IMG/VR virus record: IMGVR_UViG_3300001683_000016 | Location: 32,001-96,000 of that record | DNA: 64,000 nucleotides | Direction: 5' to 3' (one strand) | Source: a virus | The notes under the pieces: model-generated | Seen by the model: only the letters and a program-made list of their open reading frames with translations | Databases searched by the model: none | What the model was told of the DNA's origin: nothing | Program-made: the position numbers and the translations under genes | Part shown: positions 1 to 64,000 of the stretch, piece after piece | How the letters are laid out: the number at the start of each line of letters is the position of its first letter | How positions within the stretch are numbered: position 1 is the stretch's first letter

Positions 1-1793
1 AGATTTACTTCCCCTATCAATTCATTTAATGTTTCTTGATTTGGATTTACTAAAAAGGCATTAACTGATTTACATACGTTAGCGCCTCTTGATGCACACT
101 CAGCCCAATTAGTACCACCAAAACTAGTGCTAGTACCCCAACCAGTAGAGAATTGCTTCTTACACCATGTGAGAGCAAGAGCAATTTCTATTGTATCTAC
201 ATTCATTTGTTCGACTAAAGCATAGTAATGTTGACGAACAGTACTAGCGTGTTTATTACCACTCACTTCTCTCCACTTAGTTTCACCCATCATTGTTGTT
301 AATGTAGGCCACAAATCCACCATCATATTCTTTTTATAATCTTTACAATATCTCATCTCACCTAGTGAGACAGCGAGGATTGCTTTAGTCATCCAACCAA
401 CAAAAGCCCCTGATAAGTAAGCATCGTTTATACCATTGTAATTCATGCCACCTGCCCATTGATGAAAGAAGTGGGCAAACCATCCTTGCTGTCTCTGCCA
501 GTGTGTTTGTGAACGTAGTAAACCAGCCTTGAACGCCTCTATATATTCAGGGGCACAAGCATTGTATGGTTGTGGTATAATATCCCAATTAGGGTCAAGT
601 GCAAGCCATGTGGGTGTGCCTTCTGTAAATCTATCCCCAACATTAACTTCACCAACCACGTAGGGTATACCGTGTTGTCTAGCATGAGCGCAAATATGAG
701 ACATCAGAGAACCTGTTGGATGTGATATAACAAAACCTTTAGGACACTTCTCTCTTGTAATATTCTCTTCTAACCACGCTACTTCTTCTAATCCTGATGC
801 TACCCATACTGCACCTAGTGATGCTATACCCGACGTGCTTAGGAACTCTGTCATATCTTTTACTTCACATCGACCAGTTGTGCCAGCACTACCAGTAATT
901 TTTGCTACTTTCAAACAGGTATTATCAGGACAATCAAGTTCTTCGTTTACGTTTTCGACCTTATAGTTAGGACAACTCACATTTGTGTGCCATGTAAAAG
1001 GGGACGCTCTAGGTGGATTAGGTGGTGAAGCACGTATCTGTGTGATATATGGTTCATTACCACCGCCCATTTTCTTCTTGTATTCTTCATCTCTTTTGTA
1101 TACAAACTCTAACTCGTAATTAGTTGTACCAGTTTTAATATCAAATTCATGACTATTATTTATCATGTTAATATCATTACTCATGTAAGTTTGAGTAGGA
1201 TTCAAAGCGAAGTATAGTGTTCTTTCATTACCTGCTGTGATACCATCGTGTCCTTTACCGATAGTAGCAAACTGCTGGGGTGCTAGTACAGCACTAGATG
1301 TCGCATGAACAAAGGGTTGTAATATCATACAACCTCTTGGGTCTTCTTTCTTCATAGTCTCAGTCAATGAAATCCAATTTTCTTGTAGGTTTTCTTTAGT
1401 AACTTTGATTGATTCAAGCACACCATGCCTAGCAAACTCAGGGCAAGCACGAAGGAAGGCAGTTTCTCCATCTTCACATTCAGGTAGTATTCTACCGAAC
1501 GCTGCATTCACTACATCAATTGTATCATCTAATAGAATTAGTTCTAAGGGTAAAGGTTTCCATCGTATTGAACCTCCCTTATACGCCATATCAACTTTTA
1601 TTAAATCATCTGCTTTCTGTGCACTTACAAACGACAAGCGTTCTTTTTGTGTCGTTGATTGTTTGTATGCACCATCTTTTATTATTGCGTCCTTCTCGTC
1701 TGTTAATTCATTATATATGTTTGCAAATAAATCTTCGGCGGTTAACTCACCTATGTCATCGTAAGATTTACTGTCGTCTTTAGTTATAGTCAT
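1..1793 (-). CDS. PEP-utilising-enzyme-like phosphotransferase (PPDK/PEP-synthase-type N-terminal domain plus mobile phospho-His domain); 3' end runs off the window
   Basis: Absent from the ORF track because it is open-ended. Manual translation from ATG 1793 gives MTITKDDSKSY..., AFLRACPEFARHGVLES, MILQPFVHATSSAVL, GKGHDGITAG, and GFVISHPTGSLMSHICAHARQHGIPYVVG, which matches the GGxTSHAAIxARxxGIP swivel-domain motif. The same frame is open at positions 1-60. Confidence 0.75.
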   Translation of the reverse strand, partial: MTITKDDSKSYDDIGELTAEDLFANIYNELTDEKDAIIKDGAYKQSTTQKERLSFVSAQKADDLIKVDMAYKGGSIRWKPLPLELILLDDTIDVVNAAFGRILPECEDGETAFLRACPEFARHGVLESIKVTKENLQENWISLTETMKKEDPRGCMILQPFVHATSSAVLAPQQFATIGKGHDGITAGNERTLYFALNPTQTYMSNDINMINNSHEFDIKTGTTNYELEFVYKRDEEYKKKMGGGNEPYITQIRASPPNPPRASPFTWHTNVSCPNYKVENVNEELDCPDNTCLKVAKITGSAGTTGRCEVKDMTEFLSTSGIASLGAVWVASGLEEVAWLEENITREKCPKGFVISHPTGSLMSHICAHARQHGIPYVVGEVNVGDRFTEGTPTWLALDPNWDIIPQPYNACAPEYIEAFKAGLLRSQTHWQRQQGWFAHFFHQWAGGMNYNGINDAYLSGAFVGWMTKAILAVSLGEMRYCKDYKKNMMVDLWPTLTTMMGETKWREVSGNKHASTVRQHYYALVEQMNVDTIEIALALTWCKKQFSTGWGTSTSFGGTNWAECASRGANVCKSVNAFLVNPNQETLNELIGEVN

Positions 1794-1812
1794 TTTAATT
1801 CCTTCCTTCTTT

Positions 1813-1835
1813 CATTCTTTGTTTAAGTAGTCAAT
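1813..1835 (-). promoter_or_regulatory. Early promoter-like motif copy 1 (TTGACTACTTAAACAAAGAATG on - strand)
   Basis: Near-identical motif occurs 7 times, always just upstream of a minus-strand gene start. Confidence 0.75.
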
Positions 1836-1859
1836 AGGTTTCATCTCGTCTGTATACAT

Positions 1860-2045
1860 TCAGTCCTCTTGGACTTGACCGCTAAAAGTAGTTCCGCACT
1901 TCTTACATTCAATTACTATATCAAATTGACATTGATAAGTATTGTAATGATACTCATTAATACAAACATCTTCGTGTTCACAATCCGGCGCACCATCAAG
2001 GTATGCGTGGTCTGCCGCCGTCATACTGTCAGGGTAGTTGTTCAT
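1860..2045 (-). CDS. Small Cys/His-rich hypothetical protein
   Basis: ORF track; CEH...CKKC; ATGA overlap and SD upstream. Confidence 0.6.
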   Translation of the reverse strand: MNNYPDSMTAADHAYLDGAPDCEHEDVCINEYHYNTYQCQFDIVIECKKCGTTFSGQVQED

Positions 2046-2209
2046 TCAACCAACTCCTTTTCCTTCCTCAACCTGACTGTTTCATAGATAGCAACTTCTG
2101 CCTTTATTGCATCGAAGGCCGCTACTAAATCACCGATATTTGCGGCTTCCTTTTTGTCAAATCTCTTGATGATATTTCTAATTCTTCGCATTCTATAATC
2201 CACGCTCAT
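2042..2209 (-). CDS. Small hypothetical protein (55 aa, below the ORF-track cutoff)
   Basis: Manual translation MSVDYRMRRIRNII...KELVE*; fills the gap with ATGA overlaps at both ends. Confidence 0.55.
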   Translation of the reverse strand: MSVDYRMRRIRNIIKRFDKKEAANIGDLVAAFDAIKAEVAIYETVRLRKEKELVE

Positions 2210-2403
2210 GCTCTCACCTTCTCCAATTCAGTATCGGAAAAATCACTACTTCTTTTTAGACTACATTTCTCACAAGTTATTTCAACGCAGATAGTATCTC
2301 CATGTGGGTTTTCATATCCCGCATAGAGATATGCTTCAGTTATTTTCCAAATGTGGTAAGCCTCACCTATCGCTGGCACTCTTGCTGGACATTCCTCGGT
2401 CAC
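2206..2403 (-). CDS. Small hypothetical protein with CxxC
   Basis: ORF track; GAGGTGA SD upstream. Confidence 0.55.
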   Translation of the reverse strand: MTEECPARVPAIGEAYHIWKITEAYLYAGYENPHGDTICVEITCEKCSLKRSSDFSDTELEKVRA

Positions 2404-2557
2404 TTGCTCACCTCTAAGTGGTCGGTGTATTGTTGATATGCTTCAGTAAAGGATTCACCACACAGATTACATCTCCATTTCACAGATGCTATATTTTCTT
2501 CAAAGTTCACCCTTCCGGCAATTGGTTGAAAATTGTGCTCGTATATTGAACTACAAC

Positions 2558-3046
2558 TCATTCAATCGCCTCATCTGTTTTTACTAAGCCTATATGCTGA
2601 CGAATTGATATTGGTTTATCTTTGGCATGAAATTCAACCACTCCTAACCAACCACAATCGTAGCATTCTCCTTGTAAATATACTTCTAATTTGGATAAAT
2701 AAAACTCAAAATCAACACCACTTGCGCTAAAGTGTATAGTGTTTTTACAGTTAGGACAATCGTGGTTTAATGTAGTATCTATAATCTCGTAGTTTTCATG
2801 TTCTTTGTTCACATAATCCCAAGCCATTTCAAGTCTTTCATAGTCTTGACTTCTGAGTTTTTGTCCTTCAAACATATACTCAAATGTTCCACCTACATTA
2901 TCATCCCATACATCTTCAAACTGCTGTGTATCTATCAAGGGGTCGTTTTTAGCGCACTCAATGAGCGCATCTGCTACTCTCCCCATCGCGTCATAGAAAG
3001 CCTTCAAGTCTCTCTCTGTTACAACATATAATTTCTCTTCACTCAT
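2558..3046 (-). CDS. Hypothetical protein with C-terminal Zn ribbon (CPNC...CYDC)
   Basis: ORF track 2558-3070; start more likely at MSEEK (3046), after GGAGG and overlapping the upstream stop. Confidence 0.65.
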   Translation of the reverse strand: MSEEKLYVVTERDLKAFYDAMGRVADALIECAKNDPLIDTQQFEDVWDDNVGGTFEYMFEGQKLRSQDYERLEMAWDYVNKEHENYEIIDTTLNHDCPNCKNTIHFSASGVDFEFYLSKLEVYLQGECYDCGWLGVVEFHAKDKPISIRQHIGLVKTDEAIE

Positions 3047-3330
3047 TCCTCTTCCTCCGTTACTATCCATTCACCTAAGATACCCATACATTGGAAACAA
3101 TGAACAGTCTTTGTCAACTGATTGTGGGTGATGTGATTGTATATGTGCCAGCCCAAACTGAGTGATGTTTCAGGACAATGCCATGTCCTCATGCCCTTTG
3201 AATTAGGACAGGCTATTCCCCTACCATTCTCATGTTTCTCACCATTGGGTAATAACAAGTAACCTGTTTTATCAGGGTACTTTGCATAATACTCACTACC
3301 GCTTACGCCGGGTGTTATGCTCTCGCTCAT
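3043..3330 (-). CDS. Hypothetical protein
   Basis: ORF track; coupled to neighbours. Confidence 0.6.
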   Translation of the reverse strand: MSESITPGVSGSEYYAKYPDKTGYLLLPNGEKHENGRGIACPNSKGMRTWHCPETSLSLGWHIYNHITHNQLTKTVHCFQCMGILGEWIVTEEEE

Positions 3331-3540
3331 TCACTCTTCCTCCTGTTTTGCTAGTATCATATCAATATCATATAATTTACCTACAAATTGCACACCATCT
3401 AGTGTCATATCTATTAGTAATTCACCTGCTTCTTCATCTAACTTACATTTAATAATTCTACCCTTACCTATTGGTGGGCTACTATACCTTGCAAAATTAA
3501 TCCAACTCTTTTGTTTCATATTTCTCTCTCCTTCTTTCAT
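3331..3540 (-). CDS. Small hypothetical protein (true start probably MKQKSW, 3519)
   Basis: ORF track; directly downstream of promoter copy 2. Confidence 0.55.
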   Translation of the reverse strand: MKEGERNMKQKSWINFARYSSPPIGKGRIIKCKLDEEAGELLIDMTLDGVQFVGKLYDIDMILAKQEEE

Positions 3541-3560
3541 TCTTTGTTTAAGTAGTCAAT
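3538..3560 (-). promoter_or_regulatory. Early promoter-like motif copy 2
   Basis: cattctttgtttaagtagtcaat on + strand. Confidence 0.75.
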
Positions 3561-3773
3561 CATTCTTTATTGTACACTCTCATATATTCAACGACTATCA
3601 TCATTACGCATGAGAACATATAAACTAATCATGGTATACACCTAACCTCGCAGGTATTACCTTCGTAAAATTGCATTTATCACAACATTTATCAGGCAAA
3701 TTCCCCAAAGGCGCAGGGTTATTTCCCCATTCTTTTATGTCTTTTTTACCACATAATATGCAATCAAACGGAC

Positions 3774-3983
3774 TCATAACATCACCATTCTATTTCGATG
3801 ATGTATTAAATCATGACCCACATAGTATGCTGACACGAAGAATACCAATGAATGTAGTGAGACTAAAACCATTGTACTGAAAGCCTCTTCAGTATATGCT
3901 ACACCTATTTCTGTTAAATGTAGTAAGCCCTCACCTAGTAAGAATAACTGTGTTAATCTGCCTGTATTATTTCTAATCTTCAT
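3774..3983 (-). CDS. Small membrane protein (2 hydrophobic segments)
   Basis: ORF track; hydrophobic stretches. Confidence 0.55.
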   Translation of the reverse strand: MKIRNNTGRLTQLFLLGEGLLHLTEIGVAYTEEAFSTMVLVSLHSLVFFVSAYYVGHDLIHHRNRMVML

Positions 3984-4177
3984 TCAATCACACCCTCAAC
4001 GCAAGTTCTGATACATTCCCATTGACTTTGACATCCTTCATCACATACACAAGCACAAGGGATTCCACAGGTATTCATGTGTCCTAAGAATGGGTCAATA
4101 TCAGGCTCACACACTAAACATCTATCGCATTTTTCACAGTAGCGACAACGCTCTGCTACGGGAACATACTGACTCAT
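3980..4177 (-). CDS. Small Cys-rich protein
   Basis: ORF track; very high Cys content. Confidence 0.55.
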   Translation of the reverse strand: MSQYVPVAERCRYCEKCDRCLVCEPDIDPFLGHMNTCGIPCACVCDEGCQSQWECIRTCVEGVIE

Positions 4178-4247
4178 TCATCATCGCCCCTTTCATATTC
4201 TAACAGAACATCGCCATCATTTCTTTTTTCATTCTTCTTCACTTCCT

Positions 4248-4439
4248 TTAGCCGAAGTAAATACTTCGGGTGGGATTTCTCCAATTTACCGTATAAGATT
4301 TGGCTTTTACCTTTCTTTGTTCGGAAGGCTTCTTGATACTATCAATCTGCGCTTCGCACTTCTTACAAGTCCAAATAGAACTAAACTTGGTGGGGTGGTT
4401 TCCCCACCATGTTTTCTCCCAATTGTGTTCGCAATTCAT
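4248..4439 (-). CDS. Small CxH...CxxC protein
   Basis: ORF track; CEHNW...CKKC. Confidence 0.55.
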   Translation of the reverse strand: MNCEHNWEKTWWGNHPTKFSSIWTCKKCEAQIDSIKKPSEQRKVKAKSYTVNWRNPTRSIYFG

Positions 4440-4796
4440 TCAATCATCTCCAAATGGGCAACCGCCCGTAACATCATTTTCTGTATGGTATCGAATATGT
4501 TCTTCAATACTCAATCCGCATTCATAACAAATTAGGAAATCAATCTTCTTCTGCACTTCACGCAACCGCTTGACTTCTGCTAAGAGAAGTGGTGAGTCTG
4601 CTATGAGTTTAGTATCAGGCATATCATCAGTCAATTCACCAACCCACAATGGCCCAAGTATTCGCTCACCATCTGTATATCCAAAATTACTTTCATCTTC
4701 ATCATTCACTACACATGACCCTTCCACTTGAGGGTGGTTGAACAATGCCTTCCACGGTGCAGGTGTGTGTCCTTCATAGTCGTCTGTGTCAATCAT
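4440..4796 (-). CDS. HTPxPW...LIAxSPxLL family phage protein, paralog 2
   Basis: Shares MIDTDDYEGHT..PWKA and LIADSPLLLAEVKRL with 4793-5125. Confidence 0.7.
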   Translation of the reverse strand: MIDTDDYEGHTPAPWKALFNHPQVEGSCVVNDEDESNFGYTDGERILGPLWVGELTDDMPDTKLIADSPLLLAEVKRLREVQKKIDFLICYECGLSIEEHIRYHTENDVTGGCPFGDD

Positions 4797-5125
4797 TCAC
4801 CCACCACCTCATGTATGTTAAGGAGAGCCTCATTACCCCGTTCCTCGCTCTCAACCACTTCATAGGCAAGGTCGGAAATACGGGTGAGTTTGTCTTGCAA
4901 TCGTTTGACTTCTGCTAAGAGAAGTGGTGAGTCTGCTATGAGTTGTGCGTCTGCTTCATTCTTGAAGTAGCAACTACCTTCCAATTGCCTCATAGGTAGG
5001 GGTCTTACTTGCCATAGATGAAGTCGTTTGCCTCTGCGGATTCCCCAATATGCACCATTATTAAACAAATCTTCTGCCTTCCACGGCCCTTCTGTGTGTC
5101 CTTCATAGTCGTCTGTATCAATCAT
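4793..5125 (-). CDS. HTPxPW...LIAxSPxLL family phage protein, paralog 1
   Basis: Tandem paralog of 4440-4796. Confidence 0.7.
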   Translation of the reverse strand: MIDTDDYEGHTEGPWKAEDLFNNGAYWGIRRGKRLHLWQVRPLPMRQLEGSCYFKNEADAQLIADSPLLLAEVKRLQDKLTRISDLAYEVVESEERGNEALLNIHEVVGE

Positions 5126-5346
5126 TCAATCACCAAATCATCACCATACACATTACATTCGTATCGCTCTCTACAAAACCCGTCGTGGTCTGCACCTTGA
5201 TAGCCTAAGTGTTCAAGTGCTATGTTCAAAGCACCGTCATATTTATCTCTCTCTTGACGTAGGTTGTCTAATTTCTTCTGTAAGTCCTTGATTTCGTCTT
5301 CCAATTCTTCTAATCTTTCTAATTTATTTTTTATTTCTTCAATCAT
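5122..5346 (-). CDS. Small coiled-coil protein
   Basis: Heptad-like LERLEELEDEIKDLQKKLDNL. Confidence 0.6.
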   Translation of the reverse strand: MIEEIKNKLERLEELEDEIKDLQKKLDNLRQERDKYDGALNIALEHLGYQGADHDGFCRERYECNVYGDDLVIE

Positions 5347-8054
5347 TCTTCATCTTCTCCTGTGTGTGTCTTAGGTTTGGCTACACCTATATCATTCATC
5401 ATACCTGCTGGTATATCTCCGGCATCCACCATCGCTTGTAGTAGTGCCTTTGCTACACCTGATTTCGTTCCCTCTTCATGTGTAGTACCATCTAAGATAG
5501 CACTCACTACCTCTCTCTTTTCTTCCACTATTCTATCGAACTTCTCATCAATAGTACCAACAACTGATAGATATACTGCGTGAACTAAATCTGCATCCTG
5601 TCCTATACGATTGACTCTATCTTCTGCTTGTTCTTCCCAACCTGATACCCACTCTCTTTCTATGAACACTACTGTGTCCGCTTCTGTAAGAGTCAAGCCT
5701 TCTTTCGCTGCTATTGTTGAGCAGATTAAACCATCTAACTCACCTGCTTGGAATGCCTCAACCCTTGCAAACCTCTTCTCTGCTGATACAGAACCGTTGA
5801 TTGTACCCCATTTCTTACCTTGAAACCTCTTGTCGGTGCGTAATAGTTTAACTAATTCTTCTCCTACATCTCGGTGATGGTGGAATACTATGATAGGTTT
5901 GTCTGTGTTTTGGTCTTGATATTCTGCTATCCAATTAGCAGCAGCAGGTACTTTCATTTGTCCGGCAGCGTGTCTTAATGCTGTTAGCATATTCAATACA
6001 AATCCAGCGGGCATCCCGCCTGTGGTCTTGTAGTAATCATACTCACTGAGCCATTGTCTCGCCATTCTTCTATAATCTGCTAAGTATTTTGTGCTAGGTA
6101 CTATCGGTATGAATTGCCTAATCTTATCAGGCAACTCGTCTAACACATCTTTCTTCATTCTGCGTATCATGGTATCCCTTAATTTCTCATGTAGTTCTTC
6201 CACATTAGAAGAGCCGGTAAAATCCCAACCCCAACCATTGTTATGTGCGTCACAATATCTCTTAGCATAAGGAAAGAAGTTACCCTTGTATTCAGCAGGT
6301 TTTATCATTTCTAATGTAGTAAATAATTCGATAGGTCTGTTAGTAATAGGTGTACCACTAAGACACAAGACTGACTCTACATGCTCTGCTAACTCTACAC
6401 AGGCTACTGTTCTCTTGATTGGTTTGCTTGTTGTACCCTTATTCTTTAGGTAATGTGATTCATCAAAGATGATTAGGTTAGCATCAAGAGCATGAAGATT
6501 ATCTTGCTGTTTTGCTACTAAATCATAGTTAATCACAGTAAAATCACAGCCTTCTAAGTCAACTTTACCATTCTTTACTACTTGAAGTGTTGATTTAGGT
6601 AGCCAAGTGCTTATCTCTCTGCCCCAATTGTATTTTACATTTGCAGGTGTTACTACTAACACAGGCCAATACTCTTGATGAAGTGCGGCGTATGCGATGG
6701 CTTGGATAGTCTTGCCCACACCCATGTCATCACCTATGAGGGCACGACCTTCTGCTAACTCAGCAAACCTTACACCAGCATACTGAAAGGGATACAACTC
6801 ATGACCTGCTGGGAACATTACTGCTAATCTCTCCTTCATATCATCCACTAATTCATCATCATGTAGTGCAGTAGCATCGCTGATTGCTATTCTCTCAGCC
6901 TTACCAAGTAAGTATGTCTTAACCTTCTCAATCTTGTTTATTTCTGTGAGTAGTGATGCACATTTCTCATCTCCTTGTTCAGTATTTGCAACAAAGTTTG
7001 TTAATTTCTTAATCAATGAACTTGCTTCTGATATGGGTACAGACCATGCCTTATCATCAGGTTGCCACTTTCTTCCATTGACTTGCTTAATTACATACCT
7101 TGAATCAGTATCATCATATGGAACTTTGAGCATTATAGCATCTGCTTTTAATGTGGCACTATAACCACTACTGTTAGTTGTTACAGGTGCGCTCTTCTTG
7201 AGTGTCTCTAGGTATGCGTCTATGTTTTGTGTGTAGTAACCCTCGTCCTGTAAGATAACTATTGCATCTTGAATAACCCTTTCATCAATAGATATAGACA
7301 TACGAGTACCATCCCATTTGAATGAAGGGAATGATATACTATTTTTGAGTCTATTATACAATCCTCTATTCCTTGAACCCCAATCTAATGCTAATCTCTT
7401 ACTTTTTCGCGGGTATCTTTGTGAAGGGTCATTCCTGCTGAACCACACCTCTTCATACTCTTCTATTTTGACTACCTTACTGTTATTATCAGAGACTATC
7501 ATCCGTGTGTACTTGTTTAGCCATTCAATAACTAGAGCCATGGCTTCCGCCTTATCCATTCCGAGTTCTTCTAGGCTATTCCATATCAAAGACGCATCCC
7601 CGTCAGGTAATGTTTTTCCATACTTTTCATCAAAGATGGGGTTTGCATTTATGTATAATTTCTTAAACATAGCACGAAACTTGGCCTCTATTACATTTCT
7701 TTGCCGCCTAAACTCTGCTAGTATAACTGCGGCTTTATCCTTCTCTTCTCTTGCTTTCATACCTACTTCTTTCAATAGTATTAGAGCCTGTGACCAGTCA
7801 GTTTCAGGTGGATAACCTGCTATGTGTTGAATAAGAGGTAACTGTGTTCTTGTGTATTTGTGAAATCTATCAGTCATCTCTATGTAATCTTCTTCATCAA
7901 CTTCATCTGCTTCAGCCATCTTTACAAAGAATGGTGCGTCGGGCTTATTTGGGCCGATGTCATCTAATGCACCATCAACATGCACAGAGGCAAAGGCTTT
8001 GATGAGTTTGTGCATATCTTCTTTGGTTGGTATAAACTTACTACTACCTATCAT
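5343..8054 (-). CDS. SNF2-family helicase/translocase (SMARCAL1/HARP-like)
   Basis: GDDMGVGKT (Walker A), DESH, LSGTPITNRP, GLTLTEA, QAEDRVNRIGQ; HARP-like GRKWQPDDKAWSVP upstream. Confidence 0.92.
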   Translation of the reverse strand: MIGSSKFIPTKEDMHKLIKAFASVHVDGALDDIGPNKPDAPFFVKMAEADEVDEEDYIEMTDRFHKYTRTQLPLIQHIAGYPPETDWSQALILLKEVGMKAREEKDKAAVILAEFRRQRNVIEAKFRAMFKKLYINANPIFDEKYGKTLPDGDASLIWNSLEELGMDKAEAMALVIEWLNKYTRMIVSDNNSKVVKIEEYEEVWFSRNDPSQRYPRKSKRLALDWGSRNRGLYNRLKNSISFPSFKWDGTRMSISIDERVIQDAIVILQDEGYYTQNIDAYLETLKKSAPVTTNSSGYSATLKADAIMLKVPYDDTDSRYVIKQVNGRKWQPDDKAWSVPISEASSLIKKLTNFVANTEQGDEKCASLLTEINKIEKVKTYLLGKAERIAISDATALHDDELVDDMKERLAVMFPAGHELYPFQYAGVRFAELAEGRALIGDDMGVGKTIQAIAYAALHQEYWPVLVVTPANVKYNWGREISTWLPKSTLQVVKNGKVDLEGCDFTVINYDLVAKQQDNLHALDANLIIFDESHYLKNKGTTSKPIKRTVACVELAEHVESVLCLSGTPITNRPIELFTTLEMIKPAEYKGNFFPYAKRYCDAHNNGWGWDFTGSSNVEELHEKLRDTMIRRMKKDVLDELPDKIRQFIPIVPSTKYLADYRRMARQWLSEYDYYKTTGGMPAGFVLNMLTALRHAAGQMKVPAAANWIAEYQDQNTDKPIIVFHHHRDVGEELVKLLRTDKRFQGKKWGTINGSVSAEKRFARVEAFQAGELDGLICSTIAAKEGLTLTEADTVVFIEREWVSGWEEQAEDRVNRIGQDADLVHAVYLSVVGTIDEKFDRIVEEKREVVSAILDGTTHEEGTKSGVAKALLQAMVDAGDIPAGMMNDIGVAKPKTHTGEDEE

Positions 8055-8365
8055 TCAACCATCTCCTTTAGGTGAGTTTCTTTCCACACTATCCTTAAAG
8101 CAGTAACAATAGCATCGTGGTATGATTTCTTACCCGTCAATTCCATTAAGAAACTGATGAGGTCATCCCCTTCACAGGGTTCACACACACCACATTCAAC
8201 ACATTTCATTACTACACAATCAATCGTGTGATGCTCAGGTTCAGCCCAAGGCTGGTGCATTCTTCCCATCTCTAAAGCCATACCTTTCTCACCACAAAAC
8301 TCACAAGTAAATAGCATACCACTCACTGTCTCGTCATCATTGTTTTCATTATCAATACTATTCAT
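8051..8365 (-). CDS. Zn-ribbon hypothetical protein
   Basis: CEFC...CVEC; ORF track. Confidence 0.6.
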   Translation of the reverse strand: MNSIDNENNDDETVSGMLFTCEFCGEKGMALEMGRMHQPWAEPEHHTIDCVVMKCVECGVCEPCEGDDLISFLMELTGKKSYHDAIVTALRIVWKETHLKEMVE

Positions 8366-8389
8366 TTCATTTCATCTCCCTTACTACTT

Positions 8390-8410
8390 CGTTCATTGTT
8401 TAAGTAGTCA
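8390..8410 (-). promoter_or_regulatory. Early promoter-like motif copy 3
   Basis: cgttcattgtttaagtagtca on + strand. Confidence 0.65.
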
Positions 8411-8593
8411 TGCGCTCACTTCCTCGTAGTGTGATTCAGAATAGAGTCCGAGCATGATTTGGTCGCCGTTATCCACGGTGATACCACCATCGGGTTCAAG
8501 GATGGGGCGCGAAAGTTCGTGCTTGTTCCAATCAGGGAAGAGCGCATCGCGTATCATCTCAAACAATTCATCAGGGATGACAATGTCAGTCAT
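8408..8593 (-). CDS. Small hypothetical protein
   Basis: ORF track; ATGA overlap with ardC. Confidence 0.55.
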   Translation of the reverse strand: MTDIVIPDELFEMIRDALFPDWNKHELSRPILEPDGGITVDNGDQIMLGLYSESHYEEVSA

Positions 8594-9528
8594 GCGTCCA
8601 CCCCCATGAGGGATTTGAGTATGTAATCTGCGGCTGTCTGAGCACTACTAAACGCTTGACTGAGAGCCTTATCTTTATCTTTACACGCAGCCAACCATGA
8701 CTTAAGGTAGGCTTGACTGTTAGCATTATCCTCAACTACTGAGTCAGGTTTGAACTCTCCGCCTAGTGTGAGTGTCACGATTAACTGCCCCATTTCAGCA
8801 ATCAATTCTTCATAGGCATACTCAGGTGAACCAAAGGCAGACTTGAGTGGCCTCTCAACTCTGTTGACATGACCTGTACTATGAATAGCCTCATGGAATG
8901 CGGTCATTACTTCACCAATAGGTGAGATGAATGATTCATGTGGTGGCATTACAATATCATCTTTCTCTGACGAGTAGTATGCACGTACACCTTTGCGATG
9001 CAGGACAAGTGTATCCTGTGATGCTATGTAATCGTTGAAGTGAACCATCATCTCAGACTCAGGCACTACCTCAACCTCTTCTACATCAGGTGCTACATAA
9101 TCGACACATTGTTCAACACAAAATACAGTGTACCATCGTGTTAGCCATCTGCTGCGTGTCTCTTCTTCTCCGTCATCGTTCTCAACAATGAACTTACTAC
9201 GCTTGAAGAACTGTATGTTCACGCCATCACCATTAGTCAAGCCTTCTATTGAGTAACCTTTGCTTAATAATTGTTTACGAGTAGCAAAACGAAGGTCAGT
9301 CCATCCTCGTACCATACCCTCTATCCATAGTTGTACTATATTTCCACCTCGATATGCTTTCTTGCTAACCAAGTTATGTGGCATACTACCTGTACCACCA
9401 ACCCAAGGCTTGCGCCAAGGTAAGTTGTTGTCCGTTATAGCAGTGCTTAGGTTAGCAAACCATCGCTCTTGATTTTCCTGCTGCTTCATCTCTCCGTATG
9501 CCCTTTTCTGTTCTTTGTTCATTGTCAT
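8590..9528 (-). CDS. ardC: ArdC-like antirestriction protein (ssDNA-binding N-domain plus zincin-like domain)
   Basis: LPWRKPW, NLVSKKAYRGGN, FATRKQ, YTVF, AYY...DDIVMP, FHEAIHSTGH, FGSPEYAYEELIAE, AYLKSW, AQTAADYI. Confidence 0.9.
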   Translation of the reverse strand: MTMNKEQKRAYGEMKQQENQERWFANLSTAITDNNLPWRKPWVGGTGSMPHNLVSKKAYRGGNIVQLWIEGMVRGWTDLRFATRKQLLSKGYSIEGLTNGDGVNIQFFKRSKFIVENDDGEEETRSRWLTRWYTVFCVEQCVDYVAPDVEEVEVVPESEMMVHFNDYIASQDTLVLHRKGVRAYYSSEKDDIVMPPHESFISPIGEVMTAFHEAIHSTGHVNRVERPLKSAFGSPEYAYEELIAEMGQLIVTLTLGGEFKPDSVVEDNANSQAYLKSWLAACKDKDKALSQAFSSAQTAADYILKSLMGVDA

Positions 9529-9550
9529 CTTTTCATCTCCCTTCTTATTT

Positions 9551-9573
9551 CATTCATTGTTTAAGTAGTCATT
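9551..9573 (-). promoter_or_regulatory. Early promoter-like motif copy 4
   Basis: cattcattgtttaagtagtcatt upstream of ardC. Confidence 0.7.
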
Positions 9574-9661
9574 TATTTAACGACTATCATATCATCTACT
9601 CGTAGTCGTTTAATTTCTGCAATCAACAAACTGCTTAGGTATCTTATTGCATCTTTTACTC

Positions 9662-9862
9662 TCATTCAATCACCTCGTAGTCTGTTGAGTCAAGTAAGAA
9701 ACCTAACTCAGTAGTGTCACCTTCTGCATTTTGTATGAACACAAGTCCTCTACTCTCCCAATTTGGTTGGTTAGTAGCATGAACAGCATCGTATATTTTA
9801 TCCTTAGACACCTGTATTCCTGAGCCTAGCATCTTGAAATCATTCAATGGTCTTACTCTCAT
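9662..9862 (-). CDS. Small hypothetical protein
   Basis: ORF track. Confidence 0.55.
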   Translation of the reverse strand: MRVRPLNDFKMLGSGIQVSKDKIYDAVHATNQPNWESRGLVFIQNAEGDTTELGFLLDSTDYEVIE

Positions 9863-10287
9863 TCAATCATCTCCTTCTCATATACTTGAGGGTACTTTGG
9901 ATGTGTACTATACAACATCACTCTGTTGTCATTGTGAATCCAATACACATCACCGAAAGGATATACTGTTGCTTCATCAGCATTTGTATTCATATCCTGT
10001 ATGAACCATTCCCAATTCTTTTGGAACACATAGAATCCTTGTGGTAAGTGTTCATTCAGTCGTGCCTTCGTGGTGACTGTTCTCCAACCACCATCCAACA
10101 GTTCAATCCTATCTTTGTGGATAATCATAATCAAATTACCATGTAACCTGATTTCATAGGCACAGTAACAGATGTTTCCAATATATGTGCACGTGCCTCT
10201 ATGCAACCGTGTGTTGTTTCCAATGGGCTTACCCTTCTTCTTGTCTCTCGCTGTTTCCATCAGTCTTTGTGCTGTATTCCAATTCAT
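9859..10287 (-). CDS. Conserved-looking viral hypothetical protein (LHGNxI...GGWxTxTTKxRLN)
   Basis: ORF track; motif pattern familiar from phage hypothetical proteins; function unknown. Confidence 0.65.
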   Translation of the reverse strand: MNWNTAQRLMETARDKKKGKPIGNNTRLHRGTCTYIGNICYCAYEIRLHGNLIMIIHKDRIELLDGGWRTVTTKARLNEHLPQGFYVFQKNWEWFIQDMNTNADEATVYPFGDVYWIHNDNRVMLYSTHPKYPQVYEKEMIE

Positions 10288-10310
10288 TCATCATCACTCC
10301 TTTCCTATTT

Positions 10311-10333
10311 CATTCTTTGTTTAAGTAGTCAAT
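10311..10333 (-). promoter_or_regulatory. Early promoter-like motif copy 5
   Basis: cattctttgtttaagtagtcaat, extended gtttattct shared with copy 6. Confidence 0.75.
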
Positions 10334-10668
10334 GTTTATTCTCCGATGGTTATGCGTTCCATGCTAACATTCGTAGTCCATCTATCTCATCACAAAGACT
10401 GATGATTTCATCTTCATGTGTTTGTTTGTATTCATCCGTGAGAGCGATAGCATCCTTGAGGGCTTGCTTAAGCGCATGGTTCTCCTTCTTCAATCTCCAA
10501 TATCCTGCTTGAAACTTATTCATTCATCATCACCTATCTCTCGACCTCTAATCCAGTCACCAGTGTCGCTACATTCAAAACATACATTACATTCACCGTG
10601 TATTGTATGGTCGTGCCATCCTTCATCATCACCATCTACTAATCTATTACATTCATCACATCTTTCAA

Positions 10669-10896
10669 TCATTCATCATCACCTGCAATCATCTTGTAAA
10701 CATCAGGTGCAAATTCACGCATCCATGTTTTGTATCTTTGTAGTTCATGTACTTCTGTGAGCAGGTCATCGTAAATCTCTAAGTTGCGTTTCCATTGAGG
10801 CTCATCTTCTCCTATGTCTATGAAGTCAAGGAATAGTTGCCTCATGTTTTGCGCGGGAGAAAGCATCCATTCGTATATACCGCCTTCAACTAACAT
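10669..10896 (-). CDS. Small hypothetical protein
   Basis: ORF track. Confidence 0.55.
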   Translation of the reverse strand: MLVEGGIYEWMLSPAQNMRQLFLDFIDIGEDEPQWKRNLEIYDDLLTEVHELQRYKTWMREFAPDVYKMIAGDDE

Positions 10897-11111
10897 GACG
10901 ACACCACCGTAAGCACAAGGTTAGGCACATCACCCTCGTGTATTTCACAGTCACATTGAATGTTGAAGTTGGCAATCGGTATGCCATTATCACGCCCCGT
11001 CCATAAGTAGGACAAGTCAATGGGGCAGCAGCACGTTAAGCACTCCACACCAACATTGGCTAGAATGTCGTTCGTCGTTATGGCAAAGTCTGAGGTTACT
11101 ATTTCAGTCAT
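10890..11111 (-). CDS. Small Cys-containing hypothetical protein, probably leaderless
   Basis: ORF track; ATG about 25 nt downstream of the TTAAA core of promoter copy 6. Confidence 0.55.
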   Translation of the reverse strand: MTEIVTSDFAITTNDILANVGVECLTCCCPIDLSYLWTGRDNGIPIANFNIQCDCEIHEGDVPNLVLTVVSSC

Positions 11112-11122
11112 GGTACTACATT

Positions 11123-11145
11123 CATTCTTTGTTTAAGTAGTCAAT
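11123..11145 (-). promoter_or_regulatory. Early promoter-like motif copy 6
   Basis: cattctttgtttaagtagtcaat. Confidence 0.75.
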
Positions 11146-11188
11146 GTTTATTCTATCGCTCCTGTGAGAGCATGAGGGTAAAGGGTTG

Positions 11189-11302
11189 CTGTCCGAAGAT
11201 TCCGATTATTCGTTTATACGATTAGACAATTGTATTAGTACGGTAGTCTCTCTTCTATATATAATATTCTTAATGTATAGATAATACATTAGACAAGTCG
11301 GA
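11189..11302. repeat. AT-rich pseudo-palindromic element A (homologous to 23065-23148)
   Basis: Begins CTGTCCGAAGATTCCGATT...TATAC and ends TATAGATAATACATTAGACAAGTCGGA; both ends align with element B. Confidence 0.65.
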
Positions 11303-11595
11303 ATATTGCTTTCAATTATGTGAATCTGTTCTGTCCTCACGTGTGTATGTGCATATGAGCAGAATCCATACAGACTGTGCAGATTCACGGTGTGTGAATT
11401 GAAACCACCAAAATCAGTAGGCTCGCTTATGTGTGAGTGGACTGGTTGGCTGTCGCTCTCGTAGAAGAAGCAGTTTATTTTCTGAGTAGCACAGACTTAC
11501 CACCCGTATGGTTGGAGAGGATTCCGAGAGATACGCAAGGCGTATTCGAGATAAAGAATCCGAATCCAAGCCACGCGTAACGCTTACGCTAGACC

Positions 11596-11671
11596 AAAAA
11601 AAATGCCCACCCCGCGAGTGCAGGGTGAGCGTAATGGGTGCTGACCCCCTGCGAGTGTACCCGCAGAGGGC
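11596..11671 (-). terminator. Two GC-rich hairpins followed by U8 (terminator or structured 3' RNA)
   Basis: Minus strand: GCCCUCUGCGGG-UACA-CUCGCAGGGGGU, then GCUCACCCUGC-ACUC-GCGGGGUGGGC-A-UUUUUUUU; mismatches are G-U pairs only on the - strand; lies downstream of 11714-12496. Confidence 0.65.
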
Positions 11672-11713
11672 TTGTGTAATGCTACGAATCTCGTGTACTC
11701 GTGTGCTACTTGT

Positions 11714-12496
11714 TCACGATAGGAACTTAGCCATGTACGCCTTAGCGCCCTTGACTGTGCTTGCTTTGCTACCTAGTTGACGAGCCGCCGCGATGATTGC
11801 GTCGTCTGCACTCATGGCTGCATCACTTGTGATGGTGGTGTCTGCATCCACTTTCACGTATGTGCCTTGATACACGATTGCAAGTGCTAGTCTCTTTGCT
11901 TTCGTTTCTTTGTTCATCTTAAGGGTTGGCTGTCCGGTGTTCCACCAGTTAGCGCCAAAGTTGCATTTCTGAGCGCACCATAACTTTCGTGCTTTCTTCT
12001 CAGATACACATGCTCGACCTGCTCCTTCTTTGTCGGTTACGCCCTCTGCAAACCATACTCCGCCGTCTGCTTGTGCCTTAGCCAAGTCAACCTCACGCTT
12101 TGCGCTTTTGATGGCACGCTTGTCCTCTCTGCGTGCTCTGTTCAACCCGTATGCAAAGACGTTCACTTCGTTGCCTTTGTTCTTGCCACTCGTTAGAATG
12201 TGGGTCAGTTCCATGCCGTGAGCACTAGGTGTAAGACCTGATGCCGGTGACCAACCTGTACCTATGGTAGTTTGGCAAAAGCGTGCTAGTATGGCTAATG
12301 CTTGCTTAGGTGTGAGCGTGGTGTCTGCCACCTTCTCATCGTAGATGGGGTTAGGGTATGCACCTGTTACATCCCATCGCCCTATGCTCACCTTGGCTTT
12401 GCCTTTTCCTTTGCTGACAGCCATTAGGCTGCGCAAGAGCGTGGCAATACGCTCAATCATCGTTGTTTTCGCTACTGTATCATCAGTTGTCGTCAT
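11714..12496 (-). CDS. Basic Ala/Lys-rich protein, first gene of the early arm
   Basis: ORF track 11714-12523; start at MTTTDD (12496) follows GGAGG; has its own promoter and terminator. Confidence 0.75.
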   Translation of the reverse strand: MTTTDDTVAKTTMIERIATLLRSLMAVSKGKGKAKVSIGRWDVTGAYPNPIYDEKVADTTLTPKQALAILARFCQTTIGTGWSPASGLTPSAHGMELTHILTSGKNKGNEVNVFAYGLNRARREDKRAIKSAKREVDLAKAQADGGVWFAEGVTDKEGAGRACVSEKKARKLWCAQKCNFGANWWNTGQPTLKMNKETKAKRLALAIVYQGTYVKVDADTTITSDAAMSADDAIIAAARQLGSKASTVKGAKAYMAKFLS

Positions 12497-12520
12497 TTCA
12501 GATTCCTCCACACCCTCTTT

Positions 12521-12543
12521 CATTCATTGTTTAAGTAGTCAAT
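12521..12543 (-). promoter_or_regulatory. Early promoter-like motif copy 7
   Basis: cattcattgtttaagtagtcaat. Confidence 0.75.
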
Positions 12544-12577
12544 GTGGATTGAAGCCAAGAAAGAAAGAAATGGTTAG

Positions 12578-13058
12578 CATTACGCGGGTGTGCATTATGC
12601 AAAGCATTACGCCTTGTGTATAAGAAGAGGCATTTTTGCCCCAACCATACGGGTGGGGAATCCAAAGCGGTGCAAAGGGCTGGCGCTAAAGCGTGCTAAG
12701 TGTGAGGCGCGTTATGCCTAGCAGTACAGCGTTTATAGTGCCGCGACTTAGGTGCTTACGTGCATAGGTAAACGTACAAGCGTTACGCAAGGCGTAACGT
12801 GCGTTAGTCAAGCATTACGCTAGATTAACATGGCATTACGCTAAGAGCGTAATGTCCGACAGGCTCGCAGTACCCCATTACGCTAGAGCATTACGCTGGC
12901 TTAGCCGGAGCATTAGCATTACGCTATTAGCATTACGCTCTTATAGCCACACACAGCGCTTGAGCAAAAAAAATATTTTTGGTAAAAAAGCCCCTGCGTG
13001 TCTCATATATACAACAGTCAAGGTTTTAACATTACGCCAACTAAATATAACATTACGC
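12578..13058. repeat. CATTACGC iteron array with hairpins and AT tract (candidate ori, pac or terminus region)
   Basis: 10 exact + strand copies (12578, 12605, 12813, 12834, 12876, 12889, 12917, 12931, 13030, 13051), 1 reverse copy (12847), and an A/T tract at about 12966-12989, at the strand-switch point. Confidence 0.8.
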
Positions 13059-13070
13059 TGTCCGCTAATC

Positions 13071-13451
13071 ATGTCGGCGGCATTCGGTAATGCATGGAAT
13101 GTGCTCAAAGCGTTACCAAATCAGCAAGTTGAGATACCCGGTGCACGATATACTTCTCATGGGCCGCAGCCAGTAAAAACTATGCATCCGGGGATTGCTT
13201 CGTTGTTGGCGAGGAAGCCGGGTGCCAATATACAAAATCCTGATATGATTGATTCGCAAAATATGGAAATGCACATGAGTGGGGAAGAAAGGGGTGGTCC
13301 AGCGCAACTTTGGGACCCCGTTAATGAAAAAATGATAACATTACCTATGAGTGAATCGTCTATGTCTGATGTTCATATGAATGATTATGGCAAAAAGCCA
13401 AATTGGGCGCTTAACTCAGTAGGAAGATTGGCTAACGATGGTCAATCATAA
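13071..13451 (+). CDS. Tagged accessory protein 1 (MSAAFGNAWNVLK|...)
   Basis: C-terminal part of ORF 12852-13451; the ATG at 13071 begins the shared tag; TATA-like TAAATATAA about 25 nt upstream. Confidence 0.7.
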   Translation: MSAAFGNAWNVLKALPNQQVEIPGARYTSHGPQPVKTMHPGIASLLARKPGANIQNPDMIDSQNMEMHMSGEERGGPAQLWDPVNEKMITLPMSESSMSDVHMNDYGKKPNWALNSVGRLANDGQS

Positions 13452-13539
13452 GGTCCTAGATTCATTGGCGACTCATTTTTGTTCCATGTTAAAGAGTAAC
13501 GGGCGGCAGTTCAAAATAGAGTAACGCTATGTGAGGAGC

Positions 13540-14286
13540 ATGGTGGCAGCGTTCGACCAAGCGTGGGCTTTGCTGAAGGCAGTAGAGTTCGACCCTTATG
13601 CTAAGGACATAAAGGAGGCTCGCCCCTTCAAAGCATATCGTAGTATTCCGACGAAGTTCCTCGATGAGGTGCTTTCCGAAGGCATACAGCCAAGAAGTGT
13701 AGAGCCATGGACGGAAAGGATGCAGAGAAGCGGCCTCAAGCCTGAAACGAGCGCCAGCAAAGCCCATGTTTGGTCACCGAGTGACAAAGGAGTGTGGTCG
13801 TTCATGCATAAAAGAGGTGCTTTACCCAATACCAAAGGGCAACAAGAACTGAGAGAATCATGGCCTTATGCCCCTGTGAGTCATCCTGCTCTGTCTGCGC
13901 GGTATTTTGCTGATAACTTTAGTCGTCGGGCGGCAGAAATAGCAGAGACACCTGAACATATTAAAAGCAAAAAAATGCTTGATGGGGTAAAATCATCATC
14001 GACTATGCCCCCTCAGTCATTTTGGGACGAATATGCGAAACTGAATGACAATCTCCAACACTCGATAGTAGGTTCCACTATATTACCTCCGGGCAAGAGA
14101 TTCGAGGACTTGGATTGGCACAAGGGTCGTGACTATGCGACAAAACCTATACTAACGACAGACCCAATACCAGCGAGATATTTAGATGAGGCTATCCCGT
14201 TAGACTTTCAAGGAAACGAAATCCGTTATACACAAGGTAGTCGCATACCAGATAATTTTCGTAATGAATGGGGGTTTAACGAATGA
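13540..14286 (+). CDS. Tagged accessory protein 2, putative ADP-ribosyltransferase-fold domain
   Basis: MVAAFDQAWALLK tag; AYRSI...LDEVLSEGIQP, GVWSF, ARYFA, DPIPARYL parallel the ART/Tpt1-like pattern of 16473-16946. Confidence 0.55.
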   Translation: MVAAFDQAWALLKAVEFDPYAKDIKEARPFKAYRSIPTKFLDEVLSEGIQPRSVEPWTERMQRSGLKPETSASKAHVWSPSDKGVWSFMHKRGALPNTKGQQELRESWPYAPVSHPALSARYFADNFSRRAAEIAETPEHIKSKKMLDGVKSSSTMPPQSFWDEYAKLNDNLQHSIVGSTILPPGKRFEDLDWHKGRDYATKPILTTDPIPARYLDEAIPLDFQGNEIRYTQGSRIPDNFRNEWGFNE

Positions 14287-14927
14287 ACCCCTTCAACCAA
14301 GCGTGGCTTTTGCTGAAGTCCGAAATGCTGTTGTGGCCCAAACAACTCAACAATTACCGCAGCCCCGACTCTGCCAAGAGCAAGCCTGAATTGAGAATGC
14401 CGGGGCAGTTCAAGAAGCCGAGCGCAGCCGGATTCACTCAATTGTATCAGAAACCCGGTTTGGCTCGTTCATACGTGTCTCTTCCCAATATGGAACAACC
14501 GGGAAGTAGGATTGGTCTGAATAGCACTCTTAATGACCCCGCTATATCGGATAAGGACAAGGCAGGAGTCCAAGGAAGATATGATGAGCGTTTAGCCCAC
14601 AATGTGATGGGAACTGATGTACACGAGGATACGCATGTTGCGATGGATAGGATTGGGGAGACTTCGGACAATCCTTACCACAATGAGTTACCAGCCCACA
14701 TAGCAGAGACGCTTCAATTCACGAGAAGGCCGAGAGAAACGATAAACTCCAATGATGTGGTGCTTCAAGACCTCGATAGCGGCATGTCCCCTACTGAAGT
14801 CGCAGTCAAACGTGGAAAACAAGGAGCGATGATGCATCAACAGGTTAGTGGAACTGGACCCGATAATGGGATGTACACAACTGTAGGGCCGCAGAAGTTC
14901 ACCTATACGGGGGAACAGGGACAATGA
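14283..14927 (+). CDS. Tagged accessory protein 3, HExxH zincin-like metallopeptidase motif
   Basis: MNPFNQAWLLLK tag; VHEDTHVA followed by NELPA. Confidence 0.55.
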   Translation: MNPFNQAWLLLKSEMLLWPKQLNNYRSPDSAKSKPELRMPGQFKKPSAAGFTQLYQKPGLARSYVSLPNMEQPGSRIGLNSTLNDPAISDKDKAGVQGRYDERLAHNVMGTDVHEDTHVAMDRIGETSDNPYHNELPAHIAETLQFTRRPRETINSNDVVLQDLDSGMSPTEVAVKRGKQGAMMHQQVSGTGPDNGMYTTVGPQKFTYTGEQGQ

Positions 14928-15982
14928 ACCCCTTCGACCAAGCGTGGGTTTTGCTGAAACAAGAAGATAATAGAGATGAGATGATTGAAGGTGCATACCC
15001 TCACGAAACTCATTTGTGCAAACATTGTGGCTATCCCATCTATCACCATTGGCAACAAGGGCAAGGTGATGGAAGTCACCCACCGCAAGAGGTGTGGAGT
15101 GGTGAAGATGATGAAGGCGGAAACTGTTCAAGCCCAAGTGGATTTTGTGAGCCGGGAGAATCTCTCGGTAGGACATATCAAAGTGGTGAACCAATTGAGG
15201 CCACACCCGAATCGCACCCGAATCAAATCTACTTGAATGGGCGATTGGTTGATGCGAATGATTGGACAGACGAGCATGAAGCAGAAGTGAATGCTAACAA
15301 AGACCCGGAATCGGGCCAGCCGCTAGTCAATTGGAATGATACTTGGGATTGGAATAAGGATATTCAAACAGGCGAACCTATGGAAGTCGCTATGCGGTTG
15401 TTGAAGGATGATGACCCTCTGCAACATGTTGGGACATTTCTCAATCAATTAACACCGGATGATACGGGGGTTGAAAGATTAGGCGACCATACTGTTCACT
15501 TTGAAGGATTTACTGATATGTGCAATCTGTCAATCACACCTAATTGCCCTGCTGAACAATTACACCAAGAAGTGTGGGATGACTTTGATAAGCGACAAGG
15601 GCAAGAAGCCATCCATAGAGGTAAATGGGGTACGGAAGAAAACCCTACTATTTATTCTGTATATCATACACCGCAAGATGAGGTCAAAACAGGCGAACCT
15701 ATGGACATCGCCATGCGGTTGTTGAAGGGGCGTAACCTTTCACCAGCAGCACGTAAACACAAGTTGGAATACGATACAAAATACGAGTCTAACCCTAAAA
15801 GGGTCAAATATAGAGTTGACCTGAATCGTGAAAGACGGCGCAGGGGCATCTATGGTTCGGGCAACCGTAAAGATGTGAGTCATACCGAAGGTGGTAAACT
15901 CACCTTAGAAAACGAACACGATAATAGGGCTAGGCACTTTAAGGGTAAAGGCACACTTCGCAGAGTTAAGGTGAAGAAATGA
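14924..15982 (+). CDS. Tagged 3-module polyprotein-like accessory protein (Cys/His module, acidic module, basic HNH-like module)
   Basis: MNPFDQAWVLLK tag plus internal TGEPMEVAMRLLK (15368-15406) and TGEPMDIAMRLLK (15689-15727). Confidence 0.75.
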   Translation: MNPFDQAWVLLKQEDNRDEMIEGAYPHETHLCKHCGYPIYHHWQQGQGDGSHPPQEVWSGEDDEGGNCSSPSGFCEPGESLGRTYQSGEPIEATPESHPNQIYLNGRLVDANDWTDEHEAEVNANKDPESGQPLVNWNDTWDWNKDIQTGEPMEVAMRLLKDDDPLQHVGTFLNQLTPDDTGVERLGDHTVHFEGFTDMCNLSITPNCPAEQLHQEVWDDFDKRQGQEAIHRGKWGTEENPTIYSVYHTPQDEVKTGEPMDIAMRLLKGRNLSPAARKHKLEYDTKYESNPKRVKYRVDLNRERRRRGIYGSGNRKDVSHTEGGKLTLENEHDNRARHFKGKGTLRRVKVKK

Positions 15983-16476
15983 ACCCCTTCAACCAAGCGT
16001 GGCTTTTGCTGAAGGCACCCATTTATGAAACAGGTATTCCCAACATCAATTTTGTTACACAAGGCCCATTTCCAGACCCTTTTTGGAGGGAAGAGGAAAA
16101 TGTATACGGCTACGTTCCTGATGACCCAAAAGGGAATGCGTATGGCTATTATGATGAAGGAAATGAGGTTGGGGAGATTCAACATATGACACCCGGTGAA
16201 TACGGAAAAATGACTACTGGTGAGGAAAAGGGTGGTATGTATGTTGACGCATTGGGAAGAAAAAAGTCTCCAAGAGAGTCAGATGACACTTTCTATCAAG
16301 AGTTGATGGATAGGGCACAAGCGGGAGAGAACGTCAAGTTCGGTATGCCGTATGTTTTTCCCGATTTTGAGCCTGAAACATATCATGATGGGAGACATAG
16401 AATGGCTGAACTCTTCGCTCGTGGTCATGGTGATACACCCTTACCAGTCAAAGTCATGAGGGGGACTCACGGATGA
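15979..16476 (+). CDS. Tagged accessory protein with ParB/Srx-like domain
   Basis: MNPFNQAWLLLK tag; MTPGEY...MPYV...HDGRHRMA...LPVKV (ParB DGxHR motif). Confidence 0.65.
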   Translation: MNPFNQAWLLLKAPIYETGIPNINFVTQGPFPDPFWREEENVYGYVPDDPKGNAYGYYDEGNEVGEIQHMTPGEYGKMTTGEEKGGMYVDALGRKKSPRESDDTFYQELMDRAQAGENVKFGMPYVFPDFEPETYHDGRHRMAELFARGHGDTPLPVKVMRGTHG

Positions 16477-16946
16477 ACCCCTTTGACCGAGCGTGGGCTT
16501 TGCTCAAACAAGATACGCGTCAAAGTACGTTAGGTGAGTATCATCCTGATTTTCCTTCCCCATATGGCGATGTGAAGTATTACCATGGGACAACAGTAGA
16601 GCCAGCGTCGAGAATTAACTTTGAAGGGTTGAAGCCGACGGAACCTTCCACGCTAGGGTGGAATCGAAAACTAAGTGGAATGTTTCCTAAAGGTGTATAT
16701 GCAACCGATAATAAAGATGTAGCAGCCGATTATGCCCACACGAGAGGGCAAAATAGGAATCAACAGGGTCGAATATTTGGAATAAGGGAAGGGGCACCCC
16801 AACAAGCAAATCCTACAACGCCGTTAACGCCGAATGCGCCCGATAACGTATTTCGATATGACGAAAAAATACCGAGACAGTATCTTACTCCGGTAGATTA
16901 CCCAAGTGAGAAACTTGTCCCATATTTTAGGTACGGAGATGAGTGA
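16473..16946 (+). CDS. Tagged ADP-ribosyltransferase-fold protein with PIP-box-like motif
   Basis: MNPFDRAWALLK tag; RQSTLGEY; YYHGT...EGLKP...GVYAT...AADYA...IPRQYL. Confidence 0.7.
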   Translation: MNPFDRAWALLKQDTRQSTLGEYHPDFPSPYGDVKYYHGTTVEPASRINFEGLKPTEPSTLGWNRKLSGMFPKGVYATDNKDVAADYAHTRGQNRNQQGRIFGIREGAPQQANPTTPLTPNAPDNVFRYDEKIPRQYLTPVDYPSEKLVPYFRYGDE

Positions 16947-17795
16947 ATGAGTGACTTCTCCATTTACGAAGTTGGTCCACGCGACGGTCTACAGAGCGCC
17001 GACACAATAACATCAACATATGACAAAGTAACCCTGATACGAAAAATTGCTAAGGCCGGTATCAAAAATATCGAAGTTGGCTCAATGGTCAATCCTGACA
17101 GAGTTCCTAATATGGCCGATAGCGATGTGGTTTTTCTCAAGGTTCAAGATTTAGCGCCTGAGCACAATCTCGGTGTCTTAGTGCCTAATCGCAGGGGAGT
17201 TGAGAGAGGAAAGGCTGTAGGTGTGGAAAAGTTCAATATTTTTTTCTCGCCGTCCAACTTTTTCAATGTCAATAACTTCGGAAAGAGCCTAAATACGATT
17301 TTTGCTGAATATTGTGGTGCATTAGACGGAATCCGACCCGAAAACGTTAGAGTATACCTTTCTACAGCCTTTGGATGTCCCATAATAGGTGAAATACCGC
17401 AAGAAGATATGTTAAAAACCATGGAATGGGCTAATACGCTGGGTGATACTATCGTTTTGTCTGATACAATTGGCAATGCTAACCCGTCCTTAATTCGTAA
17501 AGTGATGCGTTTAACTGACAGAAAAATAGATGCTAAGATAGCACTACATCTACATCATGGATTTAGAGAGGGTAGAATGTATGATAACTTGTCTGCTGGC
17601 TTTGATTGTGGGATAACTCAGTTCGATTCAAGCATTGGTGGGATGGGCGGATGTCCGTTTATACCGGGTTCAGGGGGCAATTTAGCCACTGAACAATTAG
17701 TACGCTGGGGTAGTAAAGAGAATCTTGATTGTGGTGTTACGATTAAAGATTTAGAACCGCTAATGAAGTTTGTAAATACTAGAATAAAAGTATAG
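16947..17795 (+). CDS. hmgL: Hydroxymethylglutaryl-CoA lyase (DRE-TIM metallolyase)
   Basis: IYEVGPRDGLQ, VPNMADS, LVPNRRG, STAFGCP, LSDTIG, HLH, GGMGGCPF..G..GNLATE. Confidence 0.9.
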   Translation: MSDFSIYEVGPRDGLQSADTITSTYDKVTLIRKIAKAGIKNIEVGSMVNPDRVPNMADSDVVFLKVQDLAPEHNLGVLVPNRRGVERGKAVGVEKFNIFFSPSNFFNVNNFGKSLNTIFAEYCGALDGIRPENVRVYLSTAFGCPIIGEIPQEDMLKTMEWANTLGDTIVLSDTIGNANPSLIRKVMRLTDRKIDAKIALHLHHGFREGRMYDNLSAGFDCGITQFDSSIGGMGGCPFIPGSGGNLATEQLVRWGSKENLDCGVTIKDLEPLMKFVNTRIKV

Positions 17796-17807
17796 CGTTA
17801 ATAGCAA

Positions 17808-18629
17808 TCATGCTACGGCGACCTGCCCGCCAGTTCCTGTACTGGCTTTTGCTCGACCTGCTGATGACAAATCTTCAATTCTTTTCATTTCGGCTTGTTG
17901 TTTGGCTTGATTTTGCTGTTTATGCTGTTCTAGTTGATTAAAACCGTATGCGCCTGTTGCTGACGCTACGCCAATTGGAGTGTTAGTTTTTTGACTATCG
18001 TCGTAATTTTTCTGCGCATCTTGCAATTTTTCATTCATTTTATCGCTTTGTGATTGAGCGGCATTGACATTTTGTTGAGCGATATTTTCGGTTTCATAAG
18101 CATCCATTACTTCGGGTGTAAAAGAGGTTTGACCAGTATCAAAGCCTGTACCTTCTGTTAGTTTGGTAGTTTCCATACTCGGTGTTTCTGTCGCTGCATC
18201 TTCTGCTCTTTGTGATAATTGTCCAAACGGATTATTTTCACCCGATTGAGATTCAAAGCCTGTACCACCATATTGTGTTAAGTCTGCATCTTCACCGGGC
18301 AAATCCGCAAATCTTTTCTTTGCTGCTCCACTTTTATAATTAGGACCGCGAGAATAGGAAACACGCCCTGCTTGTCCAGTCGTCATTGATGCTGTTTGTG
18401 CAGCCTTACTTGCATCGCGTGCAGCCTTCAAACCTTTCCCCGCTTGCGCTGCTTTTCTCCCAGCCAATAATGCTCTACCACCTTGAACTCCGACCATAGC
18501 ACCTCTTGCCGCAGCACCTGCTGCTAGTGAAGCGCCACCCGTAAAAGGTGCAGCCAGTATAGAGGCTGCTGTTAATGCAGTTCCTAATTTACCTTTCACC
18601 ACTAAAACAGAAGGTGTGGCGGCTCCCAT
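17808..18629 (-). CDS. Gly/Ala-rich protein with hydrophobic hairpin and coiled coil (putative membrane-inserting or ejection protein)
   Basis: Start at MGAATPSVLVVK after a GGTGGGAG SD; LAAPFTGGASLAAG; the only inverted gene in the array. Confidence 0.6.
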   Translation of the reverse strand: MGAATPSVLVVKGKLGTALTAASILAAPFTGGASLAAGAAARGAMVGVQGGRALLAGRKAAQAGKGLKAARDASKAAQTASMTTGQAGRVSYSRGPNYKSGAAKKRFADLPGEDADLTQYGGTGFESQSGENNPFGQLSQRAEDAATETPSMETTKLTEGTGFDTGQTSFTPEVMDAYETENIAQQNVNAAQSQSDKMNEKLQDAQKNYDDSQKTNTPIGVASATGAYGFNQLEQHKQQNQAKQQAEMKRIEDLSSAGRAKASTGTGGQVAVA

Positions 18630-18789
18630 ACTCCCACCTGTATTGCGGTGATGATGAGTGGTATGGAAAGAAGAAGTTGCAACAACTTGAACCTGCGGAA
18701 AGGGAACCACCACGAATACAGCACGAAGCGTAACATATTAGAAGTATCGCACTAGTAGAGAAGGTGTTAGCAGTACGGCGGAGAGCAAA

Positions 18790-19053
18790 ATGAAACCAAT
18801 AGATGCAGCAATAAAACTTCTAAAATCTACCCCTTCTTCTCAAGTCGCTATGCAACACGATATGCCTTCTTACATGGAAGAAGCGCTAAATCAAAGCGGT
18901 AAAACTCGTTCTGATAGCCGAAAAAAGAAAGACAAGGCTACAAAGTTACGTCAAAAAATAGACGACCATGAAGAAGATTCGCAAATAATTGATTTCTATA
19001 GACAGAATCACCCTGAGTGGTTTGATTCATTTAGAGGTGGCGAAGGTGAGTAA
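18790..19053 (+). CDS. Tagged small accessory protein (MKPIDAAIKLLK|ST)
   Basis: Variant of the tag. Confidence 0.65.
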   Translation: MKPIDAAIKLLKSTPSSQVAMQHDMPSYMEEALNQSGKTRSDSRKKKDKATKLRQKIDDHEEDSQIIDFYRQNHPEWFDSFRGGEGE

Positions 19054-19579
19054 ATTGAATAAAAGACCAAAGAAAGGTGTTGCAGTAGTTATTAGCATCG
19101 GTCCTAAAATGAAAACTAAGCCAACGGATGCTGCTACTCCTGAAATGCCAATAAAGAAGTATGGTTCAATGCCAATGAAAAAGGCAATGGCTGTTCTAAA
19201 ACAAAGGGGTAAATATGTACCCACAACTGCTGAAGATGAATATGTTGCATCAAATTCTGAAAATCGACATCATCCTATGAGTAATAGAGAAAAGGATGAG
19301 GCGTGGAAAGAGGCGCAGTTAGATGGAAGATATGATGAAGATTACTATCCCGATGAGGATGAAACACCTATATGGAATGATAATCGACAACCAATCGGTA
19401 AACCTGAGTTTGGTAATGAAGGTGCACGTGAAGCAGAAATGAATCAAGCAGAGCGTGCTGCAATAATGGCAGAAGGTATGCCTGAGGGGCGTAGACCTCG
19501 TATTCCACCTCGAACAGAAGGTTTTGACCCTAATAAGCAAGGTCGAGTGCCAAGAGATATTTTTCAAAATAGAAGGTAA
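19046..19579 (+). CDS. Accessory protein with internal tag variant (PMKKAMAVLK|Q)
   Basis: ORF 18989-19579; GTG at 19046 follows GAGGTGG. Confidence 0.6.
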   Translation: MSKLNKRPKKGVAVVISIGPKMKTKPTDAATPEMPIKKYGSMPMKKAMAVLKQRGKYVPTTAEDEYVASNSENRHHPMSNREKDEAWKEAQLDGRYDEDYYPDEDETPIWNDNRQPIGKPEFGNEGAREAEMNQAERAAIMAEGMPEGRRPRIPPRTEGFDPNKQGRVPRDIFQNRR

Positions 19580-19583
19580 GTGA

Positions 19584-19811
19584 ATGAGTGCTTTCACAAA
19601 ATCTTGGCTATTTCTCAAAACCGAGCCAATTGATATGCAGCAAGGCTCAGATGGAACTTGGCGTGCACCTCAGGAAGATATAACACCAGAAAAAAAATTG
19701 TGGCAACAAATCCAAGCAAGAAACGCACAGGCTAGGCAAAACTTGCAGAAACCTGCACAAGTAGCACAACCTAAACCTACACCACAACCGGGGTATTCAG
19801 GATGGATGTAA
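19584..19811 (+). CDS. Tagged small accessory protein (MSAFTKSWLFLK|TE)
   Basis: Tag variant; Gln/Pro-rich. Confidence 0.65.
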   Translation: MSAFTKSWLFLKTEPIDMQQGSDGTWRAPQEDITPEKKLWQQIQARNAQARQNLQKPAQVAQPKPTPQPGYSGWM

Positions 19812-19812
19812 A

Positions 19813-22695
19813 ATGGTATTCAATAAATCTTGGAACTATTTGAAATCAATAAGCGATTGGTCGTCTACTGATAGTTTATATGGTAATGAGTATGAAGATG
19901 AACCTAGTATAGAAAGAAGAAATACTCCAACTATGGATAACTCGTATCAAAAAATCTTACCTCAAGATGACCCAAGATTAGATTATAGAACTGGTTGGAA
20001 AGGTGTAGAACCCGTTAGGGCTATTCGTGTACAATCAAATCATCGAAAGGCAGGTCAACCCGTACCTCAAGACGGCTCTAATATAAATTATGAACAAGGT
20101 GACCCAAAGTTACCGCCAAAGATTCCTGAGATACCTGATGACGATGACCCTGTTTGGGATGACCCCGACTCACGATGGAGTAAAGACCCCAAATCGGGTT
20201 CAAGATATTATATGTCGGGTAAATATGAAGATGGTAAGTATATTTCTCGTAAAAACAAGCATTTTGTTGATTTGAAAAATGCAAAGGCTGGAACTTGGGC
20301 TGCAAACAATACTGTTGGGGATATTAATAATTTATATACTCATAACCAACCTGATAAGTTGGTCTATATTCGTGGGAGTCCCGATAAATATGGTAAAGTA
20401 CACAGAAGGGATAGTGACGAAGCGGATGAAGGTTTAGCAGAAATGTTTATCGAACATAAAAAAGATATTTCACCTGAAAACCTTGTTGAAGTACCGTTAA
20501 AGACTCATTATAGAAACCAAACAAAAGATATGGGTACTCCTGACCTTGGGCATAATAGACGCTCAAAAAGTGATAAAAGCGGGCGAGTTAGTCGTTGGAG
20601 TGATAAACCTGTACCTTGGGGCTACAGCCACAAGAAAAAGGGCGAACCAATGGACATAGCCTTCCAGTTGCTCAAGATGTCTGCTGATGAAGCAGATGAG
20701 TTGGAAGAGCAAATGCTTTCTGATATGGAAAGAGGGACCAGTAATCCACGCTCACGAAGAAAACAGCGAAGTATGGGCGAAAGGGAATCAAAGGCATCTA
20801 TCCATAATTTTCCCGGTTCATCATCTCGTAGAGAAATGTGGGATGAAAAGCAGAAAGAAAGAGACTGGGAACGATGGGGAAAGAGACATGCTGAAGATAA
20901 AGCAATTGCAGGAAAAGACCTACCCTCATATCATGGGTTTGGTAGCGATAGGCTAAGAGAAATCCATCCGGGTGATAGAGGGAACGATTTCTCATCTATG
21001 AAACCGGGAAAATATGAGTTTGACGGTGTAGGTAGGGAAGAAAGACCCATACCTTTTGAGCCGGGTGATAACCTTATGGAGTGGTTACAGCCCGGATACA
21101 ACGAATCTAACAACCTAAGACTATTCAGGGATAAGGATGACTCTAAACATGAGTGGCAACCAAAACCGTGGACAACAAGTGGCCCTATCAATCATGTTCC
21201 CGAAACCCAAGAATGGGTAAACAACCCTTTTGATGAAGAACCAACTTTTCACGGGATACCATTCAATGAAGATACGGGTTTCACAACAGGTGAACCAATG
21301 GACATAGCCTTCCAGTTGCTCAAGGGAAAGACAAGGCAATCTACTCTTTGGGGTTACGACCCAAAAATGGTAGAGAACTTACTCGCAGAAGATAACAGTA
21401 ATATTTTCATCGCCGCTAAACCCGGAAACGATGATATGCCCGATGATGAACAAAATGAGCGTTCGGATAAAATGCTACAAGACCTCGCCGCACTCAAAGA
21501 GGAACATGGTCACTTCGATATAACCAGTGCCACAGGTAGAGCGCAGTGGGACGCAGAACCATCTTTCATGCTCACTAACGTGCCTGATAGTGCAAGGGAT
21601 TCCATTAATGAGATAGCGGAAAGATACGGTCAGGAATCCATGGGAATCTCGGAAAAGGGGGAGAAAGGGGTGAACTACGTTACACCGGAGGGGGAGGTAA
21701 AGGACAAGTTCAGTAGTATGGAGATGCAGGAAAAACCGGAGTACTCTACAGATTTTCCGAGTAGTCAGAGGCTGGCTTTTACGGGTTGGCAGGAAGCAAA
21801 TAAGGCTAATCCAATGCACATAGCCTTCCAGTTGCTCAAGGGTTGGGCAGGTGGTGTTAGAGGTATAGGTAATAATGCCACGGACAACATTTATCATTAT
21901 CCACACGAATTAGATTACGGCGCGATAGACGAATATATGGGTGAGAATCCTGATGCTACTCTCGGTAGTATGGTAACGCCGTATCTACAAGGACAGTTTA
22001 CAAATAATCCTCCTCTCTTTCCAGAATTAAGCACAAATCCGCCAACCTATCAAAGTGAAAGACCTACTCAATTACAAAGCACAGTTCCGGCACCTTTTCC
22101 ACAAACCCCCGAACAATCTAAAGGTGTTCAAAATCTCATTGATGATGGATTTGAAAACTATGAATCTAGAGATAGAACGAGAAAACCCCATTACGATAGC
22201 ATGAATAATGCAGTCAGAGTATTATCTAGAAATTTAAGAAGAAACCCTGCATACAATTTTACGCCGCCGGGACGATTACGAGGCACTAAGGGACAGGGCG
22301 GTAGAAGTAGGCAAATGCAGAACATGAAACTAAGAAGTTTGTTAGATACTCCTGTATCTCAAAGTATGGCAGAGATGAACATACCGAAACAAGGAATACC
22401 AATTGCGGCAGGCGAACCAATGAACATAGCCTTCCAATTGCTCAAAGAGCGCAAGTCACCAGCAGCATTTGCTCACAAGTTAGAGTATGACAAGCAATAT
22501 CAAAAGACACCTAAGCGCGTAAAGTACCGTGAGCAATTAAACGCAGAGCGTAGGAAGCGTGGCATATACGGTAAGGGTGGTGCGGATGTTAGCCACACAC
22601 AAGGTGGTAAACTCACTCTTGAAAGCGCACATGCTAATAGAGCAAGACATTTCAAAAACAAAGGCACTCTCCGCAGGGTCAAGGTGAAAAAATGA
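19813..22695 (+). CDS. Tagged 5-module polyprotein-like accessory protein
   Basis: MVFNKSWNYLK tag plus four (GE/AN)PMxIAFQLLK linkers at 20641, 21289, 21805 and 22411; module 3 DUF3293/SAM-lyase-like, module 5 HNH-like. Confidence 0.8.
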   Translation: MVFNKSWNYLKSISDWSSTDSLYGNEYEDEPSIERRNTPTMDNSYQKILPQDDPRLDYRTGWKGVEPVRAIRVQSNHRKAGQPVPQDGSNINYEQGDPKLPPKIPEIPDDDDPVWDDPDSRWSKDPKSGSRYYMSGKYEDGKYISRKNKHFVDLKNAKAGTWAANNTVGDINNLYTHNQPDKLVYIRGSPDKYGKVHRRDSDEADEGLAEMFIEHKKDISPENLVEVPLKTHYRNQTKDMGTPDLGHNRRSKSDKSGRVSRWSDKPVPWGYSHKKKGEPMDIAFQLLKMSADEADELEEQMLSDMERGTSNPRSRRKQRSMGERESKASIHNFPGSSSRREMWDEKQKERDWERWGKRHAEDKAIAGKDLPSYHGFGSDRLREIHPGDRGNDFSSMKPGKYEFDGVGREERPIPFEPGDNLMEWLQPGYNESNNLRLFRDKDDSKHEWQPKPWTTSGPINHVPETQEWVNNPFDEEPTFHGIPFNEDTGFTTGEPMDIAFQLLKGKTRQSTLWGYDPKMVENLLAEDNSNIFIAAKPGNDDMPDDEQNERSDKMLQDLAALKEEHGHFDITSATGRAQWDAEPSFMLTNVPDSARDSINEIAERYGQESMGISEKGEKGVNYVTPEGEVKDKFSSMEMQEKPEYSTDFPSSQRLAFTGWQEANKANPMHIAFQLLKGWAGGVRGIGNNATDNIYHYPHELDYGAIDEYMGENPDATLGSMVTPYLQGQFTNNPPLFPELSTNPPTYQSERPTQLQSTVPAPFPQTPEQSKGVQNLIDDGFENYESRDRTRKPHYDSMNNAVRVLSRNLRRNPAYNFTPPGRLRGTKGQGGRSRQMQNMKLRSLLDTPVSQSMAEMNIPKQGIPIAAGEPMNIAFQLLKERKSPAAFAHKLEYDKQYQKTPKRVKYREQLNAERRKRGIYGKGGADVSHTQGGKLTLESAHANRARHFKNKGTLRRVKVKK

Positions 22696-23063
22696 GTAAT
22701 TATCCGTCATACCCAACGACACCTCCTAAAAAATGTGAATATTGTAATGGTGCTGGAATTATTGACCCTTATGGTGATGAAGAGGATGTGGCTCAGGCTG
22801 ACCCAAGATATCCACATGAAACATGTTGGAAGTGCAAAGGAACAGGTATACAGACAGAATGGTCATTTAACCCATATATGCCTTCTTTCCACCCCCCTTC
22901 TTTCCCCCCCCCTTCTTTCCACCCCCCTTCTTACCACGCCCCTCCCCCGTCCAAAATGGAATTAGGAGAGCCAACAATTAATTTTGACCCTGAATGGCAA
23001 GAAATGAATAAAAGTTCTAGTGTTGCATTTTCATTAGCGTGGAACTTACTTAAATCAGAATAA
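22692..23063 (+). CDS. CxxCxGxG (DnaJ-type) Zn-finger protein with C-terminal tag (AFSLAWNLLK|SE)
   Basis: CEYCNGAG...CWKCKGTG; PSFHP repeats. Confidence 0.7.
   Translation: MSNYPSYPTTPPKKCEYCNGAGIIDPYGDEEDVAQADPRYPHETCWKCKGTGIQTEWSFNPYMPSFHPPSFPPPSFHPPSYHAPPPSKMELGEPTINFDPEWQEMNKSSSVAFSLAWNLLKSE
22881..22940 (+). repeat. 4 x 15-nt pyrimidine-rich tandem repeat (CCTTCTTTCCACCCC)
   Basis: Direct reading; encodes PSFHP/PSFPP/PSFHP/PSYHA. Confidence 0.9.
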
Positions 23064-23064
23064 A

Positions 23065-23164
23065 CTGTCCGATAATTCCGATTGTACGTCTATACAAATA
23101 TACATAATATTACTTGTATATAGACAATACATTAGATTATTCGGACAGCCAACCCTTAAGATGA
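23065..23164. promoter_or_regulatory. Pseudo-palindromic element B plus promoter-like CGGACAGCCAACCCTTAAGATGA
   Basis: CTGTCCGA...TCGGACAG arms, inner GTCTATA/TATAGAC; CTTAAG about 35 nt upstream of ATG 23196. Confidence 0.65.
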
Positions 23165-23195
23165 CCCCCACTGTGGGCTAACACGAGGTCACAGC

Positions 23196-23852
23196 ATGAG
23201 CAGAGATGTAGGGGATACAAACGAAATGAAAATGACAGGGTTGATTTTATCTCAATCGGCCTTAGTTGGATTAGCAATAGGAGTATATAGTTCGGGTTTA
23301 TGGATGCCCGCAGGTTCAAGTGCAAGTTCAACAATAGATGGTATGACTTATGCGATGGGTGCGCTTGCAGTTCAAACAATAGCATATTATTTGTTTAAGA
23401 TGTTCTTTGAACAGTCTATGAAAGAGAAAGTGGAAGTTGCAGAATTACAAAGAAACAGGCAGAATATGTATAGACAGCAGCAAATGGGCTTTGACCAACG
23501 TAGAGTAGATTTAGAATTGAGACAAATGGAACTGCAATTAGAAAACGAATTACGTATGATGCATGAAGACCCTAACAGAGTATTAGATAATAATTTTAAT
23601 AGCGGTGCAGTTAGTGCTGGTGTTCAAGGTGACTATCATAATACCTTCAACCCCGGACTTGTACCTGTGCATGGTGCAAAAAATGAGGTACCAATGAATC
23701 TTGGACTTACTAGTACACAGGAAGCAGTTGACTCAATGGCTCACTCCAATTTACCGCCACGCAGTTTACCTATACCGCCAAGAGACGGACAACCTACAAC
23801 ACAGCGTTTGAAGAAAGATGGTACGCCGGATTTAAGATATAGAGCATCGTGA
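23196..23852 (+). CDS. Membrane protein (2 TM) with coiled coil and disordered tail
   Basis: Two N-terminal hydrophobic helices, Q/E/R-rich heptads. Confidence 0.75.
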   Translation: MSRDVGDTNEMKMTGLILSQSALVGLAIGVYSSGLWMPAGSSASSTIDGMTYAMGALAVQTIAYYLFKMFFEQSMKEKVEVAELQRNRQNMYRQQQMGFDQRRVDLELRQMELQLENELRMMHEDPNRVLDNNFNSGAVSAGVQGDYHNTFNPGLVPVHGAKNEVPMNLGLTSTQEAVDSMAHSNLPPRSLPIPPRDGQPTTQRLKKDGTPDLRYRAS

Positions 23853-23863
23853 GGTAGACCGAT

Positions 23864-24151
23864 ATGGTACTACCCGGACAACTAATTCCCTCTCCGTTGC
23901 GTATATTTCGTAATATTGGTGATGATTCGGTCGAAGAAACTCTTAGAGCAATGCATTTAGCAAATACTGTAGATAATACTTATGAATGGGGACTTGGTTG
24001 GATTAGAACAATAGTCGTATCTATTGTTGCTGTTATGTCTGTGTCTGCTATGGAAGCGAACTCAGATTGGAATCTTTGGGAATTAACAGTAGAATGGTGG
24101 TATCAAAAAGTAGCAGATTTTGGTTCTTGGATTACTAATAAGTTTAGTTGA
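23864..24151 (+). CDS. Small membrane protein
   Basis: WIRTIVVSIVAVMSVSAM hydrophobic helix and Trp-rich amphipathic C-terminus. Confidence 0.7.
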   Translation: MVLPGQLIPSPLRIFRNIGDDSVEETLRAMHLANTVDNTYEWGLGWIRTIVVSIVAVMSVSAMEANSDWNLWELTVEWWYQKVADFGSWITNKFS

Positions 24152-24162
24152 GTTGATGCTTA

Positions 24163-24879
24163 GTGGTCGCTGCGAGTGGTAGTGTATTAGTAGGCGTGGC
24201 CTTGTATGGTAAACAAGCATACAATAATTGGAAATCTCGAAGAGTAGGGATTTATGGTGCAACTATGGTTGGTAAGACAACTTTAGACAAATATATGACT
24301 ACTCCGGGCGAAATGGAAGAAATACCTGAACATGAAAGAACCACGCATTTTAAGTTGGTTACTCGCTATATACTTCCTAAACCTACTCGTAAAAGAGTTC
24401 GCTGGGAAGGTGAAAGGAGGGTTATTCATTCTGCCGACATAGGTGGCGAAGAGCGTTTTTGGAATCTTTGGATTGATGATATGGTAACTAGACAATGTGA
24501 ATACGTTATATTCATGTTTGATGATAGAGCGTTTCAAGGAGGGGATGAGGCTTTACAGCAAGTAGGAGGTTTTAGATTCTTAGTTGATAGTATAATAAAT
24601 AGAAATTATAGGTATAGAAACTGGAAGAGTTGGAGAAGGGGTAAGAGGTATGTGCCTAAGATGATATTACTAGTTGCAAATAAAGCAGATAGATATTTTG
24701 ATGCTAAAGCGGCACAGTTATGGAGAGAGGGTAGAATTGGAGAACATAAGATATTTGACCCTTTTAGAGAAGACCTAATTAGATTACAAAAAGCAGGTGT
24801 ACCAACGCGCCGTTCATTCATGGCAACACGTATAGGGTGGAACGTTGAGAACACATTATTAGAGATGATAGATTACTGA
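24163..24879 (+). CDS. Ras/Arf-like small GTPase
   Basis: G1 GATMVGKTT, G2 RTT, G3 DIGGEERF, YVIFMFD, G4 NKAD, degenerate G5 FMAT. Confidence 0.85.
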   Translation: MVAASGSVLVGVALYGKQAYNNWKSRRVGIYGATMVGKTTLDKYMTTPGEMEEIPEHERTTHFKLVTRYILPKPTRKRVRWEGERRVIHSADIGGEERFWNLWIDDMVTRQCEYVIFMFDDRAFQGGDEALQQVGGFRFLVDSIINRNYRYRNWKSWRRGKRYVPKMILLVANKADRYFDAKAAQLWREGRIGEHKIFDPFREDLIRLQKAGVPTRRSFMATRIGWNVENTLLEMIDY

Positions 24880-24922
24880 CCTCAAAAGTGACCTTTTTAA
24901 TGTGGTAGGGTGTGGGAACGAC

Positions 24923-25102
24923 ATGGCGAAGGGGGCGACGACGACTGCATTAGTTTCCACAGGAGGCTCTAGTAATTCACTTAGAACTACTATACCTATG
25001 TGGATTGTGGAACAATTTGGTTTGTCTGCTGGCTCTAAAATAGAATGGACTTTAGAAGTTAAAAATGGGGAAATGTCTATTTCAGTATGCCCACAGGAGT
25101 GA
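24923..25102 (+). CDS. AbrB/MazE/SpoVT-type DNA-binding protein
   Basis: SNSLRTTIPMWIVEQFGLSAGSKIEW; TTTTTAA about 23 nt upstream of the ATG. Confidence 0.8.
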   Translation: MAKGATTTALVSTGGSSNSLRTTIPMWIVEQFGLSAGSKIEWTLEVKNGEMSISVCPQE

Positions 25103-26076
25103 TATATATGGTAATGGGTATGAATCCTTTTAATAATTCGCAACAACCAAATCTTGGGCAAGTAAACGACGCTACATTAATGGCATTATCTCAACAAGGA
25201 AATCCGAATTTCTCTCATGCTGCCCTATTAGAACAAGCATCAGCACAACAGCAAATGCAAAGGATGGCAACAGAAAAAAATATAGAAGTACCTAAGGTAA
25301 ACTTTTATCCTTCTCGTCATGCTAATCCATATAAAGCAAGAAAACAAGATATTAATCAAGCATACAAACTCTTGGCTCCTACAAAACGTGCTTTTTTTGA
25401 CCCTAGGAGATTATTTCGCCATAGTAAATATATGTATAATAAAGATACTGCTGTGTGTTGTGTAGATGGTTGTAATGTAAAACAATTAATACAACACGAT
25501 AATCTGTATGCTAGAATAACTGATGAAGAAAGTGGTAGAACACTTTGGGATATGTATTGGCAGAATCCAGTTACTGGAGAGCCTGAAGCGTTTATTGCTA
25601 GAGAGGGCGTAACTAGCGGTCGTAAAATGAGGGCTACATATTGTCCTGAGCATTTACATTTGTATCATTTGTTATGTAGGTGGGAGGACCAACAAGATGT
25701 TGAAGATGAAATGAAACCTAGTCGCTTCCGTGATAAAATAAAAAGAGGAGTTAGTATAGTCACAGTACCGATATCCACTGTCACTGGTGTTGATACAGGA
25801 CCATCTCACCCCATGATTACAAAATACGAAAGTTTCTTTGCTGAAATATCAGCAGATGCTAGAGGTAGTAACGGTATTAGTATGCAACATTATACTAATC
25901 CGGTTACTGGAGATAACGATATAACAACTATAACATTTGATATGAGAATGTTCCAAAAAGAATTAATGGAAATGAATCAGCCAAATCCAGCGTTTCAGGA
26001 TATTCTAAACCAACAGGCTCAAGTTCTCGCCCCCGCTCCGACGATACCGGAAGCAGTAATGGAGGGTATGCAATGA
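25087..26076 (+). CDS. Hypothetical protein (CxxxxC...CxxH)
   Basis: ORF track; start probably MVMGMNPF (25108). Confidence 0.7.
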   Translation: MPTGVIYMVMGMNPFNNSQQPNLGQVNDATLMALSQQGNPNFSHAALLEQASAQQQMQRMATEKNIEVPKVNFYPSRHANPYKARKQDINQAYKLLAPTKRAFFDPRRLFRHSKYMYNKDTAVCCVDGCNVKQLIQHDNLYARITDEESGRTLWDMYWQNPVTGEPEAFIAREGVTSGRKMRATYCPEHLHLYHLLCRWEDQQDVEDEMKPSRFRDKIKRGVSIVTVPISTVTGVDTGPSHPMITKYESFFAEISADARGSNGISMQHYTNPVTGDNDITTITFDMRMFQKELMEMNQPNPAFQDILNQQAQVLAPAPTIPEAVMEGMQ

Positions 26077-26726
26077 CTATGGGATGGAACAATCAACAAC
26101 CTGCTTCTAATGCATTAAATCTTAGTCAAACGGGTGCACCGAGTATGCAATATGGTAGTCCACAACCTAATTATTTACCGCCACAACAAGGTTGGTATGG
26201 TCAACAACAACAACCTTCATTTTTTAATTCTATGTTTGCTGGTGCTACTGGACAAGACCCATATAATCAACAAGCGATATTACCTCCGAGTGAAACTGAG
26301 ATTTTGATGACTATGTTGAATACCTCTTATCCGGTAGAAAGATTTCTTCAAAGTTCAATCTTCCCTATGTTATTAGAGGTTATTAGTCAAATTACTACAT
26401 TTTCATTACTGAATGTAATTAAAAATGCAAGTTATAACTTTGATGAAGAGAATGGTGTTTTTACATTAGATACTGCTAGTTTACCAACTGAATTACAAAC
26501 TATGAGTTCAGAAAATATAATGTCACAAATGAACTCTATGACTAATATGATTAATCAAACAGTTTCAAATGCAGATACACAAAGACAGCAAACAATGCAA
26601 AATGCTCAACAAAGTATGTTACAAAGTCAATTGACTAATGCGCTTGCTGACCCCGGTATGTTAAATAATGTAGCACAAGGTAGTGGTACTTTCTTCCGTA
26701 ATTTTATAACTGGGGGTAGAACATAA
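26073..26726 (+). CDS. Gln/Asn/Met-rich hypothetical protein
   Basis: ORF track; coupled. Confidence 0.7.
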   Translation: MTMGWNNQQPASNALNLSQTGAPSMQYGSPQPNYLPPQQGWYGQQQQPSFFNSMFAGATGQDPYNQQAILPPSETEILMTMLNTSYPVERFLQSSIFPMLLEVISQITTFSLLNVIKNASYNFDEENGVFTLDTASLPTELQTMSSENIMSQMNSMTNMINQTVSNADTQRQQTMQNAQQSMLQSQLTNALADPGMLNNVAQGSGTFFRNFITGGRT

Positions 26727-26995
26727 TGTTAGGTAGTAATGGTTCTAGTAATTTTGGTATGCCTGTACCAAAACAATTAGCAGATATGTCAATACATATG
26801 CTTGCTCCAAAGAGAGAAGTAATTGTAGATATGGTGATGGTACAATTAATTAGCGCTATACTTATTTTTATGGGTATTCTAATATTCAAAAATAACGATA
26901 TTAACCAAGGGGAAATGTCTATGTATATGGTAGGAGTATTTTTATCCTTTATTCTCTTGACATCTATATATCAGCGAATAACGCGGTTTGTATAA
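26726..26995 (+). CDS. Small 2-TM membrane protein
   Basis: Two hydrophobic helices. Confidence 0.7.
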   Translation: MLGSNGSSNFGMPVPKQLADMSIHMLAPKREVIVDMVMVQLISAILIFMGILIFKNNDINQGEMSMYMVGVFLSFILLTSIYQRITRFV

Positions 26996-27013
26996 GCAAG
27001 GCTGATTAACCAT

Positions 27014-27715
27014 ATGGTATTCGGGTTATATATGGTTGAGCGAGAGCCAGTTATGAAACGTTCCTGTGCTTTCTGTCAAAATGATGACAGAAAGGGTTTG
27101 GAAGAGACCATAAAAAATGGTGAATTATCTTGTGCTCAATTGGATAAAGATATGAGTTGGAGGGCCAATACCGCCGACCGTCATTATCGTAATCACATGG
27201 GTCAATATCACATGGCTGCAAACCCGTCTTGCCTTATTTGTTCAAGTGAGAACAGAGCAGAGTATGAAAGTAGATTCTTCTCTGATGGCACAGAATCTGA
27301 ATTAATAGCAGAAGAATTAGAAATTAAAGAAACTACGGTATATCACCATATGAAACATCACTTTCAGCCACTGGTTCAACGCTCGGCAGTAACCGAGGTT
27401 GCAATTACAGTTGGGAATGAAATAACTGTATTACGAAATAATGTTGAGAAACTTAATACTAAATTAGCAGAATTATTAGATGAAGGTAGTGTACACGAAG
27501 AGGGCTTTGTGAGAAATGCAGTAACTTTACATAAAGAAGTTAGAGAGTCAATAAAAGATTTAACTGGCTTCCAAGATAAATGGGGTACTACAACAGACGG
27601 TACACAAGTGAATCAAACTATTAATATACTCAAAATAGAATTAGCAAAAGAAAGTCCCGATAGTTGGAAGAGAATCAAAAGTAAGTTACAAGCGGAAATG
27701 GAGGAAGTTATATGA
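27014..27715 (+). CDS. Tandem CxxC-HTH-HxxxH protein with coiled coil (candidate terminase small subunit)
   Basis: CAFC...HYRNH and CLIC...IAEELEIKETTVYHHMKHH, then helical region; upstream of TerL; TerS role is inferred. Confidence 0.5.
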   Translation: MVFGLYMVEREPVMKRSCAFCQNDDRKGLEETIKNGELSCAQLDKDMSWRANTADRHYRNHMGQYHMAANPSCLICSSENRAEYESRFFSDGTESELIAEELEIKETTVYHHMKHHFQPLVQRSAVTEVAITVGNEITVLRNNVEKLNTKLAELLDEGSVHEEGFVRNAVTLHKEVRESIKDLTGFQDKWGTTTDGTQVNQTINILKIELAKESPDSWKRIKSKLQAEMEEVI

Positions 27716-28116
27716 TACCTGTATCGGATTTAATGCAAGTTCAACATCCGGGTTATCGTACTTTTATACAATCTAATACTATGTCCGCTATGCATTATCC
27801 TTTATTTTTTGATTATTGTATATGTGTATCAGAAAGATTTAGACATTATGCATATCAAGAGGCTAATGTACTAATTAATGAAAATAGTCTTATGCATATA
27901 ATAGATTGCATAAAACAATTAGATGATACCGATGAGCCTGAAATAGTATTACCGTTGAGAGAACAGATAAGACATTCATGTTACGAGTTCTTAGAACATT
28001 GTAATGATATGTCTACTAAATTCAAAAGCCCAACCAGTATTTCTTTATTTTATAATGAGTTAGGACAACTCGTGATGCAGACCGCTTTTGAGTTTGCGGG
28101 GGTACAACATGAGTAA
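27712..28116 (+). CDS. Hypothetical protein
   Basis: ORF track; coupled. Confidence 0.7.
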   Translation: MIPVSDLMQVQHPGYRTFIQSNTMSAMHYPLFFDYCICVSERFRHYAYQEANVLINENSLMHIIDCIKQLDDTDEPEIVLPLREQIRHSCYEFLEHCNDMSTKFKSPTSISLFYNELGQLVMQTAFEFAGVQHE

Positions 28117-29509
28117 GCCAGTAAAGATTTTGAAGTCAGGTATGACTAGTACTGGTAGCGATACTCGTATGTATGGACCGAGAAGTGAATCCTCTCACAT
28201 GTTCCATGGTAATCACGAAGATGAAGGGGATGTTTACGGTGGAGAAGGGGGTGAATATCGTGATGCAAGAATTGACCGCAAAAAGAAAGAACGTAAAGAA
28301 AGAGAATCTGAAATGAAGAAGTTAAGACATATTTCAGTAACTACAGCAGATTTACCTCCTGAAGATGAGGAAGAAAAAGATAAAGACTTAGAACCGACAA
28401 AATTCGATAATGAACTTGAGCCTTCTTTAATGACCGGTACTCCGGGTAATTTTGGTGCTATGACTAGTATGGCTAATCAAGCAAGGGGGCCGGGTTTTGC
28501 CGGTGGGCATAATTTTGCTATGGGAGAACCAATGAATATAGCGTTCCAGTTATTGAAAGGCGGGAGAGCCGGTTTTATAGGTAAAAAACCAAAGAGGGCG
28601 AAGGGTGCTAAAGCAGCAAGAGCGCATAAAGAAAGGCAGAAGAAATGGAGGCCATCTACTGGTGAGTTCAAAAGGCCGCCGGGTGGTATGACACCGGCTA
28701 GTGCTACATCTAGAAGAGCAAAGGCAAGAATGCGAGGTATTGCCGGTAGCAAGAAAACAGGGTTAGGTAGAGCACATCTTGCTGTCGAAATGTCTCACAG
28801 AGGTGTAAAAACTAAACAGCCTATGTCGAAAGATGTAAAGAGATATAGACAATACCTAGGACAGTCTGAAGCAAGAAAGCGTTTAGGTAACATACGAACT
28901 ATTTCTTCTACACCTTCTAGATTTGGTGCACGTTCATACAAAGCGGGGTTAACTGGCGGTGGTACACTACAAAGTCTACTCCCCGGACAAGCCCAACAAA
29001 TGAGAAGACCATCACTTAGGTCAATTAGACCTCCACCGTTAATGCCACCTTCTGCACCTAGTAGAGCCACTTTACCTTCACCTTCCATACCGAGTCCTCC
29101 TGTAATGTCCCAACCAAGAATGGGAGTTGGGGTGCAAAGCATGTCCAACCAAAGTCCAACTTATAGACCTAAGTTACCTAGTTCTTCAATACAAGGTGCA
29201 CCTGTAATGACTGGTGAGATTGGAGAAGGTAGTGAACTACAAAAAAGGGGACTATCATACTATGACACCACAGAATTAAGACAATTACTCCTTGATGCTA
29301 AAAGAGCCTTGAACCGTAAAGAGAATAAGAAAAAGGGTAAAGGAGAGAGAAGTACAGATGCTGCTAGTCATTTACCCGCCCATACAGAAGCAGGCCCGAA
29401 ACAGACCACAAGACCTGAAGGCGCTACAGAAGATGCAAATAATGAGCCTCGCACATTTGGTATTAATCCTCTAGACCATCTTACAAGTAGAGGCGGTAGA
29501 ACACCTTGA
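28109..29509 (+). CDS. Disordered basic/Pro-rich protein carrying an internal GEPMNIAFQLLK tag (putative internal head protein)
   Basis: Start MSKPVKILK|SG; tag at 28523-28558, followed by an Arg/Lys-rich segment. Confidence 0.75.
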   Translation: MSKPVKILKSGMTSTGSDTRMYGPRSESSHMFHGNHEDEGDVYGGEGGEYRDARIDRKKKERKERESEMKKLRHISVTTADLPPEDEEEKDKDLEPTKFDNELEPSLMTGTPGNFGAMTSMANQARGPGFAGGHNFAMGEPMNIAFQLLKGGRAGFIGKKPKRAKGAKAARAHKERQKKWRPSTGEFKRPPGGMTPASATSRRAKARMRGIAGSKKTGLGRAHLAVEMSHRGVKTKQPMSKDVKRYRQYLGQSEARKRLGNIRTISSTPSRFGARSYKAGLTGGGTLQSLLPGQAQQMRRPSLRSIRPPPLMPPSAPSRATLPSPSIPSPPVMSQPRMGVGVQSMSNQSPTYRPKLPSSSIQGAPVMTGEIGEGSELQKRGLSYYDTTELRQLLLDAKRALNRKENKKKGKGERSTDAASHLPAHTEAGPKQTTRPEGATEDANNEPRTFGINPLDHLTSRGGRTP

Positions 29510-31923
29510 TTGACTCATTCATCATAATGAAATCTCTTTTACTTAGAAAGGGAGACGGTAATTACAACCTGTTTGCAGGCCAATTACAAGCCTTGAGATA
29601 CCCTCCACCTGATTCTCATAATCCTGACCCTGACGGAATGGATATTCCAGCATTCGCACACACCGGAGCACATGGTGAAAAAGAATCAGGTATTCCCGGC
29701 GTAGGTCAGGTATATCCCGGTCAATGGAAAAAAGGAATGCATGGAGAAAATGTCTACGGTGATGAATCGGGCGGAGAACACATGCATGGTATTGACGGCA
29801 TTATACGAGCAGTTGGTGATTCTCTTTTACAACACGGTATTAAAGTACCTGCTAAAGATGTAATACAAAAAGCCATAGACATGCATAATCAAGACCATAA
29901 AGAAAATAATCATTTACCAAATGTAGATGACGTTGCTTGGAGAAAAATATATTTATCGCCATTAACAGAACAAGACCATAGAGTTAGAGGTAACTATGAC
30001 CAAGATGGTAATTTAACAACAACATATACTAACAGGCATGGTGATGACCATAGAAATGGTACTTATTTAGAATCTTATGCAGTACCGTTCAATAATCAAC
30101 TTGGTCAAGTTATGGGTGAGTTAGGTCATCCTACACCCCAACAACATAGTTGGATAAAGAAACCTTACGTTAAACCACATAGATTACATTTAGTTCCTGA
30201 TGGAGAGGGCGGAATGGAATTTGGCGCACAAGCGGTTGACACAGGTAAAGTAACTGATGGGAGAATACAACCGAGTCAAGCAGCAAAATGGGGAGGTAGA
30301 ATGCCTGATAGTAGAGCCTTTCAAAATATATCATCTTGGGGTATTGCACATCATTACCCAAACACATATTACATTCCTCAAAGAGACGCAGCCCCCGGAC
30401 AAAAAAGCCAACCAAGAACACAAACAATTAATAGTTTTCTTCATCATATGGCTTTAACGACTGGGAAAGACAGAGATGGTATTCTGAGTAATCTGATAGT
30501 TGATAGTTCAGGTGCTATGAAACATTTAGCAAACATACCGGGAGAAATAAACGGTAAACCGATAAAAGCGTTATTACAAACCCCTGAAGGACAATTAGAG
30601 GCAGCAAAATATTTCTCTCAGTTTCCAGCATTTCAAGCAGTTTATGGAGAAAATAGAAATCCTAAATTTAATGAAGACGGTAGTGTGAAACAACCGGGTC
30701 AAACTGTTGGAAGAATGAATCATTTTTATGGTCAAAGATATGGTGATACAGCAGAAGAAGGAAAAGGATTCGACCACTTTATGAGCCATAGTAGTAAAAT
30801 TGGTGTTGAACACCAATTAACTGGTAAAATAGGCCATCATAATAGAGCAAAAGATGCTTGGAGTAATGTTGTGCTTGCAGCATCGCAAGGAATTAACCAC
30901 ATGGATGATGAAATATCTCCTGAGGATTTACAGGCCGCTAATATTAATTTGCACGATACTCCTGAAACTAGGGCTAATGCTCCAAATATAAAAGCAATAC
31001 TAGACCATTTGTTTCACACCCACACTATAGCAGGTGGACACGAAAGAAAAGAAATACCTACACAAGAAGAATTACAACAACTACAACCTATTGTAGATAA
31101 TATAATTCAAGGTGGAACACATGAAGATAGAACTCAACTTGGCGTACCTGACTATATTAGATATTCAGAGATGCCTAATTCTATGACACCTGTGGGTGCA
31201 TCTATGCAGCCTGAAGAAAGTTCGTTAAAACCTAGAGATGGAAACGCAAAGGGTCAAGGCGGTGCACCTCTTCCGATTACCGGCGGGGCGGCGACGGCTG
31301 CAACTAATGCCGCACCACCACCTCAAACTCCACCACCTCAAACTCCACCTCAACAAATTGGTGTTATGCAAGGCCAACCTGCTAATGCTCCAAATTATCC
31401 TCCCCAAATGACATATGATAGAGGTCAAAGATTATCACAACCTGAATCTATGAACTTAACGCCACAACAAAGACAAAGGTTACAATTTGCAAACGCTCCT
31501 CAAAATGAAGTAGCACAAACAATGAGACAATCGGGCGCTGCGCCACAGAGAGCACCTTTAACTCCTGATAGAATGCAACAATTTCAACAAAATGTAGGAG
31601 ACCCTTATCAGAGATTCATATCGCAATATGCTAAAAGTTCTGATAATCCTAATGCTGCTAAAGAAAGATTAATCAAAGCGGTTGAAATATTACAAATAGA
31701 AGATGCAAGAAATGATAATGAAATAATCAAACACATGCCTTCAACACAATTAAGTGTAAATTCAATTACAGATATTCTATATTTAGCGAAAATGTTAGAG
31801 ATTACATCTATGGATGTTAGTACAATCTTAAACACTAAAGGCGATTGGCAAAGAATATCCAAGACATACGGTTATTCAGATAGAGTAGTTAAAGTAGTCA
31901 AGGTTTCATTCGGAGGTATCTAA
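29506..31923 (+). CDS. Large His/Gln/Pro-rich protein (putative internal head protein)
   Basis: ORF track 805 aa; possible K-cleavage sites LLLRK|G, QYAK|S, RLIK|A. Confidence 0.7.
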   Translation: MIDSFIIMKSLLLRKGDGNYNLFAGQLQALRYPPPDSHNPDPDGMDIPAFAHTGAHGEKESGIPGVGQVYPGQWKKGMHGENVYGDESGGEHMHGIDGIIRAVGDSLLQHGIKVPAKDVIQKAIDMHNQDHKENNHLPNVDDVAWRKIYLSPLTEQDHRVRGNYDQDGNLTTTYTNRHGDDHRNGTYLESYAVPFNNQLGQVMGELGHPTPQQHSWIKKPYVKPHRLHLVPDGEGGMEFGAQAVDTGKVTDGRIQPSQAAKWGGRMPDSRAFQNISSWGIAHHYPNTYYIPQRDAAPGQKSQPRTQTINSFLHHMALTTGKDRDGILSNLIVDSSGAMKHLANIPGEINGKPIKALLQTPEGQLEAAKYFSQFPAFQAVYGENRNPKFNEDGSVKQPGQTVGRMNHFYGQRYGDTAEEGKGFDHFMSHSSKIGVEHQLTGKIGHHNRAKDAWSNVVLAASQGINHMDDEISPEDLQAANINLHDTPETRANAPNIKAILDHLFHTHTIAGGHERKEIPTQEELQQLQPIVDNIIQGGTHEDRTQLGVPDYIRYSEMPNSMTPVGASMQPEESSLKPRDGNAKGQGGAPLPITGGAATAATNAAPPPQTPPPQTPPQQIGVMQGQPANAPNYPPQMTYDRGQRLSQPESMNLTPQQRQRLQFANAPQNEVAQTMRQSGAAPQRAPLTPDRMQQFQQNVGDPYQRFISQYAKSSDNPNAAKERLIKAVEILQIEDARNDNEIIKHMPSTQLSVNSITDILYLAKMLEITSMDVSTILNTKGDWQRISKTYGYSDRVVKVVKVSFGGI

Positions 31924-32550
31924 ATGGGTAAGGTTTACGTTATTAGAAAAGAAGGTACACAACCGGGATTTACTAATTCAACTGCTGGTATAGTCGCAGG
32001 TGGGAATGGAGCGCAAGTTATGCTAACTCCGGGTGGCGGGAATCGCCCTGATGCAGCATCTTTTGGCCCTGCGCAATTTGACGATAAGAATGAACAAATA
32101 AGCGGTACAGGAGAATACGGTCCACAAGGTTCTTATCAAAACAGATTTGCACAATTTGGAGATAAATATGGTCGTTTGGCTAGATATGGTCTTGCTGGAG
32201 CAGGTGCTTTAAATTCATTTTACAATACTACGTCTAGTGGAGAACCGGGTGCTTTGAGTGCGGGTGCAATGGGTGGCTACACAGGATGGCTAGGTTCAGG
32301 AGGTACTGAAAGAGGCGCTGCAAACTTAGGAAGTCGATTCGGTGCACGTTTAGATAGAAGAAATACTACTGGTGAAATTAGTGAACAAGAGGAAGAAGGA
32401 GAAGAAGTCGGTCCTGATGGTAATAATCCAATAACGTCAGCATTGGATAGTTTACGGCCTAAGAAGGTCGTTGGACCTAAACAAACTACTCTAAATGATT
32501 TTGAAAATAATAATAATAAATATAACATGAATAATTTGCGTGGTTATTAA
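31924..32550 (+). CDS. Gly-rich putative ejection or pilot protein with C-terminal PIP-box-like motif
   Basis: MGKVYVIRK|EG; Gly-zipper helices; KQTTLNDF. Confidence 0.6.
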   Translation: MGKVYVIRKEGTQPGFTNSTAGIVAGGNGAQVMLTPGGGNRPDAASFGPAQFDDKNEQISGTGEYGPQGSYQNRFAQFGDKYGRLARYGLAGAGALNSFYNTTSSGEPGALSAGAMGGYTGWLGSGGTERGAANLGSRFGARLDRRNTTGEISEQEEEGEEVGPDGNNPITSALDSLRPKKVVGPKQTTLNDFENNNNKYNMNNLRGY

Positions 32551-32551
32551 A

Positions 32552-34033
32552 ATGTCAAAAAGCAAAGAAGAAATGGAAGCATTTATTCTTAATATTGACA
32601 CGGAGATGTCTAAGAAATCATTCAAGTATTTTTTTGTAGATATGCTAGGTTTCTTGTACAATCATCATCATGAGTCTTGGAAAGTAGGTTTAGAAGAATC
32701 ACAGTATTATTGCGTAAAGGCTTCACGCGACCATGGTAAATCTGTTTTCTTTATGATGTATGCTTTATGGTTAGCGGCATATAAACCTAATACTCACGTC
32801 ATGATATTCTCACATTCACTCGAACAGACACTTGAACACATGAGATTTGTACGTAATATAATAGAGGGTAGTGATTTATTGAGACATCTAAAACCACAGG
32901 GTAAACCTTGGGCTAAATCGTACTTCGAGTTTTCTAACGGTAGTCGTATGATGGCGAAGTCAGTTGGGGGTGCAACTCGTGGTTTCCACCCCGACATAGT
33001 AGTGTGTGATGATATTTTATGGGGTACTACCGCCAGTGAACTTGCTAAAACAGCAGATTGGTTCTATGGTGTTTTGTTACCTGTACTTCACCACAGCAGT
33101 AAACTGATGATGGTAGGTACTCCGTTTAGTTACAATGATTTGTATGCAGAATTAGAAGAGAAAGAAACATTTCGTGTTGAGACATATCCTGCGATAAATG
33201 AAGAGGGTGTTGCGCTATGGCCTGAGAGATGGGATTTAGGCGCACTAGAACATAGAAGAATGTCTATGCCCGCTATACAATTTTCACGTGAATATCTTTG
33301 TGAACCAATACATGACGTAGCCAGTATGTTTCCCGGCCCTATGTTAGAAAAATGTAGAGACCCGAAATTAGTTCTTTTAGATAGAGCAGAGACAAATTAC
33401 AATGAGGAAGGTGAAGCAGATGGTGTATTTGGTCAACACTTTATTGGACATGACCCCGCTATATCTTCTGACAAAAATGCTGATTTTACCGCTATGACTG
33501 TAATGAGACAAAAACCGGATGAAATAATAAAAGAAATTGTCCATGTTGTACATGAAAGAGGAATGTCGTCAATGGCTCAGAAAAGAATGATGGTGCTATT
33601 AAATAGTAAGTTTAGTCCTGATTTAATTGAACTTGAAGGAAATAACTTTCAAAGAATGTTAGAACAAGAAATGAGAGAATTGAGAGCAGATATGCCTATT
33701 CGAGTATTTATGACTACACGTACAAAGAAAGAATCTCTTTTCATGTCCTTACTTCTCGCATTTGAGCAAGGACATATAAAACTTCCATATGGTGATGAGA
33801 GGAGCAGGGCTTACACTCATAAAGTGGAACAAGAATTGAATAGATTCGGTATGCAGAAAAGTGGAAAGTTAGAAAGTGTGGGCGTTCATGACGATTTGGC
33901 TATGAGTCTTGCGCTTGCTAATTGGGCTTCTAAAGAGTTCAAAGGTAGCGTTACACTCTTAGATGATTATATGCCCGGATTTGATGAGTGGTTCGCAGGG
34001 GATAGCAAAACAGACTCTCTGATGATACCTTGA
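32552..34033 (+). CDS. terL: Terminase large subunit
   Basis: ASRDHGKS (Walker A), RGFHPDIVVCDD (Walker B), VGTP, LWPERW, GHDPA...DFTA, HDDLAMSLALA nuclease motifs. Confidence 0.95.
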   Translation: MSKSKEEMEAFILNIDTEMSKKSFKYFFVDMLGFLYNHHHESWKVGLEESQYYCVKASRDHGKSVFFMMYALWLAAYKPNTHVMIFSHSLEQTLEHMRFVRNIIEGSDLLRHLKPQGKPWAKSYFEFSNGSRMMAKSVGGATRGFHPDIVVCDDILWGTTASELAKTADWFYGVLLPVLHHSSKLMMVGTPFSYNDLYAELEEKETFRVETYPAINEEGVALWPERWDLGALEHRRMSMPAIQFSREYLCEPIHDVASMFPGPMLEKCRDPKLVLLDRAETNYNEEGEADGVFGQHFIGHDPAISSDKNADFTAMTVMRQKPDEIIKEIVHVVHERGMSSMAQKRMMVLLNSKFSPDLIELEGNNFQRMLEQEMRELRADMPIRVFMTTRTKKESLFMSLLLAFEQGHIKLPYGDERSRAYTHKVEQELNRFGMQKSGKLESVGVHDDLAMSLALANWASKEFKGSVTLLDDYMPGFDEWFAGDSKTDSLMIP

Positions 34034-34113
34034 GGTGATGAAGATGAAGATGAAGATGAATGGTACAATAATAGATAATGAGGATATAAATACTAGTACG
34101 TGGGTGTGATAAT

Positions 34114-35256
34114 TTGAATACTTTTTCTAAGAACAATGATGGTTGGTTTGAAGCCAATTTAGGTTATTCTGCATCTGATTTAGTATATCGTTTAAGGAAA
34201 GCGAGAAGAAGTAATAAAGATGAAAAAGAATTTATTGATAAAGCAATAGATGACATACGCACATTGAAGAGTATGGAATTGGATGCTACAATAGATGCTC
34301 ATGAATGGTGTGGTAAATATTCCGATGTGATTAAACAATTAGGAATGTCGGATGATAATATGAAAGCATTAAGAAAGTTTGGAGACTCACGTAGTGTTGG
34401 TTTACAAAGAGCATGTCATCAATGGGAAAAAGCAGATATTACTTTGAAAATGTTAGAAGAATATGAAGATGTGTGGGCTGATGAACAAAAAAAAGCATGG
34501 GTCGCTGCTATGGATGGCAAAAGAGATGCTAGAAAGATATGGAAGGCTACGTTACATCAAATGGATAGATTAACTGATAAAGAACGAGAGGCAATAAATA
34601 AAAGTTCTGAAATTCTATTACAAAAAGGTGCTATGAGTGGAAGAATTTTGTTTGCTAATTTACATGATAGAAATGTATTACATAAAAGTATGACATCAAT
34701 GAAATTAGCAAAGTTACTTAGTATGTATGGAGAAGAAGTAGATATTATTGCAGGTGCAACGAGAGGTACATTTGTAAAAATGAGTAGAACAGGATTAATC
34801 ATAAAAGACCCATGGGCTTACGCTGCTGGATTTTTAGACGCTGATGGTTACATAACTATTACTGGTAGGGGTGAACCTAGGGCGGGTTTTATAGCAACGG
34901 GTACTAGAGGTAAAGTACATTGTGAACAATTACAAAAAACATTAGATTGCGGTATTTTACAGTTAGACCAAAAAATTTACAAAGATGGTCAAAGAAGTCA
35001 ACATAGACTACAATTTTATTCTAAGGCTGATATAAGTAAATTATTGAAAGGAATATTACCTTTCTTAGAAATGAAGAAAACACAGGCTAAAGCAGTTCTT
35101 GCATATATTGAAGAAAACGACGGCTTAAAGAAAGAAGAACTAAAGAAAGTGGTAAGATACTACAATTGGAGCGATGACACCAATAAGTCGAATGCCCTCC
35201 TTTCGGAATGGGGAGTACAGGCTGACGATATAAATAAGTGGGCAGAGGCGATATAA
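34114..35256 (+). CDS. Protein with C-terminal LAGLIDADG endonuclease-like domain
   Basis: WAYAAGFLDADGYITI...LLKGILPFLEMKKTQAKAVL; about 220-aa helical N-terminal region. Confidence 0.8.
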   Translation: MNTFSKNNDGWFEANLGYSASDLVYRLRKARRSNKDEKEFIDKAIDDIRTLKSMELDATIDAHEWCGKYSDVIKQLGMSDDNMKALRKFGDSRSVGLQRACHQWEKADITLKMLEEYEDVWADEQKKAWVAAMDGKRDARKIWKATLHQMDRLTDKEREAINKSSEILLQKGAMSGRILFANLHDRNVLHKSMTSMKLAKLLSMYGEEVDIIAGATRGTFVKMSRTGLIIKDPWAYAAGFLDADGYITITGRGEPRAGFIATGTRGKVHCEQLQKTLDCGILQLDQKIYKDGQRSQHRLQFYSKADISKLLKGILPFLEMKKTQAKAVLAYIEENDGLKKEELKKVVRYYNWSDDTNKSNALLSEWGVQADDINKWAEAI

Positions 35257-35257
35257 T

Positions 35258-37006
35258 ATGGCAGAAGAGCAAGGAAGAATAGGTCGTTTGATATCTGCGT
35301 TAGGTAGTCCTTTCAGAAGTCGTACGACACCCGAACCGCAAATGCCGTTGTATACAACCGGTATTCAAGAACCTGTATTAGCACAAGGAATTACAATTCC
35401 AGCATTGTACGCAGTATCACAAGAGAATTTAATTTTACGTACCGTGATATCTAAATTAAGTCAAGAGATATTTAGAAGAGGATATTATTGGGAAAAGAAA
35501 TTCCAACACAAGTGTATAGATTGTGGAGAAGAGTACAAACAAGAAGCAGAAGATTGTAGTTTATGCGGAGGGCAATTAAAACAACCCGATGTACAACAAC
35601 TACTCTACCCTAAATGGTTATTAGAACAGCAAAATTCAATGGAACAAGATTTCATGCACGTTCTACAAGAAATAGAAAGAGACTTAGAGGTGGTTGATGA
35701 TGCATTTTTAATTTGTATAAAAGAATACTTTGTAGACCCTGAAGATTCTGATATCAAGTTTTATAGAGTAAAAGAGGTAATTAGAGGTGACCCCATATTT
35801 ATGAGAATAATTTCTGATAAGCGCGGTGTACGCGGTGGGCGATACAAGGTATGCCCTTTACATCGAGACCAAATTTCTTATCCCGGTCAAGACGATAAGT
35901 GCGAAGTTTGTGGTAATAATATGCAAGAAGCACATTATGCTAATATGGCTGGAAGTGGTAAAACACAATATTACCTTGAAGGTGAAGTAATACATCTTAG
36001 TAAATATAATCCATCTAAATTGTACGGTAGAAGTCCAGTAAACACAATGTGGAGACAAGCAATGACTCTCACTGCGATGGATAATTACATGTATACATCG
36101 TATCAGAAGAGAAGAAGTCCTAAGGGGATTATTTCTGTTACTACTGATAATCTTGAATCAATGAAGTCCTTTTGGAAAGGTGTTGATGAGAAGATGGAAA
36201 GAGACCCACACTACATACCTAAAGTTGGTATTGAATCTGCTACAGGTAGAGGTGGTGTGAATTGGGTCAAGTTCATGGACACTTTAGAAGAAATGCAATA
36301 TATACCTGTGAGAGATGAATTAAGAAATAGAATTGCGGCTTTCTATGGTGTTAGTAGTATTTTTATGATTGATAGCGGAAAGAGTGGTGGGCTAAACAAC
36401 GAAGGTATGCAGATTCTTGTAACTAATCGTGCTGTCGAGTTTGGTCAGAAAGTATATACACAAGTATTATTCCCTAGAATGTTAAAGCAAATGGAAGTAA
36501 CAGATTGGAAATTAACTCTTTATCCAAATGAAGAAGAGGATGAAATTACACGACTACGAAGAGATGAGATGGAAGTAAATCTTGCTCAAAGAATGATGAT
36601 GCTTGGATATAAGCCTGAATTAATGGAACAGGGAGATAGGGATATTAGATTCACATACCGTCAAATGAATCAAGAGCAAGACGGTGCACCTCCAATGCCT
36701 CCGGGTATGCAACCACCACAAGGAATGTCACCCGGAAGCGGCGGTCCTATGGCTGCTGGTGGCGCTATGGGTCAACAAATGGGTGCACAACCGCCGGGAT
36801 TATTGGCTAATGCTATGCCCCCATCTCAGCCGGGTGGAGAAGGTATGGGAATTAGAACCCCTAGAGGACCAGCCTCTCCGCAGAATAGAACAAGTGGAGG
36901 TATGGGTTCTCCTATGAGTAGTGTTCAGCAACGTGGACCAAAAAATTCCGTTGGACAAGATAATTCTCGCGCTTTAATGAACTCTAGACGGATAAAGGGC
37001 GCATAA
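35258..37006 (+). CDS. Portal protein (with two Zn-ribbon insertions)
   Basis: Position after TerL; EVIH...LYGRSP, RIAAFYGVS; CIDC/CSLC and CPLH/CEVC. Confidence 0.88.
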   Translation: MAEEQGRIGRLISALGSPFRSRTTPEPQMPLYTTGIQEPVLAQGITIPALYAVSQENLILRTVISKLSQEIFRRGYYWEKKFQHKCIDCGEEYKQEAEDCSLCGGQLKQPDVQQLLYPKWLLEQQNSMEQDFMHVLQEIERDLEVVDDAFLICIKEYFVDPEDSDIKFYRVKEVIRGDPIFMRIISDKRGVRGGRYKVCPLHRDQISYPGQDDKCEVCGNNMQEAHYANMAGSGKTQYYLEGEVIHLSKYNPSKLYGRSPVNTMWRQAMTLTAMDNYMYTSYQKRRSPKGIISVTTDNLESMKSFWKGVDEKMERDPHYIPKVGIESATGRGGVNWVKFMDTLEEMQYIPVRDELRNRIAAFYGVSSIFMIDSGKSGGLNNEGMQILVTNRAVEFGQKVYTQVLFPRMLKQMEVTDWKLTLYPNEEEDEITRLRRDEMEVNLAQRMMMLGYKPELMEQGDRDIRFTYRQMNQEQDGAPPMPPGMQPPQGMSPGSGGPMAAGGAMGQQMGAQPPGLLANAMPPSQPGGEGMGIRTPRGPASPQNRTSGGMGSPMSSVQQRGPKNSVGQDNSRALMNSRRIKGA

Positions 37007-37037
37007 TTAAAGTAGCATCGCATGTACGCAAAAGGCA

Positions 37038-37409
37038 GTGAATACCATGGACTTATTAAAAATGCACCCAATGGCTAGAAAAATGACCGCCCATAATGAG
37101 GCTTTTGCAAAGGCCATTGAAGACGGAAACGCTAACGATGCACGCCAACACCTTAATGAAATTTTGAAGTACGCTGCTAACTTAGAAACGGATTTAGATT
37201 TCGTTGTTACAAAATCAGAAACTGAAGTAGTAACTCCTGAAAGTGGTTGGGAACACAGAAGTCCTGTATTGAAGTTCAATAAAACGGGTTCAAACTTTGA
37301 CCCTTCAATGAGAGATAGACAATTAAAAGGTACAATAATTTCTGCAAGAACTAATACAACAATGCGACCGGCAAGAGGAACTTTTGGTCGCTATTCGCCG
37401 GGTAAATAA
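37038..37409 (+). CDS. Head-module hypothetical protein
   Basis: ORF track; MDLLK|M, FVVTK|S. Confidence 0.7.
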   Translation: MNTMDLLKMHPMARKMTAHNEAFAKAIEDGNANDARQHLNEILKYAANLETDLDFVVTKSETEVVTPESGWEHRSPVLKFNKTGSNFDPSMRDRQLKGTIISARTNTTMRPARGTFGRYSPGK

Positions 37410-37424
37410 AATTGAGGCCATAAT

Positions 37425-37775
37425 ATGACAGAAGCAGATGTTACAGAACGTTTGATGAACGCTCTTATTTCTAAAATGGAAACTATGGATAGAGATATTC
37501 AATCAGTACGTGCAGAAAACTCTGTATTAAGAGAAGCATTTGATAACCCACAATTAATTTTAAGAAAAGCAGGTTATATGCCATATAATACACCTATGAC
37601 AGAAAATGTAAGTGCTGATGTTTTTAGGTCTGATATGGATACTGTATCAGGAAATGTAATGAAACAAGATGAGGGGAATCCTGATAAATATTCTAATGAA
37701 CAAATTCACGAAATGAGTTGGGACGATATACATGATATGGCTGAACAACATAGAGAAGTAAAGGAGATGTACTAA
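37425..37775 (+). CDS. Putative minor scaffold protein
   Basis: N-terminal coiled coil; C-terminal MSWDDIHDMA matches the protease-scaffold C-terminus MSWDEVHNLA. Confidence 0.6.
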   Translation: MTEADVTERLMNALISKMETMDRDIQSVRAENSVLREAFDNPQLILRKAGYMPYNTPMTENVSADVFRSDMDTVSGNVMKQDEGNPDKYSNEQIHEMSWDDIHDMAEQHREVKEMY

Positions 37776-37776
37776 A

Positions 37777-38169
37777 ATGGTAAGACCGAGATATGAAGAA
37801 GCCTCAACAGAAGCATATGAAATGCTAAAGAAAGCCCACAGTCTAGCGGATAGATTAGAAACTCTTGAAAAAGATTCTGCAAAGCCAATGTGTTCGTGTG
37901 GTAGTGGAAGGGCGCAGAATATCTGTCCGTGTGGTGGTAATGTAGCGAAAGGCGACCATCATTATGAAACTACATTTTCTACAGAGCCTGCTGGGGTAGA
38001 GTTCCACGCAGAAAGTGGCGGCCAAACTCGTAATGCTTTCTATAACACAAATCAAAGTCTTTTAGATTCCACAGATGTAGCAAATAAAGGTGCAACGAGT
38101 GAAAGTGTAAATCTAGATACTCTCCCACTTAACACACAGGATACAGTAAATCGTCTCGTCGAGGGATGA
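37777..38169 (+). CDS. Head-module hypothetical protein
   Basis: ORF track; CSCG...CPCG. Confidence 0.65.
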   Translation: MVRPRYEEASTEAYEMLKKAHSLADRLETLEKDSAKPMCSCGSGRAQNICPCGGNVAKGDHHYETTFSTEPAGVEFHAESGGQTRNAFYNTNQSLLDSTDVANKGATSESVNLDTLPLNTQDTVNRLVEG

Positions 38170-38171
38170 GA

Positions 38172-38318
38172 TTGAGTAAAGTGTACGTCAAAAAAGGCGT
38201 AGCACAAATGGAACCCTGCAAGATGTGTGGAGCAACTGCGTATGAAGGTTGTAAACAAGCAAAAGGGCTTTCCTTAGGCGAATGTCCATATTACCAAAGG
38301 TACAATACCGGAGGTTGA
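38172..38318 (+). CDS. Small Cys4 protein (48 aa, TTG start; not in ORF track)
   Basis: MSKVYVKKGVAQMEPCKMCGATAYEGC...CPYY...GG*; fills the gap. Confidence 0.55.
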   Translation: MSKVYVKKGVAQMEPCKMCGATAYEGCKQAKGLSLGECPYYQRYNTGG

Positions 38319-38329
38319 GAGGGGATGTT

Positions 38330-41300
38330 ATGGAAGAAGATGCCGCAGAAGTATACATCAGACACCGTACTGAATTGCTAAAAGCAATTTTTGATAATAC
38401 TAATCCTGAACAAGAAGTCGGTGATTACTTACTTTCTAAAATAAATCTAGAAAATCATGACATAACTTATGATAAGATAGGGTTAGATTTAGTCTGTGAC
38501 TCTTATAGCAACTATGTCTTGACTAAAGCAAAGGAAAAGAAAGATGAGTTTGGTACTTTACACGGTCATAGACCTGCTATGGAGAAAGTGTATGGTAGTA
38601 ATCATGAATGGAAAAATAGAGTAAAGCGTGCATGGAACGAAAGCGATAATAAGAAATATAATTACAAACTACATTCTCCACAAAAAGATGGTGAAGATTA
38701 TCTAAGTTACCACGAAAGAAATTTAATTCCTGACACAATGAAACATTCTTTATGGCCTGAAATGAACTCTCATACAATTGAGTTTGACCATAAGGATGAA
38801 ACAAATGAGGCCATATTAAGGCCAGCAGAACATTATAAAGACGCTAATCCATTTAGTGAAAAGCACCACCCTATGCGTAGAAGAAAAGTAGATACCGGTA
38901 TGCCTGAGTGGGAAAGCACATTACGAAATTATTATCTTTCTGATTTTGGATGGGCGAAGAAAGGTAAAGATATAGAAAATGCACACAAGTCTTTCCATAC
39001 TAATAAAGATAAAACAGGCGTACAGGATATTCGAGAGTTAGTTAAAGTCGGAGAGGCTATTAAGGATAAAACTGGAATAGCAACTGGTAAGAAAGAAGAT
39101 GAGTATAGAACTGTGAAAAACCTAAAACACGGTATATATCATGGTATAAATAAAGGTACTGAAAGTCACAAAATGTCTTTCTTAGGTGGTAACGATGGTC
39201 ATGAAGGTAGTATGAATCATCAAGATGATATAAGAATTAGAGATTTTGAAAGATGGAAAAAAGATTACCCCGAACGTGTAAAACAATTAGAAGAAGATGA
39301 CAAGGATTTAGAAGAGGCTCATTTTAATGATAGAATGAGAAAGTTAGATAGTAATGATATTTTTGAAGAGAAAATAAATCCTAAGACTAGTACTAACGTT
39401 TATGAAAATATAGACAGACGTGGTAAATCTACGTTAGATGATGTAAAAACTGTACCTCATGGACACGGAATGGGTTGGGATACATGGAATCATGGTTTAG
39501 AGTTCTTGAATCCAAAAGAAAGAAGTTTAGTCATGGGGCATATAAACGAACACGGTACCGATGACCCAGCACATCAATCAGTTACTTTACCTGATGGTCA
39601 AAGAATACACATGCATCGAATAAAAGCAAATCTGCAAATGAGGAATAATGCAGAAGTAGACCATTGGACTAGAAGTCAAATGCACGCTGGCCCAAATAAG
39701 GCTAAACACATAGAAGCAAATACTGACAATCTAAAAACAGGAACTGAAGGAGTGGTATCTAAGGCATTAAAAGACACATTAATAAAAGATAATTTTCCAT
39801 ATCATGGTGAGCCATACGCAGATATAGAAAGAATGGTAAAAGATAAAAAAACTGGTGAATATAAACCGAAACTTGTAAAGACTAAATTGTTTGATGAAAC
39901 TGCCCATGAAGCGTTAATTAGAAATTTAGAAGAGCATCACGAAGGGGATAAATTACTAGAATACGAAAAAGAGAAATTAACGACTGATGAAGAAAGTGGT
40001 GAGACAACAATAGCGCCCGGAAAAAGTAATTTACCACCATTTGATGCAAGAGATATAGAAGAATATCAAAAAAGCCTTAGTCAAGGTAAAACTATGAAAG
40101 AAGCATTTGGTAAAAAAATACATGCGGGTAGTGATGTAGTTTTAAGTCCTGAAGGATTACACACTTTAGTAGGATATAATAAAAATGATTTAACTATCTC
40201 ACCACATCCAATGTTTAAAGGACAACAAGAACCTTTCTTAGAAAAAAATATAATGAAAGAAGTTCTGAAAAATATAGATAGAAGTACAGGTATTGCTAAT
40301 AAATCTAAAGATATAAGGAATGGAATGGGAACGTTTAGAGCACCGAACGGCCCTAGAAAAGATAATCCTCTTTTAGAAGAAGGAGAAGAAAAAAACTACT
40401 ATGACCATGAAGGTAAACTCAGAACTCTAGCATATCCGTTTTCTCGTCCATTTACTAATCGAGGTGGTGCTGGTAGACCTATTACTACGCTTATGGAAAT
40501 TTTACATGATTTCAAATCAAAAGGTTATGATTTAAATCATAATATGGAGAAAGGAATAAGTACCTTGAAAGCAGGTTCTACATCACCTTTTGGTGTTAAA
40601 GACGCAGACAATGTGATAGATGCAAACCTTTCCACTGTGGGGGCTTACGGTCACCTTCATTCTGATTACTTACCCACAGAACAACAAAATCATTACTCCG
40701 CTTTAGGTATTTTATCAAAAACAGATGCAACTTCACACTCTCAATATTTAACTGGAAGTAAAAAGGGTAAGGGTAGAAACACCAAAACAAACAGTAGTGA
40801 CCATGATTCTACTCGTTCTCCCGGTTTAGCACCTTTGTTAGAATATGGTGTGGATAAAAAATATAATACTTCACTTACTAAATATTTGACCGGCAATCTT
40901 ACATCTAACGCTTATACTTCTACAAGTGTTAGAAAACCACCGTCTAAAAAGAGAATTAAATCAATGACTGAAAAGCAAAAAAAACAAATCAACATTCAAG
41001 GTGAATCATCTGTTAGAAATTTAGCAGGTGAAACACATCATCGTGCAACAGTAAATGGTAGCACTAGCCCGCCTAATAACCCAGCGCAGAGATTCTTAAA
41101 CTTCAAAGATATAGAAAATAATCCTAATTATTTGAGTACAGGTGATAATATAGATGACGTTATGACTGCATTACCTAGTAGTCGTGTTAAAAATCCTAAA
41201 GACAGTTTACCTGAGGGCTTCTTTGATGAGTTACTATCTATACAAGAAGAAATTGAAAATGCAAAAGACCCTGAGAAAATACAATTTCTAAGAAGTATGC

Positions 41301-43921
41301 TTCGGCCATTACAAGAACAATACGAAACTGCAACAAAGAAACAAAGAGATTATGGTTCACGACAAAGACCTCATAGAGACTTTGGTAATGTGCGAAGAAA
41401 CATGGAACAGGCTCACGGAAGCGATAGAGGCGGGATTGCAGAGATATTTAGAACAGTAATTGCACCTGCAATTCTAAAAAAGAAACCCGACGCATTCCAT
41501 GAAGATAATCCTAAGGCTTTACTAAATATTTTGAGAGGTGTAAAAGATGCGCAAAGACATCTTTATGTTAATGGAGACCACAATGTAAAGATTAGTGCAC
41601 ACACCCACTCATCCGAAGAAGAAGATATGACATCTGATATACATTATAATTTAGCCAAAGGGATGAAACGGAGTGGTAAAGTAACAGATAATGTAATTGA
41701 CCCTAGTAAACATAATGTTAATGATGTCTTAGAAATGTTAGATTTACCAAATGATGATGCACATAAAAAGCACGCACAGAGATACTTAGATACTTTATCC
41801 GGTCCAGTACATGGGTATAGTTTAGGACAACTTGCTACAATGGGATTACAATGGAATCCTAAAAATAAAGAAATGTTCGGAGTAGACGGAAAAGGAGATG
41901 TACACACTCATCTAGATAATACATTAAGAGAGGCTCGTGGAAAATTTCCACCTGCAAGAAAAGATACTGGTAACGTATATCCCGAAGAACATGAGAAAGC
42001 AGGGAAGATTTCTACAACTAAAAACAATGATTACGATAGAGCAGTTACTGAGTTCATAAGTAATAATCCTATATATCAAGGTTTGAACTTTTTACATCAA
42101 AATGCTAGACAAGAACAAAAATTAGATGGTTATGGTTTACAATATCACCAAGCACCTGCTCCTTTAGGTGTAAAAAGTAAACAAACTAACGCTCATAATA
42201 AAAGCAATGAAGGCACTTTACTACACGAAAGTAGACAAGGGCATCGTTCATTAGAGTATCACCATGCTAGAAGAAAAGATATTGCAAGTAATATACTGTC
42301 ATTTGATACTAGTCCCGATATTGATTTGAAATCTAAAGTTGAACCTAAAACAATTCACAGCATTGGTTGGGGTAATGAGCAAGTAAAACCACTTAGAAGT
42401 CATGAGGGTGCAACTCCAACCGACCAGTTCACCAGCGGTCTAATGGATTGGGGTTGGGGCGGAAAAGCAGAAATTGGTACAGAACACGATTTTGACGGTA
42501 ACTCTGTTGTAGGCACTAATATGGGTGAAGAGAACTTCCCTTCTGTGCCTTTTAGTTATCTAGAGTTTTTACTTCGAGATTCACATTCGCCTGAAAATAT
42601 ACAATCTATGTTAACTAATGCAGAACCCTTTACTCAATATCCCGCACAAATGCAGCAAAACGCCTATGGTGAAACACCAAGTGATGATTATCAAAGGGTA
42701 GCCACTAGTTTCGATAAGATACCTTATAGTAATTTATTGAAGAATCTTCCAAAAGAAATACCACTAATAGAGCCACTACATAGAATCTTTGAACTTAAAG
42801 ACATGTCTGAATTAAGAGGCTTTACTGGTGAATGGGTTGTGTCTATTCACAAAGATGGTACAAGATGTAAAGTTAGTAAAAAGAACGGTAGAATAGCAAT
42901 AGAAGACGAAAATGGCGTGGAGCAATCTTGTAGTGATGAATTAAGAGATTCATTCAAAGCGGCGTGTAAGAAAAATTATGTTGTTGACGGAATAATGGAT
43001 GATGGTGATTTCTATATTAATGATATTTTGTCATATGATAAGGATGAAGTTACTGAACTAACTACAAGAGAGCGTATTAAAATCTTAAGAGGGCAGTTTG
43101 AGAGTTACCACCCTGTATTCATACCTAGCCCATCCGATATTAGAATCACAGATGAGGTTGGATTAGAAGGTGCGGTAAAAGAATTAGGCAAAGATTCTGA
43201 TAAGTTATTACTCCGTGATGCAAAGTCTACTTACATGAAAGGAGAAGAAAAGCATCCAAAGTGGGTATTACTTGCTAAATCTGATATTTTATACCATGTA
43301 CCTTTTACTATGGAAATTGATGATAGTCACTTTATCATCAGATTACCCGAAGATGTTGTGAAATACGATATTGTAGATGAGAAGGCCGTGAACCCTGTAG
43401 CCGCTATCGGTGAAATAACCAATTCGGATTACTCTATACGGTTAGCAAAAAGCCTTGAGTCTTATTGGCAAGACGGTTTAATTGAATTGTTAAAAGAAGA
43501 AACGCAAATTGAAATACAAGAGAAGGTAGGGGAAGAGACACAGATTGAACCTGAGTTAAACGAAGAAGAGATAGAAGAAGAAAGTGCTGGAATCTTAAAG
43601 CCTAAGAAAGATAGAAACTTGATTATGAAGCCAAATGATATGGCGAAGGCCCTATTACTGATTGAAAGAGCCTTAGATAAAATGCAAAAAGGCCATAGTA
43701 ATATGGCTGGAAGAGGATTAGGAATAGACGTTGGGGGTGGTGTTGAAAGTCCTCGTGGACCTACATCTCTTACAGCAGAACAGTCTTTACCTGATTGGGA
43801 TATGAAGAAGCGCCCTACTGAGGACTTGGAGAAACCTGAAGATTATCCGGGTAGAAAACAGAAAAAGAAGCAAAATGCTATGCAGTCTAGCGTTTTTAAT
43901 GAAAGAAGCCTTGATGAGTAG
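38330..43921 (+). CDS. Very large head-module protein with a degenerate ATP-dependent ligase-like domain near the C-terminus
   Basis: Start probably MEEDAA; EWVVSIHKDGTR, YVVDG, FYINDIL, RERIKIL, LLLRDAKSTY..G...KWVLLAK. Confidence 0.75.
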   Translation: MEEDAAEVYIRHRTELLKAIFDNTNPEQEVGDYLLSKINLENHDITYDKIGLDLVCDSYSNYVLTKAKEKKDEFGTLHGHRPAMEKVYGSNHEWKNRVKRAWNESDNKKYNYKLHSPQKDGEDYLSYHERNLIPDTMKHSLWPEMNSHTIEFDHKDETNEAILRPAEHYKDANPFSEKHHPMRRRKVDTGMPEWESTLRNYYLSDFGWAKKGKDIENAHKSFHTNKDKTGVQDIRELVKVGEAIKDKTGIATGKKEDEYRTVKNLKHGIYHGINKGTESHKMSFLGGNDGHEGSMNHQDDIRIRDFERWKKDYPERVKQLEEDDKDLEEAHFNDRMRKLDSNDIFEEKINPKTSTNVYENIDRRGKSTLDDVKTVPHGHGMGWDTWNHGLEFLNPKERSLVMGHINEHGTDDPAHQSVTLPDGQRIHMHRIKANLQMRNNAEVDHWTRSQMHAGPNKAKHIEANTDNLKTGTEGVVSKALKDTLIKDNFPYHGEPYADIERMVKDKKTGEYKPKLVKTKLFDETAHEALIRNLEEHHEGDKLLEYEKEKLTTDEESGETTIAPGKSNLPPFDARDIEEYQKSLSQGKTMKEAFGKKIHAGSDVVLSPEGLHTLVGYNKNDLTISPHPMFKGQQEPFLEKNIMKEVLKNIDRSTGIANKSKDIRNGMGTFRAPNGPRKDNPLLEEGEEKNYYDHEGKLRTLAYPFSRPFTNRGGAGRPITTLMEILHDFKSKGYDLNHNMEKGISTLKAGSTSPFGVKDADNVIDANLSTVGAYGHLHSDYLPTEQQNHYSALGILSKTDATSHSQYLTGSKKGKGRNTKTNSSDHDSTRSPGLAPLLEYGVDKKYNTSLTKYLTGNLTSNAYTSTSVRKPPSKKRIKSMTEKQKKQINIQGESSVRNLAGETHHRATVNGSTSPPNNPAQRFLNFKDIENNPNYLSTGDNIDDVMTALPSSRVKNPKDSLPEGFFDELLSIQEEIENAKDPEKIQFLRSMLRPLQEQYETATKKQRDYGSRQRPHRDFGNVRRNMEQAHGSDRGGIAEIFRTVIAPAILKKKPDAFHEDNPKALLNILRGVKDAQRHLYVNGDHNVKISAHTHSSEEEDMTSDIHYNLAKGMKRSGKVTDNVIDPSKHNVNDVLEMLDLPNDDAHKKHAQRYLDTLSGPVHGYSLGQLATMGLQWNPKNKEMFGVDGKGDVHTHLDNTLREARGKFPPARKDTGNVYPEEHEKAGKISTTKNNDYDRAVTEFISNNPIYQGLNFLHQNARQEQKLDGYGLQYHQAPAPLGVKSKQTNAHNKSNEGTLLHESRQGHRSLEYHHARRKDIASNILSFDTSPDIDLKSKVEPKTIHSIGWGNEQVKPLRSHEGATPTDQFTSGLMDWGWGGKAEIGTEHDFDGNSVVGTNMGEENFPSVPFSYLEFLLRDSHSPENIQSMLTNAEPFTQYPAQMQQNAYGETPSDDYQRVATSFDKIPYSNLLKNLPKEIPLIEPLHRIFELKDMSELRGFTGEWVVSIHKDGTRCKVSKKNGRIAIEDENGVEQSCSDELRDSFKAACKKNYVVDGIMDDGDFYINDILSYDKDEVTELTTRERIKILRGQFESYHPVFIPSPSDIRITDEVGLEGAVKELGKDSDKLLLRDAKSTYMKGEEKHPKWVLLAKSDILYHVPFTMEIDDSHFIIRLPEDVVKYDIVDEKAVNPVAAIGEITNSDYSIRLAKSLESYWQDGLIELLKEETQIEIQEKVGEETQIEPELNEEEIEEESAGILKPKKDRNLIMKPNDMAKALLLIERALDKMQKGHSNMAGRGLGIDVGGGVESPRGPTSLTAEQSLPDWDMKKRPTEDLEKPEDYPGRKQKKKQNAMQSSVFNERSLDE

Positions 43922-43966
43922 TCCCGTAGCATATATGTAGTAAGGCGTTACGTATGGGGAATTAGT

Positions 43967-45334
43967 GTGCTCGGTAGTCAACAACTATTCAGAAACGGCG
44001 ATAGTCCAATCAGTATCCTCAAGGGTGCTAATGACCTCATCGTTGCTGGTTATGCCAGTGTGGAAGTTGTAGACAAGCAAGGCGACGTAATAACAAAGGA
44101 GGCATTGAAACAAGCATTTCGGAAATTCATGGAAAATCCGTCATACAGAAACGTTCAATTGGCTCACAGTAATATACAAATTGGAGACGTTGTACCGAAT
44201 TATACAGATAATGAAGGGAGGTTGTGGAAAAGCGAAGTCGATGATGTCGGAATGTTTGTAGTTGTAAAATTACGAGACGACATCGAGAAAGCAAAAGAGG
44301 TTTCAGCAGAAATCAGAAAAGGCGTTCTCAGAGGATTCAGTATCGGTGGTCAAGCGTTTAAGAGAGTCAGAAAATCAGACCCAAAACGAGGAGATTACCA
44401 AGAAATAAGTAAACTGGAACTACACGAAATAACGATTTGTGAAAAAGGCATCAATCCCGAAGCAACATTTAGCATATTAAAAGAAGATAATAACACGGAA
44501 GTGAATAAAATGACAGAAACAGAAAATGATAATGAAATGATGAAACAACTTGGTAGCGTACTTTCACGTTTAGAAGGTCGGCTTGATGACATGGAGAAGG
44601 GCGAAAAACCTGCTTTCCTTGAAGAGAAGAAAGACGATAAGAAAGATGACAAGAAGAAAGAAGAAGTAGCGGCAGTAGAGGAAGTAGAGGAAGTAGAAAA
44701 GTCAGAATACTCTGACGTAATTTCATCCGATTACCTAAACTGGATGGAAGATACTCTAAAGAGTGGCGGTGTTGATACTGTCAGCGCACGTACACACTTC
44801 GACGACTTAGAGAAAGCCAACCTAGGCTCTACACCTGAAGAAATTCAGGCTAACCATAAAGGTTTAACTGGTCAAGCACCGGGTAGAACGCAAGAAGGTG
44901 GAAACCCATCAACCGGTGCTATTGCAGCAACCACAGGTGGAGGAGTGAAGAAATCAGATTTCATTAACCCAGCATCACTTACAGACTCAGATATTGAGTC
45001 TGCATATGAAGTATACAAAGCGGCGGCTCTTGAAGAAGAGTTCCGTGGCTCTCTAGAAAATAATTTCGCATCTCGATACGCTTCAGAGCGTACAACAGAA
45101 GTTGCAAAGGCAGAAGCAGCAGCATATGATGCACGCGGACCTCTAGATGAGATAAACAAGGCAATCAGTGCACTTTCAGAGCGCATTGAAACAATCACTA
45201 CTCCAGCAGAAACTGGAGAAGAAATCGCAAAATCAGATGCTGATGCACCAACACTAACAGTTCCTTCAACAGAAGATTTAGCAAAAATGTCATGGGATGA
45301 AGTTCATAACTTGGCATCTAAGGCTTTTGAGTGA
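43967..45334 (+). CDS. Prohead protease (HK97-type) fused to scaffold
   Basis: VAGYAS..VVDKQGDVI, LAHS, GFSIGG, LHEITIC..GINPEATF; acidic coiled-coil C-terminal half; directly upstream of MCP. Confidence 0.9.
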   Translation: MLGSQQLFRNGDSPISILKGANDLIVAGYASVEVVDKQGDVITKEALKQAFRKFMENPSYRNVQLAHSNIQIGDVVPNYTDNEGRLWKSEVDDVGMFVVVKLRDDIEKAKEVSAEIRKGVLRGFSIGGQAFKRVRKSDPKRGDYQEISKLELHEITICEKGINPEATFSILKEDNNTEVNKMTETENDNEMMKQLGSVLSRLEGRLDDMEKGEKPAFLEEKKDDKKDDKKKEEVAAVEEVEEVEKSEYSDVISSDYLNWMEDTLKSGGVDTVSARTHFDDLEKANLGSTPEEIQANHKGLTGQAPGRTQEGGNPSTGAIAATTGGGVKKSDFINPASLTDSDIESAYEVYKAAALEEEFRGSLENNFASRYASERTTEVAKAEAAAYDARGPLDEINKAISALSERIETITTPAETGEEIAKSDADAPTLTVPSTEDLAKMSWDEVHNLASKAFE

Positions 45335-45363
45335 TATAGAATATAAAATGGAGATGAAATAAA

Positions 45364-46533
45364 ATGGCACGAAATTACGTACGAACAATAACAGACATGG
45401 AAAGATACTACTATGGAGCAGGTAACGCAATGGGTTACTCATACTCAGGTAGTGAATTACTCAAGGCCGACAGCCCTATGCTGTCAACAACAGGTGGTAC
45501 ATACCAAGCAATCTACGGTCGCAAAGTATGGTCACAATTAAATCAAGAGTTTAACGCATTCTCTATCCTACCAAAGAAACCATGGGACCGAAGTGGATGG
45601 CGAGTTATCACCGATAGACCGAACAGCGGAGCAATTGCTGGTAGCGGTATTGCTGAGAACGGCACACTACCTGAAACTATTAAACCAGCGTTCCAACATG
45701 TGGCAGCAAAACCTAAGACTATCGCTCACACATTCGATATGTCTGAAACTGCTATCTTCCTTGCTGACAAGGATGACGGAATGGGCGACATACGCTCAGT
45801 CATGAAAGAGGAAATGGGTAAACATCACGCAGAAGTCATCAATAAGATGATGTGTGGTGACGTTGACACAGTAGCAGGCAACAACTTCGAGTCTCTTGAC
45901 CGAGTTACTGCTGGATATGCTGCTGGTGCTGCATCTAAGACTGGACTAAGTACAGACGGTGATGCAATAAACGCAAACGGTGACCTAGACATATACAGTA
46001 TTAGCAGAAGTGCAAACACATGGTCTAACGCTGAAATGAGTGTAAACGCAGTAGGTGGGACGCAAACCGATAGAACACTTTCTCTAGACTTATTAGATGA
46101 GATGTTCCAAAAGATGTGGATTCGTGGTGGAAACCCGAAAGTTATGTTAACTGGATATGATACTCTAATGAGAATCCAGCAACTTCTACAATCACAACAG
46201 AGGTTCATGGAAGAGAAGAGAGTCACCCCTACCTATAACGGTGTAAAGGGTGTACCCGGAATCGAGGCTGGTTTCATCGTAGCAACATACAACGGTGTAC
46301 CAATCATTCCTACAAAGAACATGGCAACAGACACATTATCAAGAGTTTACTATCTAGATACAGATTACCTACACTTTAGCACAGCAATTCCAACACAATA
46401 CTTTGAGAGTGGAATCGAAACTGGTGACCCATTTGCAATCAACAGATTAGGCCAAGAAGGACTATACCGTACCATGGGAGAACTATGGACAACTTTCTTC
46501 GGAGCACAAGGGAGCGTAAGAGACCTCAAATGA
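45364..46533 (+). CDS. Major capsid protein (HK97 fold)
   Basis: Position and size; VWSQLNQEFNAFSILPKKPW, GIAENGTLP, ESLDRV, ATYNGVPII, GSVRDLK resemble archaeal tailed-virus MCPs. Confidence 0.9.
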   Translation: MARNYVRTITDMERYYYGAGNAMGYSYSGSELLKADSPMLSTTGGTYQAIYGRKVWSQLNQEFNAFSILPKKPWDRSGWRVITDRPNSGAIAGSGIAENGTLPETIKPAFQHVAAKPKTIAHTFDMSETAIFLADKDDGMGDIRSVMKEEMGKHHAEVINKMMCGDVDTVAGNNFESLDRVTAGYAAGAASKTGLSTDGDAINANGDLDIYSISRSANTWSNAEMSVNAVGGTQTDRTLSLDLLDEMFQKMWIRGGNPKVMLTGYDTLMRIQQLLQSQQRFMEEKRVTPTYNGVKGVPGIEAGFIVATYNGVPIIPTKNMATDTLSRVYYLDTDYLHFSTAIPTQYFESGIETGDPFAINRLGQEGLYRTMGELWTTFFGAQGSVRDLK

Positions 46534-46567
46534 GGTTGTCTTGGAGATAATAAAGGAGTGAATGAAT

Positions 46568-46963
46568 ATGGCAGATACATTAACATTAGGCGGAACAGCG
46601 ACAGCGACATTAGTAGGAGCATGGGAACTCAGAGCGGGTTCTCACGACACTACTGAATGGTTAGATGGAGCAGCAGACACATCCTATCCGGGTGGAGGTC
46701 CGGGTACATTCAGCGCAGTAAATAGCGATGGAGCAAACGGATACGACCCAGCACCAAAGATGGCATTAATTAACGTAACAGGCGGAGCAGATGGCGAGAC
46801 AATCATCCTCTCCGGTGGAGCATCAGCAATCCTGAGCGTTATGGCGACCGATGGAGGCACAGCAGCAGTAGCAGTTGGAGCATCTTTCACAGCATTAACT
46901 GCGACTCTACAATACCTAAGTGGCTCATCAAACGTTACAACAGTAATGATACTATACAACTGA
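46568..46963 (+). CDS. Putative capsid decoration or minor virion protein
   Basis: Follows MCP; Ala/Gly/Thr-rich beta composition. Confidence 0.55.
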   Translation: MADTLTLGGTATATLVGAWELRAGSHDTTEWLDGAADTSYPGGGPGTFSAVNSDGANGYDPAPKMALINVTGGADGETIILSGGASAILSVMATDGGTAAVAVGASFTALTATLQYLSGSSNVTTVMILYN

Positions 46964-46973
46964 GGTGGTTTAA

Positions 46974-47402
46974 CTGCCCACTGTAACATTTGTTGGTAAT
47001 CTCTACATGAGGCCTAATACAGACCCCTCTATGGGCGACTGGATTAGAGGTAAACCTGTAGAAGTTACTGAGGATTGGTTAGTTGCTAATAAGAGGCAAT
47101 TAAAACCGTCCTTATTTACAATAGGTGGAGGATTAGACTTACTAAACGATGGACTACCCGATGTAGGCTGGATAAAAGCAGATATAGTCAAATGGTTAAA
47201 ACAACAAGGTGTAGAAGTATCTAATGGATACAAAACTAAATCCTTATTGTTGTCAATGGTGGATGATGTTTTAACCCCAGCCCCTGTCGAAGAAGTTGTA
47301 GTCGAAGTCGCCGCTGAAATTGTAGAAGAGATTGAAGTCGTAGAGACTCCAATTGAAGAGGCAGTTGTTGAGGCAGTAGAAACAACAGAACAAGAAATTT
47401 AA
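46974..47402 (+). CDS. Virion-module protein, probable CTG start
   Basis: GAGGTGG SD 5 nt before an in-frame CTG giving (M)PTVTFVGNLYMRPN; acidic tail. Confidence 0.6.
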   Translation: MPTVTFVGNLYMRPNTDPSMGDWIRGKPVEVTEDWLVANKRQLKPSLFTIGGGLDLLNDGLPDVGWIKADIVKWLKQQGVEVSNGYKTKSLLLSMVDDVLTPAPVEEVVVEVAAEIVEEIEVVETPIEEAVVEAVETTEQEI

Positions 47403-47416
47403 GGAGATGAAAAAAT

Positions 47417-47695
47417 ATGGCATTTAGTAGTACAGAAGATAACAGGACACACGTATTAGGCGACCTAATGTTGGTTACCGGAGATTGGAACGCAGCAAGC
47501 GTAGCGACAGGCACAATAGTAACTGGCCTATCAGATATACTTGCTTGTGGAGTAACGGGCGACACTTTTGGTGACGTTACAGGCGGAGGCGTAGATGGGG
47601 CATTTGTAATTGTCGCAGACGCAGCACCCGGCTCACTAGTATTGGATTGTGTGGCTAGTAATACTGGCTCTTGGTGGGCACTAGGAAAGCGCTGA
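47417..47695 (+). CDS. Small virion protein
   Basis: Strong SD; beta-rich composition. Confidence 0.65.
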   Translation: MAFSSTEDNRTHVLGDLMLVTGDWNAASVATGTIVTGLSDILACGVTGDTFGDVTGGGVDGAFVIVADAAPGSLVLDCVASNTGSWWALGKR

Positions 47696-47711
47696 TAAGG
47701 CGGTGACCTAA

Positions 47712-47906
47712 ATGGTAAAAGCAATACAAGTAATTGGACCTTACAGCCCTAGAGATTTCTCCGGGGCAGGTAATAGTGGCGCATTAAGCACCGCTATGAC
47801 TACTGATATCGAAGCATTAACTGGCTATGCTAGTGCTAAAATAATCTCAGTCGAGCCAATCACAGTATTAGGAAATATATTTTTAGTAATATATCAGAAA
47901 GCATAA
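47712..47906 (+). CDS. Small virion-module protein
   Basis: GGTGA SD; ORF track. Confidence 0.6.
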   Translation: MVKAIQVIGPYSPRDFSGAGNSGALSTAMTTDIEALTGYASAKIISVEPITVLGNIFLVIYQKA

Positions 47907-47925
47907 TAGAAGGTGGTGTGAGTGA

Positions 47926-48225
47926 ATGTCAGGATTCGAGTTACAAACGCTTGATATTGACGACATAAGCAGAGCACAGAAACAAACAGTTCGCGCAGAT
48001 ATTACATACGACGCTCATACAGTGAATACAGACTCGCCTTTGAGTGGTATCATTACTAAACAGAGGACAAGAACGAGTGAACTCGCTGATGTACTCGATA
48101 TAGGAGCGGGTACACGGTGTACTCATTGTGGAATGTTACATTTTCTATGGAGAGCAACATGCGGTGCTTGCGACAAACCTATGGACTATAATCTCGGTAC
48201 ACGTAACGAGGAGGCGAGGTTGTGA
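47926..48225 (+). CDS. Zn-ribbon protein
   Basis: CTHCG...CGAC. Confidence 0.7.
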   Translation: MSGFELQTLDIDDISRAQKQTVRADITYDAHTVNTDSPLSGIITKQRTRTSELADVLDIGAGTRCTHCGMLHFLWRATCGACDKPMDYNLGTRNEEARL

Positions 48226-48263
48226 GTGCATTCAACAAGGCTTGGGCTGTGGAGGGTAACTGA
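48222..48263 (+). pseudogene. 13-codon 'empty tag' mini-ORF (MSAFNKAWAVEGN*)
   Basis: GTGA overlap with the upstream stop and TGATG overlap with the downstream start; matches tag N-termini MSAFTKSW and FNQAW. Confidence 0.55.
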
Positions 48264-50071
48264 TGCCACAAGTATTCAGTCCGGGTGAAGGCGAGACAAG
48301 ACCTCTTGACCCAACAGCAGTCGTTTATACCACAGCACAGAAAGTTGCTGATTTATTAGACATAGGCCCACAAGAAGCGGTGGTTGCCTCATATAATAGC
48401 GATAATAACGGCGTGTATGTTACTGGTGCTGATTATAGAAATATTGGATTCTCTTCAGGAGACGTTATACTTGTTTATTCAGATGCAGACCCAATGGGAT
48501 TTGAAAAAGAAATTGGCGCACCTACAACAAGCATCAATGGTGTAAAATTACCTTTTGCTAGTGGTACTGTTACCGCATCAGATTATCAAACTGCTGATAA
48601 CACTTACATTCAGAATCAAGCCTCTTTCTCTAATGGTAGAACACGAGGTGTTACGAAAAGTAAGGTTGAGGGTATTATACTTCGTATGCAAGACCACATA
48701 GACAATAGAACCCATAATGCTTGGAGACCTTATCTTGTGCAAGCAGAATACATTAATTTCGATACATACAAGCCGTATAGACGTAGATACTACACAGATT
48801 ATGTAGGTACAGCGCCTCTATTATTTAGAAATGTACAACAAATATTACGTCTTGAACTATGGCAGGGAGACGATTATAGAGAAATAGCAGCGGCAGAAGT
48901 GCGTTTACAAATTCCTGAAACGGTACAAGGAGTCACAGGCTCTATTGTTCTATCACCGGGTAACGGTACAGCAGCGACATTAACAATAGGTACAGGTACT
49001 AATCAATGGAGGTCTGCTTTTGATAAGACTACAACTGCACAAAACCTTGCTGATTTAATTAATAAAGAAGATAGAGTAAGTAAAACATCTGTGGAGTTCT
49101 CGCCCGCTTTCAAATTAGAAGGTGATGCTGTGAACAATGTAGGAGTACATAATGAGTTTTTAGCATCTGCAAATTCAGATTATGGTACAGGGACATTAAA
49201 AATTACAAGTATGAGAGATACAAAAGGTGGAGAGACTTGTAGTATTGTCTCAACAATTCCCGGTGTAGGAATAAGTCAAACAGGGTCAGCATCAACAACG
49301 TTTTCTAGTTTAAATGGTACTACTATTACAGTAACTAGTACAGGTACTACTGATGGTAGTGTTACATCTTTTAGTACAATAGTTGGAGGTAGTGGGTATA
49401 CTGCTGCTAATAACGTTACTACAAGCGGTGGTACAGGTTCAGGTCTTACTGTAAATACTACTGTAAATAGTGGTAGTGTTGAAAGTATAGTGATTGATTC
49501 ACCGGGTACAGATTATGCTAATGGAGACGTAATTACAATAAATGGAGGTACTGCAACATTTACGGTGTCTGCTGTTTCTTCCAACGGTTTTGTAGATGCT
49601 GGTGTAGTTATAGATAGTAGTGGAGATGTATTCAGTTATACTGGTAAAACAGCCACTACATTTACAGGATGTACAGCGGTACTAGGTTCTTTAAGCGCTA
49701 TTACAGGCACTCTTACTCAACATAAATTAATTATAGATTTACACGGCGGTAGTTCTAGTGGAGATAAAGGTCGTTTGCGCGATTGGTGGATGGATTCGGA
49801 AATGGGTATTATTTACTTTAACAACTCATATCCTTTCTTTGAATGGAACGCAATCAAAACATCTTACATTTATGGCGAGAGGTATGTAGACAAGGCTATT
49901 GAAGATATATGCACTAAAATGGTAGCCATTGACTTACTCTTAAGTGATGATAGAAGTGTACTCATACCTGAAGGTACACAGAATGTAGACATATCGTCTA
50001 AGATTCAACTTTACAAAATGGATATAGAAAAGACATTCCCGCGTTATATAGAGGTGGTTGCCTTTGAGTGA
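48263..50071 (+). CDS. Head-tail adaptor/neck protein with inserted beta-rich domains
   Basis: YTTAQKVADLL...IDNRTHNAWR...SYIYGE...IEDICTKMVAIDLL adaptor-like frame around Thr/Gly-rich inserts. Confidence 0.6.
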   Translation: MPQVFSPGEGETRPLDPTAVVYTTAQKVADLLDIGPQEAVVASYNSDNNGVYVTGADYRNIGFSSGDVILVYSDADPMGFEKEIGAPTTSINGVKLPFASGTVTASDYQTADNTYIQNQASFSNGRTRGVTKSKVEGIILRMQDHIDNRTHNAWRPYLVQAEYINFDTYKPYRRRYYTDYVGTAPLLFRNVQQILRLELWQGDDYREIAAAEVRLQIPETVQGVTGSIVLSPGNGTAATLTIGTGTNQWRSAFDKTTTAQNLADLINKEDRVSKTSVEFSPAFKLEGDAVNNVGVHNEFLASANSDYGTGTLKITSMRDTKGGETCSIVSTIPGVGISQTGSASTTFSSLNGTTITVTSTGTTDGSVTSFSTIVGGSGYTAANNVTTSGGTGSGLTVNTTVNSGSVESIVIDSPGTDYANGDVITINGGTATFTVSAVSSNGFVDAGVVIDSSGDVFSYTGKTATTFTGCTAVLGSLSAITGTLTQHKLIIDLHGGSSSGDKGRLRDWWMDSEMGIIYFNNSYPFFEWNAIKTSYIYGERYVDKAIEDICTKMVAIDLLLSDDRSVLIPEGTQNVDISSKIQLYKMDIEKTFPRYIEVVAFE

Positions 50072-50396
50072 TACAGAAAAAATAGTCTACGATGAGTGGA
50101 AGAAAACTATAACTGCTGAATTAAGTAATAAAGAGTATCAAGCAGATTTACAAAAGGCAGTCACAGAAGGTCCGGCTGAATATAGAGAGGCTGTAGAACG
50201 TTCTGAAAGAGGAGAAGAATCCAAAAACATGAGCATTGAGCAAGAATCTGCGATGAAAGATAGAGTCAATAGACGAATGATGACGGAATCTCCCGGTCTT
50301 ATGGAACATAAACTCAAGAATGATGGTGGTAAATTAGTACCTGATTTCAAAGCCCATGAGCGAGAAAAACGTAAGAAGGAGTTTGCTAAATGGTAG
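50058..50396 (+). CDS. Neck-region hypothetical protein
   Basis: ORF track. Confidence 0.6.
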   Translation: MPLSDTEKIVYDEWKKTITAELSNKEYQADLQKAVTEGPAEYREAVERSERGEESKNMSIEQESAMKDRVNRRMMTESPGLMEHKLKNDGGKLVPDFKAHEREKRKKEFAKW

Positions 50397-50839
50397 CGAC
50401 ATTCGATGAAGGTATTGATGTAGTACTTGATGTACTCAAAAATAACTGGACTAGAGGTAACACTAACAATTACAAACCTGTGATTATTGATATAGCAGAT
50501 GAAAGTCCTGAGCGTGGAAAAAGACTTGACCTTGATAGAACAGATTATGTAATGGTATTTGAAACAGCACATAACGAAGAGTTACCTGAAATGCTTTATG
50601 ATTTTGTCACTACAAGAATCAACATTACAGTAGATATGCGTACCACTAGAAGTCGTGACCAACTAAAAAAGATGGAGAACGAACTTAGAAGGTGTGTGCA
50701 TCTAAAAAGAAAGGGTGATGGTGTGAATTTTGACAGACTTGTTTATAAAACCCGTACCGATTTATCAGATAGAAGCAAAAAACTGTATAGAATGACCTTT
50801 CAGATAGAAGTTGTTATCTTTGCAGAACTAATCCCATGA
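50390..50839 (+). CDS. Putative tail completion/terminator protein
   Basis: Size and position directly before the tail tube gene. Confidence 0.55.
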   Translation: MVATFDEGIDVVLDVLKNNWTRGNTNNYKPVIIDIADESPERGKRLDLDRTDYVMVFETAHNEELPEMLYDFVTTRINITVDMRTTRSRDQLKKMENELRRCVHLKRKGDGVNFDRLVYKTRTDLSDRSKKLYRMTFQIEVVIFAELIP

Positions 50840-50853
50840 GGTGAGAGAGAGCC

Positions 50854-53154
50854 ATGCCATCGACAGTATACAAGGGTGATTTGTCCGAAATAACCTTCGG
50901 ACACGAAACAGGAGTAAGATTAGAACACGGATATGCTGGCTCATTTAAGTTCACAGCATCCTTTGACCCGAATGACCCTGCACCCGCCAATGCCCCACAC
51001 CAAGACTTAGTGAAAGACACTAGTGTAATCGTGTTGAGTGGTGGAACTGAAGATAGCCCTGTGTTTAGTGGAGTATTGGAATATCCAAACGGAATGTTAG
51101 TTGGTAGCAAAGTCATTTTCACAATAGCATCGTCTAGCCCTAATTGGAGTACAGATGACGATTACGCAGTATCAGGTAGAATGTATACTATAATCAAACA
51201 GGAAGTCTCAGATGATACGACCGGCCAAAATAACAACAAGACTGAGATTACGGTAACACCTGCATTAAAGACAGACCATACAACAGCAGACAAAGATTCT
51301 AAGGCTAATGATGTAATGACTATCTTACCTTTTACAACACCTGCAATTGATGTGGGTATGGAACACGCTGATGCAGCAAACGCATCTGCTGAGAGTGTAT
51401 TGACTGACCAATTCGTTGGACTGGTAAGCACCGTTGCTCTACCTGAGACTAAAGTAGACCTCAAGAGATACCATGTCGTAGGACTTGGTAGAGATATAGC
51501 AGTACAAGTACCGGGCAGATTTACTAATACCGGTGGCTCGTTCGAGTGTAACATACACAATGGTCGCTGGTTCTATTATTGTCTAGGCCACGAAGTTGTA
51601 AGTGCACCGGAAGTTAGACAAGATGGGCATGGAAGTGATACATTCAAACTAGTTGGAACGCATTATTCAGGAGATTCTTATATTAATTTTGACGGTACGT
51701 TAGCAAACGGTAATGCGGGGAGCACTAATCCAGCAATTAATTCTGTGAATGTAGGCGTAGGCGACTACATTTTCTTACTCGGCGGTGACAATACAGAAGG
51801 TGTTGACAAAGTAGATGTGCAGAGTTACAGAGATACAAATGTAAATGCGGAAGTTTTTACAAACGCTACTTGCGTTACTACTAACACAGATGCTAGTATT
51901 ACAATAGATAGTACTGCTAAGTTGATTGTCGGAATGTCTGTTTCCGGTACTGGTATACCTACTGGCGCTACTGTATCTAGTGTGAGTAATGCAACTAGTT
52001 TTGAGTTAAGCGCAAATGCTACTGCCTCTAACAACCCTATCACTCTAACTTTTGACCCAAGAGATATTTCTGCATGGCCGAATGTAAATGCTACACAGAT
52101 AATTGACAAGGCTATGAAAGAAGAAGCAAGAAGAATAGTAGCCATTACTGTAACTGGTGGGGTCGGTAAAGTTTGGTTAGATGACCCTCTACAATTCTCG
52201 TATGAAGATAATACAGTAGTAGAGTTTGCTAGATATGCAGCAGACGATAGTAACGGTAGTCCACATAGAAACACAACCACAGGGGCAATCACTAAACCAG
52301 TCAGTCATTTATTCTTCTCTCGTACAACTATTCCTTCATTTGCCATGGAAGTTAGCATTAGAAGAAGAGACATAGACAGTAACGATGGTGCTACCGATGG
52401 CGGTACAGGAGATTCAAAACAACTAACACGTGTCTTTAGAGGTTGCAAGGTGAAAGATTGGGCGCTTACCACAGACACAGACGCTGCTCTAAGATTGACA
52501 GCAAATTTTGATTCGGCTCTATGTTACACGGATACAGGAAGATTAGAAGCAAGTAACAAGGGAGACCGATATAACACTCACAGACTTTTCGAGGATACTG
52601 CTAATACAGAAGTAAAGAGAAAGATTTCAGGTATTGGTAAAGGGACTCAGAAACCATTTATGTTTTACAACGGTTCTATATCTATGTTAGGTACAACATT
52701 GGGTCAAGTTGTCTCATTCACATTAAACGGTAAGACTGGTGTAGAGCAGTACTATACTATTGGTGCGGCTAACATAGCAAATAGTGCTACCGACCAAGTG
52801 CCATTTGCTGGTACACGTAACCCTACACTAGCAGTAGAGGGTAAAACAGAGTATGACCTTGAAATGGAGATAATCGTAGACGACCCATTATTCTACCATA
52901 ACATGCGTAGAGCAGTTGAAAACTTTGATGAAACAGACGAGACTGAACAGACAGATGCTGACATGATACGTTTATCTTTCACAAAACAAGTATCTAGCGG
53001 TACGGCAGAATCTATTGACATACTAATGGATGATTATTACATCGTTGAAGCACCACTACCCGTACCTGAGGATAAAGGACCATTGAGGGCAAAACTAAAG
53101 ATTCTACCTAAATCAGTCAAGGTTATTGCTGTTGATACAGTTATACACGCTTGA
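50854..53154 (+). CDS. Major tail tube protein with inserted accessory domains
   Basis: Position before chaperones and TMP; PSFAME...RVFRGCKV, VSFTLNG; inserted GMSVSGTGIPTGATV beta domain. Confidence 0.65.
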   Translation: MPSTVYKGDLSEITFGHETGVRLEHGYAGSFKFTASFDPNDPAPANAPHQDLVKDTSVIVLSGGTEDSPVFSGVLEYPNGMLVGSKVIFTIASSSPNWSTDDDYAVSGRMYTIIKQEVSDDTTGQNNNKTEITVTPALKTDHTTADKDSKANDVMTILPFTTPAIDVGMEHADAANASAESVLTDQFVGLVSTVALPETKVDLKRYHVVGLGRDIAVQVPGRFTNTGGSFECNIHNGRWFYYCLGHEVVSAPEVRQDGHGSDTFKLVGTHYSGDSYINFDGTLANGNAGSTNPAINSVNVGVGDYIFLLGGDNTEGVDKVDVQSYRDTNVNAEVFTNATCVTTNTDASITIDSTAKLIVGMSVSGTGIPTGATVSSVSNATSFELSANATASNNPITLTFDPRDISAWPNVNATQIIDKAMKEEARRIVAITVTGGVGKVWLDDPLQFSYEDNTVVEFARYAADDSNGSPHRNTTTGAITKPVSHLFFSRTTIPSFAMEVSIRRRDIDSNDGATDGGTGDSKQLTRVFRGCKVKDWALTTDTDAALRLTANFDSALCYTDTGRLEASNKGDRYNTHRLFEDTANTEVKRKISGIGKGTQKPFMFYNGSISMLGTTLGQVVSFTLNGKTGVEQYYTIGAANIANSATDQVPFAGTRNPTLAVEGKTEYDLEMEIIVDDPLFYHNMRRAVENFDETDETEQTDADMIRLSFTKQVSSGTAESIDILMDDYYIVEAPLPVPEDKGPLRAKLKILPKSVKVIAVDTVIHA

Positions 53155-53163
53155 GGTGAAATA

Positions 53164-53937
53164 GTGTTACCAACTGCTGTTAAAAGAGTTCAATTCTACT
53201 CACGCAATTCTCATGAAAAATATGTCTATTGGCTAATTGATATTGTCAAAGTACCATACGATGAGGCTTTGTTAAAGACTAATTCTAGAAATGTCGTAGA
53301 TGCGATGGTTGTTAAAATGATACACGAGGGTAAAACCATTACAGAGACTACTGTACTAGCGCCCATAATTCGAGAAATAGAAGATGTTACAGAAGATACT
53401 GTAGTAGAACCTATAGTAGAACCTATACTAGAAGAAATAGAAGAGCAGATAGAGCAGATAGAGCCGTCATGGGTTGAATCCGCTAGAGACGCAATAGGTG
53501 ATGCGGTAGACGGTGTTGTAGATGAAATACAAGAGAAGGTAGAAGATGCTATTGATATTGTTGAAAATGTTATTGAAGATACAGTAGGATTTACTTTTGA
53601 TAAACCTGCTGAAGTTACTGAGGAAATGATGATAGTCCCCGAAGAGGAGAATCCATTTGGTGGTGAGGTTGATTATAATTCTTACACCATAAGAGAACTC
53701 CAAAAAGAATGTAAGGCAAGAGGAATTACTATTCGTGGCACTAAATCAGAGGTAGTGTTAAGGCTACGACACGATGACATAGGTATTGTCGAGCGACCGA
53801 CACAAGGTGTGACAGATGCCCCCTCGCAAGAGGCTGCTGACGTAACGCCGGATGCCCCCTCGCAAGAGGCTGCGACCGAGGAAGTGACAACAAATGACGA
53901 TAGTAGACAAACAGAACTTACTGACGAAGAAGAGTGA
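53164..53937 (+). CDS. Acidic protein with SAP-like domain
   Basis: YNSYTIRELQKECKARGITIRGTKSEVVLRL; duplicated DAPSQEAA (23-nt direct repeat at 53815 and 53851). Confidence 0.7.
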   Translation: MLPTAVKRVQFYSRNSHEKYVYWLIDIVKVPYDEALLKTNSRNVVDAMVVKMIHEGKTITETTVLAPIIREIEDVTEDTVVEPIVEPILEEIEEQIEQIEPSWVESARDAIGDAVDGVVDEIQEKVEDAIDIVENVIEDTVGFTFDKPAEVTEEMMIVPEEENPFGGEVDYNSYTIRELQKECKARGITIRGTKSEVVLRLRHDDIGIVERPTQGVTDAPSQEAADVTPDAPSQEAATEEVTTNDDSRQTELTDEEE

Positions 53938-54256
53938 ACAAAGGCACGAAATCCGTGTAGACAAAGAAAATCCTGATTTAATGATGGAAGTATGGGTTAG
54001 AGAATTAACTTTCTTTGACGTACAAAAAGCCGCACAAAGTATGTTTCAGATGGATGGCGATGACATATCGCTGAATCTAGAAGGATACTGGCGTTACGCA
54101 TTTTCAAATTGGGTAGTTAGAACTAACCCTGAATTAACCGTAGATGATATGATGAACCTAAATGCATATGTCGGTCAACAAATTGCCTCTCTATTACCAA
54201 AGCCCGATGAACTGGCGGAGGCAATGCAGGGGGGTTTTACGAAAGCGAACAACTGA
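53894..54256 (+). CDS. Tail assembly chaperone (gpG-like)
   Basis: Upstream of TMP; slippery G GGT TTT at 54232-54238. Confidence 0.75.
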   Translation: MTIVDKQNLLTKKSEQRHEIRVDKENPDLMMEVWVRELTFFDVQKAAQSMFQMDGDDISLNLEGYWRYAFSNWVVRTNPELTVDDMMNLNAYVGQQIASLLPKPDELAEAMQGGFTKANN

Positions 54257-54531
54257 GAGTTCGGCAATTTCTAAAGAAAAAGGTAATAAAAAATCCTGAT
54301 GATTTAGAAATGCAGATGCAGTTGTTCGCCTACATCGTAGCGAAACATTACAGCATATCGCTGTCTGAGGTATACCATATGAGTGAAGGCGTGTTCAAAC
54401 AATCCCTATCTTGGGCATTGGCTATTAATGAAGAAGAGCGTCTCGCAGAGAAGAAGCAAGACCTCGAAAATAGAACCGATAGTAGCGATGTTGTAGACTT
54501 CGATTATACATTTTTAGAAGGAGAGGATTGA
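54232..54531 (+). CDS. -1 frameshift extension of the tail chaperone (gpGT-like)
   Basis: The -1 frame is open from the slippery site (GFYESEQLRVRQFL...) into ORF 54310-54531. Confidence 0.75.
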   Translation, partial: GFYESEQLRVRQFLKKKVIKNPDDLEMQMQLFAYIVAKHYSISLSEVYHMSEGVFKQSLSWALAINEEERLAEKKQDLENRTDSSDVVDFDYTFLEGED

Positions 54532-55385
54532 TTATGGCTCTAGGTGCATTACTCAATTCTTTGGCTTCTATGACTAGTTCTCTAAGCAGTATAGGTAACA
54601 TAATGAGTTCATTAGGTAGCGCCGCATCTAAGATAGGTGAGGCTTTAGGTAAAGCCTTTAGTTTTGCAAAAAAGAAAGCAAAACAAGTATTTGATGAAAT
54701 TAAAGATGCATTTGAGTCTTTGACGGTTGTATTAAAGTTGGTGTGGAATGCTACTGTGATACCTATGTGGAGTTTGATGAAAACTGCTATGATGTTTTGG
54801 GTTAACTTATTTTCAGGTGAGTGGGGCAAAGCCCTAGATAATGTCAAAACGATATGGGGCGCTACATTTGGTAAATTATGGAGTGGGTTAAAATCTGCCG
54901 CAGGTAAAGCATTAGGGGGCATCAAGACTTTATGGGGTGTTATAGTTGGTACTATGGGTACTATATTCGATGCTACTATTGGAAATGCATTTGATAAATT
55001 AAAATCAGCAGCACAAGGTGTATTTGATACAATAGGTAGTGCATGGGATACTGTCACATCTGTTATGTCTACCATATATGATAAAACATTAGGTAGAATA
55101 TTTGATGCAATAGGTGGTGCACTCAAAGGTATATTTAACTTCGGTAAATCGGTAGTAGGTGGTGTAGCAGACCTAGGTAGTGGTGCTATAAATGCCGTTA
55201 CAGGTGGTAGTGGAGATAGTGATTCACCTTCTTCGGGTGGCAACACGTTCAATATGACATTCAATTTAAGTGGTCTTACAGACCGTACAGATAAAAGAGA
55301 ATTGGCGAGAGAAATAAGTGATTTGATACAACAAGAATTGTCACGTAGTTCAGGCGGCGGTGGAAGAATTGGAAGGGGATACTGA
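54528..55385 (+). CDS. Short tape measure protein
   Basis: Amphipathic W/F periodic repeats (GEWGKALDNVKTIW, AWDTV); follows the G/GT chaperones. Confidence 0.7.
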   Translation: MIMALGALLNSLASMTSSLSSIGNIMSSLGSAASKIGEALGKAFSFAKKKAKQVFDEIKDAFESLTVVLKLVWNATVIPMWSLMKTAMMFWVNLFSGEWGKALDNVKTIWGATFGKLWSGLKSAAGKALGGIKTLWGVIVGTMGTIFDATIGNAFDKLKSAAQGVFDTIGSAWDTVTSVMSTIYDKTLGRIFDAIGGALKGIFNFGKSVVGGVADLGSGAINAVTGGSGDSDSPSSGGNTFNMTFNLSGLTDRTDKRELAREISDLIQQELSRSSGGGGRIGRGY

Positions 55386-56512
55386 TGGCTGCTGGTATAC
55401 CGATTAGATTAGTTCAGGAAAATCACAACACAATAGAATTAGACGCAACGTCTATGACTCTTTCTACTTCTAGAAAAGTGGGTGGTTCTGCTTTACCACT
55501 TACAGGAAGTAGACGTATAGGTATGGACTTAAACGTAAATAAAGCCATGATAAATATTCAAGGTATTATTGCAGATGATAGAGAAGGAACATTAGCCACT
55601 GCCCATACCGCTTCAATTAACTTTGGTAGAAAAATAGAAGGGCAGCAATTTACCATGGCTTCTAATTTAGAGGCTTTACTTAATCAAGAGTTACGATTAC
55701 AGACTTTAAGCACTGCGACAAGTAATCAAGAAAAAACAATAACTTTCACTAATACCGCTTCTGCTGGCGCAACTGCCTATTCATCTAATGGTGGCGCAGG
55801 TAGCACCCCTACTGTACTTGTCAACACAAGTGACGCTACATCAGTTCAATTAGCAACAGCAGTTGTAAATTATATTAATAATCAACTAAGTTCTGATTTT
55901 ACTGCCACACTAGTCGAAGGTACTAATTATGAATCTAAATCAATAAATTGTGTAGTGAACATTGTAATGGTTGCTAAAGGTAGTGTTACCGCTATGAGAA
56001 GAACAACGCCTAAGTTTAAGCAAATAGAGAATCCAGTTAATGCAGTTATTTTTGAGCCTCCGAGAGTGTCACCGAGGTTTGGCGGAGGTACGGATAGTGT
56101 AAAGAAATCTGCTGGTGATAAGGCTATGGATTTGTATGGAATTATTAACAACAGTACAAGACGTACATTCAGAAGTGCTAATCCTATAGATTTGTATGGT
56201 ACACGCAGATTACCTGACCATGTGAAAGATTACATTATAGGTATTCAAATACCTTACAATTCTTCAATTAAAGCAACGGGTGGAGAGCAATATGTTGCAA
56301 GAAACTTCTTTATGCCCACTGGATTTTATTACGGTAAAGAAAAAACATCGGAAGGTAATGACCATCCGGCAAGTGTGACGTTTGACCCCTCAGAAGAAAC
56401 AACTGGGATACAAGGCTCAGTTCAAAAGTTTGATATTACATATGACGCTGGAGAGTCTGTTTATAATTTTAATATGATATTTGCACCAATAGATAACTTA
56501 ATAATAGGTTGA
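55385..56512 (+). CDS. Putative distal tail/hub protein
   Basis: Directly after TMP; GSVQKFDITYDAGESVYNFNMIF C-terminus. Confidence 0.55.
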   Translation: MAAGIPIRLVQENHNTIELDATSMTLSTSRKVGGSALPLTGSRRIGMDLNVNKAMINIQGIIADDREGTLATAHTASINFGRKIEGQQFTMASNLEALLNQELRLQTLSTATSNQEKTITFTNTASAGATAYSSNGGAGSTPTVLVNTSDATSVQLATAVVNYINNQLSSDFTATLVEGTNYESKSINCVVNIVMVAKGSVTAMRRTTPKFKQIENPVNAVIFEPPRVSPRFGGGTDSVKKSAGDKAMDLYGIINNSTRRTFRSANPIDLYGTRRLPDHVKDYIIGIQIPYNSSIKATGGEQYVARNFFMPTGFYYGKEKTSEGNDHPASVTFDPSEETTGIQGSVQKFDITYDAGESVYNFNMIFAPIDNLIIG

Positions 56513-56524
56513 GGGGGGAATTAA

Positions 56525-59500
56525 ATGACAGTAATTAGCCGTAAAACACATGGGTTTTTCTTTAACGGTATTACTGACAGCATCATAGTCCCCGAAGGTG
56601 ACTTTAGTGAGTTAGGTCATAGAACCACAAGAGGCACTGACGATGTGCGAGTTATTTTATCTGAGAATGCACCATCATCTACACGCGATAATTCTGCGAC
56701 ATCGGGTATAGATAATCAATTTTTAACAATAGAAGCGTGGGTAATGCCTGATTGCGGCGGTACAATAATAGAGAAAGAAGGTCAATACAAACTTTCACTT
56801 GGTCACGTAGACACGCCCGGACCTGCATCTTTTGAAGTATACATGGAAGGTGAAGGGGGTGAAGAAAGTTATTTTCTAACCACAGCAACCTTAGAGACAG
56901 ATAGATACGAAGGGACTGTATACCCACATATTAAGTATCAGGGTCTACAAGATTCATACAATAGATTTGTTGGAAGTAGAGACGACGCAACCGAATTAAA
57001 CAAAAATCATAGACCTTTGATTCATGTAGTAGCGGCGGTAAAAAGCGATACAATAGATTTGTACATTAATGGAGAGTTAGTTGTAAGAGAATCTATAAAA
57101 AATAGAGGTTTAATGTTAAAAACATCAACTAAACAAACATACATTGGTGGTAAAGGTGGTCAGTTTAGAGGTACGTTAGAAGGTATTCATCTTAATTCAT
57201 CGTTCAAAACATCAATGATAAACGGTAATACACCTCTAGCAGACGATGATACATTACTTCTATACAGATTTGAAGAGCCTATTGCACCAATTGAAACCGT
57301 ATACACATTCTCTTCAATTGCGAATAACAGCACACAGATAGACGGGCAGAGTGTGGCAATATCGCAAATTAGTATGAGCACAACTGATGCTATTGATTTA
57401 GCCAAAAAACTTACTGGGTTATCCAGTGTATCAGGTAATTATGTTTTTAGTAAAGATAGTTCAGGAGTTCACAATTATTCGAGCGGAGACTACAAAGTAC
57501 TAGATTCTCTATCAGGCACTCTTGTTGAGCATTCTGTATCCCACACTCCATATAATCTTCTAATCAATCCTGATGGGATTAACCCTGATACAAAAGCGCC
57601 TAACAATAAACCACCTGAGAGAGTAAGACTGCATAACATCAATGTGGGTACAGGTAATATGTTAGTATCTAGTATTCATCTTGATTTTGCTACATCTGTG
57701 AATGGTTTGCGTAGCGCGTTGCATACTAGAACCTCAGGAGTCGATAATCACTTTGTGGTAGTGAGTGCCGATATGTTACTTGAATCATCTACGGGTAATC
57801 CGTATCAACCGCCCCACTATTCCTCACAGATAATAGATAGAACAGGACAAATGGTATTAGATGAGAGCGTTTTCGGGAATCATGGTTTTGTGTATTCTAG
57901 TGCAATTGCTACAACCACATCAGATACAAATAATCCGTTTGCTGTGGCGTGGCCTACTAGCATAAGTGAAGATTTTCAAATAGGTCACAGCGGTAGACAT
58001 ATTAAGAATCATGTCGAAGGCCACGCTTTCTTACGAATGCTACCTAAGGCTATTGATGAGATAATAGACCAAGAAGCAGATGGTGGTCCTTATGCTGATA
58101 TTATAGACGTAATATACAATAATATGCATAGAGGCATAGACAAGCAAGTTTCTGTTAATAGTCTAGTAGATGTGTATAGAGATTTTAATGAGATAGTTAT
58201 AGATAACGTTGTTAACACTAGTACTGTTACTGTAGCGTATAATTCTTACAATGGTACTAGCAGTCCACCTGCTGGTAAAAGAAAGTTAATTGCGATAGGT
58301 GGTCCTAATTTTAACTACACGTCTTTTGCACTAAAAGGTCCAATTCCGCAATTCAATATATACGATGAGGATAACGATGAAACTCATCACGATAGTAACA
58401 TTAGAGATTACCACGTTACTCCTTCTAAAGAAAGTAGAGTTGCTATATTACACGTACCTAGATTAGCAGACTTGACTCCATCTCTTTCTCCATTTGTGGA
58501 AATACATTACAATGCAATTGATTTAACCGGCGCTAGTATGAGCGGCACAGTACAACCTTTACTTATGGTAGAAAAAACCGTACCTTCATCTGATACATTA
58601 GTGAGCGGCTCAGAGTATGTTTACGATTCTATAATCCATGCGATTGGTTCAGGTATGACATTACATGCACCCGGTGGATACATAGATGTGAATAGAAGCG
58701 ATGTGGGTATTGAAAGTCCAATAGTACAGGAACATGGTTTAGTGGGCGACACTTCGGAAGGATATTCTGCTGATACAGAAGTCGATGAATCGTTAACACC
58801 CGCTAATTATACTCCAAGAAATAATGCAGATTCTATACAAAACGGTACACCGCAAGCCATAATTGAATCTGTGAGTGCAACTGGGGTGCATGAATCTTCA
58901 TTTAATAAATTATATCTTAATAAAATAAACCAAATTAAAACCTTAACTGATAAAGGTAATTATTCTAGAATAGCCCCTGATGTAGTGTTGGATAGCGGCT
59001 CTGCTGGGCAGTTCGATACTGGTACTGTGTCCTCTTCATCTCCTATACACGAAACATTTGACATAATAGATAATCACATTTTAGCAGGTAGAGATAACGC
59101 TGATTTTAGAATCTTCATCCAGCCTACTGACCGAAGAAGAAGTATGCAACTTGCTAATGTTAATTTATCTACTACGTTTAATAGCGCAACTATACTTTAC
59201 TTAATGAGTAGAGCAAAAGTAAGGTCGATAGAAGAAAGTGAAGGCGATGAGGGCGGTTACACTACACTAAGTTGCATCGGTGTAGGAGATAGCCTAGTAT
59301 CCCGTTCAATTGATTTTACTGGTAAGGGTAGCCCTGATTCACACATAGTCAAAGAAATAGAGCCTAATGCACCTGTTGTTACTGTTACGCTTGGTGGGCC
59401 GGGTCAAGGCGCTATGGATACTAGACCAGTATTCCAACGCAGTATATTAGCACACGAAGCCTATTCTACACGCAGGTCGTATGCTGTAACTGCTACTAAA

Positions 59501-62500
59501 TTAACAGTTAACTGGACATCAGGGGCTTGTGTGCTTACTGTAAACGCTCTTAATAACGAAAGTGAAGATATAGCCAGTTGGGGCACATATGGATTTCCTA
59601 AATATGGTAGAATATACTTACCTGATGGTAGTAGTGCTAAATACGCTAGTAAAACAGGAAACACTTTTACATTCACAGCAGCAAATGTTGGCTCAGGGGA
59701 TTTTCTTTCATCCGATAATAGTGAATACGACAATGTTGCTAAATTGCTGAATAGTCTAGGACATATGGTTGGTGCAACTAATGGAACATCAGTTGTTATA
59801 AATGGTAATTTTACAGTTTATAATGAGGGTAACTTTGGTGAAGAATCAGATTTAGAAAATGGTAGTACTATAAATGATAGAATGCATCAGAGTATGAATG
59901 ATGTATCTCATGATTACCAATTAGGCACTCAATACGCTAGTACTAGAGCGGTTGCAGAAATACCGTTTTTCTCTAAACAATTTTTTGCTCCATCTGTTGG
60001 TCCTGATAACGCATTTAAGATACATATAGACGCTACACACACTGCACATACTTACAACCCTAGTCCAGTTGGTAGAAGATTCATAGACACAGAACCAACA
60101 GATAGAGAGGCTAATTCTGCTTATTCTATGGCTTTACAAAACAGAGAATACTTAGATTCAACATTCGTCACTAAATGGACGGTTAACAGTACGACAAAAA
60201 GACTCTATGTAAACAACATAAGTATATTTCCACCTTCTTCTATATCCACTGCAACGTATCAAAATGTAACAACATCATATAGATACAGAAAGATAAACCT
60301 AGCAAATGGTGAATGGGCATGGTATACAAACACAGACCCTATTGGAGACGAGTATCTCAGTATATCTACCACAGAATACGGACATAGTGAGAACTTCTTT
60401 GAATCTTTAGAAGTAGGTATGTATGTATTTATTACTAGTGCTAGTATTGATAGAAACTTATTGTCTATTAGTTCTGATGGGTTTACACCATCGTCTGACT
60501 ACGAAGATAGAGATGAATACTACCACGATAGCGCAAGTGTAAAAACACAAGGAGGAAATGTAGATTATGGTCTACGTCAATATGTTAGTGCAGTTGAGTT
60601 TAAGGCTGGGCCTGAAAGTAATCCACACGCTGCGAGAATAGAAAGTAAAAGAGCATCTGTAACGCCTCTAACTGTTAGTTCTGCAATTTCTCTCACAGGT
60701 GATGACAAAGCGATAATACTTACTTTTAGCGAGGATGATTTTGCTAAACTCCCGTATTTAAACTACGATACTTTAGCCGAAGCATCGTCATCTCTTGGAG
60801 ATTTAAGATACGATATGCAATATACTTTAGAAAGCGGTGCTGTACATAGTTATCAATATCACGGTAACATAAAGACTCTTACTGGTGCTTCTGTTACAAT
60901 TAATCCTCCAAATAGTATCACACTTGTATATCACACTTATACTAAATTAGGCACTTCATATCCTTCTGCAAACGATTTAGTTGGTAAGAAATTAACTCTT
61001 GCACGTCGTAGTCGTGAAGTTTTTGGAGATGTAATTACTGAAACATTAAGCGAAGGTAGTTTGGCTTATGCAGAAGTAAAGAGTAATCTAATGGTTGATG
61101 AAAATATTGCCATAACAGCATATTCTTTAACAGCAAGAGCACTTATTGAGATAACTAACGAAGCGGGTAAAAATGTAAACAACCTACATGGTATAAATGT
61201 AAAGAAAGGAGATTCAGTTTATTATTTCATTAATTCAGGTACAGATACGGTACGAAGAATAGGTACGGTAACCAGCGTCACTCAAGCGTTGAATACTAAT
61301 AAACAAACAATTAATCTAAGTGGTAACACAAACGATGTACCTGCAAACGCTAAATTAGCAGTATGGGTTGGTAATTATGAAGATAAAGACGCTGTATTAA
61401 ACGCAACGTGGTTAAACCCATATGCACAAGGTGGATTACGCAACGGTGATACAGTGTGGGCTAATATGTCGTACAATAATCCACATGCGGTTGAGGGATT
61501 ATTTGCTAAGAGCAGAGGTGTGTTAAACGAATCACAAGTATGGAATGCGTTTAACGGAGGTACTGGTGAATTAGATACAACTAATCCAAGAGACAGCATA
61601 CCTCTAGAGAACTTTTTAATTGGTAACACTTGTTTAGAAACTGCGAGAAACTATGTACAACACGTAAACAGAACAGTTGAAGAAAATTATCTAGCACTCG
61701 GACTTACATCGGCTCAAGCGCCTGTTGTAGCCTATATTGACCCTTACTTGTCTACTGACGAACACGCGCGTGTATTACTATACAATGTAGCGCATGACAA
61801 GGAGTTCATCGCATTCCAAGATATACACATGCAAGTGCAAACTAGTTCACAGGCTACACAAATAGGCTGGCCTAAAGAAGTGGTAGAAAGCGGCGGCACA
61901 AGTAGAACAGAATTACACAAAGTCAATGCTGTGTACAACGGTGCTGGCCCAAGCCCATGGACTACGCAAATAGATGTTACAAACGGCTTTTTATCTCAGA
62001 ATCCATACATACGAAGCACTCAACAATCTAAGTATATTGAAAGCGCCTACGCACATGACTTAGCAAATAAACATACTAGTGATTTAATTGACAGCAGTAC
62101 CATTGCTAGTTTGACTACTGCTTTACCAACAGATGGTAGAAGAATAGAAGGTGCTAGATTATACGGTAAAGCACACGGCCATTATGTACACACAGGTTAT
62201 TCCTATGGTGGTACATATGACGGACTTTCAACTGGATACAGCCTTACACCTAGAACTAATGATAGCGTAGCGTTATACAAAATTGCCAACACTTTACATG
62301 ATTTTACAAGAATACCAAAAGATGATAGATTTTCTTATGTCAATGCTTTGATTAATCTAAGAAATGGTACTACCGATTGTTCTTTAAGAGACCCGTCTAC
62401 TTTTTTTGATACTCCTGATGGTACTAGAGTTATACCCGCATTCTTGTGTCTAAAGGGTATACGTAATACTACTCTTGATTTATCTTCACATGGTGAATCT

Positions 62501-64000
62501 AGATTACAGCACTTACCTCAATGGAAAGATATGGATTTTATCAGAAGATTGACGATTGACTTAGGTGTAGTAGCGCAAAAAGATGGTGTAGTAAATACTC
62601 TAGCGGGTGCAGAAGAAGTAGTTCGCTTAGTTAATCAACATGCTGCGTTAACCGCTAGAGTACAAACTGGTTCAGCGCACGACCCCTCACCGTTTTGGGA
62701 TACTGATAACGGAGACAGGGGTACACACATGGGGTACATACGCGCTCACATAGGCAGAGAGGTACAAGACTTGAATGGTGATGTTGGTTATACGGTTGTC
62801 TTACACAGCACAGTACCCGGTGCTAGTGGTAGAAACTTTTGTGCTTGGTTGGATAACAGTAACGGGCAATCTCTGTATGAACCTCAGTTCTTAGTAGGTC
62901 ATGGTGGAAGGTGGCGTAACTTTTGGGCGTTACCCGATGAAAGAGAAGGAGAGAATATGCACCCCGCGCCTATGCCGTTAAACAAACACGGTAGACCGTT
63001 TGCACCAATCACTACACTACAACAATATGTCACATCAGTAGAAAGTGGTGAAGACGTAGAAAGTGTAGCCGAGTTCAAAGACAGTAGCACAATGAGAGCA
63101 GTATCTGATTCTATAAGTGGTAAGAGTCATAACAGCATAAACACAGAATCTTTAGACATTAAAGGTTCATCGTCTTCTTTAGTAAGGGGTCTAAGAACTG
63201 GTACAAGCCCCACTAGTAGAGTTAACTTCGGTGGGTTAGTAGCAAGCGGTGTACCCGGTTTCGCTCCTAATGCTGGTATTTGGGGATTCGGTGTGAATGG
63301 TGAAAGTAGGTTAAATAACAGATACGGTAGTTCTTCCACATCTTCTTATTCTTTACACGTACCTACCACACAATCCTCTCAAGATGTTGTAGGTAATGCA
63401 GATATATACGGTATGAAATTAAAGAACAACCTTGGTGAAGAATCTACTATAAGATACATATACAGAACTATGGGTGATTCGTTTTCTAATAGAAATACAT
63501 CACTACCCGATACAATAGAACAAGATGTTTGTGTTTTCTTCGATGATAGAGATATATCTCAAGGTGGTTTCACTATTGGTAGTGCAATGCAAGGTAGTGG
63601 TGATGCTACTGGTAGAATGAGTTTTAGTGCAGTTAGTCAAGTTTTAGGTAGTTGGAGAGGTGCTAGATGGAGAGGTGTTAATTCACCAAATGCTGCAACG
63701 TTAGTTACTGCTGCATTGAGCAGTGGCGCTTTGGCTATTACATTCGTAACACCATTTAACGCAAGTTTTACAGATGACAAATTAGGCTATTTAGGATTTC
63801 CAAAAGAAAATGGTTTGATACAAATAAGCGATTATGATGGTGCTGGCGATGCCAATGTTGGGTTGACTCTATCTTACACTAGTAGAAGCACAACTACGTT
63901 TTATGGTGTTACGGGTGCAGCATCATTAACAAATACTTCATATTTGATTTCATCTATATTAAACCAAACAACCTTAGTTACAGATGAGTTAATTGCTGCT
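56525..64000 (+). CDS. Giant tail tip/adhesin protein (>2490 aa) with N-terminal LamG/ConA-like domain; runs off the window
   Basis: ATG 56525 after GAGGGGG; FFFNG...LTIEAWVMP...HVVAA...LYINGELV...YIGGKGGQFRGTLEGIH; no closed + ORF in the track after 56512, and the frame is open at 64000. Confidence 0.8.
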   Translation, partial: MTVISRKTHGFFFNGITDSIIVPEGDFSELGHRTTRGTDDVRVILSENAPSSTRDNSATSGIDNQFLTIEAWVMPDCGGTIIEKEGQYKLSLGHVDTPGPASFEVYMEGEGGEESYFLTTATLETDRYEGTVYPHIKYQGLQDSYNRFVGSRDDATELNKNHRPLIHVVAAVKSDTIDLYINGELVVRESIKNRGLMLKTSTKQTYIGGKGGQFRGTLEGIHLNSSFKTSMINGNTPLADDDTLLLYRFEEPIAPIETVYTFSSIANNSTQIDGQSVAISQISMSTTDAIDLAKKLTGLSSVSGNYVFSKDSSGVHNYSSGDYKVLDSLSGTLVEHSVSHTPYNLLINPDGINPDTKAPNNKPPERVRLHNINVGTGNMLVSSIHLDFATSVNGLRSALHTRTSGVDNHFVVVSADMLLESSTGNPYQPPHYSSQIIDRTGQMVLDESVFGNHGFVYSSAIATTTSDTNNPFAVAWPTSISEDFQIGHSGRHIKNHVEGHAFLRMLPKAIDEIIDQEADGGPYADIIDVIYNNMHRGIDKQVSVNSLVDVYRDFNEIVIDNVVNTSTVTVAYNSYNGTSSPPAGKRKLIAIGGPNFNYTSFALKGPIPQFNIYDEDNDETHHDSNIRDYHVTPSKESRVAILHVPRLADLTPSLSPFVEIHYNAIDLTGASMSGTVQPLLMVEKTVPSSDTLVSGSEYVYDSIIHAIGSGMTLHAPGGYIDVNRSDVGIESPIVQEHGLVGDTSEGYSADTEVDESLTPANYTPRNNADSIQNGTPQAIIESVSATGVHESSFNKLYLNKINQIKTLTDKGNYSRIAPDVVLDSGSAGQFDTGTVSSSSPIHETFDIIDNHILAGRDNADFRIFIQPTDRRRSMQLANVNLSTTFNSATILYLMSRAKVRSIEESEGDEGGYTTLSCIGVGDSLVSRSIDFTGKGSPDSHIVKEIEPNAPVVTVTLGGPGQGAMDTRPVFQRSILAHEAYSTRRSYAVTATKLTVNWTSGACVLTVNALNNESEDIASWGTYGFPKYGRIYLPDGSSAKYASKTGNTFTFTAANVGSGDFLSSDNSEYDNVAKLLNSLGHMVGATNGTSVVINGNFTVYNEGNFGEESDLENGSTINDRMHQSMNDVSHDYQLGTQYASTRAVAEIPFFSKQFFAPSVGPDNAFKIHIDATHTAHTYNPSPVGRRFIDTEPTDREANSAYSMALQNREYLDSTFVTKWTVNSTTKRLYVNNISIFPPSSISTATYQNVTTSYRYRKINLANGEWAWYTNTDPIGDEYLSISTTEYGHSENFFESLEVGMYVFITSASIDRNLLSISSDGFTPSSDYEDRDEYYHDSASVKTQGGNVDYGLRQYVSAVEFKAGPESNPHAARIESKRASVTPLTVSSAISLTGDDKAIILTFSEDDFAKLPYLNYDTLAEASSSLGDLRYDMQYTLESGAVHSYQYHGNIKTLTGASVTINPPNSITLVYHTYTKLGTSYPSANDLVGKKLTLARRSREVFGDVITETLSEGSLAYAEVKSNLMVDENIAITAYSLTARALIEITNEAGKNVNNLHGINVKKGDSVYYFINSGTDTVRRIGTVTSVTQALNTNKQTINLSGNTNDVPANAKLAVWVGNYEDKDAVLNATWLNPYAQGGLRNGDTVWANMSYNNPHAVEGLFAKSRGVLNESQVWNAFNGGTGELDTTNPRDSIPLENFLIGNTCLETARNYVQHVNRTVEENYLALGLTSAQAPVVAYIDPYLSTDEHARVLLYNVAHDKEFIAFQDIHMQVQTSSQATQIGWPKEVVESGGTSRTELHKVNAVYNGAGPSPWTTQIDVTNGFLSQNPYIRSTQQSKYIESAYAHDLANKHTSDLIDSSTIASLTTALPTDGRRIEGARLYGKAHGHYVHTGYSYGGTYDGLSTGYSLTPRTNDSVALYKIANTLHDFTRIPKDDRFSYVNALINLRNGTTDCSLRDPSTFFDTPDGTRVIPAFLCLKGIRNTTLDLSSHGESRLQHLPQWKDMDFIRRLTIDLGVVAQKDGVVNTLAGAEEVVRLVNQHAALTARVQTGSAHDPSPFWDTDNGDRGTHMGYIRAHIGREVQDLNGDVGYTVVLHSTVPGASGRNFCAWLDNSNGQSLYEPQFLVGHGGRWRNFWALPDEREGENMHPAPMPLNKHGRPFAPITTLQQYVTSVESGEDVESVAEFKDSSTMRAVSDSISGKSHNSINTESLDIKGSSSSLVRGLRTGTSPTSRVNFGGLVASGVPGFAPNAGIWGFGVNGESRLNNRYGSSSTSSYSLHVPTTQSSQDVVGNADIYGMKLKNNLGEESTIRYIYRTMGDSFSNRNTSLPDTIEQDVCVFFDDRDISQGGFTIGSAMQGSGDATGRMSFSAVSQVLGSWRGARWRGVNSPNAATLVTAALSSGALAITFVTPFNASFTDDKLGYLGFPKENGLIQISDYDGAGDANVGLTLSYTSRSTTTFYGVTGAASLTNTSYLISSILNQTTLVTDELIAA

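Follow-up and report, generated by a model that had tools for sequence, protein, structure and literature searches.

A lysine-terminated 12-residue peptide on unrelated proteins of a magrovirus-like archaeal virus: a possible tag for capsid loading and cleavage

What could a single short peptide be doing on an array of otherwise unrelated proteins? This question is raised by a 115.5-kb magrovirus-like archaeal tailed virus, 64,000 nucleotides of which make up the stretch under study (hereafter the window); its capsid protein has the HK97 fold, and its prohead protease, of family S78, is fused to a scaffold-like region. The virus, whose hosts are uncultured marine archaea, is abundant in the ocean, where magroviruses rank with the commonest viruses of archaea.

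The peptide has the 12-residue consensus [M/G]-x-[P/A]-[F/M/I]-[D/E/N]-x-[A/S]-[W/F/M]-x-hydrophobic-L-K and occurs 18 times in the window, always on the strand of the structural genes (10 copies at or near an N-terminus, seven internal, one C-terminal; Table 1). A 19th copy stands at the head of an ORF on the other strand, beyond the window (genome position 20419), and in the whole genome the tag is found on about 19 unrelated protein modules. All 11 copies listed in the first-pass annotation were recovered in place, and seven further ones were added, six of them inside the reported range (13071-23063) and one outside (28523-28558). The internal copies in the 352- and 960-residue ORFs read GEPM(D/E/N)(I/V)A(F/M)(Q/R)LLK. 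Chance is excluded for the motif, since its back-translated core pattern matched the window 14 times against 1.03 ± 0.80 matches in 100 shuffles (maximum 3). When a profile of 273 distinct tags was run over all six frames of the 115-kb genome, the 19 copies scored 14.7-35.4, the next-best matches being 12.0 (with a stop inside) and 8.7.

Table 1. Tag-bearing ORFs and other genes of the window referred to in the text (window coordinates)
Feature	Position	Strand	Details
Tagged ORF, 126 aa	13071..13451	+	N-terminal tag MSAAFGNAWNVLK at 13071-13109, score 22.9
Tagged ORF, 248 aa	13540..14286	+	Tag MVAAFDQAWALLK at 13540-13578, score 35.4
Tagged ORF, 214 aa	14283..14927	+	Tag MNPFNQAWLLLK at 14283-14318, score 31.3
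Three-module chain, 352 aa	14924..15982	+	Tags 14924-14959 (N-terminal), 15371-15406 and 15692-15727 (internal)
Tagged ORF, 165 aa	15979..16476	+	Tag 15979-16014; ParB-like payload with DGRHR motif
Tagged ORF, 157 aa	16473..16946	+	Tag 16473-16508; ADP-ribosyltransferase-like payload
HMG-CoA-lyase-like gene, untagged	16947..17795	+	PF00682 1.5e-25; NF004283 7e-63, below cut-off
Tagged ORF, 87 aa	18790..19053	+	Ile-variant tag MKPIDAAIKLLK at 18790-18825, score 14.7
ORF, 156 aa	19109..19579	+	Near-N-terminal tag SMPMKKAMAVLK at 19166-19201, score 22.7
Tagged ORF, 75 aa	19584..19811	+	Tag MSAFTKSWLFLK at 19584-19619, score 19.7
Five-module chain, 960 aa	19813..22695	+	N-terminal tag 19813-19845
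Internal tags of the 960-aa chain	20641-20676, 21289-21324, 21805-21840, 22411-22446	+	
Cys-rich ORF, 123 aa	22692..23063	+	C-terminal tag SVAFSLAWNLLK at 23019-23054, then SE and stop; score 24.6
Conserved protein, 466 aa	28109..29509	+	Internal tag 28523-28558; upstream of terminase
S78 (HK97-type) prohead protease with scaffold-like C-terminal region	43967..45334	+	PF04586 Peptidase_S78 5e-8
HK97-fold major capsid protein	45364..46533	+	PF17236; probable maturation site SELLK34/ADSPML

Related viral contigs, about 2 Mb in all, contained 460 copies on 187 payload families, and, together with the 19 copies of the genome itself, this upholds the claim of one tag common to otherwise unrelated payloads. 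In 596 Gb of prokaryote genomes, the 111 matches were single and scattered, about 139 being expected by chance; the specificity of the tag to this virus lineage is supported. We found no description of such a tag in the literature for archaeal viruses. Modules occur both as lone tagged genes and as parts of chains, some of those in the 352- and 960-aa chains being separate genes in relatives, and the NUDIX enzyme of one relative, whose NUDIX match is significant, bears the tag at both ends. The tag of the 18790 ORF is kept in relatives as MNPIDAAINVLK and NIPINCA(I/M)SLLK, and relatives of the 19109 ORF carry SMPMKKAW(S/G)ILK.

The activities proposed earlier for the payloads (ART, ParB, zincin, SAM-lyase, HNH) proved to be sub-threshold leads or motif readings. 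The 16473 payload matches Pfam PARP (E 0.013), and there is a match to ART-PolyVal (E 0.093), both under the cut-off; the Foldseek matches listed are weak ones to the ART superfamily (PARP family, KptA/Tpt1, Arr; E 2.6e-3 to 0.13), and the H-G-T, Y and E columns are kept in 11 relatives. In the AF2 model of this protein the tag is predicted as a helix (residues 3-14) followed by a low-confidence linker. For the 15979 ORF, which has no Pfam match, the support for ParB comes from atlas leads, by feature and by structure, to ParB_N and ParB/Srx clusters. The 14283 payload, for which Pfam, PHROG and NCBIfam gave no match and a single relative was found among the tagged modules, may be a zincin, as it contains an HEDTH motif. 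The last modules of the two chains, module 5 in the longer one, are basic and HNH-like (352-aa ORF: net charge +16, phrog_6437 E 2.3e-16 on residues 274-342; 960-aa ORF: phrog_6437 9e-19), and module 3 of the longer chain is weakly DUF3293/SAM-lyase-like (Pfam E 0.008 and 0.087), a relative matching S-AdoMet_lyase at E 0.0023. The 13071 ORF, without a match in Pfam or PHROG, is the first gene past a divergent intergenic region, where relatives begin a tagged gene too. A true MPTase-PolyVal domain (4e-26) occurs on the opposite strand, where its ArdC-like gene bears no tag.

Relatives exchange cassettes exactly at the tags. A block at the 13540 ORF that is 99% identical in the relative L081 stops precisely on the codon for the K of the following gene's tag, as homology blocks between the window and L081 do at tags, and module 2 of the 960-aa chain is missing from L081 with both breakpoints inside tags, i.e., as a tag-to-tag insertion or deletion. 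Non-orthologous tags share 35-46 nucleotides at 85-100% identity, and the Leu codon at position -1 is CTC in about 46% of cases versus 3% in structural genes. The repeats could accordingly be taken for DNA elements, recombination joints for cassette shuffling with peptide conservation as a by-product. We regard this as hardly credible, because the invariant Ala, Leu and Lys residues are encoded by every one of their synonymous codons, the conservative swaps A/S, W/F/M and F/M/I need other codons, and 460 copies remain in frame and in their place at protein ends; moreover, only one strand and one frame carry the tag, and none was seen out of frame or in non-coding DNA while keeping its DNA sequence. 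The codon usage and the A/S and W/F/M alternations support selection of the tag as a peptide.

The terminal Lys of this peptide is invariant, and the abrupt loss of similarity after it, as claimed in the first-pass annotation, is evident from the drop from 3-5 bits at the constrained tag positions to 0.3-1.1 bits past the Lys. Pro occupies P1' in 1 of 317 tags versus 29-50 of 317 at P2'-P6', and small residues are preferred at P1'; this avoidance of Pro could also stem from helix capping. Along with K34 of the capsid protein and TFSILK172 of the protease, discussed below, these features are taken as signs of processing. The tag could, on the other hand, serve for docking only, binding the capsid interior or the scaffold without ever being cut, so that the chains stay beads on a string; encapsulin cargo peptides dock in this way, without cleavage. 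The occurrence of the tag at N-termini, internally and at C-termini agrees with such a role, as does its prediction as a self-contained helix, and cleavage is not required for the 11 proteins (10 of them in related loci) whose C-terminal tags leave 0-4 residues past the Lys, two ending on the Lys itself. Nevertheless, docking alone seems to us quite unlikely: the invariant Lys and the exclusion of Pro from P1' fit processing better, and cleavage after Lys or Arg is published for HK97-type (S78) proteases (PMC8569155).

The sites in the capsid protein and in the protease, for which the gene callers use the same 455-aa frame, bear on this choice ambiguously. The (L/I)LK endings noticed earlier at K34 of the former and at K19 and K172 of the latter are present, but neither the full nor the 8-residue profile gives them a tag score; beyond (L/I)LK they have nothing in common with the tag, which speaks for docking, and each reading frame of the window has 8-22 occurrences of LLK by itself. 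The Foldseek matches of the capsid protein include the HK97, SU10, T5 and Mic1 capsids and also encapsulin shells. Its Lys, followed by (A/T/S)D(A/D)P, is largely kept across about 120 relatives (30-56% identity), with R or Q sometimes in its place; the stretch ahead of it varies in length, and HVTV-1 has MSK/AD at the aligned place. The AF2 model shows residues 18-33 as disordered, with confidence climbing from about residue 35; K34/A35, on the border between a hypervariable leader predicted to be disordered and the ordered fold, is probably the maturation site. In the protease, ISILK19/GA lies before the catalytic domain, and relatives with an intact N-terminus keep hydrophobic-x-hydrophobic-(L/I/V)-K after a hypervariable lead. 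TFSILK172/ED closes the catalytic domain and ranks 4th of 8712 structural-protein hexamers when only the last six profile positions are scored; NPEATFSILK presumably forms the final strand of the S78 fold, which would account for its conservation.

The position of the tagged genes points to the virion. In complete genomes the tag cluster has replication-side genes on one side and the GTPase, basic protein, terminase, portal, protease and capsid genes on the other, and 44 of the 45 tags in three complete genomes are on the structural strand; in relatives, tagged ORFs also occur between terminase and portal and directly after the capsid gene. The 466-aa protein begins with residues 1-150 (net -5), followed by the tag and by 316 residues that form a disordered, basic module (net +42, pI 11.5); the tag is internal in 15 of the 15 homologous modules found, and the atlas model has a pLDDT of 0.42. 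This mildly acidic front, tag and very basic module fit processing better than docking alone, and the protein is a candidate DNA-associated internal protein.

Alternatively, the tag might be read by a hub unrelated to the capsid, such as a host or viral protease, a chaperone, or a membrane/export or degradation system, and the tagged proteins would act inside the infected cell. One tagged, kinase-like ORF does sit among the genes of the replication-side strand, contrary to the earlier expectation of no tags there, its ortholog in another genome being without the tag; besides, in the window genome the cluster lies upstream of the core head module and not within it, and is directly followed by a small-GTPase and membrane-protein operon. 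We consider this alternative unlikely, while giving it real weight, in view of the strong bias of the tags in strand and position and of the tagged basic protein near the terminase, which fits a DNA-associated virion component; the chance-level occurrence of the motif in cellular genomes also speaks against its being a copy of a host motif of the same sequence.

It is far less probable that the tag is a modification site, its invariant Lys or its helix being recognised by an enzyme encoded in the cluster. The HMG-CoA-lyase-like protein would be one candidate, as its gene is found inside the cluster or within about 6 kb of it in all six complete genomes examined (that of the window, where it is embedded among the tagged ORFs, and five others) and was not found in the tag-less relative G007. 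However, the six genomes represent one virus lineage, which leaves little weight to the co-occurrence, and the G007 genome has a completeness of just 83%. The known substrates of DRE-TIM lyases are small acyl-CoA or keto-acid molecules, these enzymes not being known to act on proteins, and the gene is most simply taken for a metabolic one.

Taken together, gene position, the tagged basic protein next to the packaging genes, the conserved capsid Lys and the published cleavage after Lys or Arg make capsid loading followed by cleavage after the Lys the best-supported reading, to which we assign slightly less than an even chance. The address and cleavage tag proposed in the first-pass annotation is supported in part, as regards the shared tag, the late/structural position and the presence of an S78 protease; the capsid and protease sites have no more than (L/I)LK in common with it. 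The sequences show the motif with its boundaries and positions, its spread across the lineage, selection on the peptide, exchange at tags and the gene context; from these we infer a role in capsid targeting, cleavage after Lys, the identity of the protease and delivery of the cargo into the host as follows. The motif would be a portable address peptide, a short amphipathic helix Pro/Ala-Phe-Asp-x-Ala-Trp-x-hydrophobic-Leu-Lys, which marks any fused protein for inclusion in the assembling procapsid and may work at the N-terminus, at the C-terminus or as a joint between chain modules. Inside the procapsid, the S78 protease-scaffold would most likely cut the Lys-X bond, freeing N-terminally tagged cargo and splitting the 352-, 466- and 960-residue chains into their modules. 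The putative cargo, fast-changing enzymes (ART-like, ParB-like and HNH-like modules; NUDIX and HD in relatives) and the conserved, highly basic disordered protein, would sit with the DNA and enter the host alongside it, while the 36-nt tag DNA may double as homology for cassette swapping. That one portable peptide thus loads about 190 exchanged payload families plus the basic protein, is cut after Lys by the head protease for delivery with the genome and serves as a 36-nt recombination joint is a tentative proposal, which we hold to be somewhat less probable than its opposite. If true, no archaeal virus would have provided a cargo-tag system before, and no earlier one would have been linked to an S78 protease.

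Several known systems resemble the one proposed. In encapsulins, a short terminal peptide sends diverse cargo inside an HK97-fold shell with no cleavage needed; the peptide, mostly C-terminal, has a Gly/Ser/Leu-rich consensus, and encapsulins have no protease, portal or DNA. The likeness consists in a short peptide on diverse cargo and in the shell fold, encapsulin shells being among the structural matches of our capsid protein, to which binding of the tag is putative; the consensus is different. Capsid-maturation proteases of a related family cut the capsid protein of the HK97-like phage phi12 after R128 (R128/L129) and the island protein Ccm after K87 (K87/Q88; PMC8569155), with a basic P1 at the start of the capsid N-arm, as K34 would be here, but these cuts remove a delta scaffolding domain, and from the capsid protein only. 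No cargo tag is known there.

The polyvalent proteins of phages and conjugative elements carry, according to the available part of the account of Iyer et al. (2017, PMC5512222), 2-15 unrelated effector domains per polypeptide (ART-PolyVal, MPTase, DdrB-ParB and others), are encoded next to virion genes and are predicted to be packaged, injected and sometimes processed. The five- and three-module chains of 960 and 352 residues, whose genes precede the terminase on the strand of the structural genes, are similar to them, and putative ART, ParB-like and zincin modules as well as NUDIX-type ones occur among the tagged proteins of this virus and its relatives; here, however, the domains are mostly orphans with sub-threshold matches, MuF or portal fusions are absent, and a single 12-residue joint recurs between the modules, a feature which that part of the account does not describe. 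In the giant phages SPN3US and phiKZ, according to the available parts of the reports on them (PMC7411985, PMC10052503), the prohead protease processes many propeptide-bearing proteins of the head interior, and these are ejected into the host. Their protease family and motif are different, and the propeptides, as described in those parts, are longer and more varied, with no single short portable tag.

A further close parallel is offered by phage T4, in which a capsid-targeting sequence on the internal proteins IPI-III and Alt is removed by the prohead protease gp21 (PMC9026906). Both systems have a peptide of about 10-12 residues that is common to unrelated, fast-evolving proteins and ends at a protease site (putative in our case), both include basic proteins and an ADP-ribosyltransferase-like enzyme in the cargo (again putative in our case), and the propeptides at both ends of T4 Alt (PMC9026906) recall the doubly tagged NUDIX enzyme of a relative. 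The proposed system of the archaeal virus differs in that the tag also serves as a joint inside long chains and stands at some C-termini where there would be nothing to cut off. The T4 leader and the tag are unlike in sequence, and the T4 protease belongs to family S77 and cuts after Glu (L/I-x-E), whereas here the protease is of family S78 and the end residue is Lys; the tag system is therefore an analogue of the T4 one and not a member of it.

All eleven copies of the tag that the first-pass annotation had named were found at their places, and the observation could be extended by seven further copies: two internal in the 352-aa ORF, four internal in the 960-aa ORF and one (28523-28558), outside the range considered earlier, within the 466-aa ORF. 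Copy nineteen, located outside the window, opens an ORF of 222 aa on the opposite strand. The back-translated core pattern matched the window 14 times, as compared with 1.03 +/- 0.80 matches in shuffled sequences. The tag profile, derived from 273 distinct tags of related contigs, gives the motif [M/G]-x-[P/A]-[F/M/I]-[D/E/N]-x-[A/S]-[W/F/M]-x-[L/V/I/F]-L-K, in which the positions left free by the Trp-type seed pattern (Pro/Ala, Phe/Met/Ile and Asp/Glu/Asn) carry about 3 bits each; past the Lys the information at once drops to 0.3-1.1 bits. Upon the six-frame scan of the genome, the 19 copies scored 14.7-35.4, the next-best hits being at 12.0 and 8.7.

Related IMG/VR loci (about 2 Mb), retrieved via the capsid protein, the 960-aa protein and a DNA pattern for P-F-(D/N)-x-A-W-x-x-L-K, contain 460 tags, namely 296 N-terminal, 143 internal, 11 C-terminal and 10 unclassified ones; the C-terminal copies have 0-4 residues past the Lys, which is the final residue in two of them. 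Single-linkage blastp clustering of the sequences following the tags resulted in 187 families, many of which are found as separate tagged genes as well as within chains. The first-pass annotation had expected many tagged ORFs with variable payloads and none among early or replication genes; one tagged ORF does lie among replication-side genes. Five more complete genomes (102-109 kb) possess 3-10 Trp-type tags apiece, all 36 located on one strand, with 0 matches to the reversed control pattern. The capsid proteins of the tag-bearing genomes tested are 75-100% identical to that of the window, all with ELLK. In the 83% complete relative G007 (contig L290, IMGVR_UViG_3300027852_000040), with a capsid protein of 51% identity, neither tags nor the HMG-CoA-lyase-like gene were found; its ORFs at 1824, 7160 and 11826 share another N-terminal stretch (MIDE.. 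.. FGYYS..L.. KS.KKIVCICN.CGKER), perhaps homing-endonuclease-like. The DNA pattern gave 111 single, dispersed matches in 596 Gb of prokaryote genomes versus about 139 estimated by chance; a cellular motif of this sequence is therefore not the source of the tag. Neither a search of the literature about archaeal tailed viruses nor the magrovirus papers searched yielded a description of the tag, and the latter mention no N-terminal motif and no polyprotein (PMC5434244; PMC11706807).

Tags of non-orthologous genes share 35-46 nt at 85-100% identity. Between the window and its closest relative, contig L081, homology blocks break off precisely where the following gene's tag has its Lys codon, and module 2 of the 960-aa chain was inserted or deleted, both breakpoints falling within tags; the tags thus also serve as joints of cassette exchange. 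The Leu codon CTC accounts for about 46% at tag position -1 vs 3% in structural genes. The shared nucleotides and the exchange boundaries would suit a pure DNA element, an explanation to which we give next to no credence, because every synonymous codon occurs at the invariant Ala, Leu and Lys positions, the permitted swaps (A/S, W/F/M and F/M/I) require unrelated codons, and the reading frame and protein-end position are maintained in each copy. The tag is both a peptide and a DNA element, with selection on the peptide.

The virus record comprises 115,554 bp, the window being its bases 32001-96000, and portal, large terminase subunit and tail genes are encoded in the window along with those of the major capsid protein and the prohead protease. 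With the capsid proteins of the haloarchaeal viruses HVTV-1, HCTV-1 and HCTV-5, that of the window shares about 31-34% identity, a likeness published as the hallmark of magroviruses, which infect Marine Group II archaea (PMC5434244). Genes left of approximately 12.5 kb, including those of an SNF2 helicase and the ArdC-like protein, lie on the minus strand; from 13 kb on, all genes are on the plus strand, heading to the head and tail genes. The G+C content is 0.47 at the start of the tag cluster (12000-16000) vs 0.35-0.44 elsewhere in the window. Immediately after the cluster, within a block of membrane and Q-rich proteins, a small GTPase-like protein is encoded, whose counterparts in two further complete genomes are 65-68% identical over the stretch that aligns best. 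The terminase-portal interval contains a 327-aa ORF, whose slot is filled by a tagged ORF in relatives. The 1879-aa ORF between portal and protease occupies the place of the 1313-aa 'zeta toxin' gene of HVTV-1, and no structural protein holds a better match to the last six positions of the tag profile than its APAILK (K1066).

Features of the window and of related contigs (coordinates on the window unless marked)
Feature	Coordinates	Strand	Matches and remarks
ArdC-like anti-restriction protein	8590-9528	-	untagged; ArdcN 1.8e-17, zincin MPTase-PolyVal 4e-26
Zincin-like tagged ORF	14283-14927	+	
352-aa ORF	14924-15982	+	module chain
ART-like tagged ORF	16473-16946	+	Pfam PARP E 0.013
HMG-CoA-lyase-like gene	16947-17795	+	untagged, within tag cluster; PF00682 1.5e-25; NF004283 7e-63, under cut-off
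960-aa ORF	19813-22695	+	module chain
Small GTPase-like protein	24163-24879	+	Roc E 0.002, MMR_HSR1 E 0.027, both under Pfam cut-off
466-aa ORF	28109-29509	+	
327-aa ORF	34273-35256	+	weak LAGLIDADG match (E 0.0056)
1879-aa ORF	38282-43921	+	no Pfam or PHROG match
S78 'HK97-type' prohead protease	43967-45334	+	long scaffold-like C-terminal region; PF04586; identical 455-aa frame called in public data
Major capsid protein, HK97-fold	45364-46533	+	PF17236; structure matches HK97, SU10, T5 and Mic1 capsids
222-aa tagged ORF, replication-side	L283:7748-8416 = genome 19748-20416 (outside window)	-	N-terminal tag MTIHDAWAFLK
NUDIX hydrolase of a relative	L114:2241-2801		PF00293 3.4e-22; N-terminal tag and second tag seven residues from C-terminus

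We tentatively predict, with slightly less than even confidence, that the tag loads its payloads into the capsid and is cleaved after the Lys by the S78 protease. The first-pass annotation had proposed such a capsid address with injection of the payloads, and this interpretation is the best available one, being partly supported by the gene position, a conserved basic core protein and the signs at the Lys end; against it, the capsid and protease sites have (L/I)LK alone in common with the tag and do not pass the full profile, LLK itself being common. Of the 45 tags in three fully mapped genomes, 44 occupy the structural strand. The main tag cluster has the replication-side genes on one side and the GTPase, basic protein, terminase, portal, protease and capsid genes on the other, and relatives carry additional tagged ORFs between terminase and portal and straight after the capsid gene. 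The basic 466-aa protein adjoins the packaging genes and consists of a mildly acidic front, the tag and a 316-residue module (net charge +42, pI 11.5), disordered according to the model; the tag is internal in 15/15 homologous modules found. It may be compared with T4 internal proteins, which are masked, very basic and released inside the head (PMC9026906). The complex fold of the protease-scaffold, the capsid protein and a 50-residue tagged N-terminus, with their own alignments, gave an ipSAE of 0.00, which is no evidence either way. Mimicry of the conserved scaffold C-terminus (MSWDEVHxLA) by the tag was rejected, as this segment ranks 607 of 8712 by the tag profile.

As for cleavage, the Lys is invariant and conservation ends with it; small or polar residues predominate directly after it, and Pro follows it in 1 of 317 distinct payload starts vs 29-50 at each of the next five positions, although Pro may also be avoided past a helix end on structural grounds. 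In the capsid protein, K34 closes a stretch (residues 18-33) disordered in AlphaFold; among about 120 relatives (30-56% identity) the leader varies in length, and Lys (largely, sometimes R or Q) plus (A/T/S)-D-(A/D)-P-x-L-x-T-T is conserved, with MSK↓AD at the corresponding place in HVTV-1. Protease relatives with an intact N-terminus have a hypervariable lead and then hydrophobic-x-hydrophobic-(L/I/V)-K before the catalytic domain, at the end of which TFSILK172 ranks 4th of 8712 structural-protein hexamers by the last six profile positions. The surrounding NPEATFSILK probably forms the final strand in the S78 fold, and its invariance would be accounted for in this way. When about 86 kb of the HVTV-1 genome (102 kb) were simply scanned for leaders with (S/L/I/V/M)K↓(A/S)D at their end, nothing comparable emerged. 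Cuts after R128 of the capsid protein and after K87 of the island protein Ccm are described for the HK97-like phage phi12, a basic P1 residue being, according to the authors, the sole common feature of the sites (PMC8569155). For C-terminal tags cleavage is unnecessary; hence, if the capsid reading is right, docking must be the primary role of the tag, with cleavage as an additional step. Capsid docking with no cleavage at all we regard as improbable.

Where payloads can be named, they are of types known, or predicted, to be carried in phage heads (PMC5512222). The ART-like module has conserved H-G-T, Y and E columns, and its listed fold matches are ART-superfamily proteins (E 2.6e-3 to 0.13). 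The basic HNH-like module matches phrog_6437, and for the ParB-like module there are leads only. Module 3 of the 960-aa chain is weakly SAM-lyase-like. Among 30 payloads of relatives searched against Pfam, only the NUDIX hydrolase exceeded the cut-off, an HD domain (HD_4) being just under it and the SAM-lyase-like module matching weakly; three payloads compared by sequence with PDB chains had no meaningful match. The majority of payloads belong to no recognisable family. The zincin-like tagged ORF is unlikely to be a general processing protease, its family being rare among the tagged modules.

The tagged ORF among the replication-side genes speaks for a tag reader outside the capsid, which we consider unlikely, if far from negligible. 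Its ortholog in the related genome G005 starts with MTESAFNHIQ, a decayed tag remnant. This ORF lies about 2.4 kb from the clamp-loader gene, and its GN-x-D...D-x-N stretch looks kinase-like by eye. Each of the six genomes examined (that of the window and the five other complete ones) has the HMG-CoA-lyase-like gene within or close to the cluster, as would suit a tag that is a modification site. That explanation is very improbable, since the enzyme class makes the lyase-like protein an unlikely modifier and co-occurrence in six genomes of one virus lineage proves little; the gene may rather be a metabolic one, acting on the mevalonate and lipid pathway of the host.

To our knowledge, neither Marine Group II archaea nor their viruses have been cultured, and almost nothing is known of how these viruses achieve host takeover. 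If the tag marks virion cargo, the proteins entering the cell first could be listed from sequence only: about 190 families, mostly orphans, enriched for likely host-takeover and counter-defence functions, a list which would also indicate the archaeal defences being answered. Capsid loading would likewise offer a very short tag by which HK97-fold shells could be filled with foreign proteins. Should the capsid reading be wrong, there must still be a specific reader for a 12-residue motif that hundreds of unrelated proteins retain.

Among the known systems, the tag of the window works like the capsid-targeting sequence of T4 and like polyvalent proteins, and, if it is a capsid address, the T4 loading principle would reach archaeal viruses and the HK97-type protease family. 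It does not belong to the T4 system, as the protease family, the cleavage residue and the sequence all differ; unlike the T4 sequence, it doubles as a chain joint and a C-terminal label.

Follow-up and report, generated by a model that had tools for sequence, protein, structure and literature searches.

The virus considered here is a 115-kb tailed virus of marine archaea (magrovirus), and few viruses of the ocean surface are more abundant than magroviruses. One of its genes is a 960-aa open reading frame (ORF) in which several unrelated stretches of protein are separated by almost the same short peptide. This raises the question of what the peptide does, and why proteins so different should share it. 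A stretch of 64,000 nucleotides of the genome, called the window below, was analysed. The initial annotation had proposed that the long frame is a polyprotein, which the prohead protease processes into separate effectors.

Anatomy of the 960-aa open reading frame

The gene and its parts are as follows.

19813..22695, + strand: 960-aa polyprotein ORF, an open frame with a leader, five modules and four linkers
19813..19845, + strand: N-terminal leader MVFNKSWNYLK, a diverged tag
19846..20640, + strand: module 1 (265 aa), with a β-rich core at about aa 62-245 in the AlphaFold model, pLDDT 60-84
20641..20676, + strand: linker 1, GEPMDIAFQLLK, a short helix with flanking pLDDT <50
20677..21288, + strand: module 2 (204 aa), two helices and then about 150 residues predicted to be disordered
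21289..21324, + strand: linker 2, GEPMDIAFQLLK
21325..21804, + strand: module 3 (160 aa), predicted SAM-lyase fold, pLDDT 90-97
21805..21840, + strand: linker 3, ANPMHIAFQLLK
21841..22410, + strand: module 4 (190 aa), confidently folded in the model, pLDDT about 80-96
22411..22446, + strand: linker 4, GEPMNIAFQLLK
22447..22692, + strand: module 5 (82 aa), very basic, phrog_6437

The linkers are near-identical 12-mers of the form G/A-E/N-P-M-x-I-A-F-Q-L-L-K, and one stands at every junction (4/4 here, and 2/2 in a 352-aa ORF described below). A blastp comparison of the five modules gave no match at E<1, and the idea that they are repeats of each other is therefore rejected. With the frame open and the 12-mers located, the earlier description of five unrelated modules and four linkers is borne out. 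The linker positions given with it are indeed those of the first base of each 12-mer, while the strings printed beside them have one extra residue upstream. An assembly artefact is also rejected, since independent contigs, and relatives of 1012 and 1040 aa, have the same architecture.

The AlphaFold prediction for the whole chain has a pTM of 0.35 and consists of separate domains, as had been anticipated. Each linker is predicted to form a 9-residue helix, and pLDDT falls below 50 at every linker, the regions concerned being aa 270-281, 365-514, 663-690 and 855-880. The model thus supports the view that the modules are independent units.

Relatives of module 1 have a leader of the MVFNKSWNYLK type or, at the equivalent place, M..F(I/V)AV(K/R)K. 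Module 5 is the final module in every examined polyprotein that carries it, and its homologues include free-standing small proteins of cyanopodoviruses (Syn5 gp50, P60). Pfam searches gave no family match for modules 1, 2 and 4, and the sequences of modules 3 and 5 had no match among PDB chains. For module 4 the ESM Atlas gave only sub-threshold leads, and a P22 gp7 row at 0.87 was discounted. Most of the modules are orphans.

The 12-residue tag and its distribution

The other tagged genes of the window are listed here.

13071, 13540, 14283, 14924, 15979, 16473, 18790, 19169, 19584 and 19813, + strand: ORF starts that bear a tag
13071-13451, 13540-14286 and 14283-14927, + strand: three N-tagged single-module ORFs
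14924..15982, + strand: 352-aa polyprotein with three modules, N-terminal tag MNPFDQAWVLLK, last module phrog_6437
15371-15406, + strand: linker of the 352-aa ORF, GEPMEVAMRLLK
15692-15727, + strand: linker of the 352-aa ORF, GEPMDIAMRLLK
15979-16476 and 16473-16946, + strand: two N-tagged ORFs
18790-19053, 19169-19579 and 19584-19811, + strand: three ORFs with diverged N-terminal tags
22692..23063, + strand: 123-aa ORF with a DnaJ-type CxxCxGxG zinc finger and a C-terminal tag at 23019-23054, followed by SE and the stop codon (..AWNLLKSE)
28088..29509, + strand: conserved 473-aa ORF beside the packaging genes, with leader ..PVKILK↓S (here and below, the arrow marks a candidate cut site), an internal tag at 28523-28558 and a basic C-terminal part

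In the window every tag copy falls between 13.0 and 28.6 kb, on the + strand. The cluster lies directly upstream of the head genes on the same strand, in the late operon, where about ten N-tagged ORFs share the short leader on unrelated proteins. In most cases a tagged ORF shares 4 bases with the ORF preceding it. The three modules and two linkers previously reported for the 352-aa ORF are real, the 12-mers having been located, and it is only the linker positions given for them (15368 and 15689) that need correction, being those of the preceding Thr codon. The 473-aa ORF is present in 11 of the related loci examined. Pfam searches found nothing in the parts of the 352-aa ORF, in the 473-, 805- and 1879-aa ORFs, or in the tagged ORF outside the window.

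At the N-terminus the tag has the form M-x-P-F/I/M-x-x-A-W-x-L/V-L-K, and internally G/S-E-P-M-D-I-A-F/M/W-Q/R-L-L-K. The suggestion that the linker represents the N-terminal tag in an internal form is supported, because the same module families are found behind either form at the same junction. The window has 14 copies of the core DNA pattern, whereas 100 shuffles gave an expectation of 1.03 and never as many as 14. Five related genomes have 6-11 copies each on the strand of the tag cluster, against 0-2 for a reversed control pattern. A chance or low-complexity artefact is rejected by the shuffles and by the reversed control. Among 205 distinct internal copies from relatives, the information content is sharply limited to the 12 positions. 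Fixation is 94-100% at A7, L11 and K12, 94% of copies have Met as residue 4, and Pro3, immediately upstream of this Met, is 94% conserved and aligned with the Pro of the N-terminal tags. Some copies are found 2-16 residues from a C-terminus, with no module downstream.

The linker pattern had no match in 185,579 prokaryote species genomes, and hence no provirus or cellular copy at that stringency. The literature searched for the tag, including the two main magrovirus papers, yielded nothing relevant. A position matrix run on the structural genes found no further copies, the matrix having been built from strict matches and being blind to weak sites.

Conservation of this kind could reside in the DNA or in the peptide. 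At the DNA level the four linkers in the 960-aa ORF hardly differ from one another, even at synonymous sites, and some gene calls begin at the well conserved Met, as would be expected if the linkers were mainly recombination joints or internal translation starts (SD-like GGNGA followed by ATG). Across genomes, however, the synonymous sites vary freely (GGC/GGT/GGA, GCC/GCT/GCA, CAA/CAG, AAA/AAG), which implies selection on the peptide. Furthermore, one linker has GCT AAT instead of the SD-like bases, and the conserved Pro3 lies upstream of the Met and matches the Pro of the N-terminal tags. We regard an explanation mainly at the level of DNA or translation as very improbable. In particular, SD-driven internal starts as the cause of the conserved G-E-P are unsupported, given the GCT AAT linker and the variable synonymous sites.

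The predicted tag helices are amphipathic, with a hydrophobic moment of 0.3-0.6, and genes for membrane proteins lie directly downstream. Both would suit a membrane-binding amphipathic helix, comparable to the N-termini of MinD, FtsA and Arf, that tethers the proteins to the host membrane near the membrane/GTPase cassette at 23.2-26.7 kb. Such helices drift widely in sequence, however, whereas A7, L11 and K12 hardly vary here. Nine residues would also be very short for an anchor, and the alternative leaders described below are not amphipathic. We give hardly any credence to a role in membrane binding.

Relatives and module shuffling

The tag was found in 131 of 150 metagenomic relatives of the 960-aa ORF (the best 150 of 467, a set biased towards proteins with module 5), with up to 7 linkers in one protein. 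Related loci of this 7-linker protein, P0123, were sought in viral contigs, and none were found. The tag is also kept in the five related genomes mentioned above, which are of 92-106 kb and estimated to be 85-100% complete, and whose capsid proteins are 79-87% identical to that of the window.

Comparison of module order and number across related genomes had been suggested as a check, and it points to free recombination, with 111 architectures among 128 multi-module proteins. Thus, the order is 1, 2, 3, 4, 5 in the window, 1, 2, 5 in P0003, 3, 4, 5 in P0002 and 4, 3, 5 in P0006, and in P0056 module 3 stands free behind a leader of 8 residues. Among 81 relatives surveyed with Pfam, the only matches were DUF5872, DUF3293/S-AdoMet_lyase and HD_4. 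Fusion and fission of modules at the tags appear to be neutral. Because all junctions have the same peptide and, within a gene, nearly the same 30 bases, modules could be fused, split, lost or swapped without loss of function, and recombination at identical junctions would explain the variety of architectures.

The prohead protease and candidate cut sites

Two of the head genes are needed for what follows.

43967..45334, + strand: prohead protease, Pfam S78 at aa 22-173, fused to a scaffold-like tail
45364..46533, + strand: major capsid protein, with SELLK34↓AD, which corresponds by homology to MSK102↓AD in the capsid protein of halovirus HCTV-5

The protease matches PF04586 (S78) with 38.0 bits against a cut-off of 21, and matches to the PHROG head maturation protease agree. 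Its domain is flanked by PISILK19↓G and ATFSILK172↓ED. The same is seen in 58 distinct proteases from related loci: the variable sequence before the domain nearly always ends in Φ-x-Φ-Φ-K↓[G/A/S], and the domain always ends in PE(A/S)TFxI(L/I)K↓(E/Q)D, after which the sequence is again variable. In HK97 itself the cut is at K103/S104, after Lys (PMC10275583). A further candidate site, ELLK34↓AI, is present in the 1879-aa ORF of the head module. The capsid ELLK carries no weight by conservation alone, since the capsid N-terminus is highly conserved throughout. In the long ORFs of the 50-kb late half of HCTV-5, [SAT]K[AS]D occurs only twice, namely at K102 of the capsid protein and at the end of the protease domain, which are homologous positions.

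The tagged proteins themselves provide a second line of evidence. Different leaders that end in Lys meet the same junction (MKPVLVKK↓AYLPT compared with ..EPMEIAMRLLK↓AYLPT), and leaders ending in AILK↓, RILK↓, VLVK↓, AVLK↓ or AWRLLK↓ precede RQTTL/AQQTL. Φ-Φ-K is found within the first 16 residues of 64/139 proteins, compared to 6.7% of control stretches. Φ-L-K is short, with 7 occurrences in the 1879-aa ORF, and some of its occurrences must be chance. The evidence for cleavage at the tags by the prohead protease is indirect but coherent.

The virus encodes at least one other protein that could be considered for this role. The tagged protein of ORF 14283-14927 has an HExxH motif and is a homologue of an internal module in the L004 polyprotein (42% identity, 187 aa), in which two modules have the motif. 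The tags might then be cut by this protein, or by a host protease, and not necessarily in capsids. The HExxH module has no family match, however, and homologues were found in only two other proteins, whereas the S78 protease accompanies the tags in 5/5 near-complete related genomes and bears the motif at its own domain borders. In addition, the tagged genes share the late operon with the head genes. Cleavage by an enzyme other than the prohead protease is considered decidedly unlikely.

Another view is that nothing is cut at all. The chains would stay whole, and the peptide would be only a docking helix, by which the proteins attach at several points to the scaffold or to the inner side of the HK97-fold shell. 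They would be genuine multi-domain ‘polyvalent’ proteins with standard connectors. Conservation across all 12 residues, beyond the last three, is what such a helix would lead one to expect, as are its amphipathic character and the C-terminal copies with no downstream module, and encapsulin shells, which have the same fold, load cargo via short peptides (PMC8346489). Several observations speak against it. The M..ILVKK type of leader is no helical tag but ends in Lys at the identical junction; the same Φ-x-Φ-L-K borders the protease domain; fusion and fission at the tags are apparently neutral; and the invariant terminal Lys agrees with the Lys at the HK97 cut site. We judge docking without cleavage to be unlikely, although a real contender. 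Even so, the C-terminal copies show that the tag does not serve cleavage alone but is probably also a loading peptide that binds. Since all 12 residues are conserved though a bare site needs only 3-4, and since C-terminal copies free nothing, binding may be its main or even its only role.

Predicted folds of the putative cargo

Module 3 is predicted to have the fold of the T3 SAM lyase. Its model matches 7ock_L with a VIA Z of 13.0 and an rmsd of 2.6 Å over 131/152 residues, the next row having a Z of 6.6, and Foldseek gives E 1.6e-4 and TM 0.69. Pfam matches are below the cut-offs for PF23780 (S-AdoMet_lyase; 17.7 bits compared to 28) and DUF3293 (20.4 compared to 25), and for the best relative E is 5.5e-5.

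In the model of the ORF 16473 protein the tag is a helix (aa 3-14), behind which comes a floppy stretch. Nearly all of its top 50 Foldseek rows have the ART fold (KptA/Tpt1, Arr, PARP10, pertussis S1). The best E among them is 2.4e-3 and TM is 0.37-0.49, on a model of pLDDT 71, and the matches in Pfam are below the cut-offs (PARP E 0.013, ART-PolyVal only E 0.09). No MuF-type domain was found.

The two predicted folds match those of enzymes that phages use against their hosts. T4 Alt, for example, is an ADP-ribosyltransferase with a capsid-targeting leader, cut by gp21. The delivered cargo would here apparently include a SAM lyase and an ADP-ribosyltransferase, both of a kind typical of counter-defence or of taking over the host. 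The proposal that the modules are effectors thus fits module 3 and the protein of ORF 16473, while module 2 and parts of module 1 are predicted to be largely disordered.

A proposed loading tag that doubles as a cut site

It is suggested that the 12-mer is a capsid-loading tag doubling as a protease site, in a variant of T4-type capsid targeting. From what the sequences contain, we would place this a little on the probable side. The peptide would be a short amphipathic helix that directs proteins into the capsid during its assembly, and at its last residues, Φ-L-K, the HK97-type (S78) prohead protease encoded by the virus would cut. Genes for a single module have the tag at the N-terminus, and the 960-aa and 352-aa ORFs would carry several cargo modules per chain, with a tag at each junction. 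In the prohead the protease would cut after each Lys and free small and partly disordered proteins; on infection they would exit together with the DNA. Among them would be the SAM-lyase-fold module, the basic phrog_6437 module and the ADP-ribosyltransferase-fold protein from the neighbouring gene. A wider statement can be made only tentatively, and we would give it slightly less than an even chance: that magroviruses use one universal 12-mer as both loading address and protease site, such that any protein with the tag is packed, cut free and delivered, and that the tag DNA serves as a joint for swapping cassettes.

To our knowledge, head-targeting leaders have been described in T4 and in a small number of jumbo phages, with one leader per protein in every case. 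In T4 (IPI-III, Alt; gp21) a leader of about 10-12 residues is common to several head-packaged, injected proteins that are otherwise unrelated (PMC3012670, PMC9026906). It ends in the cut site of the head protease, and the cargo includes an ADP-ribosyltransferase, both of which the present system may share. There is no homology in sequence or protease, however: Φ-L-K and an S78/HK97-type enzyme are found here, compared to (L/I)-x-E and gp21. Because the protease belongs to Pfam S78 and is of HK97 type, the present system would be an analogue of the T4 system and not a member of it. It also differs in that the tag is internal (up to 7 per chain) and C-terminal as well, and that the host is archaeal.

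In the jumbo phages phiKZ, 201phi2-1 and SPN3US many proteins inside the head are cut at a short consensus, repeatedly per chain, by a protease that also cuts itself (PMC10052503, PMC7411985). In SPN3US, 13/14 sites remove a propeptide, and in these phages generally N-terminal propeptides are broken down, leaving one mature product (PMC10052503, PMC7411985). Here, in contrast, each segment between tags looks like a product itself, and the junction is a conserved 12-mer.

The likeness to polyvalent proteins is in the variable strings of unrelated anti-host domains, delivered with the DNA. Such proteins of phages and conjugative elements were reportedly described by Iyer, Burroughs, Anand, de Souza and Aravind in 2017 in J Bacteriol. 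The related halovirus HCTV-5 has genes of this sort between portal and protease (ADP-ribosyltransferase, MuF-like, zeta-toxin/ParB). Polyvalent proteins lack a standard connector and are considered to work as single chains, whereas the tagged proteins have such a connector. Encapsulin cargo-loading peptides resemble the tag as short conserved peptides that direct unrelated cargo to an HK97-fold shell (PMC8346489, PMC10960027), but they are usually C-terminal and uncut, and encapsulins are DNA-less cellular compartments. The anti-restriction (Dar) proteins of phage P1 also enter the capsid during assembly, and some are N-terminally processed (PMC9024508, PMC12810830). Their loading is via partner proteins (DarA/Hdf), with no common peptide tag and no polyproteins.

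If the proposal is correct, a standard internal tag joining unrelated cargo would give a tailed virus a novel means of organising and evolving the proteins it injects, and archaeal viruses would have their first example of such a system. It would amount to a natural plug-and-play cargo system on an HK97-fold capsid, and a 12-residue loading and release tag for such a shell could serve in engineered protein containers. For the biology of the uncultured magroviruses, the tag would provide a direct handle on what they deliver into Marine Group II archaea.

Modular structure of the tagged ORFs

The 960-aa ORF (19813-22695, + strand) consists of an 11-residue leader followed by five modules of 265, 204, 160, 190 and 82 residues. 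These are separated by four internal copies (linkers) of a 12-residue tag, namely GEPMDIAFQLLK (two copies), ANPMHIAFQLLK and GEPMNIAFQLLK. The modules bear no relation to one another, and the split into five unrelated modules proposed in the initial annotation is thus borne out. The same is true of the linkers described in the 352-aa ORF (14924-15982), which has MNPFDQAWVLLK at its N-terminus and two internal GEPM(E/D)(V/I)AMRLLK copies. The peptide is also N-terminal in about 10 neighbouring ORFs, C-terminal in ORF 22692-23063 (..AWNLLKSE*), and internal at 28523-28558, within a conserved 473-aa ORF adjoining the packaging genes. The window contains 14 matches to its core DNA pattern, where 1.03 are expected. 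Most tagged ORFs share four bases with the ORF upstream, and a single stop codon is therefore all that separates tagged genes in an operon from a polyprotein.

The putative cargo cluster at 12000-16000 has a G+C content of 0.47, compared to about 0.38-0.42 in the rest of the window. The linkers favour codons rarely used by the structural genes: 29 of 46 copies have CTC, a codon of 4% usage, for L11, and over-use extends to TTG, GCC and GGC. Outside the window, on the opposite strand and distant from the tag cluster, lies a 222-aa N-tagged ORF (G000:C1:19749-20416, minus strand; L106:750-1417) starting MTIHDAWAFLK|EE, for which a Pfam search gave no match. Homologues of ORF 25087-26076 in five related loci (L003, L007, L010, L014, L103) contain the tag-like DI(K/R)QAY(K/R)LLK|PTKRS, where the window copy reads ..QAYKLLAPTKR, without the Lys; this stretch is probably not a working tag.

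AlphaFold was used to predict the structure of the 960-aa protein, from a 46-sequence alignment. The pTM was 0.35, and pLDDT fell below 50 at 270-281, 365-514, 663-690 and 855-880, so that no linker region is spared; each linker is modelled as a helix of nine residues. Compact domains are predicted for modules 3 (pLDDT 90-97) and 4 (about 80-96); module 1 is of moderate confidence, module 2 is largely disordered, and in module 5 two helices lead into a hairpin and one further helix. No single fold is predicted across the linkers. The expectation in the initial annotation of independent domains bordered at the linkers therefore holds in the prediction, as judged by the low pTM and the confidence gaps.

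The virus and its head genes

The window belongs to one 115,554-bp virus record. The head genes are as follows.

32540-34033, large terminase
35258-37006, portal
43967-45334, S78 prohead protease fused to a scaffold-like tail
45364-46533, HK97-fold capsid protein

The capsid protein is nearest to those of the haloarchaeal tailed viruses HCTV-5 and HVTV-1 (31-34% identity) and of methanogen viruses. Such affinity is a reported signature of magroviruses, viruses of Marine Group II archaea (PMC5434244), and on the sequence of its capsid protein the window genome carries this signature. A related capsid protein is found in >600 IMG/VR contigs, the best 80 being 77-100% identical.

Between the terminase and portal genes, ORF 34114-35256 has weak LAGLIDADG and HNH-endonuclease matches (Pfam E 0.007, below cut-off; PHROG E 3.8e-7), and the HCTV-5 head module has annotated HNH and LAGLIDADG endonuclease genes. 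A 1879-aa ORF between portal and protease (38282-43921) occupies the site of the HCTV-5 zeta-toxin/ParB polyvalent protein; a Pfam search with it gave no match.

Conservation of the tag and shuffling of modules

A degenerate linker search of IMG/VR matched 17 stretches, each of which translates to N-terminal, internal and near-C-terminal copies. Five related genomes of 92-106 kb (estimated 85-100% complete, capsid proteins 79-87% identical to that of the window) have 6-11 core matches on the strand of the tag cluster, against 0-2 for a reversed control pattern. A full HMMER search of 1.84 billion representatives returned 467 matches to the 960-aa ORF, 139 of them below 1e-30. The tag is present in 131 of the best 150 of these 467, with a maximum of seven copies, in a 1040-aa protein. 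In a logo of 205 distinct internal copies, information is restricted to exactly twelve positions, with the consensus G/S, E, P, M, D/E, I/L, A, F/M/W, Q/R, L, L, K; conservation is 94% for P, M and A, 99% for L and 100% for K. Synonymous sites differ between genomes, and therefore selection acts on the peptide. The linkers of a single gene hardly differ at the DNA level, suggesting that they recombine or undergo gene conversion with one another. The linker pattern had no match among 185,579 prokaryote species genomes, and no mention of the peptide was found in the searchable literature. Judged by its recurrence in these relatives, the tag is a conserved system and not peculiar to one genome.

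Tagged proteins were split at their tags and the pieces clustered, giving 123 module families, with 111 distinct architectures in 128 multi-module proteins. A comparison of module order and number across relatives, proposed in the initial annotation as a check, shows the window modules recurring in other orders and combinations: [1,2,5] in P0003, [1,3,5] in P0001, [3,4,5] in P0002 and [4,3,5] in P0006, while P0056 is module 3 alone behind an eight-residue leader. Module 5 (phrog_6437) is final wherever present, in a set of 150 relatives biased in its favour, as no other part of the query is so well conserved. ORF 14283, N-tagged and stand-alone in the window, recurs as an internal module in a 795-aa polyprotein of related locus L004 (42% identity over 187 residues), in an alignment that extends through the tag. 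A contig with a 92% identical capsid protein has a polyprotein lacking modules 2 and 4, and module turnover is therefore fast.

Possible identities of the putative cargo

The predicted fold of module 3 matches T3 SAM lyase (VIA Z 13.0, rmsd 2.6 Å, 131/152 residues, next row 6.6; Foldseek E 1.6e-4). Pfam S-AdoMet_lyase and DUF3293 are below cut-offs on module 3 itself, and its relatives reach 5.5e-5. A model of tagged ORF 16473, built with 14 homologues, has pLDDT 71; in it the tag stands apart as a helix at residues 3-14, and the segment after this helix is floppy. ADP-ribosyltransferase-fold proteins make up nearly all of the top 50 Foldseek rows, with marginal scores, and Pfam PARP (E 0.013) and the ESM Atlas agree with this fold. 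ORF 22692 has a DnaJ-type zinc finger, and the remaining modules are mostly orphans.

N-tagged ORF 14283-14927 carries an HExxH motif as HEDTH, and two L004 modules have HETMH, then (N/I)ELPAH; this cargo, which had no match in Pfam, may be a minimal zinc metallopeptidase. The basic terminal module phrog_6437 (22447-22692, 15728-15979) has a near-invariant D-x-S-H ... E ... N-R-A-R-H-F, which with the predicted hairpin-helix ending recalls a His-Me finger. Cyanopodoviruses encode its homologues as separate, untagged proteins of 66-92 aa, such as Syn5 gp50 (L105:1450-1728). Inside the cargo cluster, an untagged HMGL-like gene (16947-17795; PF00682, E 1.5e-25) begins one base past the stop of ORF 16473, and may be an auxiliary metabolic gene.

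Lysine junctions and the role of the tag

We infer that the tags are cut, presumably by the prohead protease, and several independent observations agree. The junction is precise: dissimilar leaders, some of them non-helical (M..ILVKK), all place a Lys directly ahead of the point where the same module begins. Related loci yielded 58 distinct protease sequences, in which the N-terminal part ahead of the fold varies but its last residues are nearly always Φ-x-Φ-Φ-K (Φ, hydrophobic); the last residues of the fold are always PE(A/S)TFxI(L/I)K, after which come (E/Q)D and a variable stretch. The protease TFSILK resembles the AFQLLK in the tag. Prohead proteases usually cleave themselves at domain borders (SPN3US gp245, PMC10052503). 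The capsid protein contains ELLK34|AD, and the 1879-aa ORF ELLK34|AI (TELLK|AI). Aligned sites in HCTV-5 are MSK102|AD, where the N-terminal scaffolding extension of the capsid protein ends, and VVSK|AD, which closes the protease domain; [SAT]K[AS]D has no further occurrence in the long ORFs of the 50-kb late half of HCTV-5. In HK97, the type member of the protease family, the capsid protein is cut at K103/S104 (PMC10275583).

A role in cleavage only is opposed by the conservation of all twelve residues, and by tag copies lying 2-16 residues before a stop codon, with nothing downstream to release. Both facts would be accommodated most simply by a helix that binds and carries the cut site at its end.

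The non-helical leaders form a second type, M-x-x-(I/V)-(L/A)-V-K-K or similar, with which many polyproteins among the best 150 relatives begin; an example in the window is 28109-28135 (MSKPVKILK|S). This type swaps with the 12-mer before the same module (MKPVLVKK|AYLPT and ..AMRLLK|AYLPT). P0164, which is related to ORF 16473, runs into the start of the ORF 14283 family via PMQK|SQLLLWP only, a Lys-ending junction without the full tag.

Comparison with known systems

In presumed function, the tag comes closest to the capsid-targeting sequence that IPI-III and Alt carry in T4, although there is no homology, and protease family and presumed cut site both differ; T4 and jumbo phages make a single product per precursor. 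Polyvalent proteins, arranged classically in HCTV-5 between portal and protease (ADP-ribosyltransferase, MuF-like protein, zeta-toxin/ParB), are likewise variable effector chains but lack a standard, presumably cleavable connector. Encapsulin loading peptides resemble the tag, in its inferred role, as a short address for an HK97-fold shell.

Follow-up and report, generated by a model that had tools for sequence, protein, structure and literature searches.

The locus raises the question of what a small GTPase does in a tailed virus of archaea and whether the membrane proteins encoded beside it are its partners. The window, i.e. the whole stretch of 64,000 nucleotides analysed here, belongs to a group-A-like magrovirus, a tailed virus infecting Poseidoniales (Marine Group II archaea). 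Magroviruses are abundant in the ocean, and their Marine Group II hosts are uncultured. No mention of any GTPase was found in the magrovirus papers searched. Some homologues carry the automatic JGI label 'GTPase SAR1 family protein', hence the fold is already caught by annotation pipelines.

The gene at 24163..24879 (+ strand, GTG start) encodes an Arf/Sar-like small GTPase of 238 amino acids, assigned by motifs, fold and profile. On the same strand G1 (GATMVGKTT, residues 32-40; its part GATMVGKT, residues 32-39; nt 24256-24279) conforms to the pattern GxxxxGK[ST] and is followed by G3 (DIGGE, residues 92-96, nt 24436-24450) and G4 (NKAD, residues 173-176, nt 24679-24690). Thr60 is the candidate for G2, and a G5-like MAT/SA motif is situated at residues 220-222. 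The initial annotation had described a virus-encoded Ras/Arf-like GTPase with these three motifs; all of them were found in place, and a confident Ras-like model was obtained. G1 and NKAD are kept in all 80 relatives. In a 33-member alignment D92, G95, N173 and K174 are invariant, the residues of G1 and G94 nearly so. At the level of sequence, the invariant residues of G1, G3 and G4 argue for real guanine-nucleotide binding. Special weight had been given to the glutamate in G3, where Ras and Arf have the catalytic glutamine. It is present in the window, but not characteristic for the family: position 5 of G3 is Gln in 55 of the 80 relatives, Glu in 22 (window included), His in two and Asp in one; in remoter members it is Ala or Phe. 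Glutamate as a family-defining trait was rejected on these counts; it is a substitution of the window's subclade without hallmark status. In this subclade the kinetics of GTP hydrolysis may differ due to the missing glutamine.

Two further features of the GTPase point to the membrane. The N-terminus of all full-length members contains a run of about 14 hydrophobic residues, after which comes an amphipathic segment of aromatic/basic character. For the window a hydrophobic/amphipathic helix is predicted at residues 2-23 (nt 24166-24231, + strand), in agreement with the hydrophobic N-terminal helix claimed before. Its second half is too polar for a classical transmembrane (TM) helix (Kyte-Doolittle maximum 1.28), so that the sequence does not fix the mode of attachment. 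Furthermore, every member has an insert of 22 amino acids (residues 146-166, nt 24598-24660, + strand), which is polybasic: the window's group has 8-10 Lys/Arg there and at most one acidic residue, the divergent members 4-9 Lys/Arg. Fused, longer forms of the GTPase were not found.

The AF2 model, calculated with a diverse alignment of 33 sequences, has a Ras-like alpha/beta fold with helix 2-23 and an interswitch hairpin at residues 75-90 (pLDDT 89.8, pTM 0.86). It superseded an earlier model based on 16 close homologues only (pLDDT 57). With Foldseek more than 500 small GTPases were matched at E about 1e-8. The structural Z-scores (about 160 residues) were 17.4 for Arf6, 16.9 for Sar1, 15.9 and 15.0 for SR-beta and 15.1 for mimivirus Rab; the top matches Arf6, Sar1 and SR-beta are three membrane-anchored relatives. 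For the viral structure library, the 50 best matches of the listing all came from giant viruses or relatives thereof. At the sequence level the protein is remote. Pfam, NCBIfam and PHROGs gave no family above threshold, NCBIfam yielding a sub-threshold small_GTP match only, and the window's protein had no match to Pfam Arf (PF00025), whose curated threshold was not reached. Among the weak Pfam matches of the 33 members Roc was the commonest (22/33), PF00025 was hit by five (best E 0.0048) and the SRPRB model by one (E 0.089). A single-sequence search against PDB sequences gave nothing meaningful. With the profile, the Asgard Arf 8oun was the top PDB match (E 1.9e-7), followed by Arl8/Arl5. The label 'Arf-like' rests on this profile match and on a Z lead of about 1-2 units. 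In our reading the product of 24163..24879 is a genuine small GTPase of Arf/Sar/SR-beta type whose sequence has diverged to an extreme degree.

Directly upstream two membrane proteins are encoded. The module is preceded by a gap of 132 nt that separates it from variable cassette genes and contains a long imperfect hairpin (23065..23148, + strand; RNA fold -33.2 kcal/mol, z -3.3 vs 200 shuffles), possibly a terminator, promoter or operator region. In protein A (23196..23852, + strand, 218 aa) two TM helices are followed by a charged helical stretch and a disordered linker, and the motif LKKDGTPDLRYK is conserved at the C-terminus. The initial annotation as a 2-TM coiled-coil protein held with respect to the two hydrophobic helices, which are kept in 23 aligned relatives together with conserved polar residues (Kyte-Doolittle 19-window maximum 1.57, slightly below the customary cut-off of 1.6); the coiled coil is read from the composition of the Arg/Glu/Gln-rich charged stretch only. 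The protein occurs in 79 of 80 related loci (dN/dS 0.085), its HMM finds the copies of divergent groups (E 1e-5 to 1e-11), and the layout recurs in other groups as versions of 146-171 aa. No relative of known function was found in Pfam, PHROG, PDB or ESM Atlas, and among the described holin families of Pfam and PHROG there was no match, DUF350 (E 0.012) being the only hit. By analogy, the architecture resembles that of a class-II holin, a small late 2-TM protein with charged tail. Protein B (23864..24151, + strand, 95 aa) is the small TM protein noted earlier, with one TM helix at about residues 44-62. Its soluble N-terminal part of about 45 aa is highly conserved, and the helix is followed by a Trp-rich tail. 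It is present in 80/80 loci (dN/dS 0.087), and in all divergent groups its slot holds a small 1-TM ORF of about 75 aa. The profile of B gave no informative relative in the PDB.

Downstream of the GTPase a small DNA-binding protein of AbrB/SpoVT type is encoded (24902..25102, + strand). Its assignment to PF04014 (MazE/AbrB-SpoVT) passed marginally (E 1.7e-5, 25.1 bits, cut-off 24.7). The AbrB-type regulator claimed behind the GTPase is therefore real by its profile, but confined to the window's own virus group, where 72 of 80 loci have it; in the other three groups it was not detected. Besides A and B the most constant partner is a soluble Cys/His protein (25087..26076, + strand, 329 aa), which comes after the GTPase in every group and had not been singled out in the initial annotation. 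With invariant C124, C129 and C186-P-E-H189-x-H191 it is probably zinc-binding. Its HMM matches in divergent groups reached E 1e-23 to 1e-48, and 638 unnamed homologue clusters exist, while no relative was found in PDB or ESM Atlas. Co-linear with the module follow a protein of 217 aa with Q/N-rich N-terminus (26073..26726, + strand; 80/80 loci, also in P0127-type loci and three of five genome-collection loci, L182-L185) and a protein of 89 aa (26726..26995, + strand; 80/80 loci, dN/dS 0.086, also in P0127-type loci and the SAG contig). The latter has two TM helices, as had been assumed for the gene at 26726. Together with A and B it is essentially the only membrane protein of the late gene block in the 115-kb genome. 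Holin, endolysin and other lysis families were recognised neither with Pfam nor with PHROGs among the ORFs scanned, which did not comprise every small ORF; to this extent the statement that no holin or endolysin is recognisable was reproduced.

The linkage of the GTPase to the membrane genes was examined in 80 related loci of the window's group and in three further virus groups, four in all, with GTPase identities of 31-38%. None of the 80 loci lacks the GTPase, and among TerL relatives with sufficient upstream DNA it occurs in 39/39. A, B and GTPase are followed by the downstream genes in co-linear order in 79-80 of the 80 loci. All four groups have the order 2-TM charged-helix protein, 1-TM protein, GTPase and Cys/His protein; in most of them the Q/N-rich protein and the second 2-TM protein then follow. 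In the window's group TerL follows the module at a distance of 8-10 kb. In the fourth group the whole set has moved as a unit to a position directly after the capsid gene, not before the terminase. With hhalign neither A nor B aligned significantly to its positional counterpart there, the likeness being architectural only; for the Cys/His protein a probability of 54% was reached (E 1.3e-4, common MRGTYC.EH). Thus, the proposed association with two membrane genes proved to be tight and ancient, and the synteny in relatives, suggested as a check, extends over four virus groups.

Pairwise distances of the GTPase run parallel to those of protein A (r 0.94) and also to those of TerL (r 0.82), and the mean distances of 0.25 for the GTPase and 0.18 for TerL indicate nearly equal conservation. 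The dN/dS values of all five genes tested lie at 0.06-0.09 (GTPase 0.061); because of these values and hundreds of homologues the genes are far beyond chance. In contrast, the upstream cassette turns over, its ORFs 22692 and 18989 being present in 1/80 and 7/80 loci. No cellular homologue was found in 1.84 billion representative proteins or in 185,579 species genomes. The former gave 83 profile matches, mostly partial by length; the eleven longest were aligned and belong to the GTPase family, and no canonical small GTPase was seen. The latter gave five loci, and each of these consists of the viral block again; one comes from a single-cell genome of Poseidoniales. Tblastn of the GTPase and the proteins 25087, 27014 and 29506 against a phage collection, which lacked the magrovirus reference ON649702, gave no match, and in halovirus relatives with common capsid protein every module gene is absent. 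For a divergent GTPase of P0157 type no locus was found among the viral contigs. The GTPase is known only from magroviruses and is a core late gene there.

A role in membrane remodelling, egress or assembly was inferred from the architecture alone, namely the N-terminal helix, the polybasic insert, the TM neighbours, the late position and the absence of recognisable lysis genes. On balance we favour a GTP switch: the GTPase would be associated with the membrane and act together with A and B. In its GTP state it would attach to the cytoplasmic membrane of the host, at the inner face, via the hydrophobic/amphipathic N-terminal helix and the conserved polybasic loop, with A and B as putative site of recruitment or activation. 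The nucleotide cycle may then time or gate a membrane event performed with the holin-like protein A, and the Cys/His protein is a candidate effector or GAP. As to the process served, late membrane disruption for virus release appears the likeliest, a choice that we make tentatively. Its specific form, more tentative still, would be a GTPase-timed membrane-rupture machine for the release of progeny: the switch, recruited by the two viral membrane proteins, would insert its N-terminal helix and trigger or drive a holin-like lesion or scission.

A membrane-bound site of assembly or packaging ranks second after release and seems unlikely to us. Here the GTPase and the TM proteins would anchor the assembly of procapsids, the packaging of DNA or the joining of head and tail at the cell membrane, or else set up a virus factory, with the GTP cycle as a checkpoint. 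In every case the module is part of the morphogenesis cluster, whether upstream of TerL or after the capsid gene, and the GTPase is nearly as conserved as TerL. On the other hand, the capsid-sharing haloviruses do without any module gene and, to our knowledge, head assembly depends on neither a small GTPase nor a membrane anchor in any tailed virus. The location within the structural gene cluster fits assembly as well as lysis. Lysis genes of many phages are likewise embedded in late clusters, so that the position of the module does not discriminate between the two. Rather improbable is a non-lytic manipulation of the host membrane. The module would then, for example, induce vesicles or tubules, disturb the division of the host or its secretion, exclude superinfecting viruses or help to insert viral membrane proteins in the manner of SR-beta. 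Accessory functions of this kind usually vary between related viruses, but the module is invariant next to a cassette that turns over. ArvA, in Euryarchaeota the closest analogue by function, produces extracellular vesicles (PMC10927574), and SR-beta, with its N-terminal membrane anchor, is among the top structural matches; however, the neighbours are devoid of ArvB/ArvC-type domains and the SRPRB model matched a single member.

Improbable, too, is that the protein is a pseudo-GTPase, i.e. a nucleotide-binding scaffold without working GTPase cycle, at least in the Glu subclade. The variation at the catalytic position of G3 would agree with it, but not the conservation of G1, D92, G95, N173 and K174 across 33 members. 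Moreover, the mutation Q61E in Ras keeps or even increases intrinsic hydrolysis, and Sar1 naturally has His. Still lower we rate an entry module carried in the virion, in which A, B and the 26726 protein, possibly together with the GTPase, would be packaged and delivered so as to form or control a channel across the host membrane during genome injection. The flanking genes bear a repeated AFQLLK-type tag, a putative capsid-loading signal, and the Cys/His protein includes the tag-like stretch DIKQAYKLL. However, A, B and the GTPase are all without such a tag, and a nucleotide switch is of little obvious use inside a capsid. It is highly improbable that the GTPase is a sporadic, recently acquired host gene of accessory function, or a defence or anti-defence gene unrelated to its neighbours. 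The thermosome gene is a precedent for acquisition from the host in magroviruses (PMC5434244). For the GTPase, the presence in 80/80 loci, the lack of cellular homologues, the mere 83 matches, the confinement of the genome loci to the viral block and the fixed position and order across four groups clearly contradict a sporadic host origin without linkage to the membrane genes. PADLOC gave no match. Both host acquisition and a defence system were rejected on distribution, fixed order and the PADLOC result.

If release by a GTPase-timed machine were true, a lysis system would be described for the first time in tailed archaeal viruses, a group whose release machinery is stated to be completely uncharacterised (PMC10791045), and lysis under the control of a small GTPase would be without precedent in any virus. 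For exit or another membrane-linked step, a core virus-only GTPase wired to membrane proteins is a clonable candidate. Membrane-acting small GTPases, familiar from eukaryotic trafficking and lately from archaeal vesicles, would be extended to the prokaryotic virosphere. The protein also marks a limit of divergence of Ras-like GTPases, as all curated family models miss it while all nucleotide-binding motifs are kept.

Compared with known systems, the module, like phage holin cassettes, encodes small membrane proteins within or next to the structural cluster, and A has the 2-TM layout with a charged, putatively cytoplasmic tail; late expression is suggested by gene position. In contrast to them it has no sequence relation to holin families of Pfam or PHROGs and no endolysin, and we know of no holin system that includes a GTPase. 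Giant viruses likewise encode members of the Ras superfamily, e.g. the mimivirus Rab (PDB 5XC5, Z 15.1). These are clearly host-like Rab, Ran or Ras proteins of eukaryote viruses, whereas the magrovirus GTPase forms an orphan lineage; it is encoded by a tailed virus of a prokaryote, and this host lacks an endomembrane system. The beta subunit of the SRP receptor is Arf-related and anchored by an N-terminal hydrophobic helix (Z 15.9 and 15.0), but no partner of SR-alpha/SRX type is recognisable near the viral gene.

Eukaryotic Arf/Arl/Sar1 and the Asgard AArfs (PDB 8OUN/8OUM; PMC11914678) were used for comparison with the Arf family. The Ras-like fold, a membrane-type helix directly before beta-1 with predicted membrane binding, a conserved Trp 11 residues past the G3 Asp, NKxD and a CAT-like G5 (MAT) are common to both; the G3 reads DxGGQ, as in Arf, in the 55 relatives with Gln, but has Glu in the window and 21 others. 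For Asgard Arfs membrane binding was found to be GTP- and helix-dependent (PMC11914678). Unlike Arf, the viral protein, with an identity of only about 15-18%, stays below the gathering thresholds of Pfam Arf and all other families. At identities of 15-20% a phylogeny against Arf, Rab, Roc and MglA would be unreliable. The protein lacks Gly2 for myristoylation and the Trp before the G3 Asp, has about 15 extra residues after switch I (by residue count against Arf) and the polybasic insert between helix 3 and strand 5, and is encoded by a tailed virus between genes of TM proteins. ArvA is an Arf-like GTPase with N-terminal helix that drives membrane vesiculation in Euryarchaeota; its operon (ArvA/OapA with ArvB and ArvC) encodes small partners, among them a zinc-type protein proposed as GAP, and it acts at the cytoplasmic membrane (PMC10927574). 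The viral neighbours show no Pfam match to DUF2073 (ArvB) or the zinc-ribbon DUF2072 (ArvC), and the partners are integral membrane proteins. As no canonical cellular small GTPase occurred among the 83 profile hits, a close kinship with ArvA (HVO_3014-type) is argued against, and ArvA is set beside the viral protein by description. In both cases, an Arf-like GTPase of euryarchaeal context with hydrophobic N-terminal helix is encoded in a conserved operon with small partners.

In the window, which comprises bases 32001-96000 of the 115,554-bp IMG/VR virus record, genes were identified for a T4-type large terminase (TerL; 32540-34033), a portal (35258-37006), a prohead protease (43967-45334) and an SU10/HK97-type capsid protein (45364-46533). 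Relatives of the capsid protein in the phage collection belong to archaeal tailed viruses only, the closest being the Druskaviridae haloviruses HCTV-5, HVTV-1 and HCTV-1 (31-34% identity). The window additionally encodes an SNF2 helicase, an HMGL-like gene of the HMG-CoA lyase family (16947-17795) and, on the minus strand, an ArdC-like protein of the anti-restriction type with ArdC-N and zincin MPTase-PolyVal domains (8590-9528). Outside the window, a thermosome subunit, a family B DNA polymerase, an RFC-like clamp loader and a PD-(D/E)XK nuclease are encoded. The combination of thermosome and SNF2 matches what was described of the genes in group A magroviruses, which infect Marine Group II archaea (PMC5434244), and HMG-CoA lyase was noted for Aoguangviridae (PMC10768690). 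Thus, the window was treated as a magrovirus (order Magrovirales). Independent and direct single-cell support for the host assignment comes from a 106-kb, magrovirus-sized contig (L185, CACGHY010000002.1) of the Poseidoniales single-cell genome AG-422-I20, which carries the block of GTPase and membrane protein genes A and B. In the terminase-portal interval, a 380-aa ORF (34114-35256) with a weak LAGLIDADG_3 match (E 0.007) is a possible homing endonuclease. A SAP-domain protein (53164-53937) is conserved in the structural cluster, and one very long ORF (about 5,516 aa), without Pfam assignment in the portion scanned, follows a tail-tube-like gene (56525-64000 and beyond; genome 88525-105075).

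The initial annotation had proposed a GTPase operon with two membrane proteins, and the ORFs agree with this description. In protein A (23196-23852), two hydrophobic helices are conserved and carry conserved Gln and Ser residues; after them come a helical stretch rich in Arg, Glu and Gln, a variable linker and, at the C-terminus, a conserved LKKDGTPDLRYK motif. In protein B (23864-24151), the N-terminal region is soluble and very conserved, and is followed by a single TM helix and a tail rich in Trp. Downstream of the GTPase gene (24163-24879) are an AbrB/SpoVT-MazE domain gene (24902-25102), with a domain match just over threshold, the gene of a probably zinc-binding Cys/His protein (25087-26076) and that of a further 2-TM protein (26726-26995). 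TM predictions were made by hydropathy only, and gene calls were ORF-based. Read from the coordinates, intergenic spacing is -29 to +22 nt from 23196 onward. The 132-nt gap 5' of A contains an 84-nt imperfect hairpin with AT-rich centre (23065-23148; -33 kcal/mol, z -3.3), placed exactly between a variable cassette region and the conserved block. Tight spacing and hairpin-bearing gap together fit a single transcription unit beginning at A. The motif GEPM[DN]IAFQLLK was found in four in-frame copies in a 960-aa ORF (19813-22695) and once in a 473-aa ORF (28088-29509), and a 123-aa ORF (22692-23063) ends in the related AFSLAWNLLK; all these ORFs adjoin the GTPase module.

The GTPase contains the motifs G1 (GATMVGKTT), G3 (DIGGE) and G4 (NKAD). 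Alignment to distant relatives added a G5-like [SM]A[TRQK], a conserved Thr-x-His, which is likely G2, and a PxxTRKR conserved where the interswitch hairpin begins. Curated family libraries barely detect the protein: Pfam gave Roc with E 0.0021 and no match over threshold, NCBIfam gave small_GTP with E 0.0087, and the PHROGs scan gave no match. With a profile of 15 family members, the top match among PDB sequences was 8oun (E 1.9e-7), an Asgard Arf (PMC11914678; bioRxiv 10.1101/2024.02.28.582541), and the alignment pairs the N-terminal helices too. Arl8, Arl10 and Arl5 came next, Rab33 and KRas only after these. An AlphaFold model from 16 close homologues was poor (pLDDT 57); 33 sequences spanning 21-81% identity yielded pLDDT 89.8 and pTM 0.86, with a helix at residues 2-23 and then a Ras-like core. 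Foldseek matched this model to more than 500 small GTPases. A Foldseek-independent structure scan ranked Arf6 (Z 17.4, rmsd 2.6 Å over 162 residues) and an Arf6 fusion (17.4) at the top, followed by Sar1 (16.9), SR-beta and a Lokiarchaeal RagA-like protein (both 15.9). The first Rab listed was that of mimivirus (15.1), below Arl13B, G-alpha and RagD, and the remaining Rab, Rho and Ras-type proteins reached 14.5 at most. Since Arf and Sar lead the rest by just some 1-2 Z units, the protein is best described as Arf/Sar-like, and the family placement is unproven. Among the best 50 matches listed from a viral structure library, all were from giant viruses or their relatives.

Over approximately the first 14 residues the sequence is hydrophobic throughout, and the glycines G6, G11 and G16 are conserved; an amphipathic Tyr/Trp/Lys/Arg segment comes next. 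In distant members the N-termini are spelled differently, yet are as hydrophobic and amphipathic. All members share a 22-residue insert between helix 3 and strand 5, which has almost no acidic residues and ends in [KR]Y.P; its Lys/Arg residues number 8-10 within the window's group and 4-9 among divergent members. N-terminus and insert are as would be expected for a protein on the cytoplasmic membrane face. At the catalytic G3 position Gln was found in 55 of 80 relatives, Glu in 22, His in two and Asp in one. The Glu-type GTPases are the window's closest relatives, and Glu at this position is derived.

In a large protein database, 539 homologue clusters of the GTPase were found at 90% identity; Tara Oceans labels occur on some of these, and several lie on contigs with lengths of 80-125 kb. 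The profile search against 1.84 billion representatives gave only 83 matches, mostly partial by length; none was seen to be a canonical cellular small GTPase, and the eleven longest, when aligned, all belong to this family. IMG/VR yielded 182 loci of the window's group. In all 80 loci retrieved for comparison, with A found in 79, the order A, B, GTPase, 25087 (Cys/His protein), 26073, 26726, 27014, 28088, 29506 (genes named by window start) was kept, and the AbrB gene lay between GTPase and 25087 in 72. In contrast, the ORFs immediately upstream of A were present in one and seven loci; thus, the conserved block starts exactly at A. Upstream DNA of at least 9.5 kb is present for 39 terminase relatives, and in every one of these the GTPase gene lies 8.1-9.7 kb upstream of the terminase. 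It is the best conserved module gene (median identity 69%, compared with 44% for A and 55% for B) and nearly matches TerL in conservation. A correlation of its pairwise distances was found with those of TerL (r 0.82) and of A (r 0.94); shared ancestry by itself can give such correlations, which hence indicate co-inheritance, not contact. The GTPase had a dN/dS of 0.061, and the values of A, B, 25087 and 26726 were 0.07-0.09. Among 185,579 prokaryotic species (one genome each) only five loci matched, all with the same viral gene order. Four are in MAGs labelled Maricaulis, Parvibaculum, Flavobacteriales (contig of 101 kb) and Promethearchaeati (Asgard), the other three contigs having about 8 kb. 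The fifth is the Poseidoniales single-cell contig L185. These labels are probably due to mis-binning, and such blocks could mislead taxonomic or "Asgard GTPase" surveys.

Via distant GTPase representatives, three further virus groups were found. In the P0127-type (13 loci, GTPase 37% identical to that of the window) the A model detected the 2-TM protein in eight loci; in at least one more, L169, it missed a 2-TM ORF in the A slot, and in three loci this slot is at or near a contig end. The five loci inspected for B encode, in its slot, a 74-79-aa 1-TM protein with the GW[VI]RT motif of B. After the GTPase, the 25087 homologue is present in all 13 loci and homologues of 26073, 26726 and 27014 in 11-13. 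AbrB is absent from these 13 loci, whereas in the five that were inspected (L169, L170, L172, L179, L180) a 45-72-aa ORF, ribbon-helix-helix-like as read by eye, precedes A at about 9.05-9.3 kb. The same module may thus be accompanied by differing small DNA-binding proteins. In the P0128-type (four loci, 38%), a homologue of A is followed by a 1-TM protein of 72-79 aa, the GTPase and a 25087 homologue; in the two loci inspected, this set is about 0.1-0.35 kb downstream of a thermosome-like ORF. The P0146-type (140 loci, 31%) begins with a 147-150-aa 2-TM protein with charged helix and a 73-75-aa protein, whose hydrophobic segment exceeded the TM cut-off of 1.5 in one of two inspected loci; after these come the GTPase, a Cys protein of 226 aa and another protein of 235 aa. 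Instead of preceding the terminase, the set follows the capsid gene at a distance of about 1.2 kb, with three small ORFs between. One of these encodes a SAP-domain protein (L188:6475-6987) about 0.3 kb upstream of the module, a 98-aa ORF separating it from the 2-TM protein. Between the Cys protein and 25087, hhalign detected a relationship (probability 54%, E 1.3e-4; KY.Y...C.V.G and MRGTYC.EH in both). No significant sequence similarity of the P0146-type membrane proteins to A and B was detected by hhalign; by eye, the B-like proteins share a D[DE]S..L[RQ]..H.A[ND] pattern. A stretch reminiscent of the AFQLLK motif, DIKQAYKLLxPTKR, was noticed at residues about 86-100 of the 25087-26076 protein, and LKEIxKVLKPEKK at the equivalent place of its P0146-type counterpart. 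A, B, GTPase and Cys/His protein are the constant members across groups. Kept together at 31-38% identity and moved as a unit, they provide strong evidence of a functional module.

We slightly favour the GTPase acting as a GTP-controlled switch at the host membrane, which would work with A and B. The hallmarks of the membrane-anchored Arf/Sar/SR-beta branch, the polybasic loop and the invariant neighbours, predicted to be integral membrane proteins, point to this role. By analogy alone, an effector or GAP role may be proposed for the Cys/His protein. Both the fold and the principle of the switch are already known, and some homologues are labelled "GTPase SAR1 family protein" by automatic pipelines. 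An orphan Arf/Sar-like GTPase as magrovirus core gene, its lack of a cellular counterpart and its fixed module with membrane proteins appear unreported in the searchable literature. For an Asgard genome, Arf GTPases within a mobile-element-like region have been noted (PMC11529989); in contrast, no mention of them in tailed viruses was found in this literature.

As the process served by this switch, timed membrane disruption for virus release is the leading, tentative candidate, ahead of a membrane-bound assembly or packaging platform, which we consider rather unlikely. Release is suggested by a simple whole-genome hydropathy scan, in which the late gene block had hardly any membrane proteins besides those of the module, and by the ORFs scanned, which included no recognisable holin, endolysin or other enzyme that degrades the envelope. 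Furthermore, the module is a core element of the late cluster, unlike accessory host-manipulation genes, and the layout predicted for A is that of a class-II holin. For tailed archaeal viruses, no lysis machinery is known so far (PMC10791045). Comparable functions on cellular membranes support the proposed membrane switch: membrane binding of Asgard Arfs is GTP- and helix-dependent (PMC11914678), and in Euryarchaeota the Arf-like GTPase ArvA drives membrane vesiculation with its zinc-protein partner ArvC (PMC10927574).
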